A stretch of DNA of 51,828 bases. Source: Archangium sp. (GTDB lineage Bacteria > Myxococcota > Myxococcia > Myxococcales > Myxococcaceae). How positions within the stretch are numbered: position 1 is the stretch's first letter; every line of letters starts with the position of its first letter. The DNA is taken from contig JANLPS010000012.1 in assembly GCA_031367385.1 (NCBI GenBank), forward strand, positions 1 to 51,828, given 5' to 3'. A program made the position numbers and the translations under genes. The notes beneath the pieces are model-generated. The model was not told where the DNA came from. It saw only the letters and a program-made list of their open reading frames with translations, and searched no databases. Shown here piece by piece: positions 1 through 51,828 of the stretch.

Positions 1-109
1 ACCGCATGCGCAGTGCCTTCTCTTCAGTCGTCGTCACTGATGATTTCTGCAAACCGCTCGTCACGATTTCTGCGGTGACCACTGCGGTACTTCCAGACTT
101 GCGTTCCAT
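1..109 (-). CDS. Partial small hypothetical protein (N-terminus MERKSGSTAVVTAEIVTSGLQKSSVTTTEEKALRMR...), runs off the window edge
   Basis: Manual translation: ATG at 109 with GAGG upstream, open to the edge; EEKALRMR resembles a sigma region-4-like helix start. Confidence 0.6.
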   Translation of the reverse strand, partial: MERKSGSTAVVTAEIVTSGLQKSSVTTTEEKALRMR

Positions 110-311
110 TTTAAACCTCGCTGTCGGATACTGAACAACCGGCCATGTACGATGCGGCAAACCCGCAACTGGAGAGGAGTTTAGCGATCGACGACGAGCC
201 CGCAAATTTTTGGCCAGAAGTTTTCGACGCTTCGTTCAGACTGTCGCCGACGACCTAAGCCCCTGCAACTTCTCGTCTTTTTCGAGCAGTTCTGCGCAGT
301 TACCCGCCTTT

Positions 312-1487
312 TTAGTGGGCGGGCTTCTTCTTCACCGGCTTGGTGCTCAGGGCAGGCGGCGGTTTGGGCTTGGGCGTCGGCGCGGTGGCGGGCTTGGTCG
401 CCTCGACCGAATCGGGCGTGGTGGGCGGCCCTTCATCGTCATCGGCGGCCTCGTCGACGACGGGCTCGGGCGCGGCGACGGTGCCTCCGGGCACGATGGG
501 CCCGTTGAGTGAGACGCCCGCGTCGGTGCGCTCGATGCCGAAGCGCTCGAGGGCGGCGGCGAGGCCAGAGGGTTTGTCTTCATCGGGCAGCGCGTCGGCC
601 GGCGCTGAAATGGTCGGCTCGCGGCCGATCTCGGTCATCGATGAATCGAGCACCAACCGCAGGTCAGAGTCGCCCTTCTCGTTGGTCACGCCGATGCGCC
701 CGTCGAGGCGGGCCTTGAGCACGACCGAGGTCTCTTGATCGACCAGCACCTCGCCCTGCAGCGCTTTGGGCTGACGCAGATCATAGAAGGCCTGCCGCCG
801 CTTGGTCGTCTCGTCGACGCCGTTCTTCGGCTTGACCACCACCGGCAGCTTGGTCTCGTCTTCACCCTCCGCGGGAGCGAGCGAGACGGTGTACTTCCAC
901 GCGGTGCGGCCCTCGATGGTGGCGGTGCCCTGCGCGCTCAGCTTGAGTCGGCCTCGAAACAGCTGATCGAAGTCGCGCATGCCGCCGAAGGCCTCGTCGC
1001 GAATGCGCTCGGCCATGCCGCGGTCACGAAGGCGCTGCCGAAATTTCGCCGCGCCTGCCGAGCCATAGGTCGAGCGCGCGAAGACCTGGCCGCCGACGCG
1101 AATGACCTCGACGCCCTGCTCATTCGTGTTCGACAACTTGGCCGAAAAATCACCGCTCACCCCGCCCTTGCCGGCGAGCAGCTCCCGGTTCTCTTTGAGT
1201 CGAACGCTCTTCACCGCGGCGGTCGGCGAGGTCCACTCCCAGGAGATGGTGGCGGCGTACTTGTGCGGCCCGATGCGCTCGGTCGCCTCGCCGGCCCGCA
1301 TGCCCAGCACCCGGCGAGAGATGCGAGGTGAGTCAGCGACCTCTTGGGGCGGCAGCTTCTCGGCGGCCGAGGCCACGGCCTGCGGCGGGTCTTCGGGCGA
1401 AAAAATGCGCTTTTTCGCGGCCTTGTCGACGGGGTCGGGGCACCCAAAGAGCCCGCAGAGCAGCACGATGACAAGCCAACGGTTCAC
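312..1487 (-). CDS. Hypothetical lipoprotein with Pro/Lys-rich C-terminal tail
   Basis: ORF 312..1553; a GTG start at 1487 gives a signal peptide (xNRWLVIVLLCGLFGC) ending in a lipobox-like Cys. Confidence 0.75.
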   Translation of the reverse strand: MNRWLVIVLLCGLFGCPDPVDKAAKKRIFSPEDPPQAVASAAEKLPPQEVADSPRISRRVLGMRAGEATERIGPHKYAATISWEWTSPTAAVKSVRLKENRELLAGKGGVSGDFSAKLSNTNEQGVEVIRVGGQVFARSTYGSAGAAKFRQRLRDRGMAERIRDEAFGGMRDFDQLFRGRLKLSAQGTATIEGRTAWKYTVSLAPAEGEDETKLPVVVKPKNGVDETTKRRQAFYDLRQPKALQGEVLVDQETSVVLKARLDGRIGVTNEKGDSDLRLVLDSSMTEIGREPTISAPADALPDEDKPSGLAAALERFGIERTDAGVSLNGPIVPGGTVAAPEPVVDEAADDDEGPPTTPDSVEATKPATAPTPKPKPPPALSTKPVKKKPAH

Positions 1488-1568
1488 GCGGTCACGAGCC
1501 TTAGCATCGGTCTTTGGTCGGGGCGACTGCATTGAATGACGCCCAAAGCCCACTAAGGTGAGGCCCTC

Positions 1569-2864
1569 ATGATTACCCGCTTCGGCCTCGCGGTCGGCTT
1601 CATCATCTGCATCGCCGTTGTGTCAGTCGCCGCCTGTGGGCCCACCGAGCTCAACTGCACCCCGAACACCTGCAGCATGGGCTGTTGCAACGCCAGCGGC
1701 ACCTGCGTCTCGGGCAAAGACAACGGCGCGTGCGGCAAGTCGGGCCTGAGCTGCTCGGCGTGTGCGAGCGATCAGCACTGCGGCGGTACCGGAGCGTGCG
1801 TGGCCGGCGCCCCCATGGCCACCGTCATCACCGCCACCGCGTCGCTGCCCGACGTCACCTGGGTGGTCGATAAATCAGGCTCGATGCTCTCACCCATCGA
1901 GTCGACCGGCGCGTGCCCCGCGGGGTGTGGCCAGAGCAACCCCTGCCCTGCCGGCTGCTCGACCCGCTGGGGCACGATTCGCGCGGTGCTCGGTGCGGAG
2001 TTGACGGCGAGTGCCACCAGCGCGCGGCACAGCGGCGTGCTCTTTCCCACTGACAATACTTGCGGCGTGCCGATGGCCTTCGACGTCGCGCCGACCACCG
2101 ACGTCGAGCCTGATCTCTCGGCGCTGGCCAACCGGCTGATCAGCGCGCTCGACGCGGCCAAGCCGACCGGTGGCACCCCCACGGCGCAGTCGCTCCAGTT
2201 GCTGACTGGCGTGACCGGGTTTCGCACCGATGAGCGAGATCATCTGGTCGTGCTGATCACCGATGGCGTGCCCAACTGCAACCCCAAGAACCCCAACACC
2301 TGCGACAACATCACCACCTGCCGTTGCACGCTCAATACCTGCGCGGCGAGCAGCTGCTCCCTGGGGTGCCTCGACGAGGCGGCGACGGGCAAAGCGGTCG
2401 CGGAGCTGTCGGCCGCGGGCGCGCGGGTGTTGGTGGTCGCGGTGGGGCTCGAAGTCGCCACCACCGACGCCGAGAAGGTCTTGAGCCACCTGGCGCAGAG
2501 CTCGATTGAAAAACTGTCGTGCCCCAATGCCACCGACGCCGAGTGCGGGCCCGACAACACCTGCGACACCTCGACCTTGCGCTGCTCGCTGCCCTACTTC
2601 GTGATGCGTCGGGCGATCGCCGGCAGCGGAGGCACCTCGCCGACCTCGGTCTTCGGCCGAATCGACGCTCGCATTCGCGCCGCGACCCGCTGCCGCTACA
2701 ACCTGAGCGACACCACCGGCGCGACGTTGATCATCGACGGCGTCGCCCACGCCCGCGGCGACGGGTGGGACATCGAAGGCGTCACGGTGGCACGGCTGAG
2801 CGGCGCGACGTGCAACGCCGTGCTCGCCAACCCTGATGCGAAGATCTCGTTTGAAGCGCGCTGA
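1569..2864 (+). CDS. Cys-rich VWA-domain lipoprotein, CglB (gliding adhesin)-like
   Basis: Lipobox VAAC; MIDAS DKSGS, GGTPT and LITDGVPNC motifs; many Cys; GAGG RBS. Confidence 0.75.
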   Translation: MITRFGLAVGFIICIAVVSVAACGPTELNCTPNTCSMGCCNASGTCVSGKDNGACGKSGLSCSACASDQHCGGTGACVAGAPMATVITATASLPDVTWVVDKSGSMLSPIESTGACPAGCGQSNPCPAGCSTRWGTIRAVLGAELTASATSARHSGVLFPTDNTCGVPMAFDVAPTTDVEPDLSALANRLISALDAAKPTGGTPTAQSLQLLTGVTGFRTDERDHLVVLITDGVPNCNPKNPNTCDNITTCRCTLNTCAASSCSLGCLDEAATGKAVAELSAAGARVLVVAVGLEVATTDAEKVLSHLAQSSIEKLSCPNATDAECGPDNTCDTSTLRCSLPYFVMRRAIAGSGGTSPTSVFGRIDARIRAATRCRYNLSDTTGATLIIDGVAHARGDGWDIEGVTVARLSGATCNAVLANPDAKISFEAR

Positions 2865-3357
2865 GGTTCTCGCGACGGTGTTGATGCTCTGCGCCGGGGG
2901 CGCTGCCTTCGCGCAAGACGCCGGAGCGCCTGCACCAGACCCCGAGTGCCTGTTGAACGCAGACGTCGTGGCGGCACCGCTCAAAGCGAAGTTGCCGAAG
3001 TCCATCAAGCTCCTCGAGAGTAAAGCCGAGGGGCGGCTCTTCACCCAGCGCCTGCAGATGGCCGACGGAGCGATCATCACCGTCAGCATTGGAGGCTGCG
3101 CCCACCTCGCCTTCGACCTGCGCATCGAGCGCCCCGATCTGGGGGCCAACCTGCTCAAAGGCGTGGAGGCGGTGAGCGCATCGCTGCGGGCGCTGCCGCT
3201 CAACACGTACCCCAAGGGCATCGCGAACCAGCTGCTCGACGCGTTGGGCAAGGCGAAGGTCTCGAAATCACCCGCAGAATTGCCCTGCGGAGACGGGGTG
3301 TGCCGCTTCGAGCTGAACGCCGGGCAGGCTCTGATTTCGTACGACTTTGCCCTTTGA
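2836..3357 (+). CDS. Secreted hypothetical protein
   Basis: Signal peptide ending AAFA-QDAG; overlaps the upstream stop; exact start uncertain. Confidence 0.7.
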   Translation: MRRSRLKRAEVLATVLMLCAGGAAFAQDAGAPAPDPECLLNADVVAAPLKAKLPKSIKLLESKAEGRLFTQRLQMADGAIITVSIGGCAHLAFDLRIERPDLGANLLKGVEAVSASLRALPLNTYPKGIANQLLDALGKAKVSKSPAELPCGDGVCRFELNAGQALISYDFAL

Positions 3358-3399
3358 CGCATGGTTCTCGCCGCGGGCCGCTGGTAAGACGCGCGCCCC

Positions 3400-4161
3400 A
3401 TGCAGAGCCTGCGCGACAAACTCCTGAAGGCTGGTCTCGTCTCCGAAGAAGCGGCCAAGAAGGTCGAGACCGAGAAATCAACGTCAAAGCCGCCGCCGAT
3501 GCGCGAAGCCCGTTCGGGGCCTCCGCAGGGTGAACGTCGCGGGCCGCCTCCGCCCTCTCGCCGTGGGCCGCCACCTGAACGCCGCGGGCCTCCTCCCGAG
3601 CGCCGGGGGCCTCCGCCAGTCGCGCGCGCCGAGATGCGCATACCCAAGCTGCCGCCGATGCCGGGGAGCAAAGAGGCGCACCGCCTGCAATCGAAGAAGC
3701 AGGTTCAGCTCGATCGCGACTTGCGCGAGATGGTGGTGGCCACCGAAGTCGGCAAAGAGCCCGGCGCAACCACCTTTCATTTCGTCACGCGCAAGAACAC
3801 GCTGCGGCGCCTCGAGCTCACCGAAGCCCAGGCCAAGCTCCTCGAGACGGGTGAGCTGGCCGTCGTCGAGCGGCCCGACCCCGACAAGATCGATCACTCG
3901 CTGGTACCGGCCGAAGTGGCGCGCGCGATGGCCAAGCTCTCGCCGAAGTCAGTGCGGTTCTTGAATGATCAGCAGGGCTCGAAGGTGGGCTTCTTGACTG
4001 ACGAAGAGATCGCCGCGCGGGCCCACGAGGTGACCGCCAACCCAGAGCTCGAGAGCAACGACGCCGAGCCCGAAGCCGCAGACGAGGCGTCGCCGGCCGA
4101 AGCAGAAGCCGCGCCCGCTGCATCGACCTGGGTGACCATCAAGCGCTCGCCCATCGCCTGA
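3400..4161 (+). CDS. DUF2058 (YaiL-like) family protein
   Basis: Characteristic N-terminus MQSLRDKLLKAGLV; central RRGPPP repeats; acidic tail. Confidence 0.75.
   Translation: MQSLRDKLLKAGLVSEEAAKKVETEKSTSKPPPMREARSGPPQGERRGPPPPSRRGPPPERRGPPPERRGPPPVARAEMRIPKLPPMPGSKEAHRLQSKKQVQLDRDLREMVVATEVGKEPGATTFHFVTRKNTLRRLELTEAQAKLLETGELAVVERPDPDKIDHSLVPAEVARAMAKLSPKSVRFLNDQQGSKVGFLTDEEIAARAHEVTANPELESNDAEPEAADEASPAEAEAAPAASTWVTIKRSPIA
3535..3618 (+). repeat. Coding tandem repeat RRGPPP(E/S) x4, ~21-bp unit
   Basis: Directly visible in the translation. Confidence 0.8.
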
Positions 4162-4170
4162 CGCTCCGAC

Positions 4171-4668
4171 ATGAACGAAAACCTGCCTCTGCGTGAGCGC
4201 AAGATCGACCTCTTCTTCGCGGTGTTGTTCGTGACCTTCGCGGTGACCTCGGGCATCTCAGACGCGGTGCCGACCCTGGGCATCGAGATGACGGCCGACT
4301 CGGCGAACCCGATCGTGCGCGCGAATTACTGGTACGCCCACGACGCCGACCCGCTCTTCATGCACGCCCCGGTGTGGATGCGCATCGTCACCGGGCTGTC
4401 GACTTTCGTGTACGGGCCCTTCTACCTCGTGCTTGCGTATTGCCTGGTCAAAGGCCGAAACTGGATTCAGCTGCCGGCGGTCATCTACGGCACGATGATC
4501 AGCACCATCACCGGCATCATCGTCACCGGCGTCGAGCTGTTCGGCGAGCCGCAGTATCAAACCCAGAACGCGGTGAAGTTTTTCTCGTTCAACTGGCCGT
4601 ACATCTTCATGCCTATCGTGCTGATCATTCGCATGAGAAGGCCGATGCCGTTCACACGAAGGTTCTAA
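4171..4668 (+). CDS. EXPERA/emopamil-binding-protein-like membrane protein
   Basis: Four hydrophobic segments, WY..DADPLF and FNWPY motifs. Confidence 0.7.
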   Translation: MNENLPLRERKIDLFFAVLFVTFAVTSGISDAVPTLGIEMTADSANPIVRANYWYAHDADPLFMHAPVWMRIVTGLSTFVYGPFYLVLAYCLVKGRNWIQLPAVIYGTMISTITGIIVTGVELFGEPQYQTQNAVKFFSFNWPYIFMPIVLIIRMRRPMPFTRRF

Positions 4669-4670
4669 CT

Positions 4671-5225
4671 ATGGCTGGCAAAGACAAAGACGACGACACG
4701 GGCATGACCGGTCGGCGCAAGAAGACCTGGCGAGAGCTCGACGCGGGCCGAGGCAAGTCGAAGTACAACTCGCGGCAAGACGACCCGGGGCAACAACGCA
4801 TCGAGCGCAGCGCCAGCTACGAGAAGTACAAGCAGGCCGCCGACTCGCTGTTCACCGGAGGCGAGCTGCCCAAGGGCCTCGCCGAGACCTTCGACCCCGA
4901 GGGCAAACGCAAAGAGCAGAAGACCGCCTTCGCGAAAATCGCCCAGGCCCCCGACCGAAAGGCCTGGGCCGTGCTGGTCACCGAGTACCTTGAGAAGTAC
5001 CCGGAGCTGCCTGAAGACCTCTATTTTCTCGACTCGCTGCTCGATCACCCCAAAGACCGCCTGGTCGACAAGGCGCTGGGCAAGCTCGAGGGGCTCCAAG
5101 AAGAGGGCAAGCTCATCAAAGAGAAGACCCCGCGGAGCCTCGAGCAGCGCCTGCGGGCCCTCGAAATGACCTCGATGGATGACGAGGTGAAGGTTCGCGC
5201 GAAGGCGCTTCGCAGCAAGCTTTGA
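4671..5225 (+). CDS. Hypothetical charged protein (MAGKDKDDD...)
   Basis: In-frame ATG at 4671 just after the upstream stop; normal codon pattern from there on. Confidence 0.75.
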   Translation: MAGKDKDDDTGMTGRRKKTWRELDAGRGKSKYNSRQDDPGQQRIERSASYEKYKQAADSLFTGGELPKGLAETFDPEGKRKEQKTAFAKIAQAPDRKAWAVLVTEYLEKYPELPEDLYFLDSLLDHPKDRLVDKALGKLEGLQEEGKLIKEKTPRSLEQRLRALEMTSMDDEVKVRAKALRSKL

Positions 5226-5350
5226 GCCCGTAAGTGGCTTGAATTGCTGAAGAATAAATATCAATTAAATGCCGTGAATACGCCGCTCCGGGTGCCGTCT
5301 GAGGGCCACCTGCCGCCGTCTGGGCAGCTCACCCACACAAGGAGTACGTC

Positions 5351-5764
5351 ATGAAGAACCTCATCATTGGTGCCCTCGTCGCTGTTGCCGGTGTTGCGTT
5401 TGCTGGCACGACCCCCGCCGTTGTGACCCCCGCTCCCGCGCCCGTTGCGAAGGAGATGAAAGCGACCAAGGCCGAGAAGAAGAAGGTCGTCGCGATGAAG
5501 ACCGAGGCGAAAACGGAGGCGAAAACCGAAGCCAAGACCGAAGTGAAAGCCGCCGAGCCGAAGACCGAGGCCAAGGCTGCTGCGAAGACCGACGTGAAGG
5601 CCGCCGAGCCGAAGGCAGAGAACGCCAAGGCGGTGATGCCCAAGGTCGAAGAGAAGAAGGAGCAGAAGAAAGAAGCCGTCGCGCCCGCTCCCGCGACGAC
5701 CACCGTCACCACCGCGACCCCAGCGCCTTCACCCGCGCCGGCCGTGGCTCCCGCGAAGAAGTAA
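5351..5764 (+). CDS. Secreted low-complexity Lys/Ala/Glu-rich protein with KTEA repeats
   Basis: AAGGAG RBS, signal peptide ending AFA, KTEAKTEAKTEAKTEV repeats, AT-rich upstream region. Confidence 0.8.
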   Translation: MKNLIIGALVAVAGVAFAGTTPAVVTPAPAPVAKEMKATKAEKKKVVAMKTEAKTEAKTEAKTEVKAAEPKTEAKAAAKTDVKAAEPKAENAKAVMPKVEEKKEQKKEAVAPAPATTTVTTATPAPSPAPAVAPAKK

Positions 5765-5794
5765 CGCAGCAGCTCGTTGCGAAAAGCGTGAATC

Positions 5795-5834
5795 TCCGGA
5801 GTGCCGTCTCGATGGTGGCGCTCCGGATTTTTTT
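5795..5834 (+). terminator. Rho-independent terminator
   Basis: Stem TCCGGAGTGCC/GGCGCTCCGGA followed by a T7 tract, between convergent genes. Confidence 0.75.
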
Positions 5835-6483
5835 ATTCGCCGTCGATCTTCACCCACGCACGCCGGGCCGGCACGGTCACCATTCGCTGCTCCGGGAGCC
5901 ACACCGCGGTGAGCGTTTTGCCGTAGACGCAGCCGGTGTCGAGGCCCCAGGCATGGCGGTGCTTCTGCAACCCGCGCACGGCGTCATGGCCGAAATACAC
6001 GAAGCGAGGGCCCGCCCAGCGAGAGGCCCAGGGCACTCCGGCGTCGACGCGCTTCGACGGGTTGCCCTGCAGATCGAACGACCGCAGGTTGAGGCACCAA
6101 TCTCTGGGCTGCTCGAGCAACGGCGTTCGCAGCAAGAGCCCGGCGTGCACGACGAGCGAATTCAGCTCGGCGAAATCGAGCCAGAGCGGCAGGCGATCAA
6201 GGTACTCGACGTCGGCAGGGGTGAGCGACTTGGCCACCTCGCGGTGGTGCGCCGAGCCGTGTTTACCGGCCACGATGTTGAGCACGTGGGCGTCGTGGTT
6301 GCCCAGCACGCCGAGCGCCGATTTTTCGCGGGCCAGCTGCACCACGCCCTGCGAATCGGGGCCCTTGGCGACGAAGTCTCCGGCCAGCACCAGACGGTCG
6401 TCTGTGGTGAGCTCGGCGGCCTTGAGCAGGTCTTCGAGCTCTTCACGACAGCCGTGCACATCGCCGACAACGAGGGTTCTCAC
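5833..6483 (-). CDS. Calcineurin-like metallophosphoesterase (ApaH/PrpE-like)
   Basis: GDVHG, GDFVAKG, GNHD, HAG, FGH and GLDTGC motifs. Confidence 0.9.
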   Translation of the reverse strand: MRTLVVGDVHGCREELEDLLKAAELTTDDRLVLAGDFVAKGPDSQGVVQLAREKSALGVLGNHDAHVLNIVAGKHGSAHHREVAKSLTPADVEYLDRLPLWLDFAELNSLVVHAGLLLRTPLLEQPRDWCLNLRSFDLQGNPSKRVDAGVPWASRWAGPRFVYFGHDAVRGLQKHRHAWGLDTGCVYGKTLTAVWLPEQRMVTVPARRAWVKIDGE

Positions 6484-6487
6484 GAGT

Positions 6488-7006
6488 TCAAAAGCTCCAG
6501 CGAGACAGCCATTTCTGCGGGTGAAACTCGGGTATCGCGAGAGGTGTGAGCATCTCGGCGGCGCCGGGTTCGATCAGCTCGCGAACGTTGAGCTTGGTGC
6601 CGGTGCGGTAGTAGTGCGCGAGGTACTTCCAGTCGGCGCCCCACCAGTCGGAGACCCAGCGATCGAGATCAGTCACCTTCGATTCGTGCATCAGCTGCAT
6701 CGAATAGCGGGTGGCGTTCTTCTCGTATTCGTAGATCGCGGCGAGCTCTTTCTCGCCCTTGCCGATGCTCAGGTCGGTGCCGATGCGGCGGTACTCCTCC
6801 GAGGTGTTCCACTGCACGGTGTGCCCGAAGAGGTGCACCAGCACGAAGAAGGCGCTCTCGAGGTCTTGGTCGTAGTCGATTTGAATGCGAAGCCCGTCGA
6901 AGTCGCCGCTGTTCGGGTCGAGCACATCGCTGATCATCACCGGAATGTTGTACCGGGCCTCGATGCGGCGTTCGACGCGGTCGTAGGCGGTCTTGAAGTC
7001 GGTCAC
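6488..7006 (-). CDS. Hypothetical protein with HLFGH (HExxH-like) motif
   Basis: 172-aa ORF, 4-bp overlap with the upstream gene. Confidence 0.75.
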   Translation of the reverse strand: MTDFKTAYDRVERRIEARYNIPVMISDVLDPNSGDFDGLRIQIDYDQDLESAFFVLVHLFGHTVQWNTSEEYRRIGTDLSIGKGEKELAAIYEYEKNATRYSMQLMHESKVTDLDRWVSDWWGADWKYLAHYYRTGTKLNVRELIEPGAAEMLTPLAIPEFHPQKWLSRWSF

Positions 7007-7638
7007 GCGCGCACAGTAGCACTCTGTTCGAGCGCTTCGAGCACCGCTTCAACGCCCCGGCGCACGGCGGGCCAGCTGGTGAAGGGGGCTCCGTAGGTCA
7101 GGGCGGCGTCGGTCGGGCCCGCTGGGGCAACGATGTGCAACCCGCGCAGTGAATGGCCCCCGATGCGCGCGCGCTCACGTTTCAGCAGCTCGACGTACGA
7201 GGTGGGGTCTGCGGCGACGAAGCCGATCAGCGCGAAGAGAATCGTGTTCAGCCGGTCAGGCGTGCCCGCCAGGTGCGGAGCGTCGAGCAACGTCTCGACC
7301 CACGGCCCGACGTGCGGCTCGCGCTCTGCGTTGCGCTGCAGCTCGGCCCAGAGGGTGACGTAGCCGGTGACGACCTGCACCCGCGCGGTCTCGAGGTGCT
7401 CGGCCCAGAAGCGGGTTCGCATCGCCGCGTGCGTGTCAGGGTCGGTCGCGAGGGGGCTGCCGTGCTGCTGCCAGAGCGCGAAGGTGTCTTCGAAGCGCCA
7501 CCCGGGGGTGCGGGCGGCGAGCCAGACATGGGTGAAGTGCTGCGCGACCGCCTCGAGCTCTTCGGGGCTGCCCCACATCGTGGCAGTCTTCGAGAGGTGC
7601 CGCAGTCGAGCGGCGATGTCGCGCTCGAACGGGTTCAT
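7003..7638 (-). CDS. Hypothetical protein (MNPFERDIAARLRH...)
   Basis: ATG at 7638 overlaps the S9 gene stop (ATGA). Confidence 0.7.
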   Translation of the reverse strand: MNPFERDIAARLRHLSKTATMWGSPEELEAVAQHFTHVWLAARTPGWRFEDTFALWQQHGSPLATDPDTHAAMRTRFWAEHLETARVQVVTGYVTLWAELQRNAEREPHVGPWVETLLDAPHLAGTPDRLNTILFALIGFVAADPTSYVELLKRERARIGGHSLRGLHIVAPAGPTDAALTYGAPFTSWPAVRRGVEAVLEALEQSATVRA

Positions 7639-9575
7639 TTCTTGGCAGGTTTGAAGACCACGCTCGACCCTGAGACCTTGCCCTCTTTGGGCATCGGCTC
7701 GACCCGGCCTTGCAGGCACTGGCCCAAGAAGCTCTCGACCCGGGCGTAGAAGTCGAGGCGGTTTTCCAACCGCGCGAAGTCGTCGGTCTCATCGGCGTAG
7801 GTCGCCACCGAAACCATCGCCCCCTTGGCAGAGAGCTGCTCGACCTCGGCCGTCGTCACGTGTGGGTCGTTGGCGCCGTGGGCGATGAGCAGCGGCGCCT
7901 TGAGCTTGTCGGCGAAGGCGAGGGGCGATGCCTTGGCCAACAGGTCTCTATCGGCCGGGTCGGTGGGTGAGCCCAGGCGCTTGAAGAGAGTCGCCTTCGC
8001 CAAGCCACCGCGCGTGATGGGAGCCGCCAGCCAGGTCGACATCGAGAGTGGACCGAACGCGTCAATGCCGCACGCGTAGAGCTCCGGGGTGGCCTCGAGC
8101 CCGGTGACCGCGGCATACCCTCCGTACCCCTGCCCCATGATCGCCACCCGCTTGGGGTCGATGGAGCCCTGCTCGATGGCCCACTTCACCGCGTCGGTCA
8201 GGTCGTCGTTCATCGCCAGCCCCAGCTGCCGATTGCCCAGCTGCATGAAGCGCTTGCCGCTGCCCGACGAGCCGCGAAAATTCACCTGCAACACCGCGTA
8301 GCCCCGGTTGGCGAGGAGCTGCACCTCGGGGCGAAAGCCCCAGCGATCTCTCGACCATGGCCCGTCGTGCACCAGCACCACCAGCGGTGATTTCTTGCCC
8401 TCGGCGTCGAGCGGCATGGTGAGAAACCCGGTGAGGGCCTGGCCGTCTCTGGCGTTGAAGGCGACCGGCATCGACGGGGCGACGGGCAGGTTCTCGAGCT
8501 TGCCGGTGCTGGTGAACAGCGGCGTGGGTATTCGGGTTTTGCCGCTGCGGTCGAGTAGCACGTACTTCGTCGGCCCAGTGTCTTGAACGAACGCGACGAC
8601 CCACTTTTGCTCGGCGGTGTCGGCGCTCACCACGCTGGGCTCTCCGGGGCCGAGCTTCTTGAGCGCGGTCTCCAGGTCGGCGGTGATGTTGTAGTCGAGT
8701 GACTTCCACTCCCGGTGGCCGGCGGTCTCGAAGGCGACGGCTTGAACGAGGTGCTTGCTCGGGTTGAGCAGCACCGCGACCGGGTCGCTCTTCTCGTTCT
8801 GGGCGAGCACGCGCTCGGTGCCAGACTTGAGGTTTTTCTCGATGAGGCGCGCGGTGTCTCCGCTGATGGTGGTGCTCAGCAGCAGGCCCTTGCTGTCGAA
8901 AGTGAAGTCGTACACCTGCAGCGACTCGTCGAGCCCGGCAGTGATGAACGGCCTCCAGGGCGCTTTGGCCCCTTCTCGAATTCGCACCTCGGTGCCGCCC
9001 TCGGCAATGGCCGCGACGGCTGCGCGAACGACGAAAGCGGGGTCGGCGAACCAGGCCTGCACGTCGCCGGGGTTGGTGGTGTCGAGCTCGGCGCCGCCGG
9101 TCTTCAAGTTGATTCGCCACACGTCCATCGACTTGCGATCTCGCTGGTTCATCGAGACCAGAATCGCGTCGGGGAAACGGGCGCTCGGCTCGAGGAGCTC
9201 GGCACGTACGCCTTGCCACGGGGTCAGGTCGCGAACGTTTTTGCTCGTGAAATCAACGAACAACACGTGACTGGTGTCGTCGGTGTCGGGGCTCTGGGTG
9301 ACGAGCACGCCTTGCGAATCGGGGCTGAATGAAAAGCCATCGTACCCGCGGGCGCTCGCTTGCGTGAGCTGTTGGTCTCCCGGGGTGCCGAGCGTGCGAA
9401 CCCAGACCTGCTTCACGTTCTTCGCATCAGGCGAGAGCCACGCGACCCGCTTGCCGTCGGGAGAGACCTTCGGCGAGACCCGTTCTTCACGGGCGAAGAG
9501 CACCTCGCGCGCGAGCAACGGCGGTATGCCTCCATCGATGCCCAGCGCGAACAGCATGAGCACGGCTGCGTTCAC
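7635..9575 (-). CDS. S9-family (prolyl oligopeptidase/acylaminoacyl peptidase) homolog, apparently catalytically degenerate
   Basis: SPDG propeller repeats; LANRGYAVLQVNFRGSSG, IDPKRVAIMG and HGAND motifs; nucleophile motif reads GQGYGG. Confidence 0.9.
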   Translation of the reverse strand: MNAAVLMLFALGIDGGIPPLLAREVLFAREERVSPKVSPDGKRVAWLSPDAKNVKQVWVRTLGTPGDQQLTQASARGYDGFSFSPDSQGVLVTQSPDTDDTSHVLFVDFTSKNVRDLTPWQGVRAELLEPSARFPDAILVSMNQRDRKSMDVWRINLKTGGAELDTTNPGDVQAWFADPAFVVRAAVAAIAEGGTEVRIREGAKAPWRPFITAGLDESLQVYDFTFDSKGLLLSTTISGDTARLIEKNLKSGTERVLAQNEKSDPVAVLLNPSKHLVQAVAFETAGHREWKSLDYNITADLETALKKLGPGEPSVVSADTAEQKWVVAFVQDTGPTKYVLLDRSGKTRIPTPLFTSTGKLENLPVAPSMPVAFNARDGQALTGFLTMPLDAEGKKSPLVVLVHDGPWSRDRWGFRPEVQLLANRGYAVLQVNFRGSSGSGKRFMQLGNRQLGLAMNDDLTDAVKWAIEQGSIDPKRVAIMGQGYGGYAAVTGLEATPELYACGIDAFGPLSMSTWLAAPITRGGLAKATLFKRLGSPTDPADRDLLAKASPLAFADKLKAPLLIAHGANDPHVTTAEVEQLSAKGAMVSVATYADETDDFARLENRLDFYARVESFLGQCLQGRVEPMPKEGKVSGSSVVFKPAKK

Positions 9576-10204
9576 GAGAGCGTCTCTTTCAAGAACGCGA
9601 CGGTGCGATGCCAGGCGACCGCGGCGTCTTTGGCCGAATACACCTCGGGCCGGGTATCGTTGAAGAACGCGTGATGCGCCTCGTAGCGGTGAAACGTGGT
9701 CGGTATTCGAGCGGCGAGCAGGCGCTGCTCGAGCGCATCGACCTGGGCCGGCTCGCAGTGCTCGTCGATGTTCGCGTAGTGACCGAGCACCTTGGCCTTG
9801 AAGTGCTCCAGCGGCACTTCAGGGCCGATGCCGTAGAAAGGCACGCACGCCGCGAAGGGGTACAGCGCCGCGGCGTTGATGGCGAACCCGCCGCCCATGC
9901 AAAACCCGACCACGCCGATTTTCTGAGGCTGCGCGCCCTCTTCTTCGAGCTCGGCCTTGGCGGCGCCGATCAGCTCGAGCGCCCGGGGCCTTTTCAGCTC
10001 GCCCATCAGACGGGCGCAGGCGGCGGTGTCGACCGCGATCTGCCCCTCGTACAAATCGACCGCGTAAACCGAGATGCCCTCGTGCACGAAGCGGTTGGCG
10101 ACGTTGGTGATGTGCGCATTGAGCCCCCACCACTCGTGAATCAACACGATGGCGGGAGCGCCGCGAGTTGCTGCGAGAAACATCGACCCGGGAGGTGACT
10201 CCAT
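9572..10204 (-). CDS. Dienelactone hydrolase family protein
   Basis: HEWWGLN, GFCMGG and HAFFN motifs. Confidence 0.9.
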   Translation of the reverse strand: MESPPGSMFLAATRGAPAIVLIHEWWGLNAHITNVANRFVHEGISVYAVDLYEGQIAVDTAACARLMGELKRPRALELIGAAKAELEEEGAQPQKIGVVGFCMGGGFAINAAALYPFAACVPFYGIGPEVPLEHFKAKVLGHYANIDEHCEPAQVDALEQRLLAARIPTTFHRYEAHHAFFNDTRPEVYSAKDAAVAWHRTVAFLKETLS

Positions 10205-10220
10205 GCGGGCCTTTTAGCGG

Positions 10221-11990
10221 TTATTTGCGCTCGTAGGCACCGACGTCGTACCCGGCGCCCTGCGGGCGGCTGGTGGTGATGTCGTAGTCGTTCGTCACCA
10301 CCCCCGAGACGGTGCTCGACCCGGTGTCGACCGCGGGGTTGGTGCCCAGGCTCAGGTGAAAATCGACACCTGGGGTGACGAATTTCGGGTCTCCGGCGAG
10401 GGGGGCGGCGTCGAAGTCGGGCGTGTCGACGCCTCCGTACCAGAGGTTCTTGGCGATGGTGCCGGAGGTCGCGTCGATGCCGTTCGCGCCGCCGTTGTAG
10501 TGCTGCCCGGTGTGCGGCCAGAAGATGTTGTTCTTGAGCTCCATCGAGGCGGCGGTGAGGGTCGAGTCGTTCATCACGGCGCCGTGCTGAGAGGCCTGCG
10601 AGAGCACCAGGTTGTAGAAGGTGTTGTTGAAGATCTTCGCGCCGACCAGGTCTTGGGTGTTGAAGCGAATGCCCGCGGCGTACGCGTTGAAGACGATGTT
10701 GTTGAAGATCTTGAACCCGTTGCGCGAGCCGTCAGCGACGTTGACGCCGTGCTTGCTCACGTCATGCACCCAGTTGTGGTGAAACGAGACGTCGTCGCAG
10801 AAGTCAGAGCCGTTGCCGCCGTTGACGTAGACCTGAAACCCATTGCCGCTGCGAATGTCGTGAATGTCGTTGTAGGCGATGTCGTAGCTGCCCTCTCCGT
10901 CGATGTAGATGCCGTGGCATTCTTGCGCGCTGCCTTGAATGTCGTGAATGTGGTTGCCGTACCAGACCGATTCGAAGCCGTTGCCGGTGATGCCCGCCAT
11001 CTTGGGCACGTTGGTGCCGCTGGTGTGCGCGGTCGACGCGGCGAGGTCGTTGTTGATGACCCGCCAGTGATCTCCGCCGATCTCCTGGCTGATCGGGCCG
11101 TCGTAGCCCTCGCAGTCCATTCGCAGGTTGGTGATGACGGCCCAGTCACCCGCGGTGGGGTAGGTCTGCCCGTTGATCGCCGAGACGCACCCGCCGACCA
11201 TGCCGTTGGCGTTGGTGCCGCGAATGAACACGTCTTCGCCGGGGTACCCCATCAGCACGATTGGCCCGCTGTTCGCGCTGCCCGTCGGGGCGGTGCCTGA
11301 CTTGTTGCGATACCGCATGAAGTAGTTCTCGAAGCCGATATCCGTCCACGGGGTGCCGTTGCCGCGCATCACGATGATGTCGCCCGGCTTGACCTGCGGC
11401 CAGGCGCCTCCGGTGTTGACGTCGGAGGTTTGAACGAAGCGATAGGGGTGCGCGATGTCGCCGATGACCGCGGTGCCATCGTTGCCGGCGACGTTGTCGA
11501 CGAACAGAACTCGGCCGGGGTTGACGGTGAAGGTCTGGTCGGTGTTCGAATTCACGCCGTTGACCTGCACTCGTATGGGCAAGGGCGTGCCGGGCGTGGG
11601 AGTGCCGAGGGCGCCGAGCTGAATGGTGATCTGTTGAATGTCTTTGCGGCCGCGTGAGGGGCCCAGTGAGCGGTACACCGCGGGCTCGACGTCGTTGATG
11701 AAGACCTTGGTCATGGTGCCCAGGCCGCCGGCGCCGAAGTTGATGCCGAAGATCGAGAGGTAGATGCCTTTGCCGCCTTCGCCGCCGGTCGTCGGGCCCG
11801 AGAGCAGGTCGGTGTAGAGCACCCGGGGCGCTCCGGAGGCCAGCGTGCCTGCGTCGGTGCGTGTCGCGCCCCCATCGGCAGTGCTCGCTCCTGCGTCGAC
11901 GGGCATGCCGGTGCCAGCATCGAGGGGGAGCTCAATCACTACCGGGGGACAGGCGCACAGCACCAGCACGGTGAGAAGCAGTCGCCGCAT
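10221..11990 (-). CDS. Lipoprotein with IPT/TIG-like and right-handed parallel beta-helix (pectin-lyase-like) domains
   Basis: Signal LVLCAC; N-x-I-H-D beta-helix repeats; C-terminal DFHL..PAVD..RPQG..YDVGAYE. Confidence 0.8.
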   Translation of the reverse strand: MRRLLLTVLVLCACPPVVIELPLDAGTGMPVDAGASTADGGATRTDAGTLASGAPRVLYTDLLSGPTTGGEGGKGIYLSIFGINFGAGGLGTMTKVFINDVEPAVYRSLGPSRGRKDIQQITIQLGALGTPTPGTPLPIRVQVNGVNSNTDQTFTVNPGRVLFVDNVAGNDGTAVIGDIAHPYRFVQTSDVNTGGAWPQVKPGDIIVMRGNGTPWTDIGFENYFMRYRNKSGTAPTGSANSGPIVLMGYPGEDVFIRGTNANGMVGGCVSAINGQTYPTAGDWAVITNLRMDCEGYDGPISQEIGGDHWRVINNDLAASTAHTSGTNVPKMAGITGNGFESVWYGNHIHDIQGSAQECHGIYIDGEGSYDIAYNDIHDIRSGNGFQVYVNGGNGSDFCDDVSFHHNWVHDVSKHGVNVADGSRNGFKIFNNIVFNAYAAGIRFNTQDLVGAKIFNNTFYNLVLSQASQHGAVMNDSTLTAASMELKNNIFWPHTGQHYNGGANGIDATSGTIAKNLWYGGVDTPDFDAAPLAGDPKFVTPGVDFHLSLGTNPAVDTGSSTVSGVVTNDYDITTSRPQGAGYDVGAYERK

Positions 11991-12008
11991 TGAACGCTCC
12001 TGGGAGGG

Positions 12009-12539
12009 CTACCAACGAATCGAGAAAGTCGCCCCGTTTGGGTCGAGCGACTTGAGGGTCACGACCGGGTCTTTGGCTCCGGCGATGCCGAGGCCTTCGG
12101 TGACCAGGCCACGGTACCACCCTGGGTACTTGACGCTGTTGCACCAGAGCTCGAATTCGGTCGGCCCCAGCTGCACCAGCTTGGTTTGGGAGTAGTTGTT
12201 GCCTGAGCGAAACTGCCGGCTGAGGCGCTCGAGCATGCGCTTGGGCCCGATGGCTCGCGCGAGAAAGACCGTGGCCTTGCCGATGGCCGTTTCGGTGTAC
12301 CCATGAACGAAGCGGCGACCGACGAGATAGACCCGGTCGTCTTCGGTGCCCTCGCTGCCCAGTGAGGCTGCGAGGTACTTGAGCACTTCGTGAAAGACCG
12401 GGAGTGGGTAGGCCGGGTGCAGGTCTTTGCTGAAGTCGATGCCGACGCGGCGCAGGTGCTCGGCACCGGAGTCGAGGGTGGGGCCGAAGGCGCGCGAGAG
12501 GCCGGTGAAGGTCGAGGCGAAGATGACCTGCTCGTCCAT
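12009..12539 (-). CDS. DUF2378 (TIGR02265) family protein, myxobacterial
   Basis: GIDF...PAYP, GRRFVHGY.ET.IG, GPKRML, FRSGNNY and terminal W pattern. Confidence 0.85.
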   Translation of the reverse strand: MDEQVIFASTFTGLSRAFGPTLDSGAEHLRRVGIDFSKDLHPAYPLPVFHEVLKYLAASLGSEGTEDDRVYLVGRRFVHGYTETAIGKATVFLARAIGPKRMLERLSRQFRSGNNYSQTKLVQLGPTEFELWCNSVKYPGWYRGLVTEGLGIAGAKDPVVTLKSLDPNGATFSIRW

Positions 12540-12554
12540 AGGGCGGAGCTTAGG

Positions 12555-12687
12555 CGTGGTTCGACGGGCTCACCATGAGAGTTGGGGGCTCACCCGTGGT
12601 TCGACAGGCTCACCATGAGAGGTGGAGGCTCACGTTGAGAGGTGGAGGCTCACGTTGAGAGGTGGGGGCTCACGCTGAGAGGTGGGC
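12555..12687. repeat. REP-like element with 20-bp tandem periodicity (GGCTCAC at 12567, 12587, 12607, 12627, 12647, 12667)
   Basis: Two copies of CGTGGTTCGAC(G/A)GGCTCACCATGAGA, then GGTGG(A/G)GGCTCACG(T/C)TGAGA x3; 28-bp exact match to the reverse complement of 37603-37630. Confidence 0.85.
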
Positions 12688-12693
12688 GGAGAA

Positions 12694-13584
12694 TCAGCCC
12701 AGCAGCGCCGCGCCGACCAGGCCTGCGTCGTCACCCAGCAGCGCCATCACCACCCGCACCGACTTGAGCGCCGCCGCGTTCGCGCGGTTCTGCACGATGC
12801 TCGTCACTCGCGTGATCATGCCCGGGCACTTCGAGAGCACGCCGCCACCCAGCACCACCACCGCCGGGTTGAGCACCGTCACTTGATTCGCGATCGCCAG
12901 GCCCAGGTTGTCGACGGCGAAGTCGTACAGCGCTCGCGCGCGTGGCAGGTCTCGTCGCGCGTGCTCCTCGAGGTCGGTCGCGTGCCCGCTCAGCCCGACC
13001 TCGTGCATCCACGCTTCGAGCCTGGCGCCGCCCATGTAGGCCTCGAGACACCCGAGCTGCCCGCACCCGCAGGGCCTCCCGCCCTCGAGCACCACCTTGA
13101 TGTGCCCGAACTCCCCCGCCACCCCGCTCGAGCCACCGACCAATCGCCCGTTCGAGATCAGCGCGCCGCCCACGCCGGTGCCGCAAAAGACCGTGAAGGT
13201 ATCGGTCGCCCCGCGCGCGCTGCCGCCCGAAAACTCGCCCCACGCCGCGGCCGAGAGGTCGTTGATCAGCTTCACCGCCCGGCCCGTGCGCTTCGCCATC
13301 ATCGCCCCGAAATCGACCTCATCGTGCCAGCCCAAGTTGGGCGCGTTGACCACCCGGCTGCCGTTGAGCATGCCTGCGAAGCCCACACCCACTGGCGCAT
13401 CGACCGGCACCGAGCGCTGCCCGGCCACGCGCTGAATCAGCGCTCCGACGACTTCGACGACCGCCTCAGGCGACCGGTCGACCAACGCCTCTTTCTCGGC
13501 GTGAATCAGCGTGCCCTTGGCCCGCTCGACGATGCCGGCGCGCGCGTTGGTGCCGCCGATGTCGACGCCCAACGCCAGCATCAC
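12694..13584 (-). CDS. ROK family sugar kinase (glucokinase-like)
   Basis: GVDIGGT, ND..AAA.GE, GTGVGG, GEFGH and CGCGQLGCLE motifs. Confidence 0.92.
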   Translation of the reverse strand: MMLALGVDIGGTNARAGIVERAKGTLIHAEKEALVDRSPEAVVEVVGALIQRVAGQRSVPVDAPVGVGFAGMLNGSRVVNAPNLGWHDEVDFGAMMAKRTGRAVKLINDLSAAAWGEFSGGSARGATDTFTVFCGTGVGGALISNGRLVGGSSGVAGEFGHIKVVLEGGRPCGCGQLGCLEAYMGGARLEAWMHEVGLSGHATDLEEHARRDLPRARALYDFAVDNLGLAIANQVTVLNPAVVVLGGGVLSKCPGMITRVTSIVQNRANAAALKSVRVVMALLGDDAGLVGAALLG

Positions 13585-14948
13585 CCACCGAGCTCTTTCT
13601 TCGCGTCGGCGATGGTGCCGTCAATCAACGCCCGAATCTCTTCGAGCCGCGGCTTGATCTTCGCTTCGTACCGAACCACCAGAATCGGAGTCGTATTCGA
13701 CGCGCGAATCAACCCCCACCCGTCGGGCCACACCACCCGCACCCCATCGACGTCGATGATCTCGAGCCCCTTGGCCCGCAGCATCTCGGTGCAGCGCTTG
13801 ACCAGCGCGAACTTCTTCTCTTCGACCGTGTCGAAGCGCAGCTCAGGGCTCGAGTACGTCACCGGCACGTCGGCCAGATGCGCGCTCAACGGCCTCGGGT
13901 CATTGCTGAGAATCTCGAGCAACCGCGCCGCCGTATACGGAGCGTCGTCGAAGCCGAAGAACCGGTGCTTGTAGAAGATGTGGCCGCTCATCTCTCCGGC
14001 GAGCATCGCGTGCTCTTCTTTCATCTTGGCCTTGATCAGCGAGTGCCCGGCCTTCCACATGATGCCGCGGCCGCCCTTGGCTTTGATGTCGTCGTACATG
14101 GTGAGGCTGCACTTCACCTCGCCGACGATGGTCGCGCCTGGCACGTCTTTCAAGACCGCGCGCGCCAGCAAGATCATCAACGTATCGCCCCACAAGATGC
14201 CGCCGTTCTCATCGACCACGCCGATGCGATCAGCGTCTCCGTCGTACGCGACGCCCAGGTCGGCCTTCTGCTTCTTCACCTCGGCGATCAGCAGCTCGAG
14301 GTTCTTGGCAACGGTCGGGTCGGCGTGGTGGTTGGGAAACCGGCCGTCGGGCTCACAGAACAACGGCACTACGTCGTACCCGAGCTTCTCGAGCATCGGC
14401 AGCGAGGTGATGCCGCCGACGCCATTGCCGGCGTCGACCACGACCTTCAGCCGTCGCGCGCCGCGGGTGACGGTCGAGTTGACGAAATGCAGGTACGGCG
14501 TGACCGCATCGAAGGTGCTGACAACACCGGTGCGGCCGGTCTCGAAATTGTTGGTCTCGATCAAGACGCGCAGCTCTTGAATCGTCTGCCCGTAGAAGGT
14601 CGTCTTGCCGACGCCCATCTTGAAGCCGTTGTACTCGGGTGGGTTGTGGCTGCCGGTGATCATCGCCAGGCCATCGACCGGCAAGGTGTTCGCCGCGTAG
14701 TAGACGACCGGGGTCGGCACCACGCCCACGTCGACCGCGTTCATGCCGGTCGAGATGACGCCCTTGATGAACAGATCGCGAAACCGCGGAGACGATTCAC
14801 GGGCGTCGCGGCCAACGACCACGGCCGAGCCGCCGGCGCGCTTGACCATGGTGGCCAGGCCCTTGCCGAGGTTCTCGACGACGCTGTCGGTGAGGTCGGT
14901 GCCGACCAGGCCCCGCACGTCGTACTCGCGAAAAATCTGAGGGTTCAT
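13581..14948 (-). CDS. algC: Phosphomannomutase/phosphoglucomutase
   Basis: IFREYDVRG, TGSHNP, DGDADR, GEMSGH and RASNT motifs. Confidence 0.93.
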   Translation of the reverse strand: MNPQIFREYDVRGLVGTDLTDSVVENLGKGLATMVKRAGGSAVVVGRDARESSPRFRDLFIKGVISTGMNAVDVGVVPTPVVYYAANTLPVDGLAMITGSHNPPEYNGFKMGVGKTTFYGQTIQELRVLIETNNFETGRTGVVSTFDAVTPYLHFVNSTVTRGARRLKVVVDAGNGVGGITSLPMLEKLGYDVVPLFCEPDGRFPNHHADPTVAKNLELLIAEVKKQKADLGVAYDGDADRIGVVDENGGILWGDTLMILLARAVLKDVPGATIVGEVKCSLTMYDDIKAKGGRGIMWKAGHSLIKAKMKEEHAMLAGEMSGHIFYKHRFFGFDDAPYTAARLLEILSNDPRPLSAHLADVPVTYSSPELRFDTVEEKKFALVKRCTEMLRAKGLEIIDVDGVRVVWPDGWGLIRASNTTPILVVRYEAKIKPRLEEIRALIDGTIADAKKELGG

Positions 14949-15006
14949 TGGCTTGGGTCAATACCACGTTGACCCCGGGGCGGCCCTGCTCAAGAAGTCA
15001 GTGTTT

Positions 15007-16110
15007 TCAACCGTGGTGCGGCCGATTCCAAATCGCGCCAGTGGTGGGAGCGGCCCAGGGTTTGGGCTGCAGCGCCGCGCCAGCGCCGATGTACAGCGGG
15101 AGCACCGCGCCATTGACCGGGCGAACCTTGAGTGCCGACTTGAGGGTCGGGTTGAGCAGCAACAAGTTGCTCAAGAGCCGCTTGTCGGACAGCTTCGAAA
15201 AATCTTCGGCCCCGGGCGATTCACGCGCAGCCTTGACGATCGCAGCCTCGATGTCGTCGCGCGTCGCACCTGGGGGCACAACGACCCCTGCTTCGGGCAT
15301 CGTCAGGAGCGCCCCTTCAGAGGTGCCGTTGAGCACGGCGTCGACCTCGGGGTTGGTGGCACGGGCCAGACCCAGCAGCTGCTCGTCTGACAACGCAGCC
15401 AGCTCGGGGCATTCTTCGCGGAGCATTTTGAGCAGCAGCTCAAGCATCTGCTCGCGGCTCGAGTGCGGCAACGGCATGAACCCGATGCGGTTGGTCTTGG
15501 GTGGCTTCTCGAAGAACGCGTACGGCGATTCTTCGGAGACCGGAGGATACGTGCCACCCGCCGCGGCACCGGTGCGATGCGCGAGGGGCTGGCCCTTGCG
15601 ACCGCTCATCGTGTCGACGCTCGGCACGTCGACCTGCGCGGTGCCGTGGTAGCTCGACATGATGTTGCGTACGTAGTTCTGCGTCTCACGAAACGGAGGA
15701 ATGCGGTTGCCGGCCTTCGCGACGTTGCCGGGCCCGGCGTTGTAGGCAGCCAGCGCGAGCTCGACGTTGCCTCCGAACTTCTGCAGCATGCCGGCGAGGT
15801 ACTTGGTGCCCCCTTCGATGCTCTGCGCGGGGTCCATCGGGTTCTTCACGCCGAGCTCACGGGCGGTGCCAGGCATCAGCTGCATCAGGCCCGCGGCTCC
15901 GGCCTTCGAATGCGCGGTGGGCTTGAAGCCCGATTCTTGATTGATGACGGCTTTGATCAACCGCGCCGGCACACCGTATTTTTCTGAGGCCTGGCGAATG
16001 AGCGGGTCGAACTCGGTGCTCTTGAAGCCTCCGAGGTCGTCGGGAGGCTTGACGCTGGAGGCTGCTGTCGTGCCCTGCGTCGCTTCTTTTGCACCAATTG
16101 GAGCCGTCAT
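15007..16110 (-). CDS. Lytic transglycosylase (SLT domain) with repeated C-terminal module
   Basis: QESGF, GAAGLMQLMP, AAYNAG and ETQNYV motifs; start chosen at MTAPIG (AAGG upstream). Confidence 0.88.
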   Translation of the reverse strand: MTAPIGAKEATQGTTAASSVKPPDDLGGFKSTEFDPLIRQASEKYGVPARLIKAVINQESGFKPTAHSKAGAAGLMQLMPGTARELGVKNPMDPAQSIEGGTKYLAGMLQKFGGNVELALAAYNAGPGNVAKAGNRIPPFRETQNYVRNIMSSYHGTAQVDVPSVDTMSGRKGQPLAHRTGAAAGGTYPPVSEESPYAFFEKPPKTNRIGFMPLPHSSREQMLELLLKMLREECPELAALSDEQLLGLARATNPEVDAVLNGTSEGALLTMPEAGVVVPPGATRDDIEAAIVKAARESPGAEDFSKLSDKRLLSNLLLLNPTLKSALKVRPVNGAVLPLYIGAGAALQPKPWAAPTTGAIWNRPHHG

Positions 16111-16309
16111 CGGTGCACCTTGCCTCAGGGAGACCCGGGATGCCACCCCTCGGGCAACACCAACACCGAGTCGCGCGCACGACCAAGTCGGTCATGCCGA
16201 CCAGCAGAAGGGATGCGCGCGGGGTACTGAGCACGAGCAGAAGAACAGACGGCACGGAGCGCGCCTTACCGGCTTGTGAATGACCTCGCGCTTGGGTTGA
16301 GTACGCACC

Positions 16310-17161
16310 ATGAGACCACTCCTGATCTGCGGTGCGATGCTGATGGCGTGCGGTGGCAGCAGCGGAGCCGGCACGGTCGACTCCGGCATGGTGGTCGCAG
16401 CTGATGCGGGAACGGTCGGCGACGCGGGAGTCACGCGATACTGCACCAAACCCACCAGCGGGACCTATGGCTTCACCCACTCCGTTGGCGGGAGCGCGCT
16501 CTATCTCATCGGCGCCGACGGGTGGTCGGTGAAAATCGGCAACCTCGTCGCGGGCCCGAGCGCAACGCCCATCTCGCTTGAAGCGGTCGGTCAGCAGGGC
16601 ACCTCGCTCGTCGGCACCGCTGGCAAATTCATGTACGACATACCCAAAACGGCGAATTCGGCGGGCCGAGTCGTCATCGAGCCGCGCAACAACTACGTCG
16701 CCAGCACCTCGTTGGCGACGCTCGACTACTTCGACCAGACGACCTTCGTTGCTTCACACGACCGAGACGTTATTTGCGGCACGTCGACGGGCGGCACATT
16801 CATTTTGGGCCTCGGCTCGACCCTGCCCTGCACCACCATCTCCGGCATTCACGGTACCTGCTCGCCTGCGACCAAGGGCAACTACGAAGTCAAAGCCGTG
16901 GTGAGCTGCAACGGTACCTCTCGCTACGTCGAGATGAACCAACTCAACATGGTGCCGATGCAAAACTTCATGAGCAACGAGATCACCGGCACCTTTCACG
17001 GGCTCACCAGCGACTCGCGCAGCACCGACGGCACCGGCAAAGTCTTCAGCATCGGCCGTGACGGAGCGACCAAGCTCCTCGACCTCAAGCTCTGCGTCGA
17101 CGAGTTTCTCGACAACTCGTTCAACGGCTCAACCATTTCGATCAGCGAAATCGTCGACTGA
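16310..17161 (+). CDS. Hypothetical lipoprotein
   Basis: Lipobox LMAC, DSG/DAG linker, Ser/Thr-rich beta-type body. Confidence 0.8.
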   Translation: MRPLLICGAMLMACGGSSGAGTVDSGMVVAADAGTVGDAGVTRYCTKPTSGTYGFTHSVGGSALYLIGADGWSVKIGNLVAGPSATPISLEAVGQQGTSLVGTAGKFMYDIPKTANSAGRVVIEPRNNYVASTSLATLDYFDQTTFVASHDRDVICGTSTGGTFILGLGSTLPCTTISGIHGTCSPATKGNYEVKAVVSCNGTSRYVEMNQLNMVPMQNFMSNEITGTFHGLTSDSRSTDGTGKVFSIGRDGATKLLDLKLCVDEFLDNSFNGSTISISEIVD

Positions 17162-17194
17162 GCGTTGAATCGCGAACCTTCGGGCCGCTCGGGC

Positions 17195-18259
17195 CTACAC
17201 CGACTTTGACTTCTTCGCCTTGAGCGCCTCGACCACCTTGCGAACGTCTTGACTTTTCTCTTTGGGCAACACCAACACCGAGTCGCCGGTCTCGATCACG
17301 ACCACGTCGGTCATGCCGACCACCGCCACCACCCGCTTGCCCTCGCCCAGCACCACACAGCCGCGCGAGTCGATGACGATGCTGTTGCTGCCCGAGACGA
17401 CGTTGTCGTTCGCATCGACTGGCCGAACGTCAGGCAGCGCGTTGAAGCTCCCGACGTCAGACCAGCCGCAGCTCGACGGCACGACGACCATGTTCGCGGC
17501 CCGCTCGGCGATGCCGTAGTCGATAGAGGTCGCCGGCATTTTCTGAAACTCGCGCTTGAGCACCGCGGCGGCCTTGCCCTTCGGCGCCGCGCGCATCTTG
17601 GTGAGCGCGGTGTGAACCTCGGGCATGTACGTCTCGAACGCACGCCACATCACGTCGGCGCGAAAGACGAAGAGCCCCGCGTTCCACAAGTACGTGCCGG
17701 ACCGCAGGTACTGCTCGGCGGTCGAGGCGTCGGGTTTTTCGACGAAAGCCGCGACCTTGCGCGCCGAGCCGTTGAGCGCGTCTCCGACCTTGATGTAGCC
17801 GTAGCCGGTCTCGGGCCTGGTGGGGGTGATACCGAGCGTGACGATGGCGCCTTCGCGGGCCACCCGAATCGCCTCGTGTACCGAGGCTTGAAAGGCGGGC
17901 ACGTCGGCGACGTGTTGATCAGAGGGCAGCACGAGAATGATGCCCTCGGGGTTCACCCGGGTGACCTCGAGCGTGACCAAAGCGATTGCCGGAGCGGTGT
18001 TTCGGGCCTGAGGCTCGACCACCACGTTGGCCTTGGGCAATGACGGCAGCGCCTTGCGAACGAGGGCCGCATGAACCTGCCCGCACACCACCCGCACCTG
18101 ATTCGTCGGAGCGAGCCCCTTGAGGCGAAGCAGGGTCTCCAGAATGAGCGGCTTCGACGAAGTGAGCGGCAAGAATTGCTTCGGCTTGGCGACGCGGCTG
18201 AGCGGCCAGAAGCGGGTACCGCTGCCACCCGCCATGATCACCGGAAAAATGTCTGACAT
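17195..18259 (-). CDS. manC: Mannose-1-phosphate guanylyltransferase
   Basis: MAGGSGTRFWPLSR..KPKQF, EP..RNTAPAI, PETGYGYI, FVEKP, WNAG, SIDY and WSDVGS motifs; no PMI cupin domain. Confidence 0.93.
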   Translation of the reverse strand: MSDIFPVIMAGGSGTRFWPLSRVAKPKQFLPLTSSKPLILETLLRLKGLAPTNQVRVVCGQVHAALVRKALPSLPKANVVVEPQARNTAPAIALVTLEVTRVNPEGIILVLPSDQHVADVPAFQASVHEAIRVAREGAIVTLGITPTRPETGYGYIKVGDALNGSARKVAAFVEKPDASTAEQYLRSGTYLWNAGLFVFRADVMWRAFETYMPEVHTALTKMRAAPKGKAAAVLKREFQKMPATSIDYGIAERAANMVVVPSSCGWSDVGSFNALPDVRPVDANDNVVSGSNSIVIDSRGCVVLGEGKRVVAVVGMTDVVVIETGDSVLVLPKEKSQDVRKVVEALKAKKSKSV

Positions 18260-18378
18260 GCGCCGGGTTGTACGAAATTTTCGCGCGGTCTGGTGAGCGG
18301 TGCGCTGTTCACCCCCCGATTTCGACCGTTCGCCAGATTCGACTGCAGCCTCGGCAACGCACTTGGGATGATGCGCCC

Positions 18379-19005
18379 ATGCCGATGAATGGGTTTCTCA
18401 TGAAGTACCTGGTGGGTTGGGTTTCATTTTGCGTCTTGGCCCTCGTGTTGGCCGTAAAAGACCTTCGACCTCAGTGGGCCGCCGAGTTTGCGTTCTTGAC
18501 CGTGCCGTGGAAACTGGCGCTCTTTGCCCCCGCGCTGCTCTTCGTGACCTTCGCAGGTCGATTCACGAACGATGAGACCTGGGACGTCGTCAGTGGCGGG
18601 GGCATGGCGGTGCTCACCTTCTTGACGGCCGGGTGGGCCGTCGGCACGCTGTTCAAGGTGATGGTCGGCGACCGCCCGCTGAGCGCTGCGGTGGTTTCAG
18701 TGGCCGTGCTGCTGTTCTCGAGCAGCTGGTTCTACGACGGCTATCTGCTCCTGCGAGACGGGCTGTACACCCGGCGTTGGCTGGGCAACTTGATGCTTTC
18801 TCCGATCATTTACGTGAGCGCCGGGCTGTTGCTGAACCTCGAGGTGCGTGGCCACGGCCTCGGTCTCGGCTTCACCAGGCCTGATTGGCCCCGCCCCCAA
18901 GGCACGGGCGCCTCGTGGTTGCTGGCCGCTGCGGCCGTGCCCTTGGTGCTCATCGCTGCGTACGTGCTGGTGGGCTTCGTCGGTTGGCGTTTCCGCCGTT
19001 GTTAA
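18379..19005 (+). CDS. Hypothetical integral membrane protein
   Basis: About six hydrophobic segments; start uncertain (ORF opens at 18268). Confidence 0.7.
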   Translation: MPMNGFLMKYLVGWVSFCVLALVLAVKDLRPQWAAEFAFLTVPWKLALFAPALLFVTFAGRFTNDETWDVVSGGGMAVLTFLTAGWAVGTLFKVMVGDRPLSAAVVSVAVLLFSSSWFYDGYLLLRDGLYTRRWLGNLMLSPIIYVSAGLLLNLEVRGHGLGLGFTRPDWPRPQGTGASWLLAAAAVPLVLIAAYVLVGFVGWRFRRC

Positions 19006-20117
19006 GGCGTCGTCGCGTAGATGACGATGCGGCCGCTGTACGTACTGATGGCAGTCGACATCGTGAAAACGAGTGAGGTCGTGTTCACGTACGTGAAGTA
19101 GCCGCCGCCGAGACGAGTGCCATAAATGCCCGAGGCATTGAAGTCGACAATCGTACCGTTGCCGCGAAACGCGATGCGGTTGGTGTAATTCGACACATAG
19201 AGGTTGACCTCACCGTCGACGTCGCAGTCGCGGTTGAAGACGGTGCGCCCGAGGTGAAACCCAGTGGTGTCCCACTCCGCGAACGCGCTCTCGCCGTCGG
19301 TGGCGAGGTACGAGCGGTAGTTCGAGCTGGCGCCGTTGACGCGCATCAGGAGGCGGGCGTCGGCGCCGCCCGACCCGATCCACCCTGTGTAGAAGATTTT
19401 GTAGACCCGCTGGCGCGACCCGTCGAGCCCGCTGATGGTCAGCGGGCTGCCCGCGTTCAGGTTGATGTACCCGTCGTAGATTTTCGCCCACGTGTTTGTC
19501 GAATTGAACGTGCCATTGACGGTGAGGTTGCCACCGACGGTCGTCGAGCCCCCGTTGGGCTGAAGGACGAGCGTCGTGGTGCTGTCGATGAGGTTGCTGG
19601 CCAGGTCCATCTTGGTGCCGTTGGGGCTCGAGACGCGCAGCGTGCCGACGATGTTTTCAGAGACGCCAGCATTCGCCGCACCGCCATCAGGCGACATCCC
19701 CACCGTCAGCTGCCCATTGACTCGAAAGTCACCCGAGCTCGTTGCCGCGTAGGGCACGTGCAGCCACTGCTGCCGCCCCGCCAACTGCCGAAACGCCACG
19801 TCGCCCGGGCCCTTGACCTGCACGTCGAGAAACAGCGCCGACTGGGCGAGCAACGTGTCTGGTATCGGCGTCGTCGACCCGAGCTTCACCGAGAAGTTGC
19901 CGTTGACGACCGGCACTTGCACGAAATCGGCTGACCACAACGCAGCGCCACCGGTCGCCGCGGTGAACAGGCCGAAGCGAAACGTGAAGGAGCCGTTTTG
20001 CGGAGCGCCGTTCTTGTCGAGCCGCCCTTGGTACGGAAAAAGCGGAGCCCCCGCGAGGCAGACCGACGCCGAGAGCACCACCGCGACCACTGCACACAGC
20101 TTGAACGCATTTCTCAT
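19002..20117 (-). CDS. Secreted fibre/adhesin-like protein with YQGRL...VPYA N-terminal domain
   Basis: Sec signal MRNAFKLCAVVAVVLSASVCLA; YQGRL...G.FSV.LG...VPYA pattern; GNLTVNG-type beta repeats. Confidence 0.75.
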   Translation of the reverse strand: MRNAFKLCAVVAVVLSASVCLAGAPLFPYQGRLDKNGAPQNGSFTFRFGLFTAATGGAALWSADFVQVPVVNGNFSVKLGSTTPIPDTLLAQSALFLDVQVKGPGDVAFRQLAGRQQWLHVPYAATSSGDFRVNGQLTVGMSPDGGAANAGVSENIVGTLRVSSPNGTKMDLASNLIDSTTTLVLQPNGGSTTVGGNLTVNGTFNSTNTWAKIYDGYINLNAGSPLTISGLDGSRQRVYKIFYTGWIGSGGADARLLMRVNGASSNYRSYLATDGESAFAEWDTTGFHLGRTVFNRDCDVDGEVNLYVSNYTNRIAFRGNGTIVDFNASGIYGTRLGGGYFTYVNTTSLVFTMSTAISTYSGRIVIYATTP

Positions 20118-20148
20118 GTTGATCTCACTCGAGGGTGAATCGAAAAGT

Positions 20149-22263
20149 TTAGCGAAGCGCATAGCCGCCACCGTCGACGTTTTCGGTCAGCACGTCGATG
20201 CCGGCGCGCATCCAGGGTATTTCGCCCGAGACGGAGTACTCGGTCTCAAAAAGAGAGAGCTGCGAGGGGTCCGTGTACGCGGTTACCGTCGGCACGCCGC
20301 ACATCCAGTAGCCGTCGAGCGATGGCTGCAGGCCACCGTCGGCGAGCACGAAGTTGGTATCGAGAAACAGGTTGCTCGGGGCGGTCGAAGCCGTCGCCGG
20401 AGTGCCCGTGCACGACGTCGCACAGCTCGGCCCGCTGAAGCGATAGTCACACGCGCATTGAAGCTGGCCTGAGTTGCCGACGTCTCCGTAGCAAGACGAA
20501 GGGTTGATACCACGGCTCGGGTCGAAGCCCGGGCAACGGCCGGCGTACTCTGCGCATTCGTTCACGCAGCCTCGGCGGTAATCACCGCTGACCAGATACG
20601 GTTGATACGTGGCGGCGGCCCACAGCACTTGACCATTCGTCGTGAGCGATGACGGGTCGAGCAGCGAGCAGGTCAGCGGCAACGACGACGGGTTGATCGC
20701 GTCGACCGACGATCTCGGAGGCACGGCTGCGCCCGTCGCTTTGCACGCATTCATTTGGTACCCCTGCGCTGCGATTTCGGCGGGCGTGAGCCAGTGCGGC
20801 AAGTCGCCCGCTTGATGGCTCGAAACCACGCGAACGCACTTGAATTGGCTGTGGTGATTCATGCCGGCGAAGCCACCATCGCGGCTCGCAAAGCGTGCGA
20901 AGTCGAGCCCGTTGGTCTGACGGGTTGGGTACGTCGTGAAGTCAGAATCGACGAGCCTGTCGCATTGACGCCAGAACGAGCCCGCGTCGACCGGCAGAGT
21001 GAGCGCGACCTCGGTTTGGCGTGGGCGCTCTTTGATGTGCCACCAGCCGGGTTGCCCCGGGGTGTTCGGCGGCTCGTACCAACCGTCGTAGAGCTCTCCG
21101 AAGTAGACGAAGTCGACGAAGGGCTGAAACGCGGTCTTCACCGCGCCCAGGTTCGTGTTGCCCTGCCACTCGTTCACGTCGGCCAACCCGTTCTCGTTGA
21201 AGTCGGTTTGGCTGTCTTGGCAGTACTTGGTCAGCGAGTTGAGCTCGGCATTCGTGACCGCGCGCCCACCCTCACCGACGGTCGAGGGGAAGCGAGGCGT
21301 GCCCACCGACATCGCTTGCTGCAACAGGTCGGCGTCGTCGTTGCGATCGGTTTCGTAGAGCGACCAGACCGGAGTCACCGGCACGTCTTGGACGGCCCCC
21401 TTCTCGTTCTCGAGCCGCACCGTGCTCACTTTTCTCAACACACAGCGCGCGTTCGTCGAGATCACCGAGTTGCTCGATTCGATGGCGATCTTCGCGCTCT
21501 CGCGCACCCACCCGTCGTCGTCGGCATCACAGGGCACCACGCCCGGGTTGTTGCCTTCGCGCCAGAAGAAGCCCGGCTTCGTGGTGCAGATGCACCGATT
21601 CTCGCCCGTCGTTCCTGCGAGCCACGGCCCGTCTTCTCCCGCGGCGGCGTTGGTGCACATCGGGCACGCGTGGCACACGTTGTCGCTGCCGAGCACCGCG
21701 CTGGTGCCGCAGCTCGAGCTGCAGGTGGCGTCAGCGGTCGGCGAGTCGACACAAAACTGAGTGCCGCAGTTGATCTGCGCGCAGGTCTTGGGCGCTCGGC
21801 AGACCCCCGTGTCTTCGACGAAGCCCGTCAGACACGCCGTGCAGTGACCGTTCGGCGTCTCGGCACACGCCCGGTGCTGACCCGCGCACGAAAGCTCGGC
21901 ACAGCTCGCCGGCGCTTCGCACGCGCCTGCATCGAAGTCTTGAAACCCGCTCACGCACGTACCGCAATGGGCCGGCGCCGGAGCGGTCTCGCACGTGCGG
22001 TGTTTTTGCGTGCAGTCGGCCACGATTGAATTCGGGTCACCCGCGCTGCACCCAGGAGTCATCGACGTGCAACTCTTCGTCGACGGGCTCCAGAAATACG
22101 GAGCGTCGCAGGCCTCGAGACAGGTCGCGTCGGCGGTGCCGTTCTCTTGGCAAGCCTGATGCTCGGCGCACGCAACGTCAGCGCAGTGCTTCGGCCCGGT
22201 CTTGGCTGGCGGGCATGCGGCGAACAGCGCCATGACCACCACGGCTCGTAATCGCAAGGTCAT
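20149..22263 (-). CDS. Large Cys-rich lipoprotein (EGF-like repeats, acidic Ca-binding-like loops)
   Basis: TGATG coupling with the upstream gene; lipobox FAAC; repeated C...C..C..G(F/Y) units; DADDDG and DFNENG loops. Confidence 0.8.
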   Translation of the reverse strand: MTLRLRAVVVMALFAACPPAKTGPKHCADVACAEHQACQENGTADATCLEACDAPYFWSPSTKSCTSMTPGCSAGDPNSIVADCTQKHRTCETAPAPAHCGTCVSGFQDFDAGACEAPASCAELSCAGQHRACAETPNGHCTACLTGFVEDTGVCRAPKTCAQINCGTQFCVDSPTADATCSSSCGTSAVLGSDNVCHACPMCTNAAAGEDGPWLAGTTGENRCICTTKPGFFWREGNNPGVVPCDADDDGWVRESAKIAIESSNSVISTNARCVLRKVSTVRLENEKGAVQDVPVTPVWSLYETDRNDDADLLQQAMSVGTPRFPSTVGEGGRAVTNAELNSLTKYCQDSQTDFNENGLADVNEWQGNTNLGAVKTAFQPFVDFVYFGELYDGWYEPPNTPGQPGWWHIKERPRQTEVALTLPVDAGSFWRQCDRLVDSDFTTYPTRQTNGLDFARFASRDGGFAGMNHHSQFKCVRVVSSHQAGDLPHWLTPAEIAAQGYQMNACKATGAAVPPRSSVDAINPSSLPLTCSLLDPSSLTTNGQVLWAAATYQPYLVSGDYRRGCVNECAEYAGRCPGFDPSRGINPSSCYGDVGNSGQLQCACDYRFSGPSCATSCTGTPATASTAPSNLFLDTNFVLADGGLQPSLDGYWMCGVPTVTAYTDPSQLSLFETEYSVSGEIPWMRAGIDVLTENVDGGGYALR

Positions 22264-25200
22264 CAGAGGCTCGTGAAGTCGGTGTAGGTCATGAAGAGTC
22301 GAATGTCGCTGAGCGAAGCCAAGTCGATGTCTTTGTTCGCTTGCTCGTCTTTCTGGTTCAGCACGAGCTCCCACTGCGTATTCACCAGCGGGCGATCGCG
22401 CAGTCGGCTGTTCGTGTAGACCGACTCACTTAAGACCCGTTCGCCGTTGAAGTACGGGTTGATCACCGCCACCCGCGTGGGAAACGTGTAGTACCCCTTC
22501 TCGCCACTGCTGACGTTGCGCACCGAGCCCGTGCCCTTTTGCGCCAGGTACACGCGGCCGATGGCGTCACCGACGTCGCTGCCGATGATCTCAGCCTGAA
22601 TCTTGAGCACCTTGTGGTTGCGAGTCAGCGGAGACAGCGCGTCGACGCCGGTCGCGAAAGGCAGGGTGATGTAGCCACGCTCATCGAGGTTCTTCGGGTT
22701 GGTCAGCGCGGTGCGAAACAGCTCGAGGCGCTGCGTCGCGGTGAGCGGCACGTTCTTCGAGTCGTACCGCGGCACCTTCAGCACATCGTCTCGCAGCGAG
22801 ATGACCAGCACCCGCTCATCAGGGTTGCCGTAGGTCTCTTCGAAGTCGCGAAAGTCGTGTTCGAGTCGCGCGAGGTAGGCCTCGAGCGAGATGTCTCCAC
22901 GGCTGGCGAGGCGCACCAAGAACAGGTCGTTCAAGTGCGCGTACGACTGGCTCGTGTAGTACTCGAAGACCTTCGTCGCGCGGTACGCCTCGGCCACGGC
23001 TGCTCGAAACGTGCGGTCGGCGGTGAGAATCGCGTCGTTCTTGTAGATGCGAACGTTCGGGTCGTTGCGCGCGACCTCGACGTTGATGGCCAGCTGCTCT
23101 GATTCGCTCTGCTCGGCCATCGTGCGTGTCGCTTCGTTTCGCAGCGCAGTCACCGCCGCGAGCCGCTGTGCCATGTCGAGCTCGGTCGAATACGCATCGA
23201 GCTCGAGCGTTCGAAACCCGAGCGCCAGCGTCATCGTCTTCGCGTTCGACTCGACCGTGGCGTAGTCGCACGCACGTTCGGTCTTCCACTTGCCGGTCTC
23301 GACTTCAATCGTGCCGAGCGTCGCCTTGAGCGAGCCAATCGCCACGACCGCGATGCCGGTGGTGATCGTCGCCGTGGTGATCGCCGAGGCGTATTCGGCC
23401 ACGCCGAGCAAGGCGCCCGGGCAGTCGGTGCCGCCCGCCGTGCCTACGATGGCGATGCACTTCTTGATCTGGGCCATGTTCGCGACGCGGTCAGCCACGC
23501 GGTTGGCGAACTCCATGCTCTTCTCGGCGGCGAGAATGCCGGCGTTGAGGCCGACCTTCTTGATGCCGACGTCGTATTCGTAGTCGGCCTGCTCCATCAC
23601 CAGGTCGCATTGGTCAGAGAGCCGTTTTTTCTCGATGGCGATTTCTGACTCGAGGTTCTGTTGCCTCACTTTCAGCATTTGAAAGTCAGCGACCACTTTG
23701 TCGACCTCGAGCAATGCGTCGTTGATTTGGCCATTGCCCGCGAGGCCGCACGGGTCGCCAATCACCTTCGCGCGCTCGTTGAGGTAGGCGTACTTCGGTA
23801 TCGCCGGGTACACCCGGCCATCGGTGCCGGCAAAGGTGCCGCAAATCGAGGCCAATTGGTTCTCGTAGTTGTTTCGTACGCTGACCAGCTCGCTCTGAAA
23901 GGCAGCGCTGTCGGTCTCGAACGCGCGATTCGAATTGAGCGCCAGGTCTTCTTTCTGTGCCGCCACCGTGAGTAACGACTTCGCCGACTTCAACGTCTTG
24001 TCGAACGCGTTGCCGTCACCCTCATCGAGCGCGGGAAAGGGCACGTAGTCGGGCTGAAAACCAAACAGCGTCGGCTCGTCGCTGATCTGCTGGTAGCTCT
24101 CTCGCATCGCCAGCAGCGCCGAGCTGTAGACCAGCTGCGCATTCTCGACCCGCTCGACGATTTGAGGGCGATCTTCTGGCTGCACGATGCCCCCGAGCTT
24201 GAGCATCATTCGCGAGAGCACGATCGATTCGAGGTACGCGCTGGTGTAATTGCGAGCGACGACGAGCCTCGCGAGATCGGGCCGGTTGAAGGTTTGGTAG
24301 CGGCGAGCCACTTCGCTCCAAGCCCGCGTTTTTTGCGCCGAAGCCCGAATGAGTCGGTCGAAGTACGAGACCACCGTTTCTTTGGTGATGAACCCGTCGG
24401 TCGTGCCCATCATGTCGATCGACGCCCAGAGCCTCGGGCTCAGTGCATAGAAGCGGTCGAGCGCCTGCTGGTAGTACTGCGTACTCTGGTACAGGCTGTA
24501 CATCTCGTAGCCCGCGCCACCCGAGAGGTTGATGCCGTTGGGCTCGAAGAGCGAGCCCTCGAACGAAACCAAGGCCGAGCCTGCGAGATCGAATCGCGAG
24601 CTGAAGGCCCGCGTGTATGACTCGTCGCCCATCATGATCAGCAGCTCGGCGTTGAGCCGCTCGTACCCATCGTGAATGACCGGCAAGGGCAGCGTCGGGT
24701 CGATTTCAGACTCGTACGAGAAGTTGCCAAGCAAATACGCGCGCAGTGAGGCTCGGGTGCTCACGGTCAACGTCGCGAACTGCGTGGTGTACAAGCTGAC
24801 CGCGCAGTCGACGCGCTGCTGCGCCCCCTCAATCGACGTCGGGTCGTAGCAATACGGCACCGCATCAGAATTGGCCGGGCAAATCTGCGGCGCAAAACCC
24901 ACCGTCGTGCCTTGCCGATTGCGAAAGCGCGTCTTGTAGCGAAACGCGTTCTCGACCTCGGTGCGCAGCGGCAAGAACGCCGCTTTCGTTTCAGCCGCCG
25001 CAAAGAAGAGCTTGTCGGCGCGCAGATCACCCCGGTTCAAGCTGCAGTAGGCCTGCGACGTATTCGTGCATCGCCACACCGGGTTGAGCACGATGTCGTA
25101 CGTGCCATTGGTCACCCAGCCATTGAGCGTTGCCTGACACGTACCGCGTGCCGCCACGGTGTTGTTCGGGCCCGCCCTGAAGGCCGTCTGACACGGCTGG

Positions 25201-27548
25201 GCAGCCAGCGCCGCCACCGTCGGGGCAGGTTTCGCCACGCTCCCCAAGGTGAAGAACGTCACTCGGCTGCCCGAGGGGCAGCTCACCTTTTGCGCATTCG
25301 CGGTGCCATCGTCTTGCGAGCCGCCATTGAAGAGGCCGGTGTCTTCACACAGAAAGTGCACCTTCGCCGGGTCGGCAGGGCCAATCGGAGTCGGCGCCCC
25401 AGTCGCTTGCCGCATGCCCGAGACGAGCGTGTCGGCCAACGCGTTGACGGCGTCGGTCGCGGTCGGCATCGTCGTTGAGCCGGTCGCTTTCTTCAGCACG
25501 TCGGCGCTGCACGAAACCCCGAGCACGTTCGTCGGAGGCGTGCGCGCATCGGCCGAGCTGCCAGCCGTGTACGAGCTCACGTCGAGGTCGGCGACCTGAC
25601 GCTTCATCTTGATGATGCCGTACGACGAGAAGCCCGAGTCGGTCGACCCCAAGAAGGAGGGGAAGCTCTCTTTGAACAGAATGATCAGGTCTTCGCCGTT
25701 GATCAACGCGCCGTCGATGAGCTCGACCTTTCGAACGCGGGTGCGCGCATCGGGTATCGGGTTGCCCGCGGCAGAGCTGTTGTTGAGCGCGACGCCGTTG
25801 GCCGCTTTCGGCAACAGGTCGTCGCGGCACTCGTAGCGGTAGCGCAAACCCGTCTTGGCATCGACATCGGTGCCGAAGCCGAAACCAGGTACCAACCACG
25901 GCGTGCGATTGAGCGTGAACGTGCGCATGTTCTGCGCGTCTTTCGGGGCCTTCGCGCACGCAGTATCGGCAGCGGTCGTCGTGTAGCGCCCGCCCACCAG
26001 CACCGTCGACGCGAAGCTCGAGACGCCGCACAGAACGCCATTGGCTTTCGCCACGCAGGTCGTCGGGTCTGAATCGAAGGCGAGCGACACCGCCGGGTCT
26101 CCGGGAAAGTGGAGCGACTCGGCGGTGACGATTTTGCCGATGAGCGATTTTGCCGCGTCGGCAGGGTCGGCCTTCAGGTTCATCGCCAGAGGAAAATCGG
26201 TGGCGCCAGTGGGTATCGGGTATTGGGTAATCGAGTTCGAATACAGCGAGTACCCCTGCGCATTCGAGTACGGGTAGCACGCCGTGTTGTCACCACCGGC
26301 GCAGAGCGCGCGCACCGAGCCCCACTTCCACGAGCCGAGCTGCGTCGAGCTGATCACCGCGAAGAGCTCGTCGACGCTCAAGTCACCTTTGCGAAAGGTC
26401 GCCCAGCGCTGAATGAAGGCGTTGCCCACGTTGTTCAGCAACGCCGAATTGCCGCGGTCATGCGCCCACGCATCGAGCCCCGAGTCGGGGAAGTTGGCGA
26501 AGTAGGTCATCGTGCCGTGCCACTGGCCTTCGGGTCGCTCGAGGTACGTCAAGTCGACGCGGCGCGCGCCGAGCTGCGGGTTGCTGATTTCAATGACCCC
26601 CTCCCACCGGGGCAGGGTGCTGTTCGCGGCGTTCGCCAGCGTGAGCGTGACGGCGCCTCCGTTGCCATCGACTCCGAAGGTGAGCGTCTGCGCTTGCTTC
26701 GGCGCATCAGTGCCTTGGCCCATCGTCACCCACGCCAATGCGTTGGTCGTCACCTTGCTCGCAACGCCCGACGGGTACTCGGTGTGCTCGAGCTTCTTCA
26801 CCGTGAACTGCATCGACTGGGTCGCGTTGTTGGTGATGGTGATGGTCGACGAGAGCTTCACGTTGGTGAAGCGCGCCTCACGCGTGCCGACCTCGAAGTC
26901 ACCCGCGGTGCGGCGCGCAGGCTCAGTGGCTTTGTTGGTGCCACCCACGTCGAGGCAGAACCCGTTGTCACCATCGACACTCACGCACGAGCGGCCCAAC
27001 TTGCAGCTCGACGCCGTCGTCACGCAGCGGGGCTGGCAGACCCGGCGATAGCACCCATTGCCCGACCCGCAGTCGGCACTCGTCTCGCAGTTCGAATAGC
27101 AGTTGCCGCCGGTGCAGGCCTGAAAGTCGGGGCACTCGAGGTTGGTTTTGCAGGCGCGCGGTTGTGCACCGCTCGCGACGCAGCTGCCTGAAACGCAGGT
27201 GGTGCCCTTCAAGCACCCTTCGAGCAACCCATCGACCGAGCACTGCGCGATGGTGCCGTCTTCGTGAACCAAATCGCTGCTGCACGGCGAGTAACAAATC
27301 GGGTGCGCAGGAGGGCAGCCGGGCGAGCCGAGCGTGCACACTTCACAGGTGTTGCTCGTGGAGCAGACCGCGCCCTGGTTGCCGCCGGGTTGAGTGCAGC
27401 TGCCATCATCACGGCACGCACAGGCCGCCTCGCCCGCGGTGCAGCTCGAACCGCCGTCGTTTTGACTCTTCGACGGGCCCGGGCACGCGATGAGAATGCA
27501 CACAACGGCCGTGATGGGAGCGCCCCAGAGTCTCTTCAGAGATGTCAT
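22263..27548 (-). CDS. Giant (~1761 aa) Cys-rich lipoprotein with coiled coil, hydrophobic hairpin and Tc-toxin TcA-like C-terminal domain
   Basis: Long ORF; lipobox LIAC after a start at 27548; C-terminus RPLVNTQWELVL...LSDIRLFMTYT; the product call is inference. Confidence 0.7.
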   Translation of the reverse strand: MTSLKRLWGAPITAVVCILIACPGPSKSQNDGGSSCTAGEAACACRDDGSCTQPGGNQGAVCSTSNTCEVCTLGSPGCPPAHPICYSPCSSDLVHEDGTIAQCSVDGLLEGCLKGTTCVSGSCVASGAQPRACKTNLECPDFQACTGGNCYSNCETSADCGSGNGCYRRVCQPRCVTTASSCKLGRSCVSVDGDNGFCLDVGGTNKATEPARRTAGDFEVGTREARFTNVKLSSTITITNNATQSMQFTVKKLEHTEYPSGVASKVTTNALAWVTMGQGTDAPKQAQTLTFGVDGNGGAVTLTLANAANSTLPRWEGVIEISNPQLGARRVDLTYLERPEGQWHGTMTYFANFPDSGLDAWAHDRGNSALLNNVGNAFIQRWATFRKGDLSVDELFAVISSTQLGSWKWGSVRALCAGGDNTACYPYSNAQGYSLYSNSITQYPIPTGATDFPLAMNLKADPADAAKSLIGKIVTAESLHFPGDPAVSLAFDSDPTTCVAKANGVLCGVSSFASTVLVGGRYTTTAADTACAKAPKDAQNMRTFTLNRTPWLVPGFGFGTDVDAKTGLRYRYECRDDLLPKAANGVALNNSSAAGNPIPDARTRVRKVELIDGALINGEDLIILFKESFPSFLGSTDSGFSSYGIIKMKRQVADLDVSSYTAGSSADARTPPTNVLGVSCSADVLKKATGSTTMPTATDAVNALADTLVSGMRQATGAPTPIGPADPAKVHFLCEDTGLFNGGSQDDGTANAQKVSCPSGSRVTFFTLGSVAKPAPTVAALAAQPCQTAFRAGPNNTVAARGTCQATLNGWVTNGTYDIVLNPVWRCTNTSQAYCSLNRGDLRADKLFFAAAETKAAFLPLRTEVENAFRYKTRFRNRQGTTVGFAPQICPANSDAVPYCYDPTSIEGAQQRVDCAVSLYTTQFATLTVSTRASLRAYLLGNFSYESEIDPTLPLPVIHDGYERLNAELLIMMGDESYTRAFSSRFDLAGSALVSFEGSLFEPNGINLSGGAGYEMYSLYQSTQYYQQALDRFYALSPRLWASIDMMGTTDGFITKETVVSYFDRLIRASAQKTRAWSEVARRYQTFNRPDLARLVVARNYTSAYLESIVLSRMMLKLGGIVQPEDRPQIVERVENAQLVYSSALLAMRESYQQISDEPTLFGFQPDYVPFPALDEGDGNAFDKTLKSAKSLLTVAAQKEDLALNSNRAFETDSAAFQSELVSVRNNYENQLASICGTFAGTDGRVYPAIPKYAYLNERAKVIGDPCGLAGNGQINDALLEVDKVVADFQMLKVRQQNLESEIAIEKKRLSDQCDLVMEQADYEYDVGIKKVGLNAGILAAEKSMEFANRVADRVANMAQIKKCIAIVGTAGGTDCPGALLGVAEYASAITTATITTGIAVVAIGSLKATLGTIEVETGKWKTERACDYATVESNAKTMTLALGFRTLELDAYSTELDMAQRLAAVTALRNEATRTMAEQSESEQLAINVEVARNDPNVRIYKNDAILTADRTFRAAVAEAYRATKVFEYYTSQSYAHLNDLFLVRLASRGDISLEAYLARLEHDFRDFEETYGNPDERVLVISLRDDVLKVPRYDSKNVPLTATQRLELFRTALTNPKNLDERGYITLPFATGVDALSPLTRNHKVLKIQAEIIGSDVGDAIGRVYLAQKGTGSVRNVSSGEKGYYTFPTRVAVINPYFNGERVLSESVYTNSRLRDRPLVNTQWELVLNQKDEQANKDIDLASLSDIRLFMTYTDFTSL

Positions 27549-27767
27549 GAATGGCGGCAACTTACAGGAAGGCAAGAACCCGGCAACGGCGCTTTTTGTT
27601 CGCATGAATCCTACGCAGAAGACCCACATGCCTCTGGCCCAGAGTGCCTTCGGCCGAGCTCGACGCCCAGAAGGCGAAGCTCCTCAAAGAGCTCTCCAGG
27701 GCTTGAGGCACCGGGCCTGGAGTGCAGCTGGTGTGGTACCTTCGGCGCCGTGAGGCAGCCCAAAGCG

Positions 27768-27962
27768 ATGGCCCGCAAGACAACGCTCAGCGACGACAGC
27801 GACGATAGCGTCGACTTCGAGGTCAACTACTGGCTTCAGTTCACGCCACAACAGCGGCTCGAGGCAATCTGGCAAGCGACGCTCGACTGGGCGGCGATGA
27901 AGGGGCTCGATGAAACTCAACTCAGACTTCAGAGATCTGTTGTTGGCCTTAAACGGGGCTGA
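27768..27962 (+). CDS. Small 64-aa protein, putative antitoxin-like partner of the downstream nucleotidyltransferase
   Basis: MARKTT...YWLQFTPQQRLEAIW...RLQRSV; GAGG RBS; overlaps the next gene. Confidence 0.7.
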   Translation: MARKTTLSDDSDDSVDFEVNYWLQFTPQQRLEAIWQATLDWAAMKGLDETQLRLQRSVVGLKRG

Positions 27963-28383
27963 GGCCCGATACCTGCTCGTTGGTGGCTACGCCGTGGGTT
28001 TTTACGCAGAGCCCCGCTTCACGAAAGACCTCGACGTCTGGGTCTCGAGCAGCGGTGAAAACCCAGAAAGGGTTCATGCCGCCCTCAAACACTTTGGAGC
28101 GCCCCTCGCCGACCTCACCGTTGACGACCTCGCGACGGAGGGCATGGTCTTTCAAATTGGCATGCCCCCAAACCGGATTGATGTGCTCAACCAACTCAGC
28201 GGCGGCATCGACTTCGAGCTGGCGTGGGCCAACAAAACGACGGTCGACTTTGGCGGCGTACCGGCTTCGTTTATTGGTATCGACGAGCTGATCGCCAACA
28301 AGAAGGCTGCCGCTCGGCCTCAAGACCTGCGCGACGTTCGAACACTCGAGCGGGCCAAACTCGCTCGGGCGAAGCAGCCCTGA
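27910..28383 (+). CDS. Minimal nucleotidyltransferase (DUF6036-like)
   Basis: VGGYAV..Y..PRFTKDLDVW, RIDVL and NKKAA.RPQDLRD motifs. Confidence 0.85.
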   Translation: MKLNSDFRDLLLALNGAEARYLLVGGYAVGFYAEPRFTKDLDVWVSSSGENPERVHAALKHFGAPLADLTVDDLATEGMVFQIGMPPNRIDVLNQLSGGIDFELAWANKTTVDFGGVPASFIGIDELIANKKAAARPQDLRDVRTLERAKLARAKQP

Positions 28384-28654
28384 ATACAGCTGACGGTCTT
28401 CAACGCGGCCGATGGCCACGCTGGAGTCACGCGGTTCGAAGTGGCCGGCATCGACTGCCAGCCCCCCCCATCGACGAGGGAGCCTGCGTCGCCGACCGGT
28501 GCCACCGCGTCGAGTTGGCCCACGCCGCCATCAACGCAAAACCCGCCCTCACGCACCCAGCTCGGAGCTTGCTCCGTACTGGCGCCGCGCAAATGGCGAC
28601 CGCCCTTTTTCGCCAAGCAGCGGGTCTGTCAATCGTGTCACAGGCCCGAGCTCA

Positions 28655-30865
28655 TCAGTTTCTTCGCCTCGACTCGACGCTGTCGCGAGGCTCGAAGGCC
28701 TGCCGAACCAGCTCGTCTTGATGAAGCCCACTCTTCTTCGCCAGTTCGACATCGAGGCCGAGCCCATGGCCCCTCCCGACGCCGTCGAAGGCGACCACCC
28801 CACCCTGCTGCACGGCGCTCCGAGGGCAGCTCGGCAGTTTCAATGGCCCCCGCAGCCGCTCGCAGGGCACGTCATCAACTTGCTCGAATGGAGCACCGTC
28901 GACCATCACGGTGCGAGTCACCTTCAAAGTCGCGCCCTCGGCGACGAGGCTCGACCAGGCAAAACCAAGCGCGCGCTGAACCTGGTCGGCCGGTCGCGTT
29001 TCTTTCCACGGCTCCGAGCCGCCTCGTGAAAACGGCAACCACCCAGCCGTCTGAATCGGTTCATGCGAGAGCGCCAGCACATCGCCCGCGCCCGCCGCGA
29101 CGCTGCCCTTGAACGCCTGGCAATGCGTCGTGTCGCAAACCGGGCGCGAGCCATGGCGCTCACGCGTATCAACGTTGTGCGAAATCACCCGAGCCAACGC
29201 CGCCCGGGCCTCACCGGCAATCGCCGAGTCCTCCGCTGCCAGCACGCCCGAGACATACGAGAGCCGTGTGGTTCGAAACACCACCTCACTGCCCTGTCGC
29301 GCGCGCCGTTGCCCCTCGGTGACGCCAGGCGATGGCACGTACGGAGCGGGCGCATCACGTCGAAACACCCCCGCGTACGGCCGAGCTGCGGTACCGGCCA
29401 GGCGCACCTCGAACGGGGCTCCGAGGCAGACCGCGTGCGACGCCTTGAAAGCTGCGAAGTCGCTCGACATCGCCGTCGGCGCACCGTCTTGCAGCGAAAA
29501 CCCCGCGCGCGCACACCTCAGCGAGACCGCGCTCGCGTCGAGCAGCCCGAAGACCTGCACTTCAACCGCATCTCGCCCCGCCACTGCCCGGGCCCGGCCC
29601 AGCTCGTCGATGAACGCGGCGGCGAACTCGCGAGGCGCGTGCTCGGGCTGCACCTGCACCATCACGAGGTCGTCAGTCACCCCGACCAGCCAGCCGACCA
29701 TCACCCGCACCGCTCCGTCGCGTACGGTGCCGGTCTTCGTCGCCACGCTCTGAAATTTCTGCGATTCGGGCAGGCCCGCCAACGTGCCCTCGCGCCAATT
29801 GCGCTTCATCACCTCGAGCACATCGGGCCGCGCCTCAGCCAGCAACCGATACGCCGCGGCCAGCGCCAACGGAGAGAGTGACAGCGTCGTACGCACCCCA
29901 ATCGCCTCGCTCATGTCAGAGGGCAACCGCTCGAGCCCCAACGCCCGAAGCACTGGGCCCCACGCGCCAAATCGTTCGACACCGGGCGAGGCCTGGGCCC
30001 AATCGAGAAAGTACCCGTTGCACGAGCGCAGCACTGCTTGGCTGCCTGACATCGGAGCGGCCAAACCGTCTCCGCACGCCCACTGCGCGTCTTTGACCCG
30101 AGGAGGTAGCTCAGGCGCCCTCACCGCCCCCGCGAGCACGAACGGTTTGAGCGTCGACCCGAAGGGGCGCGGCGTCTCGATGTCACCGCGCGACCAGAGC
30201 ACCTCACCCGAGTGCCGGCTCATCACCAGCACCCCGGGAGCCCCACCCCCCGGCAGTTGCGCGAGCGTCTCGAGGGTCAACGTCGGCCAGGCCAAGTGGC
30301 CATCACACGCGATCAAGCGAGGCCGCAGCACGGTGGGCAAAGCGCCATCACGAGGCGTGGTCTCGGCCAGCAACCGGGCCAACGCCCGCCGTGCGTTCAC
30401 GGTGTCGAGCGACTTGGTGGCCGCGAGCGCCTTCGCCGACTCCGACATCGACTGGTAGTCACCGTCACGCCAGCTCGCCGCTTCGCCCGAAGTGGCCAAC
30501 GCGAACGCCTCGTGAAACAGCGCATCGCCCGTCGCCGCGGCGCAGGTCAGCAGTAAAAACTGATGCGCGAGCTCATGCCGCAACGCGACCTTCTCAGCTG
30601 GGCTCACCACGCCCGCATTCGCCTGCCGCAGCGAAATCACGCCCGCTCGGCTCGCTCCGGCACGGCCAGGGCCCAGGTGCGCGCGCTCAATCAGCACCTT
30701 CAGGCGCGGAGCGCTTGGCGCATGCCCCACTGCCTCGGTGAAGGTGCGCTCGAGCGACGCCCAGCTGTCGTTCACCACGTCGCGAACCTCTTGCGCCGGC
30801 TCGAGGCCGCTCGTCTGCAGCGTTACCGACGACAGCACCATCGCCGTCAGCGCGGCCGAGATCAT
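28655..30865 (-). CDS. YfaQ-like multidomain protein: HExxH domain + PBP/beta-lactamase-like domain + SpoIID/LytB-like domain
   Basis: HELAH; GSTLKPF, SCN and KTGT; YVSGVLAAE, CDTTHCQAF and GRGHGLGL; ATGA coupling to the A2M gene. Confidence 0.75.
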   Translation of the reverse strand: MISAALTAMVLSSVTLQTSGLEPAQEVRDVVNDSWASLERTFTEAVGHAPSAPRLKVLIERAHLGPGRAGASRAGVISLRQANAGVVSPAEKVALRHELAHQFLLLTCAAATGDALFHEAFALATSGEAASWRDGDYQSMSESAKALAATKSLDTVNARRALARLLAETTPRDGALPTVLRPRLIACDGHLAWPTLTLETLAQLPGGGAPGVLVMSRHSGEVLWSRGDIETPRPFGSTLKPFVLAGAVRAPELPPRVKDAQWACGDGLAAPMSGSQAVLRSCNGYFLDWAQASPGVERFGAWGPVLRALGLERLPSDMSEAIGVRTTLSLSPLALAAAYRLLAEARPDVLEVMKRNWREGTLAGLPESQKFQSVATKTGTVRDGAVRVMVGWLVGVTDDLVMVQVQPEHAPREFAAAFIDELGRARAVAGRDAVEVQVFGLLDASAVSLRCARAGFSLQDGAPTAMSSDFAAFKASHAVCLGAPFEVRLAGTAARPYAGVFRRDAPAPYVPSPGVTEGQRRARQGSEVVFRTTRLSYVSGVLAAEDSAIAGEARAALARVISHNVDTRERHGSRPVCDTTHCQAFKGSVAAGAGDVLALSHEPIQTAGWLPFSRGGSEPWKETRPADQVQRALGFAWSSLVAEGATLKVTRTVMVDGAPFEQVDDVPCERLRGPLKLPSCPRSAVQQGGVVAFDGVGRGHGLGLDVELAKKSGLHQDELVRQAFEPRDSVESRRRN

Positions 30866-33800
30866 TTCGAGATCGACAGCGACGCCGACTCGGTGCGCGC
30901 GTTCACTTCAGACGCGTACATGTCTTCAATCGTCGCGGGAGGCGCCTTGAACGTGCCCGGAAATTGCGCCCGAACCACGTACCCGATGGTGCGCGCGCTG
31001 GCCGACCAGAAGGCCTTTTCTTCGAAGTACCAGGTCATGCGCTCGGGTGAGAACGCGCGGCGTCGAAGCGACTCGTGAGTCAACGGCAAGCGCATCGGAG
31101 CCCCTCGGTAGGCCTTGTCTTCTTGCAGCACCGTGAACCCCGCGGGAATCGGGTCTTCGACGACGTAATAGGCCGAGCGAACATCGCGCCACTTCTGCTC
31201 ATCGCGCGCATCGAAGGTGAGCTCGACGTACAGGTCGTCGCCCTGCTTGAGGCTCTCGCCCGGCAGCAGCAGCGCCTTCTCGTTCTTTCGAATCGCGTAG
31301 TACGTGCGGGTCAACGTCATGCCGTTGCTGCGCGCCTGCGCCCGGTCGAGCGGCGTGCGCACCGTCGCCTTCCATACCGCGACACCCTCGAACGGAGCGA
31401 CCTTCAGGCTCGACGCGCCCTCATCGACCTTGGAGCTGAAGCCGAAGCCCGTGCGAGCCAGCGTCACGCCGCCGCCCTCGACCTTCGGCGCCTCGACCTT
31501 CTTGAGCGCCTTCAAGTCGTGCTCGATCAACCACTGGCTGTGCAGCAACGCCGTGCCGCGATCGAACGTCGACAGATTCGAATTCGACAGCAACTGCAAC
31601 AACTTCGAGCGCAAAGGCGCGAGGTCTTCTTCTTTGTGCGTCGCCGCGTGCGCGAGAATCGCGGTGAACCCGACGTTGCGAAGCGGGTAGCGAAAGAACG
31701 CCTCGGTGTGTGGGTGAAACGCCGCGTTGGCGACGAACCGGCTGTGCGCCGTGCCCGCGAGCTTCGCGACCTGGTCTTTGAACTCGGGCTCCGCCGCGAC
31801 CTGGGCGTACTCGGCCGCGAGCACCGTCAACGCGAGTGCGTGCAAGTCGGCCTCGAGCAAGCCGCTCAACTGCGCGCGAACGCGGGCCGCCTGCTTCGGG
31901 CCCTGCAGCCGCGCCAGCACGTACGTTCGAGTCGACTCGAGCTCATCAGGCACGTCTTTTCGCCCATCGAGCCAATTCGCCGACTCGGTGAGCCGCGCAT
32001 CGTTCTTGTCGAGCAACCCGGCCTCGACCGCGTAGCCCAGCCCATCGAGCGCGATCATCGTCATCTCGAGTGAGGGCGTGGCGTACCCCGAGAACCAGAC
32101 GAACCCACCGCCCTTGACCTCGAGGTCGAGAATGCGTGCTATGCCATTGACCGCCCGGCTGCGGGCTTCGACCAGCAACTGCTGATTGTCTTTGTCGAGG
32201 GTCTCGAGCGCGTTGAGCCGGCCCAACGTACGGTACAGCGCCACGTTGGGTATGGTGGTCGACACCAGCTGCTCGATGCACCCATGCGGGTACACCAGCA
32301 GGTCGCGCGCGTTGGTCAGCGCCACATCGACCATCGTCGGCGCCAATCGCAGCTGGGCCGAGATGACTTCACTGCCGAGCGGTATCGCGAGCGACATCGA
32401 GCCGCCTCCGAGCTGCGAGACGCTGATCACCTCGTCGATGCCGGTGGGCTCGATGGTGACTCGCTTCATGTCAGAGATGGGCTCGCCGATGCCCTTCGCG
32501 TGCACGGTGAGCTGCACCTCGCCGGTCTTCGCCGCGACCAGCTCGAGCGGCACCACCGCTTCACTGCCTTTGCCCAGCGCGATCGCCTTGCTCACAGCGC
32601 CCGTCGCGACCCCGGTCAGTGCCGCGTCGAGCTGCACGGTGCCCTCCCCCGGCCCCGCCATGCCCGGAGTCACCCGGATGCTGCCCGTCGCGGTGTCACC
32701 TTGGCGCATGAACTGCGGCAGGTTCGCTGAGACGACCAGGGCTCCGCGGGTCGCGAATTCACTGGTGGTTTCGCCGAAGCGCCCCGAGGCATCGACGGCC
32801 ACGGCGGTCGCCGTCCACACCGTTTGCATCGAGTTGAGCTTGAACCGCACCGAGGCCCGGCCGTCACGATCCGTTCTCACCGCAGGGTTCCAATACACGG
32901 TGTCGTCTTCTTTTTGCCGCTTGGTCGGAGGCTTGACCGCCGCGAACGCGTGCTTCGGCATGCGGGCGAGCTTCATCGCCAGGCGATCTCCGTACCCGTA
33001 CCCTTGAAAGTCGCTCGACGAGAAGGTCGACACGTCGTCGCGGCCCTGCGGGTAGAAGAAGTCGATGATGCCGGGGCGAAGCTCGCTCTGCAGCGCGTAC
33101 ACGGCCTTGTCGACCACGCCGACCGAGACCTCGGCCTGCACCGGCTGGTTGTTCGAATCGGTCACCGTCAACGACAGGGTCTGAAAGGTCAGCGGCGCTG
33201 CTTCGACCCGCTCTGCCGTCAACCGCACCGTCAGCGCCCGCTCTCGAGGCACGACGCGAAAGGTGGCGATGCGCTCTTCCCACCGACCGGTGCTGGTCGG
33301 GTACGCGACCGAGGCGTACACCGCGCTGCCGAACCGCTTCTCGATGGGAAATCGGTAGACCAACGTCTGACCTTTCACCGAGACCCGCTCGGTCTTGAAG
33401 ATCGACGACCCAGTCAAGGTCACCCACACCGAGCCCGTCGTGCCCTCCTTCGACGCCCACGCCGCGGGGAGCAAGGCGACGAGCTCAGCAGTATCGCCCG
33501 TCTCGAGCACGCCGCCGAGCGCTTCGAGCGCCAACGCAGGCACCTGCATCACCACGTCTTGCGTGTCACCGAGCACCAGCGACGTCGCCGAATCCGCCCA
33601 TGAGTGGCCCTTCTTGTCTGCGAGCGTGACCGCGGCCTCGGCGACTCCGGGTTTGTCGGCCTTCACCTCGAGCCTCGCCACGCCGTCATCACCGGTCGAG
33701 AAGTCTTGTGGAGCCCCGACGTCGACCGATTTTCCATCGGCGCCTCGCAGGCGGTACTGCACGTGGCCAGTGGTGACACCGTAGGGCTTGCCCGACAACG

Positions 33801-35481
33801 TCGTGGCGCGAACGGTGAACTTCACGGTGTCGCCCGGCTTGACGACCTTGGCCTTCGCCGAGACGCTGCCCACCAAGTCGCTCTCGGCGAGAAACAGGTT
33901 CAGCGCGGCATTGGCGAAGGTGCCTTGATCGTCTTTGGCGCGAACCGAGAGCGAGTAGCGCCAGGGCTTGCGTTCATCGCCCCCACGAAGCGCGGGCACG
34001 TCGACCGAGATGTCGGCCTCACCTGCGGCGTCGAAGCCAGTCTCTTCTGAAGCGAACAACTTCTGCGGCACCGACAAGGTGCCCTCGTTGGTCGAGACCG
34101 TGCCGTAGGTCACCTCGCTGCCCTTGGCCCCCAACCCGGAGTCATCGACCCACGCCGGCGCGTCGACTTGCGTTCGGTAGAGAAAGTACGTGAACTTGGT
34201 ATTCGCGGGCACTCCGCCCGAGTAGCGCCGCACGCGAACATGCGCGGCCAGCTTCTGCCCCGGAGTCACCGTCTCGTCGTCGCTGAGCACCTCGACGAAG
34301 AAGGTCGGTTTCACGTACTCCTGCACGCGCATCTCGGCTTGGTGCTCGGGGCCATCGACGGTGGCGACCAGGCGCAGCACGCCGGTGTCGAGGCCCGCGG
34401 GCACGACGAGCTGGCCAGAGAACGCGCCGAACTCGTCGACCTTGAACGTGCCCTTCACCGCCGCCGTCGCCGTCGACACCAACGCGACCTGAACGTCGCG
34501 GGTCTTGGGCATGAACAGTCGCGCCAACGCATTCTCGGGCTGCCGCAACACGCCGCGAAAGCGCACCGTGTCTCGCGGTTTGTAGATCGGTCGATCGGAG
34601 TACAAGAACACGTCGGGCGCGATCGCCAGCGTCGAGAAGTAATCGGTATCGACCAGCGCGGAGTCTTCGCCCTGCGTCGCGGTCACGAGCAGCCTGGGCT
34701 CGGCCGTCTGCACCGTGGCCTCGCCATTCGCGTCAGTGGTCGCGGTCAGCGTCTTCGGCCCGGCGCGCACGTTGACCGAGACTCCGGCCTTGGCCTGTTG
34801 GTCTCGCCCCGCCACGCGCACCAGCACCTGCTGCGAGGCCTGCTTCACCACCACCGACAAATCAGAGACGACCAGCACCACCTGGCCTTCGACGGCGCCC
34901 TGCACCATCTGCACGACGTAGATGCCAGCAGGCAACGGGTCGAGCACCACGTTTCGATCTTGAAAGCCAGAGTGCCCACTCCACGCCTCGAAGCCCGGCA
35001 CGTTGAAGTCTCGCTCTGCGCCGCCCAAGTCCAAGTTGAGCCAGTGGCTGCGAAGCATCGTCATGTTCTCAGGCACGCCGACGAGCCGCTCGGGGCCTTC
35101 GGCGAGCTTCACCGGGCTCTTCGGAGCCTCAGATGACGCCTCGAGCGCGGGCACGATCGCCGCGCGAAACGGCAGGTTCAGGGCGAAGCGCAGCGTGTCT
35201 GCCGGGTTTCGAACGCCGTTGAGGCCGCGCGAGAGCGCTCGGCCCGGGTTGGCGAAGGTCGACGGCGGGTCGTACGCCCGACGCAGCGTCTCTTGCGAGG
35301 CCAGAAACGCGTCGAGGTTCTTCGGCTTGAGCACCCGCAGCTCCACCGCCTCACGCTCGGCGAATGAGACGTTGAGCAGCGGCGCCTCGTCGGTGCCATA
35401 GGTGCGCGGCACGGTGATGTAGAGCGGCTTGGCGAAAACCGACGACGCCACCAGCAGGGTCAACAGCAGAACGCGTTTCAT
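30862..35481 (-). CDS. Bacterial alpha-2-macroglobulin (YfaS/MagD-type, MG2 domain)
   Basis: SDRPIYKP, EYVKP.F.V, VGVVDKAVY, YWNP...TD..G, YPHGCIEQ, VEDPIPAG and PPATIEDMY motifs. Confidence 0.93.
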   Translation of the reverse strand: MKRVLLLTLLVASSVFAKPLYITVPRTYGTDEAPLLNVSFAEREAVELRVLKPKNLDAFLASQETLRRAYDPPSTFANPGRALSRGLNGVRNPADTLRFALNLPFRAAIVPALEASSEAPKSPVKLAEGPERLVGVPENMTMLRSHWLNLDLGGAERDFNVPGFEAWSGHSGFQDRNVVLDPLPAGIYVVQMVQGAVEGQVVLVVSDLSVVVKQASQQVLVRVAGRDQQAKAGVSVNVRAGPKTLTATTDANGEATVQTAEPRLLVTATQGEDSALVDTDYFSTLAIAPDVFLYSDRPIYKPRDTVRFRGVLRQPENALARLFMPKTRDVQVALVSTATAAVKGTFKVDEFGAFSGQLVVPAGLDTGVLRLVATVDGPEHQAEMRVQEYVKPTFFVEVLSDDETVTPGQKLAAHVRVRRYSGGVPANTKFTYFLYRTQVDAPAWVDDSGLGAKGSEVTYGTVSTNEGTLSVPQKLFASEETGFDAAGEADISVDVPALRGGDERKPWRYSLSVRAKDDQGTFANAALNLFLAESDLVGSVSAKAKVVKPGDTVKFTVRATTLSGKPYGVTTGHVQYRLRGADGKSVDVGAPQDFSTGDDGVARLEVKADKPGVAEAAVTLADKKGHSWADSATSLVLGDTQDVVMQVPALALEALGGVLETGDTAELVALLPAAWASKEGTTGSVWVTLTGSSIFKTERVSVKGQTLVYRFPIEKRFGSAVYASVAYPTSTGRWEERIATFRVVPRERALTVRLTAERVEAAPLTFQTLSLTVTDSNNQPVQAEVSVGVVDKAVYALQSELRPGIIDFFYPQGRDDVSTFSSSDFQGYGYGDRLAMKLARMPKHAFAAVKPPTKRQKEDDTVYWNPAVRTDRDGRASVRFKLNSMQTVWTATAVAVDASGRFGETTSEFATRGALVVSANLPQFMRQGDTATGSIRVTPGMAGPGEGTVQLDAALTGVATGAVSKAIALGKGSEAVVPLELVAAKTGEVQLTVHAKGIGEPISDMKRVTIEPTGIDEVISVSQLGGGSMSLAIPLGSEVISAQLRLAPTMVDVALTNARDLLVYPHGCIEQLVSTTIPNVALYRTLGRLNALETLDKDNQQLLVEARSRAVNGIARILDLEVKGGGFVWFSGYATPSLEMTMIALDGLGYAVEAGLLDKNDARLTESANWLDGRKDVPDELESTRTYVLARLQGPKQAARVRAQLSGLLEADLHALALTVLAAEYAQVAAEPEFKDQVAKLAGTAHSRFVANAAFHPHTEAFFRYPLRNVGFTAILAHAATHKEEDLAPLRSKLLQLLSNSNLSTFDRGTALLHSQWLIEHDLKALKKVEAPKVEGGGVTLARTGFGFSSKVDEGASSLKVAPFEGVAVWKATVRTPLDRAQARSNGMTLTRTYYAIRKNEKALLLPGESLKQGDDLYVELTFDARDEQKWRDVRSAYYVVEDPIPAGFTVLQEDKAYRGAPMRLPLTHESLRRRAFSPERMTWYFEEKAFWSASARTIGYVVRAQFPGTFKAPPATIEDMYASEVNARTESASLSISK

Positions 35482-37028
35482 GTGCGGAACCCCGAGGAGA
35501 CCAAGTTGCCATCGTTGCCAGCAGCGCCGGTGAAGCCCACCGAGGGCAGCTCTTCGAGCAGGCGGCGGGCGGCTTCGATCTCGGTCGAGCCGGCGGTTTG
35601 CCCAGGGTGCTCAGAGAGGTACCCGTCGAGCGCGAGCTGCGAGAGCACGTGACCCAGGTTGACGGTGAGCGAGAACGATGACTGTTTCTTGAGCCCCTGC
35701 ACCATCGGCGCGGCGGCGTGGAGCACCGAAGGCGTCGTGCCTTTGCAGGTCGATTCGAGCGTCGAGAGGTAGGCCTCGGTCGAGTACGCGAGCGTCGGGC
35801 AGCCCTGCACCTTCGCCAACTGGCCCGAGCCCTTCGTCATGGCGGTGGTGAGCGCCGCGTCGTCCTCTGCGCGCTCCCAGATGACCGCGAGCTCGTTCTT
35901 CACGGAGGCGCGCGGGTTCCAGATGACGGCGATTTGACGGGTCGGCCCCGTTGCGGGCTTGGCGGTGCCGTCGGGGCCTTTGATGAACATGTCGTGCAGC
36001 TCTTTGGGCCCGAGCGTCTCGGGCAGCTTCACTGCGAGAAAGAGCACCAGACCGGCGCTCTCGGGCACTGACTTGAGCAACGCCTCCGAAGGCTCGACCA
36101 ACGCCAGCGAACCGCGTTGAACCGTTGCGTCGACGCGCTTGGGCACGAATGAATTGTTCTCGACCGCGAAGTCGAGGCCGATGGTCTGATCGAGGCCGAG
36201 CAGGTCTCCCAAGCTCTGGGTGCCGCGACCGCCAGATTGAAGGGAGAAGACCAACGAGACCGCGACGCCTTCAGCCGGTTTGCTTTCGGTGAACGTCGCG
36301 CACATCGCCACCGCGACCGTCTGCGGAGCGGGCGCAAACACGACGCGATCGTCGAGCTTGACGCCATAGAGCGACTTGTCAGCGAGGATCAGCCGGTTGA
36401 TTTGGAGCTCTCCACCGATACCGCACGAGTACGTGAAGCCGCCTGAGCCAGCGACCTTGACCAACCCGTCGAACGCGGCCACTGCCCGGGCCGATGGAGA
36501 AGTCAGCACCAACGCCGGGGCCCCTTGCGCGCCTGCTCCACTGAACCAGACGACGCGGTAGGGCTTGTCGAGCACTTGCTTTGCGAGCAGCGAGAGCACC
36601 GTGCCCTGAAACGAGCCGCCGATGTCTTTACCACGGGTGCCGAAGAAGCCGGCCCAGGCCGCGAGAAAGCCCTGACCGAGCGGCTGCTTGAGGGCTTGGT
36701 CGAGCCACTGGTTGCTTTGCAACGCCGCGTGGGTGGCTTTGGGGTCGTGCACGTCGACCCAGAAGAGTGGCTCGCTGGTGAGGTTCGATTTCAGGTCGGG
36801 CGTTTGGAGGGTTTCGAGCTTGGTGAAGGTCGGCGCCGGGCCATCGGCCGAGTCGAACAGGCCACCGGTGTGAGGTGCCCCGTCGAGCTGCGCGTCTTCG
36901 TCGGCCTGGGCCTCGATGACGGGCGCGGTGGCTGGCCGGGTCTTCAAATAGACGCCGATACTGGCCCCGATGACGGCGACCACGGTGAGGGCGATGAGCG
37001 GCAAGCGCTTGCGAAGCTCTGGGGTCAT
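35478..37028 (-). CDS. Membrane-anchored hypothetical protein, positional YfaA/DUF2138 counterpart
   Basis: Single N-terminal TM segment; ATGA coupling on both sides within the A2M operon. Confidence 0.7.
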   Translation of the reverse strand: MTPELRKRLPLIALTVVAVIGASIGVYLKTRPATAPVIEAQADEDAQLDGAPHTGGLFDSADGPAPTFTKLETLQTPDLKSNLTSEPLFWVDVHDPKATHAALQSNQWLDQALKQPLGQGFLAAWAGFFGTRGKDIGGSFQGTVLSLLAKQVLDKPYRVVWFSGAGAQGAPALVLTSPSARAVAAFDGLVKVAGSGGFTYSCGIGGELQINRLILADKSLYGVKLDDRVVFAPAPQTVAVAMCATFTESKPAEGVAVSLVFSLQSGGRGTQSLGDLLGLDQTIGLDFAVENNSFVPKRVDATVQRGSLALVEPSEALLKSVPESAGLVLFLAVKLPETLGPKELHDMFIKGPDGTAKPATGPTRQIAVIWNPRASVKNELAVIWERAEDDAALTTAMTKGSGQLAKVQGCPTLAYSTEAYLSTLESTCKGTTPSVLHAAAPMVQGLKKQSSFSLTVNLGHVLSQLALDGYLSEHPGQTAGSTEIEAARRLLEELPSVGFTGAAGNDGNLVSSGFRT

Positions 37029-37735
37029 GACTGCCACTCCTTGAAACGAAAGAAGCCGAGAAACGAAGGGTTCGCCGCAATGGGGCGCCACTCACCGGGA
37101 GCATCGCGGGCGAGCTCGCTCAAGGTGCCGACGCGTACCGCCGAGTCTTTTTCACCGGGGTGGTAGACGACGTACGGCTCGAGGTGCGCTTTGTCGGCGG
37201 GGGTCACGACCAGCATCAAATGAAACGCGTCGCCTTCTTCGCGGGGTTGGCGAAAGCCGACGAGGTCTCCGGAGCGCAGTGATTTCAAAGCGGCGTCGTC
37301 ACGGCCCAGCGAGACGAAGCTGAAAGCGAGCAGGGTCTCGGCGTCGGCGAAGTCACTGGGGCCCCGCGCGGTCATGAAGAGGGGGCGCTTCAGGCGCTCA
37401 GGGGCGACGCGCTTGTAGGCCTGGCGGTAGGAGAAGCGAACGAGGCCCGCGCAGTCGCGCTGCTCCGAGTCCCAGTGGGGGTCGGGGGTCTTTGCTTGCG
37501 TGGTGGCCACGTCGGCGGTGACCTGACGAAGCAAGTCGACTCGAGGCTCGGCCGCGGAGGCGCTCAGCGACGTGATCAAAACCATGGCCGGTAGGCGACA
37601 AACACCTCTCATGGTGAGCCTGTCGAACCATGCACCGGGCACCCGGGCTCGTCCTTCGACAGGCTCAGGATGAGAGGGGCCGGGCTCAGGATGAGAGGGG
37701 CCGGGCTCAGGATGAGCGGGGGTTGGAACTCCCAT
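37025..37735 (-). CDS. DUF1175 (YfaT-like) protein; N-terminus includes an in-frame REP-like insertion (alternative start 37585)
   Basis: QRDCAGLVRFSY, GDLV.F, HLML, YHPG and W.P...NPSFLGFFRF motifs. Confidence 0.85.
   Translation of the reverse strand: MGVPTPAHPEPGPSHPEPGPSHPEPVEGRARVPGAWFDRLTMRGVCRLPAMVLITSLSASAAEPRVDLLRQVTADVATTQAKTPDPHWDSEQRDCAGLVRFSYRQAYKRVAPERLKRPLFMTARGPSDFADAETLLAFSFVSLGRDDAALKSLRSGDLVGFRQPREEGDAFHLMLVVTPADKAHLEPYVVYHPGEKDSAVRVGTLSELARDAPGEWRPIAANPSFLGFFRFKEWQS
37603..37720. repeat. REP-like palindrome plus 21-bp tandem repeats
   Basis: Arms CCTCTCATGGTGAGCCTGTCGAA / TTCGACAGGCTCAGGATGAGAGG; GGCTCAGGATGAG occurs three times at 21-bp spacing. Confidence 0.85.
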
Positions 37736-38637
37736 TAATCCCCGCCCTCGCCGCCTTCACCCGGGTTGGCCGCCTGCAGCGCCGCCGCGGCCTCGGCCAA
37801 ATTCTTCGGCCACCGCTCATCGGTCGGCTTCGCATCAACCCCCGGCACGTACACGAGCGCGCGCCCGCCACCGATCACGTACACCCACGCCAGCACCCGC
37901 GTGCTCCCTGGAGTCGCCAGCGGAATGTTCACCCGCCGCTTGATTTCACCCGGCGTGCCCTCGAACAGCGAAATATTCAGGCTCGCCACCGTGTGGGCCT
38001 TGTCACCACTGGGCCAATAGTTCGTCGCCACCAGGTACGTGCCCTTCGGCGGAGCCCGGTGCAGGTACAAATATGGCCCGTACCCCGGCTGATCAAAATC
38101 ACCCTGCTGCTCGTTGAGAAAGAACGTGCCGCCCGACGGGCTCGACGTATCGGCCCAGTACACGTGCGCCATCTTGGTCGGGTCGAGCCTGCCACCCGCC
38201 TCGCTCGCGTCGGTCGCCTCGTAGACGTGCAGGTCGGTGTACACGCCGTCGGTGTCGCTGGTGAGAATCACCTTCATCGGCACCGCGGGTATCTGCGCGT
38301 AGCTGGTCGCCTGTGCGCGCCCAGTGCCGGCCTTGTTCGTCGCCAGCACGGTGACCACGTTCTTCCCCGCCGCGGCGGGAAACTGCCTCGAGAACCGCCC
38401 GCCCGCAGAGCGCATCAAGTAGCGATCTCCATTGATGCTGACCGTCACCGGGTTGACGGTGCTGTCGCTCACCGTGCCCTCGACCGTGAGCATGCGCCCG
38501 ACCGACCAGCCGCCGGTGGGAGCAGACAAGGTGATGACCGGCAGCGCGGTGCCAGTGCCGATGGGCACTCCGTCGTTTCGGGGGTCGGCCAACTTCGACT
38601 GCGACAACACCAGCGTGATCAGGAGTGCGTTGACCAT
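37735..38637 (-). CDS. DUF2135 (YfaP-like) secreted protein
   Basis: Ig-like N-terminal domain; TDLHV, PGYGP, G.YLVATNYW and LFEGTP.E motifs; first gene of the A2M operon. Confidence 0.85.
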   Translation of the reverse strand: MVNALLITLVLSQSKLADPRNDGVPIGTGTALPVITLSAPTGGWSVGRMLTVEGTVSDSTVNPVTVSINGDRYLMRSAGGRFSRQFPAAAGKNVVTVLATNKAGTGRAQATSYAQIPAVPMKVILTSDTDGVYTDLHVYEATDASEAGGRLDPTKMAHVYWADTSSPSGGTFFLNEQQGDFDQPGYGPYLYLHRAPPKGTYLVATNYWPSGDKAHTVASLNISLFEGTPGEIKRRVNIPLATPGSTRVLAWVYVIGGGRALVYVPGVDAKPTDERWPKNLAEAAAALQAANPGEGGEGGD

Positions 38638-38746
38638 GAGCCCCTTGGAGATGAACCGGCGGCGTATTCAACGCTCACGCCAGCCAACAGACCAGCCGAT
38701 TCTCACGCCTTACGAGCACCAACAGTGGCCAGCCGCCCACACGTGG

Positions 38747-40153
38747 CTACGCGGCCGAGCCCTTCGAGCTCTTCGACCTGCGGCCCAGCGCATCGTAGGC
38801 GGCGTATTTGTACGCCTCAGACAGGGTCGGGTAGTTGAAGCAGGTCTGAATGAACAGGTCGGCGTTCGCGCCTGACATCAGCGCCATCAAGCCAATGTGA
38901 ATCAGCTCGGTCGCGCCTTCTCCCAGGCAATGCACGCCCAGCAGCTTCATGTCGTCTTGCTTGAAGAGAAGCTTGAGCAACCCGACCTCGCCGATGATCA
39001 ACCCGCGCGCGTTGTTCGAGAGGTTCGCGGTACCCACCACGTACGGCACGTTCGCGGCGGTGAGCGTCGCCTCGGTCTCGCCCGCCATCGACACCTCAGG
39101 AATCGTGTAGATGCCGTAAGGAAAGATCTGCGCGAGCTTCATTTTGTATTTGAGGTCGAAGAGGTGCACGACCGCGACTCGGGCCTGCTCCATCGAGGTC
39201 GACGCCAACGCGGGGAAGCCGATCACGTCACCCACCGCGGCGATGTGCGGCACCGGCGTGCGAAAGCTCACCGGGTCGACGTCGAGCTGCCCGCGCTTGC
39301 CGGCCACCAACCCCGCCGCCGCGAGGTTCAACGCCGCCGTGTTCGCCTGACGGCCTGCGCACACCAGCACCGCGTCGGCTTCGATCACCTCGTCGCTCTT
39401 CAAGGTCAACGTGACGCACGTGTCAGCCACCTCGCAGCGCGCGACCTCGGTGTTGAACTTGAACCGAATGCCCAGCGCGGTCATGCGCTGCATCAGCAGC
39501 TCGAGAATCTGCTCGTCGAGAAAGCCCATCAGCGAGCCCTTGGCCTCGATCATCGTGACCTCGACACCGAGCGCGGCGAACAGACAGGCGTACTCCGAGC
39601 CGACGACGCCACCGCCGACGATGACCAGCGACTTGGGTATCGATGAGACGCTGACGATCTCGTCGGAGTCGTAGATGCGCTCAGCCTCGAACGCGAACGC
39701 CGCGGGCCGGTTGGGAGCGCTGCCGGTCGCGATCAGCACATGCTCCGCGCGAATGACGTGCTCACCGTCTTTGGTGGCGATGGCGATGGTGTGCGGGTCG
39801 ACGAACCGGGCGGTGCCATGAATCAGCGTGACCTGGTGGTTGCCCAGGTTCGTGATCATGCGCGTGCCCTCTTCTTTGATCACCACACCCAGGCGGTGAA
39901 GAAAGTCGGCCACCGTCGCCTTGCGGGGCAACGCCATGTCGACGCCATACAGCCCGCGTTGCCGCAAGCCGCTCAGTGCGAGCGCGGTCTCCCGCAGGGT
40001 CTTCGACGGCAAGGTACCGGTGTTGACCATCGCTCCGCCGAGCACGCGCTCTTTTTCGATCAGCGCGACCTTCTTGCCGAAGTACGCGGCCTGCACGGCG
40101 CCCTTCTCACCCGCAGCGCCTCCACCAATCACGACCAGGTCGAACGCGTCCAT
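38747..40153 (-). CDS. sthA: Soluble pyridine nucleotide transhydrogenase
   Basis: GTLPSKTLRE, IYDSD, GDVIGFPALASTSMEQ, GIYTIPEVS and FNYPTLSEAYK motifs. Confidence 0.9.
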   Translation of the reverse strand: MDAFDLVVIGGGAAGEKGAVQAAYFGKKVALIEKERVLGGAMVNTGTLPSKTLRETALALSGLRQRGLYGVDMALPRKATVADFLHRLGVVIKEEGTRMITNLGNHQVTLIHGTARFVDPHTIAIATKDGEHVIRAEHVLIATGSAPNRPAAFAFEAERIYDSDEIVSVSSIPKSLVIVGGGVVGSEYACLFAALGVEVTMIEAKGSLMGFLDEQILELLMQRMTALGIRFKFNTEVARCEVADTCVTLTLKSDEVIEADAVLVCAGRQANTAALNLAAAGLVAGKRGQLDVDPVSFRTPVPHIAAVGDVIGFPALASTSMEQARVAVVHLFDLKYKMKLAQIFPYGIYTIPEVSMAGETEATLTAANVPYVVGTANLSNNARGLIIGEVGLLKLLFKQDDMKLLGVHCLGEGATELIHIGLMALMSGANADLFIQTCFNYPTLSEAYKYAAYDALGRRSKSSKGSAA

Positions 40154-40186
40154 GGCGGGCGACTGTAGCCCACGGTGGTCGCCTGG

Positions 40187-40747
40187 CTATCGGCGAACCG
40201 CGTTCACGTGCTGCACGAGCTGATCGAGCATTCGCCCTGTCGCGCCCCACACCACGTGACGCGCGTCACCCCAGACGAAGACCTCGCGAGAAGCCTCGTA
40301 GATGACCCGGTGCTCACGGCGCAGGCGAAAGAGCGGCGCTTCGATGATCGCTTCGATCTCATGCGCGTTGGGCCGCAGCTGAAGCGTCGCCGGCACCACG
40401 CCCACGAACGGAGTCACCCAGAACGAGGTCACCGTCGGCATCGAACCGAGCGAGCCCAGCACGTCGACGTGCTCGGGGGCGATGCCGAGCTCTTCGTGCG
40501 TCTCGCGGAGCGCGGTGTGCAGCGGAGTCAGGTCGCCAGGCTCACGGCCCCCTCCGGGGAAGGCGATTTGCCCGGGGTGTTTGCGCATCTTCATCGGGCG
40601 CATGGTGAGGTACACCCACGGCTCGTCGTCGCGCCAGAACACCGGCGCCAACACTGCCGCCTCTTTGAGCTGCAACCCAGGCGCTTCGAGGCTCTTCGAC
40701 GGCTCGTCGCGGAGGTGCGTGCGAAGGCGGTCGAAGAAGTCAGGCAT
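40187..40747 (-). CDS. Nudix hydrolase, CoA pyrophosphatase (NudL-like)
   Basis: AAVL, HPGQIAFPGG, TALRETHEELG and VWGATG motifs. Confidence 0.9.
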   Translation of the reverse strand: MPDFFDRLRTHLRDEPSKSLEAPGLQLKEAAVLAPVFWRDDEPWVYLTMRPMKMRKHPGQIAFPGGGREPGDLTPLHTALRETHEELGIAPEHVDVLGSLGSMPTVTSFWVTPFVGVVPATLQLRPNAHEIEAIIEAPLFRLRREHRVIYEASREVFVWGDARHVVWGATGRMLDQLVQHVNAVRR

Positions 40748-41036
40748 GGCAGGGGGTTAAGAGCCGGATCAGGCGCGCGGTCAAGACCGGTCGGAGCGCC
40801 AGGCGCAACGTGCCGGGCCCAAAGTGAACCTCCAAATGCACGGTTCCCATGTCGCCGGGCCCAACTCGAACTCCGAGTTGCAGCGACCGACGGCGGCGAC
40901 TCCGCAAAAAATGCGAGGCGCCCGGTTTCGATGATTCGCTTCGGGCGTTGAGCTTTCTCGACCGAGACGCACGTCTCACGACACGGCACGCGAGCGCTCA
41001 CCGGCGCGTCACGTCGTTCACCACTGAGAGAAGAAC

Positions 41037-43361
41037 ATGACTTCGATTCGCAGCGCGCTGTGCTTGCTCGGAGCGGTTGGCCTGATCACCCCCGGTTGTG
41101 GGAGCGGCAAAGAGGTGGCCGCCACCGTATCGGCGACTCCCAGGAGCCAGCCGCTGGCATCGGCCGAGGAGATCATCGAACGGTCGCTGATGATCACCGA
41201 CCCGTCGGTGGTCGACTCGCCCGCGGCCTCATCGCGCCTCGACGACCCGAGCTCGACCGGTCTGGGCGTCTTCAGCTTCGCGCACATGATGCAGAGCCTC
41301 GCCGGGTCGCAGAACGCGAGCGCCTTCGCCGAGACGTTTCTGACCCAGCTCGCCACCCGGCAGGTGGTCAACGGGTTCGTCACCGAACCGACCTTGAGCG
41401 CCGTTCGCTCGGCGCCCGAGAACAACGAGCCGCTGACGGCGCTCAATCGCTGGTGCCGCACGTCTGATGGGCAGCTCGACCTCTCACGCGCGCCCTTTCG
41501 CCTGCTCGCCATCGTCAATCGCCCCGACTTACGCTCGAGCAGCGAAGACGTCGGTGAGCTGCGCTTCATCTACAGCTTGTTGCTCACCGACGACGCGTGT
41601 CAGACGAGCCAGTCGCCAGGGGTTCTGCCCGTCGTGCAGAGCGGCACCGGCGTCGCGGTCATCTTCGAATTCGCCCAGCCAGCGGCCAGTTGTTCAGCGG
41701 CCCATGCGCTCGCAGGCCAGTGGCAGGCGCTCGCTGATCTCGGCTTCGGCGCTGGGTACAACGCCGCGCTTCAAACCCTGACCGAAGGCGTGCTGGGCCT
41801 GCGCACCAGTGCTCGCCCGAATGGCAGTCAGCTGAACCACGTTCGAGTGAACAGCGGCAAGTCACCCTCGGAGTGGACGCTGCGCGAGTTCATGCTCGGC
41901 GGTCGCACTCCGAATTCGACCAATCAGAACCAGCTGCAGCTGGTCTCTCCGGCCGGGGCGCCTGACTTTTCGACGTTCAATGACTCGAGTGATCTCCGGG
42001 TGTTTATTTCGCAGAACCAGGCCTCGATCACGAACGGCACCTTCATGTTGAAAGCGACGCCTGACCTCTTCCAGGGCAAAGCCTTCGGAGGCGCCCAGTC
42101 CGGGCTCCTCGACCAGTGGAGCAACCAAGGCCTTCGCGACTCGACGTTCTCGTTCATGACCTGCGGCGGCTGCCACTCGCACCAAGCGAATGGCCCGCAT
42201 GTTGGCGTCAACGCCCCGTTCCCGGCGCTGGTCGGTCGAGACGTCGGCCAGCGCGCGCGTCTCTCGGCGTTCATGCTCAGCTTCGACGGCACCGATGGAG
42301 AGCTGCCCGCGCGGGTGAAGACGCTCCGCGAGATTGCCGACTCGCCGACGTGTGCCACGGTCGATGCGTTCACCGTTCTCTCGGCGAACGCTCCGCGAGA
42401 CGCGAGCCCCGGCGATGCGCTGGTGATCAACGCCATTTCGCGACCCGTCGCCGCAGAGGCGAGACAGCTGCGCTTGTACAGAGTGGGAGACTCCATCACC
42501 GCCACACCGATCAGCACCGTGAACATCGATGCGCCCGCGGGCCCGGAGTGGACCTTGTGCGCCGGCGAGGGGGGCACCTGCACGTTCTCGGGCACGAAGA
42601 CGGTCAGGTACGGTGCTGGTACGAGCTTCGTCACCCGCGTGGTGACCAGCGGCACCCCGTGCACCAACGCCGTCTTCGGAGACCCCATCTGGGGCGTCGT
42701 GAAGTCGTGCTGGTTCGATAGCAGCGTCGCGACACCGCCTCCCCCCACCGACAACTGGGTTGCGTGCGCCGGTGAGAACGAGTTCTGCGCGTTCTCGGGC
42801 ACCCGCCGGGTCAGATATGGCGCCGAGCCGAACTACTCGATTCTCACCATCACCAATGGCACCGCGTGCACCAACGGCGTCTTCGGAGACCCCATCTGGG
42901 GCATCGTGAAGTCATGCTGGTTCGAAGGCGACGTCGCGCTCAGCGGCACGCAGCTGGTCACGTTGAGCCTTCAAGTGCCCTCGGCCCCAGGCTCATACGA
43001 GGTGCGCAGCTACGCGGGGTCGACCCTCACCGCGACGAGTCGGCCCGTCAACGTCGACGTCAACCACCGCTTTGGTCTCGGTTCATCGACGTTCGTGTCG
43101 GCGGCGAGCGCGCTCTCGGTGTTTTGGTCGGCGCCTACCGACCACAGCCCAAACGACACGATCGGCGTTTATGCACAGAACGCCGACAACGGCTCGCCGA
43201 TCAACACCGTCGTCACCGGAGCGGGGACCGGGACCGACAACCTCACCGTCAACGCCCTCGTGACGCTCACGATGCCCAATCAGCCCGGCCTCTACGAGCT
43301 CCGCATGTTCCGAGCGCCTTCGAACGTGCTCGTCGCGACCGAGCTCGTCACCGTGCACTGA
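41037..43361 (+). CDS. Large lipoprotein with a CxxCH heme motif, two Cys-rich modules and Ig-like domains
   Basis: Lipobox TPGC; APFRLLAIVNRPDL; TCGGCH; duplicated W..CAGE...C.FSGT..VRYGA...CTN.VFGDPIWG.VKSCWF. Confidence 0.8.
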   Translation: MTSIRSALCLLGAVGLITPGCGSGKEVAATVSATPRSQPLASAEEIIERSLMITDPSVVDSPAASSRLDDPSSTGLGVFSFAHMMQSLAGSQNASAFAETFLTQLATRQVVNGFVTEPTLSAVRSAPENNEPLTALNRWCRTSDGQLDLSRAPFRLLAIVNRPDLRSSSEDVGELRFIYSLLLTDDACQTSQSPGVLPVVQSGTGVAVIFEFAQPAASCSAAHALAGQWQALADLGFGAGYNAALQTLTEGVLGLRTSARPNGSQLNHVRVNSGKSPSEWTLREFMLGGRTPNSTNQNQLQLVSPAGAPDFSTFNDSSDLRVFISQNQASITNGTFMLKATPDLFQGKAFGGAQSGLLDQWSNQGLRDSTFSFMTCGGCHSHQANGPHVGVNAPFPALVGRDVGQRARLSAFMLSFDGTDGELPARVKTLREIADSPTCATVDAFTVLSANAPRDASPGDALVINAISRPVAAEARQLRLYRVGDSITATPISTVNIDAPAGPEWTLCAGEGGTCTFSGTKTVRYGAGTSFVTRVVTSGTPCTNAVFGDPIWGVVKSCWFDSSVATPPPPTDNWVACAGENEFCAFSGTRRVRYGAEPNYSILTITNGTACTNGVFGDPIWGIVKSCWFEGDVALSGTQLVTLSLQVPSAPGSYEVRSYAGSTLTATSRPVNVDVNHRFGLGSSTFVSAASALSVFWSAPTDHSPNDTIGVYAQNADNGSPINTVVTGAGTGTDNLTVNALVTLTMPNQPGLYELRMFRAPSNVLVATELVTVH
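42549..42923 (+). repeat. Two direct repeats of a ~56-codon Cys-rich module (42549-42716 and 42756-42923)
   Basis: Clear DNA and protein similarity, 207-bp spacing. Confidence 0.85.
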
Positions 43362-43400
43362 CGCTCCGGAGCACCAAGCCCACCAAAGTCGGCAGCTCCG

Positions 43401-44165
43401 TTAGTCGCACTTCACCGAGTGCGCAAAGGCTGGCACCCTCGCCGGGGCTGAAATCAATTTGGCCTGGAGCAAGCTCAAGGCGGTCACCGGGTCGTCGACG
43501 AAGGTCACCAACGCCAGGTCTTCGGCGCTGATCATGCCGTGCCGCACCAGCGCGTCGAAGTTGATGATCTCTTTCCAGTAGCTCGAGCCGTACAAAAAGA
43601 TTGGCATCTGCACATCGAGCTTACCGGTCTGTTGGAGCGTCAGAAGCTCGGTCAACTCATCGAGCGTGCCGAACCCCCCGGGAAAGACGACGAGCGCGCG
43701 GGCCAGGTGCGCGAACCACAGCTTGCGCATGAAGAAGTAGTGAAACTGAAACGACAGCTGCGGCGTGATGAATGGGTTTGGCCGCTGCTCGTGCGGCAAC
43801 CCGATATTCAACCCGACCGAGCGCCCCCCTGCGTCGGAGGCACCGCGATTGGCCGCCTCCATGATGCCGCCGCCGCCACCCGAGCAAATGACGTAGCGCC
43901 GGGCCTCGGTCGGCAAGCTCAGTGACCACTGGGTAATCAGCCGCGCGAGCTCTCGGGCCTCGGCGTAGTAGCGGCCGAGCGGGCCGTCGGCCTCGAGCCT
44001 GGCCGAGCCAAAGAAGACGATCGTGTCTTGCACGTTCTGGGTCTCGAACGCCTTCAGCGGCTCGAGGTACTCGGCCAGAATGCGCAACGGCCTCGCCTCT
44101 TCGCTGTCGATGAAGACGGGGTTCTTGTACGCGACTGGGCGTTGGGTTGGTGCGCTCGGGCTCAT
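43401..44165 (-). CDS. LOG family (TIGR00730) nucleotide phosphoribohydrolase
   Basis: FFGSAR, GGGGGIMEAANRGA, FFMRK and PGGFGTLDE motifs. Confidence 0.92.
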   Translation of the reverse strand: MSPSAPTQRPVAYKNPVFIDSEEARPLRILAEYLEPLKAFETQNVQDTIVFFGSARLEADGPLGRYYAEARELARLITQWSLSLPTEARRYVICSGGGGGIMEAANRGASDAGGRSVGLNIGLPHEQRPNPFITPQLSFQFHYFFMRKLWFAHLARALVVFPGGFGTLDELTELLTLQQTGKLDVQMPIFLYGSSYWKEIINFDALVRHGMISAEDLALVTFVDDPVTALSLLQAKLISAPARVPAFAHSVKCD

Positions 44166-45649
44166 CGCGGCGCTCCGCTGGTGACCCGCACGAAGTCGAT
44201 GAAGCCGCGCTCGATGTCGACGCCCTTGAGCTCGACGCGCACCGAGTCGCCGACTCGCAGGTGCTCGAAGCCGCTGACGAGCTTGCCCTCAGCGTGCGGG
44301 TGCATGATGCGCACCCAGGTACCTTTGGCCGAGGCGCCGGTGACGATGCCGTCGAAGCGCTCGCCACGTCGCGAGCTCAAGATCATCGCCGAGGCCGACT
44401 TCTGAGCCAAGCGCTCGACCTTGGTGGCGTTGTCTTCTTGCGCGGTGCAGTGCCGGGCCAATTCAAGCAGCTCGGAGTTGCTGTAGGGCGTGGGTTCGCC
44501 CGCCAAGGCCGCTTTGACCAAACGCTGCGTCACCAGATCGGGGAAGCGCCGGTTCGGTGCAGTGGAGTGGGTGTAGTCTTTGACGGCCAGCCCGAAGTGC
44601 CCTTCAACCGGCAGCCCCGGCACCTCGACTGCGTATTCTCCGCGGCCAAGCAACTTCACGATCGCCAGCGAGAGATCGGCGAAGTGAGCCGGGTCGACCT
44701 CGCGGCGCTTGAGCAAGAACGCCGACAGCGCGCCTGCATCTGGGCCGGGGGGCAAGCGCTCTTCGACCTCGGCGGCCAGCTCAACGATTCGGGCCCACCG
44801 CTCGGGTGAGCGGAGCACCCGGCGAATCGAGGCGAAGCCTTTGATGGCCAGAAGGCGGGCGGTCACTCCGTTGGCGCCCACCATGAACTCTTCGATCAGC
44901 GTGGTCGCGCGGTTCTTGGTCTTGGTCGACACGTCGGTCAGCGCATCGCCTGAGAACTCGGCCTTGGCTTCGAGGGTCTCGAGGCTGAGCGCGCCTTGGG
45001 TATGCCGAAAGGCACTCATGGCGTGGGCGGCGGTGTCTTGCACCCGGAGCTGCTGGGCCAGCCCTGGCACCTGGGCGATGCGTGCTGGCTCGGGGCCGGT
45101 GCCATCGAGCCATGCCGCGACGGCGTTGTACGCAAGCTTCGCGTGGTTGTGCACCAACGCCCGGCTGACCTCGTCTGTTCTCACCTGGCCATCGGCGCTC
45201 ACCGTCATGTCGATGACCACCGCGAGCCGGTCTTGGTCTTCGCCCAATGAGGTCAGGTCGGTCGACAGCCGCTCGGGCAACATCGAGAAGACCTCGGCCG
45301 GGGTGTACACCGAGGTGGTGTTGGCCCGTGCGTGGTCATCGACCGGCGAGCCCTTCTTCACCAGGGCATCGACGTCGGCGATGGCGACCAGAACCCTGAT
45401 CGCACCGCCCTGGGCTGGTATCGAGACCGTCAGCTGATCGAGATCGCGCGAATCATCGTTGTCGATGGAGCACCAGAGCAACGAGCGCAGATCGGCCACC
45501 GCGGGGCCCACCTCGGTCGCCGGCCCAGCGATGGCATTGACCTGGTTGAGCTCGGCGGCTGAGAACTCGGGCAGAAGCCCTCGCTGAATCATCGTCTTCT
45601 CGGCAATGCGCTTCAGCAGGCTCTTCGACCCAGCAGCGGAGCTCGTCAT
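44162..45649 (-). CDS. RNB-domain exoribonuclease (RNase II/R family, short form)
   Basis: SIDNDDSRDLDQ, VAIADV, LIEEFM, HFGL, YTHSTAPNRRFPDL and C-terminal S1-like motifs. Confidence 0.92.
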   Translation of the reverse strand: MTSSAAGSKSLLKRIAEKTMIQRGLLPEFSAAELNQVNAIAGPATEVGPAVADLRSLLWCSIDNDDSRDLDQLTVSIPAQGGAIRVLVAIADVDALVKKGSPVDDHARANTTSVYTPAEVFSMLPERLSTDLTSLGEDQDRLAVVIDMTVSADGQVRTDEVSRALVHNHAKLAYNAVAAWLDGTGPEPARIAQVPGLAQQLRVQDTAAHAMSAFRHTQGALSLETLEAKAEFSGDALTDVSTKTKNRATTLIEEFMVGANGVTARLLAIKGFASIRRVLRSPERWARIVELAAEVEERLPPGPDAGALSAFLLKRREVDPAHFADLSLAIVKLLGRGEYAVEVPGLPVEGHFGLAVKDYTHSTAPNRRFPDLVTQRLVKAALAGEPTPYSNSELLELARHCTAQEDNATKVERLAQKSASAMILSSRRGERFDGIVTGASAKGTWVRIMHPHAEGKLVSGFEHLRVGDSVRVELKGVDIERGFIDFVRVTSGAPR

Positions 45650-45796
45650 GCGACGGCTATAGCCCGAAGAACGCCGCCCTGACGCGTTGCTTCAGGGTTC
45701 GAGCTCCGGCACGTCGTCGCTGGGCGCACGGTCTGCTCTCCCTGAGCACCTTTCGCGGCGATCGGTCGAGAATGCCACATCACGATGAGGTGCCTC

Positions 45797-46126
45797 ATGA
45801 ATCCCGTCAGGTCGCGCAGTCTCAAATCGCTCACACCCTCGCCCATTCGTCGCCCCGCGCCCGAAACCGTCACGGCGAAGGCGCTCGAAGATGCCTTTTT
45901 CAAGGCCTTGAAGACACCGTCCAAACCGCCGAACGTGGCGAAGGTACGGGCCGCCGTGCCCATCACGGGGCTGCGCCATGTGCACACGATGGGGCGGCAC
46001 CCGTACGGGTACACCGACTTCTATTTCGTCAAGCCCGGTCAGGTCGCGGTTCGAGATACCCCGATCGATGGCGGCAAGAGCACGTGGTACTCGTGGAAGA
46101 CCAGGCTCACGACCCAGGGGCCGTGA
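45797..46126 (+). CDS. Small basic hypothetical protein
   Basis: GAGGTG RBS before ATG 45797; fills the gap between RNB and LysR. Confidence 0.6.
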   Translation: MNPVRSRSLKSLTPSPIRRPAPETVTAKALEDAFFKALKTPSKPPNVAKVRAAVPITGLRHVHTMGRHPYGYTDFYFVKPGQVAVRDTPIDGGKSTWYSWKTRLTTQGP

Positions 46127-46165
46127 CGCCCAACGCCTGAGCTGAATGTGCGCTTCGGCGCTCCG

Positions 46166-47041
46166 TCACTGCAGCGGGCGGCCGCGCAATTCTTCGGCCA
46201 GCTTCAACATCTCGTGCCCTCTGGGGTGATCGCGCCGCCACACCAGGCGAAAGCTGTCTGAACGAAGCGACACTCTCGGGAGCAGCCGAACCAGCCGATT
46301 CGCCTTGAGGTCATCGCGAACGAAATACTTCGGTAACACGGCGACCCGGCCCTCTCCATCGAGCAGTCGACGGCGAATATTACCGATGCCTCCCATGTAC
46401 TCGACCCTGGCGAATGGCCACGGCTCAGCGTCTGGCTGGGCATCGAGAAAGTAGCGAAAGAGCGGCAGGTCGCGTGTCACGTCGACCAGGATGTGACGGC
46501 TTGCGTCCTCGCGCCGGCGGAGCCCCGGCTTGGCCGAGACGAAGACGTAGGCCTCCGGGTGCAGGGCGGCGTACACCACGTTCGTCGAGGTCAACCGCAT
46601 GCTGGCGATGACCGCGTCGAGGTCTCCGCGCTCGAGTCTCGAGAGCAGGTCGGGCGTGTCTCCATTGAAGAGGTGCAGCGTGCGCTCTGGGCGTGCGCGC
46701 TCGAGCACTTTGAGCGCCGGGCAGAGCCATGACACCCCAAGCTCGTACCGCGTACCGATGTCGAGCTCGAAGGGAGTCGCCCGCTCGGGCTCGCGCACGA
46801 CCGCCTTGAGCCTGGCCTCAGCCTCGAGGAGCTCGCGCGCCAGTGGGAGGAGCCTGCGTCCGATTTCGGTCAGCTCCATCTGGCGGGTCGTGCGCTCGAA
46901 GAGCGCAGCGCCGAGCTCGGCCTCGAGGCGCTGTATGCGATCAGAAAACGCCGCAGGAGACAGATACACCCGGCTGGCGGCCGCGCGGAAGTTCAAGGTG
47001 GCTCCCGCGACGTCGAAGCATCGGAGCGAGATCATGTCCAT
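46166..47041 (-). CDS. LysR family transcriptional regulator
   Basis: LNFRAAASRVYLSPAAFSDRIQRLEAELGAALFERTTR HTH plus substrate-binding domain. Confidence 0.93.
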   Translation of the reverse strand: MDMISLRCFDVAGATLNFRAAASRVYLSPAAFSDRIQRLEAELGAALFERTTRQMELTEIGRRLLPLARELLEAEARLKAVVREPERATPFELDIGTRYELGVSWLCPALKVLERARPERTLHLFNGDTPDLLSRLERGDLDAVIASMRLTSTNVVYAALHPEAYVFVSAKPGLRRREDASRHILVDVTRDLPLFRYFLDAQPDAEPWPFARVEYMGGIGNIRRRLLDGEGRVAVLPKYFVRDDLKANRLVRLLPRVSLRSDSFRLVWRRDHPRGHEMLKLAEELRGRPLQ

Positions 47042-47149
47042 TCGGCGATTATACGCACAATCTGAATAAGCACGTTCTGATAATCCCGATTTACAGTTCA
47101 GCGAGCCACGTGCTCGATTCTGCGCCGGGCCGGAAGAACGGGAGTTACA
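47042..47149. promoter_or_regulatory. Divergent promoter region, probable LysR control site
   Basis: AT-rich 108-bp gap between the divergent lysR and lipoprotein genes; GGAG RBS; exact operator not resolved. Confidence 0.45.
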
Positions 47150-47716
47150 ATGGAATCAAGCAACAAGAAGCGAATGCGGCGCGGTGGCATGGTACTGGCG
47201 CTGGGTTTGAGTGGTTGCGGGGTTGGGCCCACTGCGGTGAGCCCCAAGGCACTGGCGCCCCGCGGTGACCGGTCTGGGCTCCAGGCCTCGGTGAAGCTGA
47301 GCCTCGAGCGGCTCAGCGCGCTCCAGCTCTTCACCGTTGACCGACTGGTGATGAAGCTGCCCGACAACGCGATGGACTGTTACGGCGTGCCGTGCCCTGG
47401 TGACGCCCGGCTCGACGCCGCGTACGACGCAGAGCTCGCGCGCCAGGCCGGGCGGTTAGCGACGCTCGTTGAACAAGCCCAAGAGTGCAACAGCGGCAAC
47501 TGCTACATCTACACCTCGCCGTCTGCTGAGCAGACGGTGCGGGCGCTCAACGCGCTCGAAGTCGTTCAGGTCGGCGCCATGGTGACCGCGGAGCCTCAGA
47601 ACAACCCCAGCTGCTACAACCTGCCCTGTCAGGCTGACATCGAGGCGGCGCGGCACGAGAACGAGCGACGCGCGACGCTCGGGCTCACCATCGCGACGTA
47701 CGCCAAGGGCCTGTAG
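47150..47716 (+). CDS. Lipoprotein with internal duplication and CYxxPC motifs; putative MNIO substrate
   Basis: Lipobox LSGC; CYGVPC, CNSGNC and CYNLPC; ends 3 bp before the DUF692 gene. Confidence 0.8.
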   Translation: MESSNKKRMRRGGMVLALGLSGCGVGPTAVSPKALAPRGDRSGLQASVKLSLERLSALQLFTVDRLVMKLPDNAMDCYGVPCPGDARLDAAYDAELARQAGRLATLVEQAQECNSGNCYIYTSPSAEQTVRALNALEVVQVGAMVTAEPQNNPSCYNLPCQADIEAARHENERRATLGLTIATYAKGL

Positions 47717-47719
47717 CCC

Positions 47720-49369
47720 GTGGCGGTCCGTTTCCCACGGCGGGGGCAGAAGGGGCTCGGCGTCGGCCTCGACCTGCCGTGGGACGGAAAGACCGGCTTC
47801 GGCACTTCTCAGCGAGGTGACCTGCTGGCCCCGGGGCCTCGCGCCTTCCTGAAGAACGGGGCCGCGCGATGGGCCCATGTCTTTTTCTCGTGGCAGCCGC
47901 GCGACCGTTCGCCTCCTCGCATCGAGGAGTACCTGCCAGCCTGGGATGACCTCTTCTCAGTCGTGCCAGACCACGTGACCCGCGCGCTTCATCACACCGC
48001 GCTCAACCTGGCCTCCCTCGGGCCCTACGAGCGCGACGACCTGCTCGCCTTCACCCGCGCGCTCTGCGAGCGCTACCGACTGGAGTGGGTGAACGAAGAC
48101 GTCGGCTTTTGGTCTCTGGGCGGCCGAGCCGTGCCGTACCCGCTGCCTCCTTTGCTCAGCGACGAGGGGTTGCGCGCCACCATCGACAACGTGCTCGAGT
48201 GCCAGGCGCAGCTCCCCGTGCCGCTGGTCATCGAGTTTCCCGGGTTTTCACTGGGCGCCAGCGTGGTCGTCGGTGAAATGCATGCATATGACTTTTTTCG
48301 CGACCTCGCTGAAGCGACCAATGCACCGGTCACGCTCGACGTCGGTCACCTGCTCTCGTGGCAATGGTGGCGCGGGGGTCGCGGTGAGGCATTGCTCGCG
48401 GAGCTCGAGCGACTCCCCCTCGACCATTGTTTCGAGCTGCACCTCTCGGGCTGCGAGATCTCGGGCGAAAGGTTCATCGATGCGCACCATGGGCGCTTGC
48501 TCGACGAGCAGCTCGAGCTCGCTCAACAGCTGATGAGCCGTTGCCCCAACTTGAGAGCGATCACCTATGAAGACCCCCGCTTCGACGAACGAGGGGCACT
48601 GGTCGAGAACAACCGCTCGTCGTGGGAGCGGCTGCAACGGCTCACCGCGGACTGGGAAGGCGAGACGGGCGCGCCGCAGGCGTCGAGCCTGACCCGGGCG
48701 CCGTGCTCGAGGCCCGACCTGAGGTGGGGCGCGGGGGTTGAGGCAGACCTTGGCGACGCCTTGTTCGGCGCAGTGACCGAGCCGTCGTTCGACGGGGTGC
48801 AGGTTGAAGCCGAAGCGATGAGTGTGGTGCGCACGATGGTGCTCGAGCGGCGCTACCGAGGCACCGGTGGCCTGCGCGAGTGGTACCCGGGAACGGTGGC
48901 CGCCTGGCTCGAGCGCCACCCCGACGACGCATCACTCCAGCTGATGGCAGCGCGGTTTTGTGCCTCGACTGCCGGCTCGTCATGGCGAGAGCACTCGAAC
49001 GCCCAGCTCGGCCTCTCGCTCGAAGAGGCGCTCTTCTGCTTTTTCGAGAGCGAGGGCGTTGGCGATGCGGCGGTGCGTGAAGAGGAGATGCTCGGGGCTG
49101 TCGTACGCGCCCTGGCGGTGGCTCCGCGCGCGAGCTTCACTTGGCCGGCTCAAGTGCGGGCGACCAAGACGGGCTGCGTCGCCCTCAGCGGCAGATTGGT
49201 GATGCACGCATCAACCGCAGGGCAGTACGTGCGAGGAGAGGTCACCCCGCTGATTGCCACCCTGCTTCAGGGAGTCAGCGTTGGAGAAGCCGCCGCGCGT
49301 TTCGAGGCTCCTTTCGGCGAGGTCGGCCAGGTTCACGCGCAGCTGCAGGCCCTGGGCTTCATCACGTGA
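47720..49369 (+). CDS. DUF692/MNIO-family enzyme fused to a DUF2063/RRE-like C-terminal region
   Basis: GLGVGL start; WVNED, LPPL, PLVIEFP, TLDVGHL, ELHLSG, IDAH and ITYE motifs in DUF692 order; ~240-aa extension. Confidence 0.8.
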   Translation: MAVRFPRRGQKGLGVGLDLPWDGKTGFGTSQRGDLLAPGPRAFLKNGAARWAHVFFSWQPRDRSPPRIEEYLPAWDDLFSVVPDHVTRALHHTALNLASLGPYERDDLLAFTRALCERYRLEWVNEDVGFWSLGGRAVPYPLPPLLSDEGLRATIDNVLECQAQLPVPLVIEFPGFSLGASVVVGEMHAYDFFRDLAEATNAPVTLDVGHLLSWQWWRGGRGEALLAELERLPLDHCFELHLSGCEISGERFIDAHHGRLLDEQLELAQQLMSRCPNLRAITYEDPRFDERGALVENNRSSWERLQRLTADWEGETGAPQASSLTRAPCSRPDLRWGAGVEADLGDALFGAVTEPSFDGVQVEAEAMSVVRTMVLERRYRGTGGLREWYPGTVAAWLERHPDDASLQLMAARFCASTAGSSWREHSNAQLGLSLEEALFCFFESEGVGDAAVREEEMLGAVVRALAVAPRASFTWPAQVRATKTGCVALSGRLVMHASTAGQYVRGEVTPLIATLLQGVSVGEAAARFEAPFGEVGQVHAQLQALGFIT

Positions 49370-49443
49370 GCTCGCGAGTGGCGCATGGTGGCGCCGACGC
49401 ACACCCGGCGAAGACAAGGCAAAAGCCTCACCAGAAGGCATGA

Positions 49444-51471
49444 CTAGAACCGAATCGAGCCCGAGATCATCACTTCGACGTTCTGACCGAAGTGCTTGAT
49501 CTTGCCGTCCGGGAACACGCTCTTCACCCCCACGCTCAGGTCGGAGTTCTTGCCCATGAACTTCACCGCGACCCCGATGGTGTCGATGGGCACCAGCTTG
49601 TGGTCGACCGTTCGGCCCTGCGCGACGATGCCGAAGTCGACCTTCCCGCTCCCGGGAGACACGGTGAGAATCGCGTGGTGCTCTTCGGTGGGCATGGTCT
49701 GCGAGTCGTACGGCTTCGAGAGCCGCGCCGCGCCACCCGCCTCGAAGCGGGTCACCGTGCCGTTGTCGGCCGTGTGCGTCAGCGCCATCGCGACCTCGGC
49801 GCGCCCGGCATCGGCACCCAGGCTTCGCACCGCGCTCTTGCCTCCGCTGGTGACCAGCTCGGTCGCGGCGTTGATCATGTCGGCCTGGTAGCGGCCCTTG
49901 ACCGCCCAATCGAGCGTCAGCTTGTCGCTCAGCTGCTCGCGGCCGCCAATGGTGCCATCGAGCCCGACCACGGCCTTCGAGTAGTCCGCCATCTCTCCAA
50001 TGGGCACCACGAAGCGGCCCTGCCCTGATGCCATCGGCAACCCAGCCTGCACATCGGCATCGCCGCCCGCGGTCACGGTCAGGTGCTGCCCGATGAGCTG
50101 CTTCTCTTTGGTCTCGAGCCGCCCATCGAGCTTCGCGCCGATGACGTAGGTTCGAAAGTCGACCCGATCTTCGAGGCCGCGCACTCCGGTGCGGGGGCTG
50201 ATGTTCGAGACCTCGGTGCCGACGCCGAGCGCCGCACGCACCCAGCCGCGGGTGTTCTCGCCTTCGAAATCTTTGTGGTAGTTGAGCTGCAACCCGCCGG
50301 TCATGCCGTTCTCGCTCTTCGGCCCGCTGTTGGCGGTGAGCGAGAGGCGGTCGGTCAAGAACACGGTGCCGGTCTTCGAGCCATCTGAGGTAGCGCTCGC
50401 GCGAACTTCGCCCTTGGTGCCCTCGCCAGGGTCGGCGGCGAACATCGTGTTGATGGTCTCGGCGCCCAGCACCTCGTGGTTGTTGATCACGGGCTTATCG
50501 TTCCACCCGCGCAGGGTGTAGCGCGTCACCCCGGGTATATCGCCGACCGTGTCTTGCATCGCGTCGAGCGCGGTGTCGCTGCCCAGCGCGTATCGCTTCG
50601 AGTACTCGAGCGAGTTCCACTTACCGGTGGCGGGGTCTTTGTAGACCATGAAGTCGTGGTACTCGGCGCCGGTGGCGAAGCCGACCGACTGCACGTCAGC
50701 CTCGCGGCCCGTCGGAGCGCCCGCTACCGTGACCCCTTGCGCGTTCTTGGTCGCGTTCATCAGCGAGGCCAGAATCGCCGCCGTCGCCGAGTGAATGTCG
50801 CGGCACACCCCTGAGCGCGAGCCCAACGTCTCATTGGGCGACTGCGTGGTGACCGAGCTGCCCTTGGCGCGTGCGGTGTTGTAGGCGATGCCCTGGTTGG
50901 TGTCGGCCACCCAGTTGAGCGCGTTGAGAATCGCGGTGCGGTTCTGCTCGGTGTTGCTCGCGTCGAACTTGCCGTACTTCTTGGCCAGCACGGCGGCGAC
51001 CTGCTGCGCGGCGTCGGGGGCGCCCGAGGCCAGAATCGCCTTCACCTCGGGTGGCGCATCGGCCTTGCCCACGCGAACCGAGTTGGGGTCGAGGTCTCGC
51101 TTGCCGCGGGTCACTGGCTGGCTCAGCGCGGCGGTGCCCAGGGCCAGGTTCGGTATCGCGTCGATGACGCTTCGGCCCGCGCTGGCGTTGTTGAGCGGTG
51201 AGCCCATATACGAGCCGCGGTTGCCGCCAGTGAGGTCGACCGGCTTCTTGGCTGCGGGGGCGCTCGAGCCTGACAGCGCCGCGGCGATGGTCGCTCCGTC
51301 GTCGAACGAGTCGAGAAAGCGCAGCGAGACCGGCTGATCTTCTTTCGCGTTCTTGACGATCGTCTCGATCGCCAGCCGGGTCTCCGGTTTGAGCGGAGCT
51401 CCCGCGTCGGCTTGCCGAAGCAGCGCGCGCAGTGATTCGAGCGACGTGGTGGTGTTCTGCACTGAAGCCAT
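49444..51471 (-). CDS. Transglutaminase-like domain protein with beta-strand-rich C-terminal half
   Basis: SPNETL...GVCRDIH and downstream HDF motifs; ends ISGSIRF; GAGG RBS before ATG 51471. Confidence 0.7.
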   Translation of the reverse strand: MASVQNTTTSLESLRALLRQADAGAPLKPETRLAIETIVKNAKEDQPVSLRFLDSFDDGATIAAALSGSSAPAAKKPVDLTGGNRGSYMGSPLNNASAGRSVIDAIPNLALGTAALSQPVTRGKRDLDPNSVRVGKADAPPEVKAILASGAPDAAQQVAAVLAKKYGKFDASNTEQNRTAILNALNWVADTNQGIAYNTARAKGSSVTTQSPNETLGSRSGVCRDIHSATAAILASLMNATKNAQGVTVAGAPTGREADVQSVGFATGAEYHDFMVYKDPATGKWNSLEYSKRYALGSDTALDAMQDTVGDIPGVTRYTLRGWNDKPVINNHEVLGAETINTMFAADPGEGTKGEVRASATSDGSKTGTVFLTDRLSLTANSGPKSENGMTGGLQLNYHKDFEGENTRGWVRAALGVGTEVSNISPRTGVRGLEDRVDFRTYVIGAKLDGRLETKEKQLIGQHLTVTAGGDADVQAGLPMASGQGRFVVPIGEMADYSKAVVGLDGTIGGREQLSDKLTLDWAVKGRYQADMINAATELVTSGGKSAVRSLGADAGRAEVAMALTHTADNGTVTRFEAGGAARLSKPYDSQTMPTEEHHAILTVSPGSGKVDFGIVAQGRTVDHKLVPIDTIGVAVKFMGKNSDLSVGVKSVFPDGKIKHFGQNVEVMISGSIRF

Positions 51472-51587
51472 AGGTGACCTCGAACGCACCGAGTTACTCC
51501 GGCCCGCGTGGCCAGACAACTCAGGCGCGCATTCTCAGGCGGTGAGAATACCCAGATCTGCCAAAAATGACGGTTTGGCGAGCCGAT

Positions 51588-51828
51588 TCACGGCACAGCG
51601 AGCGCACGATCGAGAAAGCCGGCCAATACCGTCACATACTCCGCGTGGTCGGAGGATTCGCCGTGCTCGGCTCCGTGAAAGACGTGCAGTTCTTTGATGG
51701 GTGAATTGGAGGCAGCGAGCAGCTTCTGCGAGAACGCGAGTGGCGTGATGTGGTCGGCGTCACCCACGGTCAGCAGAAGGGGCGTCTGCAGCTGCGCCAG
51801 ATCTCGCTCGGCATCGAGCGCCGCCATG
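51588..51828 (-). CDS. Partial alpha/beta hydrolase (C-terminal part)
   Basis: PLLLTVGDADHITP and GAEH motifs; truncated by the window edge. Confidence 0.8.
   Translation of the reverse strand, partial: MAALDAERDLAQLQTPLLLTVGDADHITPLAFSQKLLAASNSPIKELHVFHGAEHGESSDHAEYVTVLAGFLDRALAVP

Follow-up and report, generated by a model that had tools for sequence, protein, structure and literature searches.

Lipoproteins that are modified by MNIOs are already known. According to the accessible part of PMC13056109, they have been published as DAG-RiPPs (DybA/DybH, NedA/NedBC), and MelA1 is a published MNIO substrate of 34 kDa. In these systems a cytoplasmic MNIO adjoins the gene of an SPII lipoprotein, substrates can be large, the accessory domain is either fused or split depending on the lineage, and the DAG-RiPP product is full length and membrane-anchored; in the case of DybA it has been proposed that modification precedes export. 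The DAG-RiPP enzymes are of the ChrH or HvfB type and act on CPxCGxG or EGKCG, and DybH and ChrH, which are 40% identical, make different products. Bufferins, oxazolins and CxxxxC precursors, as presented in the accessible part of PMC12452194, have paired Cys and a gene order of signal-peptide precursor, MNIO and partner; signal-peptide precursors are tied there to DUF2063 partners, and Buf2 is known in duplicated forms, about 16% being lipoproteins. The biphenomycin-like (Pbs/Bip) clusters form a third group (PMC12257519 and PMC12707348, accessible parts), and ortho-hydroxylation by the MNIO has been reported for clusters with the core FHAFRF (PMC12257519).

The locus described here lies in Archangium sp. 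(GCA_031367385.1, contig JANLPS010000012.1) at 46166..49369 of the window, which is the whole stretch of 51,828 nt that was analysed. Like the DAG-RiPPs it combines a cytoplasmic MNIO with an adjoining SPII lipoprotein gene, and a full-length, membrane-anchored product is predicted, but the enzyme is of the Pbs type and the candidate substrate is a folded domain of two repeats. It shares the gene order and the paired Cys with the bufferins, but departs from them in that its partner has no DUF2063 match and that neither DoxX nor a sigma factor is present. From the Pbs/Bip clusters, with which it shares the MNIO clade, the motif substitutions, a homologous partner, and a similar leader motif at a similar distance from the core, it differs in lacking a radical SAM, arginase-like, hydroxylase, TldD or transporter gene, in an often fused partner and a dedicated LysR, in a core that is CYxxPC and not FxF, and in a candidate substrate that is an exported lipoprotein of 188 aa with two (in relatives sometimes four) internal leader-core units. 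The reading preferred here, with a probability of roughly 0.45, is that of a LysR-linked operon in which the MNIO binds a leader-like stretch of the lipoprotein and hydroxylates the Tyr of the C-Y-x-x-P-C that follows. That the lipoprotein is the substrate is very probable; that the Tyr is the target residue stands a little short of an even chance. The features are as follows.

46166..47041, minus strand: lysR, LysR-type regulator of 291 aa (ORF; HTH_1, PF00126, and LysR_substrate, PF03466, above cut-off)
47050..47091, no strand assigned: two imperfect dyads in the gap between lysR and the lipoprotein gene (seen as conserved when 8 intergenic regions are aligned)
47150..47716, plus strand: two-repeat lipoprotein of 188 aa, likely MNIO substrate (ORF)
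47207..47218, plus strand: lipobox LSGC with Cys23 (sequence, Cys conservation, rule-based lipobox)
47297..47347, plus strand: leader-like motif 1, residues 50-66 (a two-motif profile selects the leaders of four biphenomycin-like precursors)
47378..47395, plus strand: core motif 1, CYGVPC (counted from the end of the leader, C77 is +11 and Y78 is +12)
47531..47581, plus strand: leader-like motif 2, residues 128-144 (same two-motif profile)
47612..47629, plus strand: core motif 2, CYNLPC, with C155 and Y156 (repeat conservation)
47720-49369, plus strand: MNIO-partner fusion of 549 aa, whole ORF (ORF call)
47720..48664, plus strand: catalytic TIM barrel of the MNIO, biphenomycin (Pbs)-type subfamily (PF05114, fold, invariant columns, tree)
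48722..49369, plus strand: fused partner domain with a helical part and a predicted RRE-like end (profile matches, secondary structure)

All open reading frames of the earlier note hold, including the divergent orientation of lysR and the lipoprotein gene (gap of 108 bp) and the 3 bp between lipoprotein and MNIO (TAG-CCC-GTG). The dyads are, judged from their sequence, likely LysR binding sites; no sigma-70 consensus promoter was found in this intergenic region. The proposed link to LysR is supported by co-inheritance: of 21 distinct loci, 9 have lysR homologs of 44-83% identity, which are placed in three different gene arrangements, compared with at most 34% identity (over 140 or more residues) for the other LysRs of the genome. 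The association of lipoprotein and enzyme is strict: the MNIO directly follows the lipoprotein gene in all 21 distinct loci (24 fetched, 3 of them duplicates; in two, a contig end leaves no more than the first ~30 codons), and it does so in each of the 12 genomes that have a lipoprotein match among 401 genomes of the phylum, the two sets overlapping. Fifteen genomes encode this MNIO subfamily, 13 with the lipoprotein in front (the 12 and a divergent case, G372) and 2 in clusters with FHAFKF. No protease or transporter is conserved among the neighbours of the 24 compared loci, in keeping with what had been noted for the Archangium locus itself, and the same absence of conserved neighbours holds for an rSAM or exporter, for copper-related or DoxX genes and for an electron-transfer partner or oxidoreductase. 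A short FxF precursor with a B12 radical SAM cross-linker is absent from the window and not conserved in these loci. The adjoining transglutaminase-like and RNase II genes, considered as parts of the system, were discarded, having no match in L001-L024 or in the loci of other genomes.

The suggested MNIO (DUF692) identity of the 549-aa protein proved right, with a match to PF05114 over residues 84-281 (E 4.7e-17, 62.6 bits at a cut-off of 25). Its AlphaFold model (pLDDT 95) is a TIM barrel nearest to TglH and MbnB, which are the best Foldseek matches (E 1e-11 and 4e-10; for TglH also Z 22.7, rmsd 3.2, 270 aligned). Eight residues which we take to be metal ligands, partly by alignment to 8hci and 3bww (H91, D127, E172, D207, H241, D254, H256 and E284), follow the family order and are invariant or nearly so in 90 homologs; one His of the family is replaced by Asp127, likewise in the Pbs-like enzymes. 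Models for better-known subfamilies stay below their cut-offs (BufB 52.4 against 310, ApyH 57.7 against 400, ChrH 19.8 against 600 bits), and the lipoprotein matches no precursor family of the DUF2282, EGKCG or CPxCGxG kind.

Outside the lipoprotein-linked group, the closest relatives of the enzyme are the MNIOs of biphenomycin-like clusters (44-49% identity). Four such Pbs-like clusters were compared, none of which is equated with pbs or bip as characterised. Their enzymes and 18 lipoprotein-linked ones form a single clade (support 99/100, branch length 1.73) in a tree with four outgroup rows, all on long branches, and without PbsC and BipE, and all ten motif blocks are common to both groups, including E-D in place of S-D-H and DxxH in place of DxxN. 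In the Bacillus pseudomycoides relative (44% identity, E 9e-89) the order is precursor (FHAFRF), rSAM, MNIO, partner, UPF0489, TldD and JmjC. The cores of the biphenomycin-like precursors are free of Cys (FHAFRF, FHAFKF, YHTYTY), and as YHTYTY belongs to a Streptomyces relative, Tyr-bearing cores occur in the clade. The sister enzymes reportedly hydroxylate Phe.

The kinship extends to the partner protein, which is not missing but fused onto the MNIO as residues ~335-549, a domain overlooked in the earlier note. In distant loci it is a separate ORF behind the MNIO. A profile of the domain, built without the partners of the four Pbs-like clusters, matches the partner gene in each of these (E 2e-13 to 2e-20), and it has no match to the bufferin-like partner of the same genome; PF09836 (DUF2063, PME-type 1) matches 0 of 18 members. 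The end of the domain is predicted to be RRE-like: in the full-length model its secondary structure fits a helical domain followed by an RRE fold of three strands and three helices, Atlas feature leads point to DUF2063/NGO1945_C/PqqD clusters (0.84-0.89), and there are weak winged-helix Pfam matches. For the RRE-like end no Pfam match or PDB sequence match was obtained, the PDB search with the partner profile giving 0 hits.

The lipoprotein has no Pfam or NCBIfam match and belongs to a family of 290 clusters at 50% identity. By a rule-based check, the gene in front of the MNIO encodes an SPII signal and a lipobox Cys as in DAG-RiPPs, the lipobox being present in 142 of the 161 members that have at least 160 aa, and Cys23 in 98% of 150 full-length members. 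The proposed duplication is real, the halves sharing 33% identity across a 39-residue alignment (E 4e-8). Each repeat starts with the leader-like motif, followed by C-Y-x-x-P-C. Two of the paired-Cys motifs that had been pointed out stand, with conservation of 97/97/99% for C77/Y78/C82 and 97/97/98% for C155/Y156/C160 in the full-length members; the middle pair C113/C118 is conserved at just 24/28% and therefore is not a feature of the family. Repeat conservation gives no decision between Tyr and Cys as the target: 348 of 378 repeats carry CY and the second Cys, 7 have both Cys but no Tyr, and 6 have the Tyr but neither Cys, two of the latter (G375, G416) next to an MNIO domain that is unbroken. 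In the search with the lipoprotein model (AF2, pLDDT 85) Foldseek gave nothing at E<=0.001, the best VIA match had Z 4.8 and Atlas features reached at most 0.76, which does not show that the predicted fold is new.

The leader-like motifs connect the lipoprotein with the biphenomycin-like precursors. In each of the four precursors the best window of the repeat profile is the leader, in identical register, and shuffles score as high in 7, 3, 10 and 10 of 20,000 cases (shuffle p 1.5-5e-4 each), for a segment picked after the likeness had been noticed by eye and for precursors that are kin, two of them nearly orthologous. The leader window ranks 1, 2, 1 and 2 among about 34,000-38,000 six-frame windows per precursor locus, 3 to 70 of 2.17 million windows of the Archangium genome score as high, and either repeat alone recovers the same window while two control profiles do not. 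The precursor leaders score 4-13 bits, far under the family members (median 33). Together, the kinship of the enzymes and the internal leader look-alikes make it likely that the enzyme docks at these stretches of the lipoprotein, where it may oxidise the nearby Tyr. In the Pbs-like cores the aromatics of FxF/YxY stand at +9 and +11 from the leader end, so that the register suits the Cys of the lipoprotein (+11) at least as well as the Tyr (+12).

In the preferred reading each repeat would be a leader with its core. In the cytoplasm, with the pre-protein still unfolded, the partner/RRE domain would grip its residues 50-66 and 128-144, and the iron centre, by analogy to what the sister enzymes do on Phe, would hydroxylate an aromatic C-H of Y78 and Y156 (+16 Da each). 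Sec export and lipidation of Cys23 by Lgt/LspA, the established lipoprotein pathway, would come only then. A cytoplasmic enzyme meets a Sec/SPII lipoprotein before export, and therefore the lipoprotein is probably unfolded at that point, which makes the folded substrate of the earlier note doubtful. Its other claim, of a lipoprotein rather than a short peptide as the substrate, is likely correct, though after DAG-RiPPs and MelA1 not new in itself. The leaders would remain uncut and fold into the mature domain, where each Cys pair may close a disulfide loop that presents a dihydroxy-aromatic residue in the envelope. One may speculate that the product binds a metal or serves as a redox or quinone site, and that LysR senses an inducer.

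The same substrate and docking could also serve an oxidation of the Cys at +11 to a thiooxazole, an oxazolone-thioamide or a Chr-like two-Cys macrocycle, giving the copper-binding lipoprotein that had been suggested. The near-invariance of both Cys fits this, as does their retention in the 7 repeats without Tyr, the alignment of the Cys, in register, with the second Phe in FHAFRF, and the resemblance of C-x4-C to CxxxxC precursors and to CPxCGxG of ChrA; the majority of MNIO substrates are Cys-modified, lipidated Cys-modified products exist, and the example of DybH and ChrH cautions against deducing a product from kinship. It is nevertheless unlikely, and disfavoured because the enzyme belongs with biphenomycin-type MNIOs of Cys-free cores, being only 23% identical to the bufferin-like MNIO of its own genome and scoring low with the ChrH model. 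Repeat 1 of G375 and G416 is Cys-free, disulfides are a ready explanation for paired Cys in exported proteins, and the neighbourhood offers no conserved copper-related or DoxX gene.

Equally improbable is that the lipoprotein is a binding, immunity or decoy protein and that the substrate is a peptide or protein encoded elsewhere. A stable fold, as predicted for the lipoprotein, could mask the leaders, and enzyme and mature lipoprotein reside in separate compartments, but in all loci the lipoprotein sits where a precursor would, right in front of the MNIO, it alone scores above 17 bits with the repeat profile among 6,379 likely coding ORFs of its genome, and the neighbourhood has no conserved rSAM, protease or exporter. 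Less likely still is an oxidised ring that captures the adjacent thiol to a Cys-Tyr thioether or cysteinyl-quinone cofactor within the lipoprotein: such protein-derived cofactors are known, 354 of 378 repeats have the Cys next to the Tyr and CY survives the loss of the second Cys (repeat 2 of G375 and G416; G372), but a link from i to i+1 would be strained, both Cys-free and Tyr-free repeats occur, and no electron-transfer partner or oxidoreductase is conserved near the genes.

No description of the lipoprotein-MNIO family was found in the literature searched, to which full biphenomycin texts and some supplements did not belong. The mining in PMC13056109 took ORFs of 50-160 aa, as far as its accessible part tells, and thus excluded the present family, and CYNLPC, CYGVPC and CYNVPC are absent among the rows listed in two spreadsheets of PMC12452194, which may hold accessions only. 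If hydroxylation of the Tyr is true, aromatic-hydroxylating MNIO chemistry would reach beyond small antibiotic precursors and take in full-length lipoproteins, an antibiotic-making chemistry would be repurposed for tailoring a cell-envelope protein, RiPP leaders would act as internal, retained and repeated docking sites, and biphenomycin-like RiPPs and DAG-RiPPs, described separately, would become linked; a portable tag of 17 residues, by which proteins could be hydroxylated site-specifically at Tyr, would then also be at hand. Two genes with a single-chain enzyme make an easily tested system.

It can tentatively be proposed, with the odds somewhat against it, that an antibiotic-type leader-core unit was duplicated into a folded lipoprotein, with the leaders retained structurally, and that a Pbs-type MNIO equips this protein with dihydroxy-aromatic or Cys-Tyr/quinone residues, giving a new family of myxobacterial envelope proteins that carry their own metal or redox cofactors. 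The opposite direction may hold for the pathways, as the four Pbs-like enzymes fall within the unresolved spread of the lipoprotein-linked enzymes in the tree and the antibiotic pathways thus may derive from a protein-tailoring system. The two groups of sister enzymes would be a natural pair for finding what determines the residue choice of MNIOs; position 125 is Asn in 18 of 18 lipoprotein-linked and Val in 4 of 4 Pbs-like enzymes, and the pocket is therefore not identical.

The three genes in the window are arranged as follows:

46166-47041, minus strand, lysR
47150-47716, plus strand, 188-aa lipoprotein
47720-49369, plus strand, 549-aa MNIO with a partner domain fused at residues ~335-549

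All three ORFs described in the earlier note are present in the window sequence, with the divergent layout and 3-bp gap given there, and the proposed DUF692 identity is confirmed by a match of the 549-aa protein above the PF05114 cut-off at residues 84-281. No NCBIfam subfamily cut-off was reached (ApyH 57.7, BufB 52.4, ChrH 19.8 bits). In the predicted model of the enzyme (pLDDT 95), residues 1-315 form a TIM barrel, and its nearest structures are TglH and MbnB. GC content is uniform along the window. The same genome carries three more MNIO genes (C558, C438, C247; loci L052-L054), of which one is bufferin-like and that on C247 likewise encodes about 500 aa. The related MNIO in L001:3221-4883 is broken by a frameshift near residue 140, being an assembly error or a pseudogene.

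For the 188-aa protein, which carries a lipobox, Pfam and NCBIfam searches gave no known family. A word-indexed search with it returned 41 proteins, of which those named come from Myxococcota, and a profile search returned 290 clusters at 50% identity, the best 150 of which supplied sequences. Most of 183 family proteins have two CY-x1-3-C motifs and six have four. Each repeat consists of a helix-strand motif, L-x-x-L-x-A-L-[EQD]-[IV]-[VF]-x-V-x-x-L, followed by a Pro-bearing linker, C-Y-[GN]-x-P-C and a long helix. In the confident AF2 model the domain is chiefly helical, with strands spanning 61-66 and 139-144; fold searches gave it no clear structural relative. Four-repeat forms of 340-420 aa are highly acidic (P0164-P0170, P0176, P0182, P0210). 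Divergent lipoproteins are encoded at L058:7175-7864 (genome G375) and L059:3485-4255 (G416), where repeat 1 reads WIPYGG[FY]W without Cys and repeat 2 CY[ST]SW, and at L082 (G372), with Cys-rich variant motifs and the Tyr still present.

Lipoprotein and enzyme occur together: an MNIO lies immediately downstream in all 24 fetched loci (21 distinct), that of L017 being recognised by eye from its first codons at a contig end and that of L024 comprising 29 residues. The lipoprotein was matched in at least 12 of 401 genomes of the phylum, a lower bound with eight candidates scored per genome, and each match adjoins an MNIO match. The MNIO subfamily was found in 15 genomes, namely those 12, G372, where a divergent lipoprotein and the LysR accompany it, and two in which it belongs to a different kind of cluster. 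The system is thus rare, with a patchy distribution. At 9 of the 21 distinct loci there is a gene, divergent or in line, for a LysR sharing 44-83% identity, whereas no other LysR of the window's genome exceeds 34% over long alignments; the gene is absent from five loci having some flank (L004, L005, L009, L010, L018). The gap between lysR and the lipoprotein gene contains conserved dyads, and we infer that the lysR product controls the two genes. Across the 24 compared loci any further gene is conserved in two at most, so that the core includes no protease, exporter or extra tailoring enzyme, which agrees with the earlier note's remark that protease and transporter are lacking nearby. The window's 691-aa transglutaminase-like protein (DUF553; 49444-51519) was not found beside the system at other loci. 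An ORF at L024:1-345 in which the N-terminus of a LysR runs into a lipoprotein repeat is probably a misassembly.

The two Myxococcota genomes with the other kind of cluster, G098 (L057:5520-14933) and G169 (L056:6628-13236), have MNIOs of 49% identity in biphenomycin-like clusters of the order precursor-[HExxH]-MFS-B12 rSAM-MNIO-partner-HExxH, with one or two HExxH beta-hydroxylases, and TldD in L057. Their precursors end in FHAFKF, with Lys in place of Arg, and the clusters show no arginase-like gene. A search of plasmids with the MNIO turned up five records from the Bacillus cereus group (44%) and Streptomyces sp. N50 (45%). The B. pseudomycoides cluster (L064:5836-13926) encodes an FHAFRF precursor, rSAM, MNIO, partner, UPF0489 protein, TldD and JmjC hydroxylase, and a near-identical MNIO is found on four further B. 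cereus-group plasmids; the unannotated Streptomyces cluster (L065:5730-11478), a Tyr variant, encodes a YHTYTY precursor, radical SAM, MNIO, partner and a second rSAM of the B12 type. PbsC, the MNIO of the characterised pbs cluster, reportedly turns Phe into ortho-Tyr, in agreement with the title of the paper on it. The abstract of PMC12257519 names FHAFRF, MNIO and ortho-hydroxylation, and PMC12452194 counts Phe among MNIO-modified residues and gives PbsC as an enzyme whose partner is of PME-type 2. A tree of 26 catalytic domains joins 18 lipoprotein-linked and the four Pbs-like enzymes in one branch (99/100), with four further MNIOs outside it; the Pbs-like four group together (94/89) inside this branch, the base of which has no resolved order. 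All 22 clade enzymes have E-D where S-D-H is usual and DxxH where DxxN is usual.

L009/L010 and the window's close clade have the partner fused to the MNIO; in L007, L011, L012, L016, L018, L021 and L022 it is encoded by an ORF of its own that follows the MNIO. A profile of it built without Pbs-like rows matches the partner in all four Pbs-like clusters (E 2e-13 to 2e-20) and no ORF at four further MNIO loci. Sequence searches of Pfam and the PDB gave no match to the domain; its predicted secondary structure closes with strands and then three helices, and Atlas features give a weak lead to DUF2063/NGO1945_C/PqqD clusters. It may be an RRE-type domain.

Also the repeat-opening motif of the lipoprotein resembles the leaders of the Pbs-like precursors, as was noticed by eye before profiling. 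Built from 186 repeat segments, a 17-column profile scores highest at the leader in each of the four precursors, always in one register, although the precursors are mutually related and score modestly (4-13 bits against a family median of 33). Only 7, 3, 10 and 10 of 20,000 shuffles scored as high, and the leader windows rank 1, 2, 1 and 2 among 34,000-38,000 six-frame windows per locus. Profiles from either single repeat recover them, whereas control profiles from the following helix or the linker do not. The likeness of enzyme, partner and leader thus speaks for common ancestry with biphenomycin-like systems, and mainly for this reason the lipoprotein is probably the MNIO substrate.

As to the modified residue, the MNIO would hydroxylate the conserved Tyr of the core motif, a reading to which we give a probability of about 45%; aromatic hydroxylation is favoured because of the enzyme kinship. 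Counted from the leader end, the FxF/YxY aromatics stand at +9 and +11, the lipoprotein Cys at +11 and its Tyr at +12, where the first Tyr of the core window lies in 318 of 378 repeats. Among these 378 repeats, 348 are complete, in six the CY has no second Cys nearby, 15 have a Tyr not preceded by Cys (six wholly Cys-free), seven retain both Cys without Tyr and two are degenerate, and conservation, as read from these sequences, is neutral between Tyr and Cys as target. In repeat 1 of G375 and G416, Tyr is kept at +12 without any Cys, next to enzymes 50% identical to that of the window. Oxidation of a core Cys instead, for which the register and general MNIO statistics leave room, seems less likely. 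That the lipoprotein is no substrate at all is likewise improbable given the shared ancestry, and a Cys-Tyr link or quinone in the core is the least likely outcome. As to physiological function, a metal or redox role in the envelope is a guess, and no result here points to copper.

The enzyme belongs with the Pbs-type MNIO subfamily, but the trio is no biphenomycin-like cluster, as it has neither FxF precursor nor rSAM, nor does it belong to the bufferin, oxazolin or chryseobasin systems. It would work like a DAG-RiPP system (PMC13056109); the survey of these mined ORFs of 50-160 aa. The main text of PMC12452194 contains neither 'Myxococ' nor 'LysR', and the lipoprotein core motifs are absent from its readable supplements; other supplements or biphenomycin papers may mention the clade.

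Elsewhere in the window are the gene of a predicted lipoprotein of 774 aa (41037-43361), which bears a CGGCH motif and matched nothing in Pfam, and an ordinary bacterial alpha-2-macroglobulin gene (30862-38637) close to a DUF2135 gene. On a Streptomyces europaeiscabiei plasmid, L066:506-9623 combines the gene of a 533-aa MNIO with those of YcaO, MBL hydrolase, acyl-protein synthase and acyl-CoA reductase and with a small ORF in which FPFR is repeated four times; it looks like an undescribed RiPP cluster.
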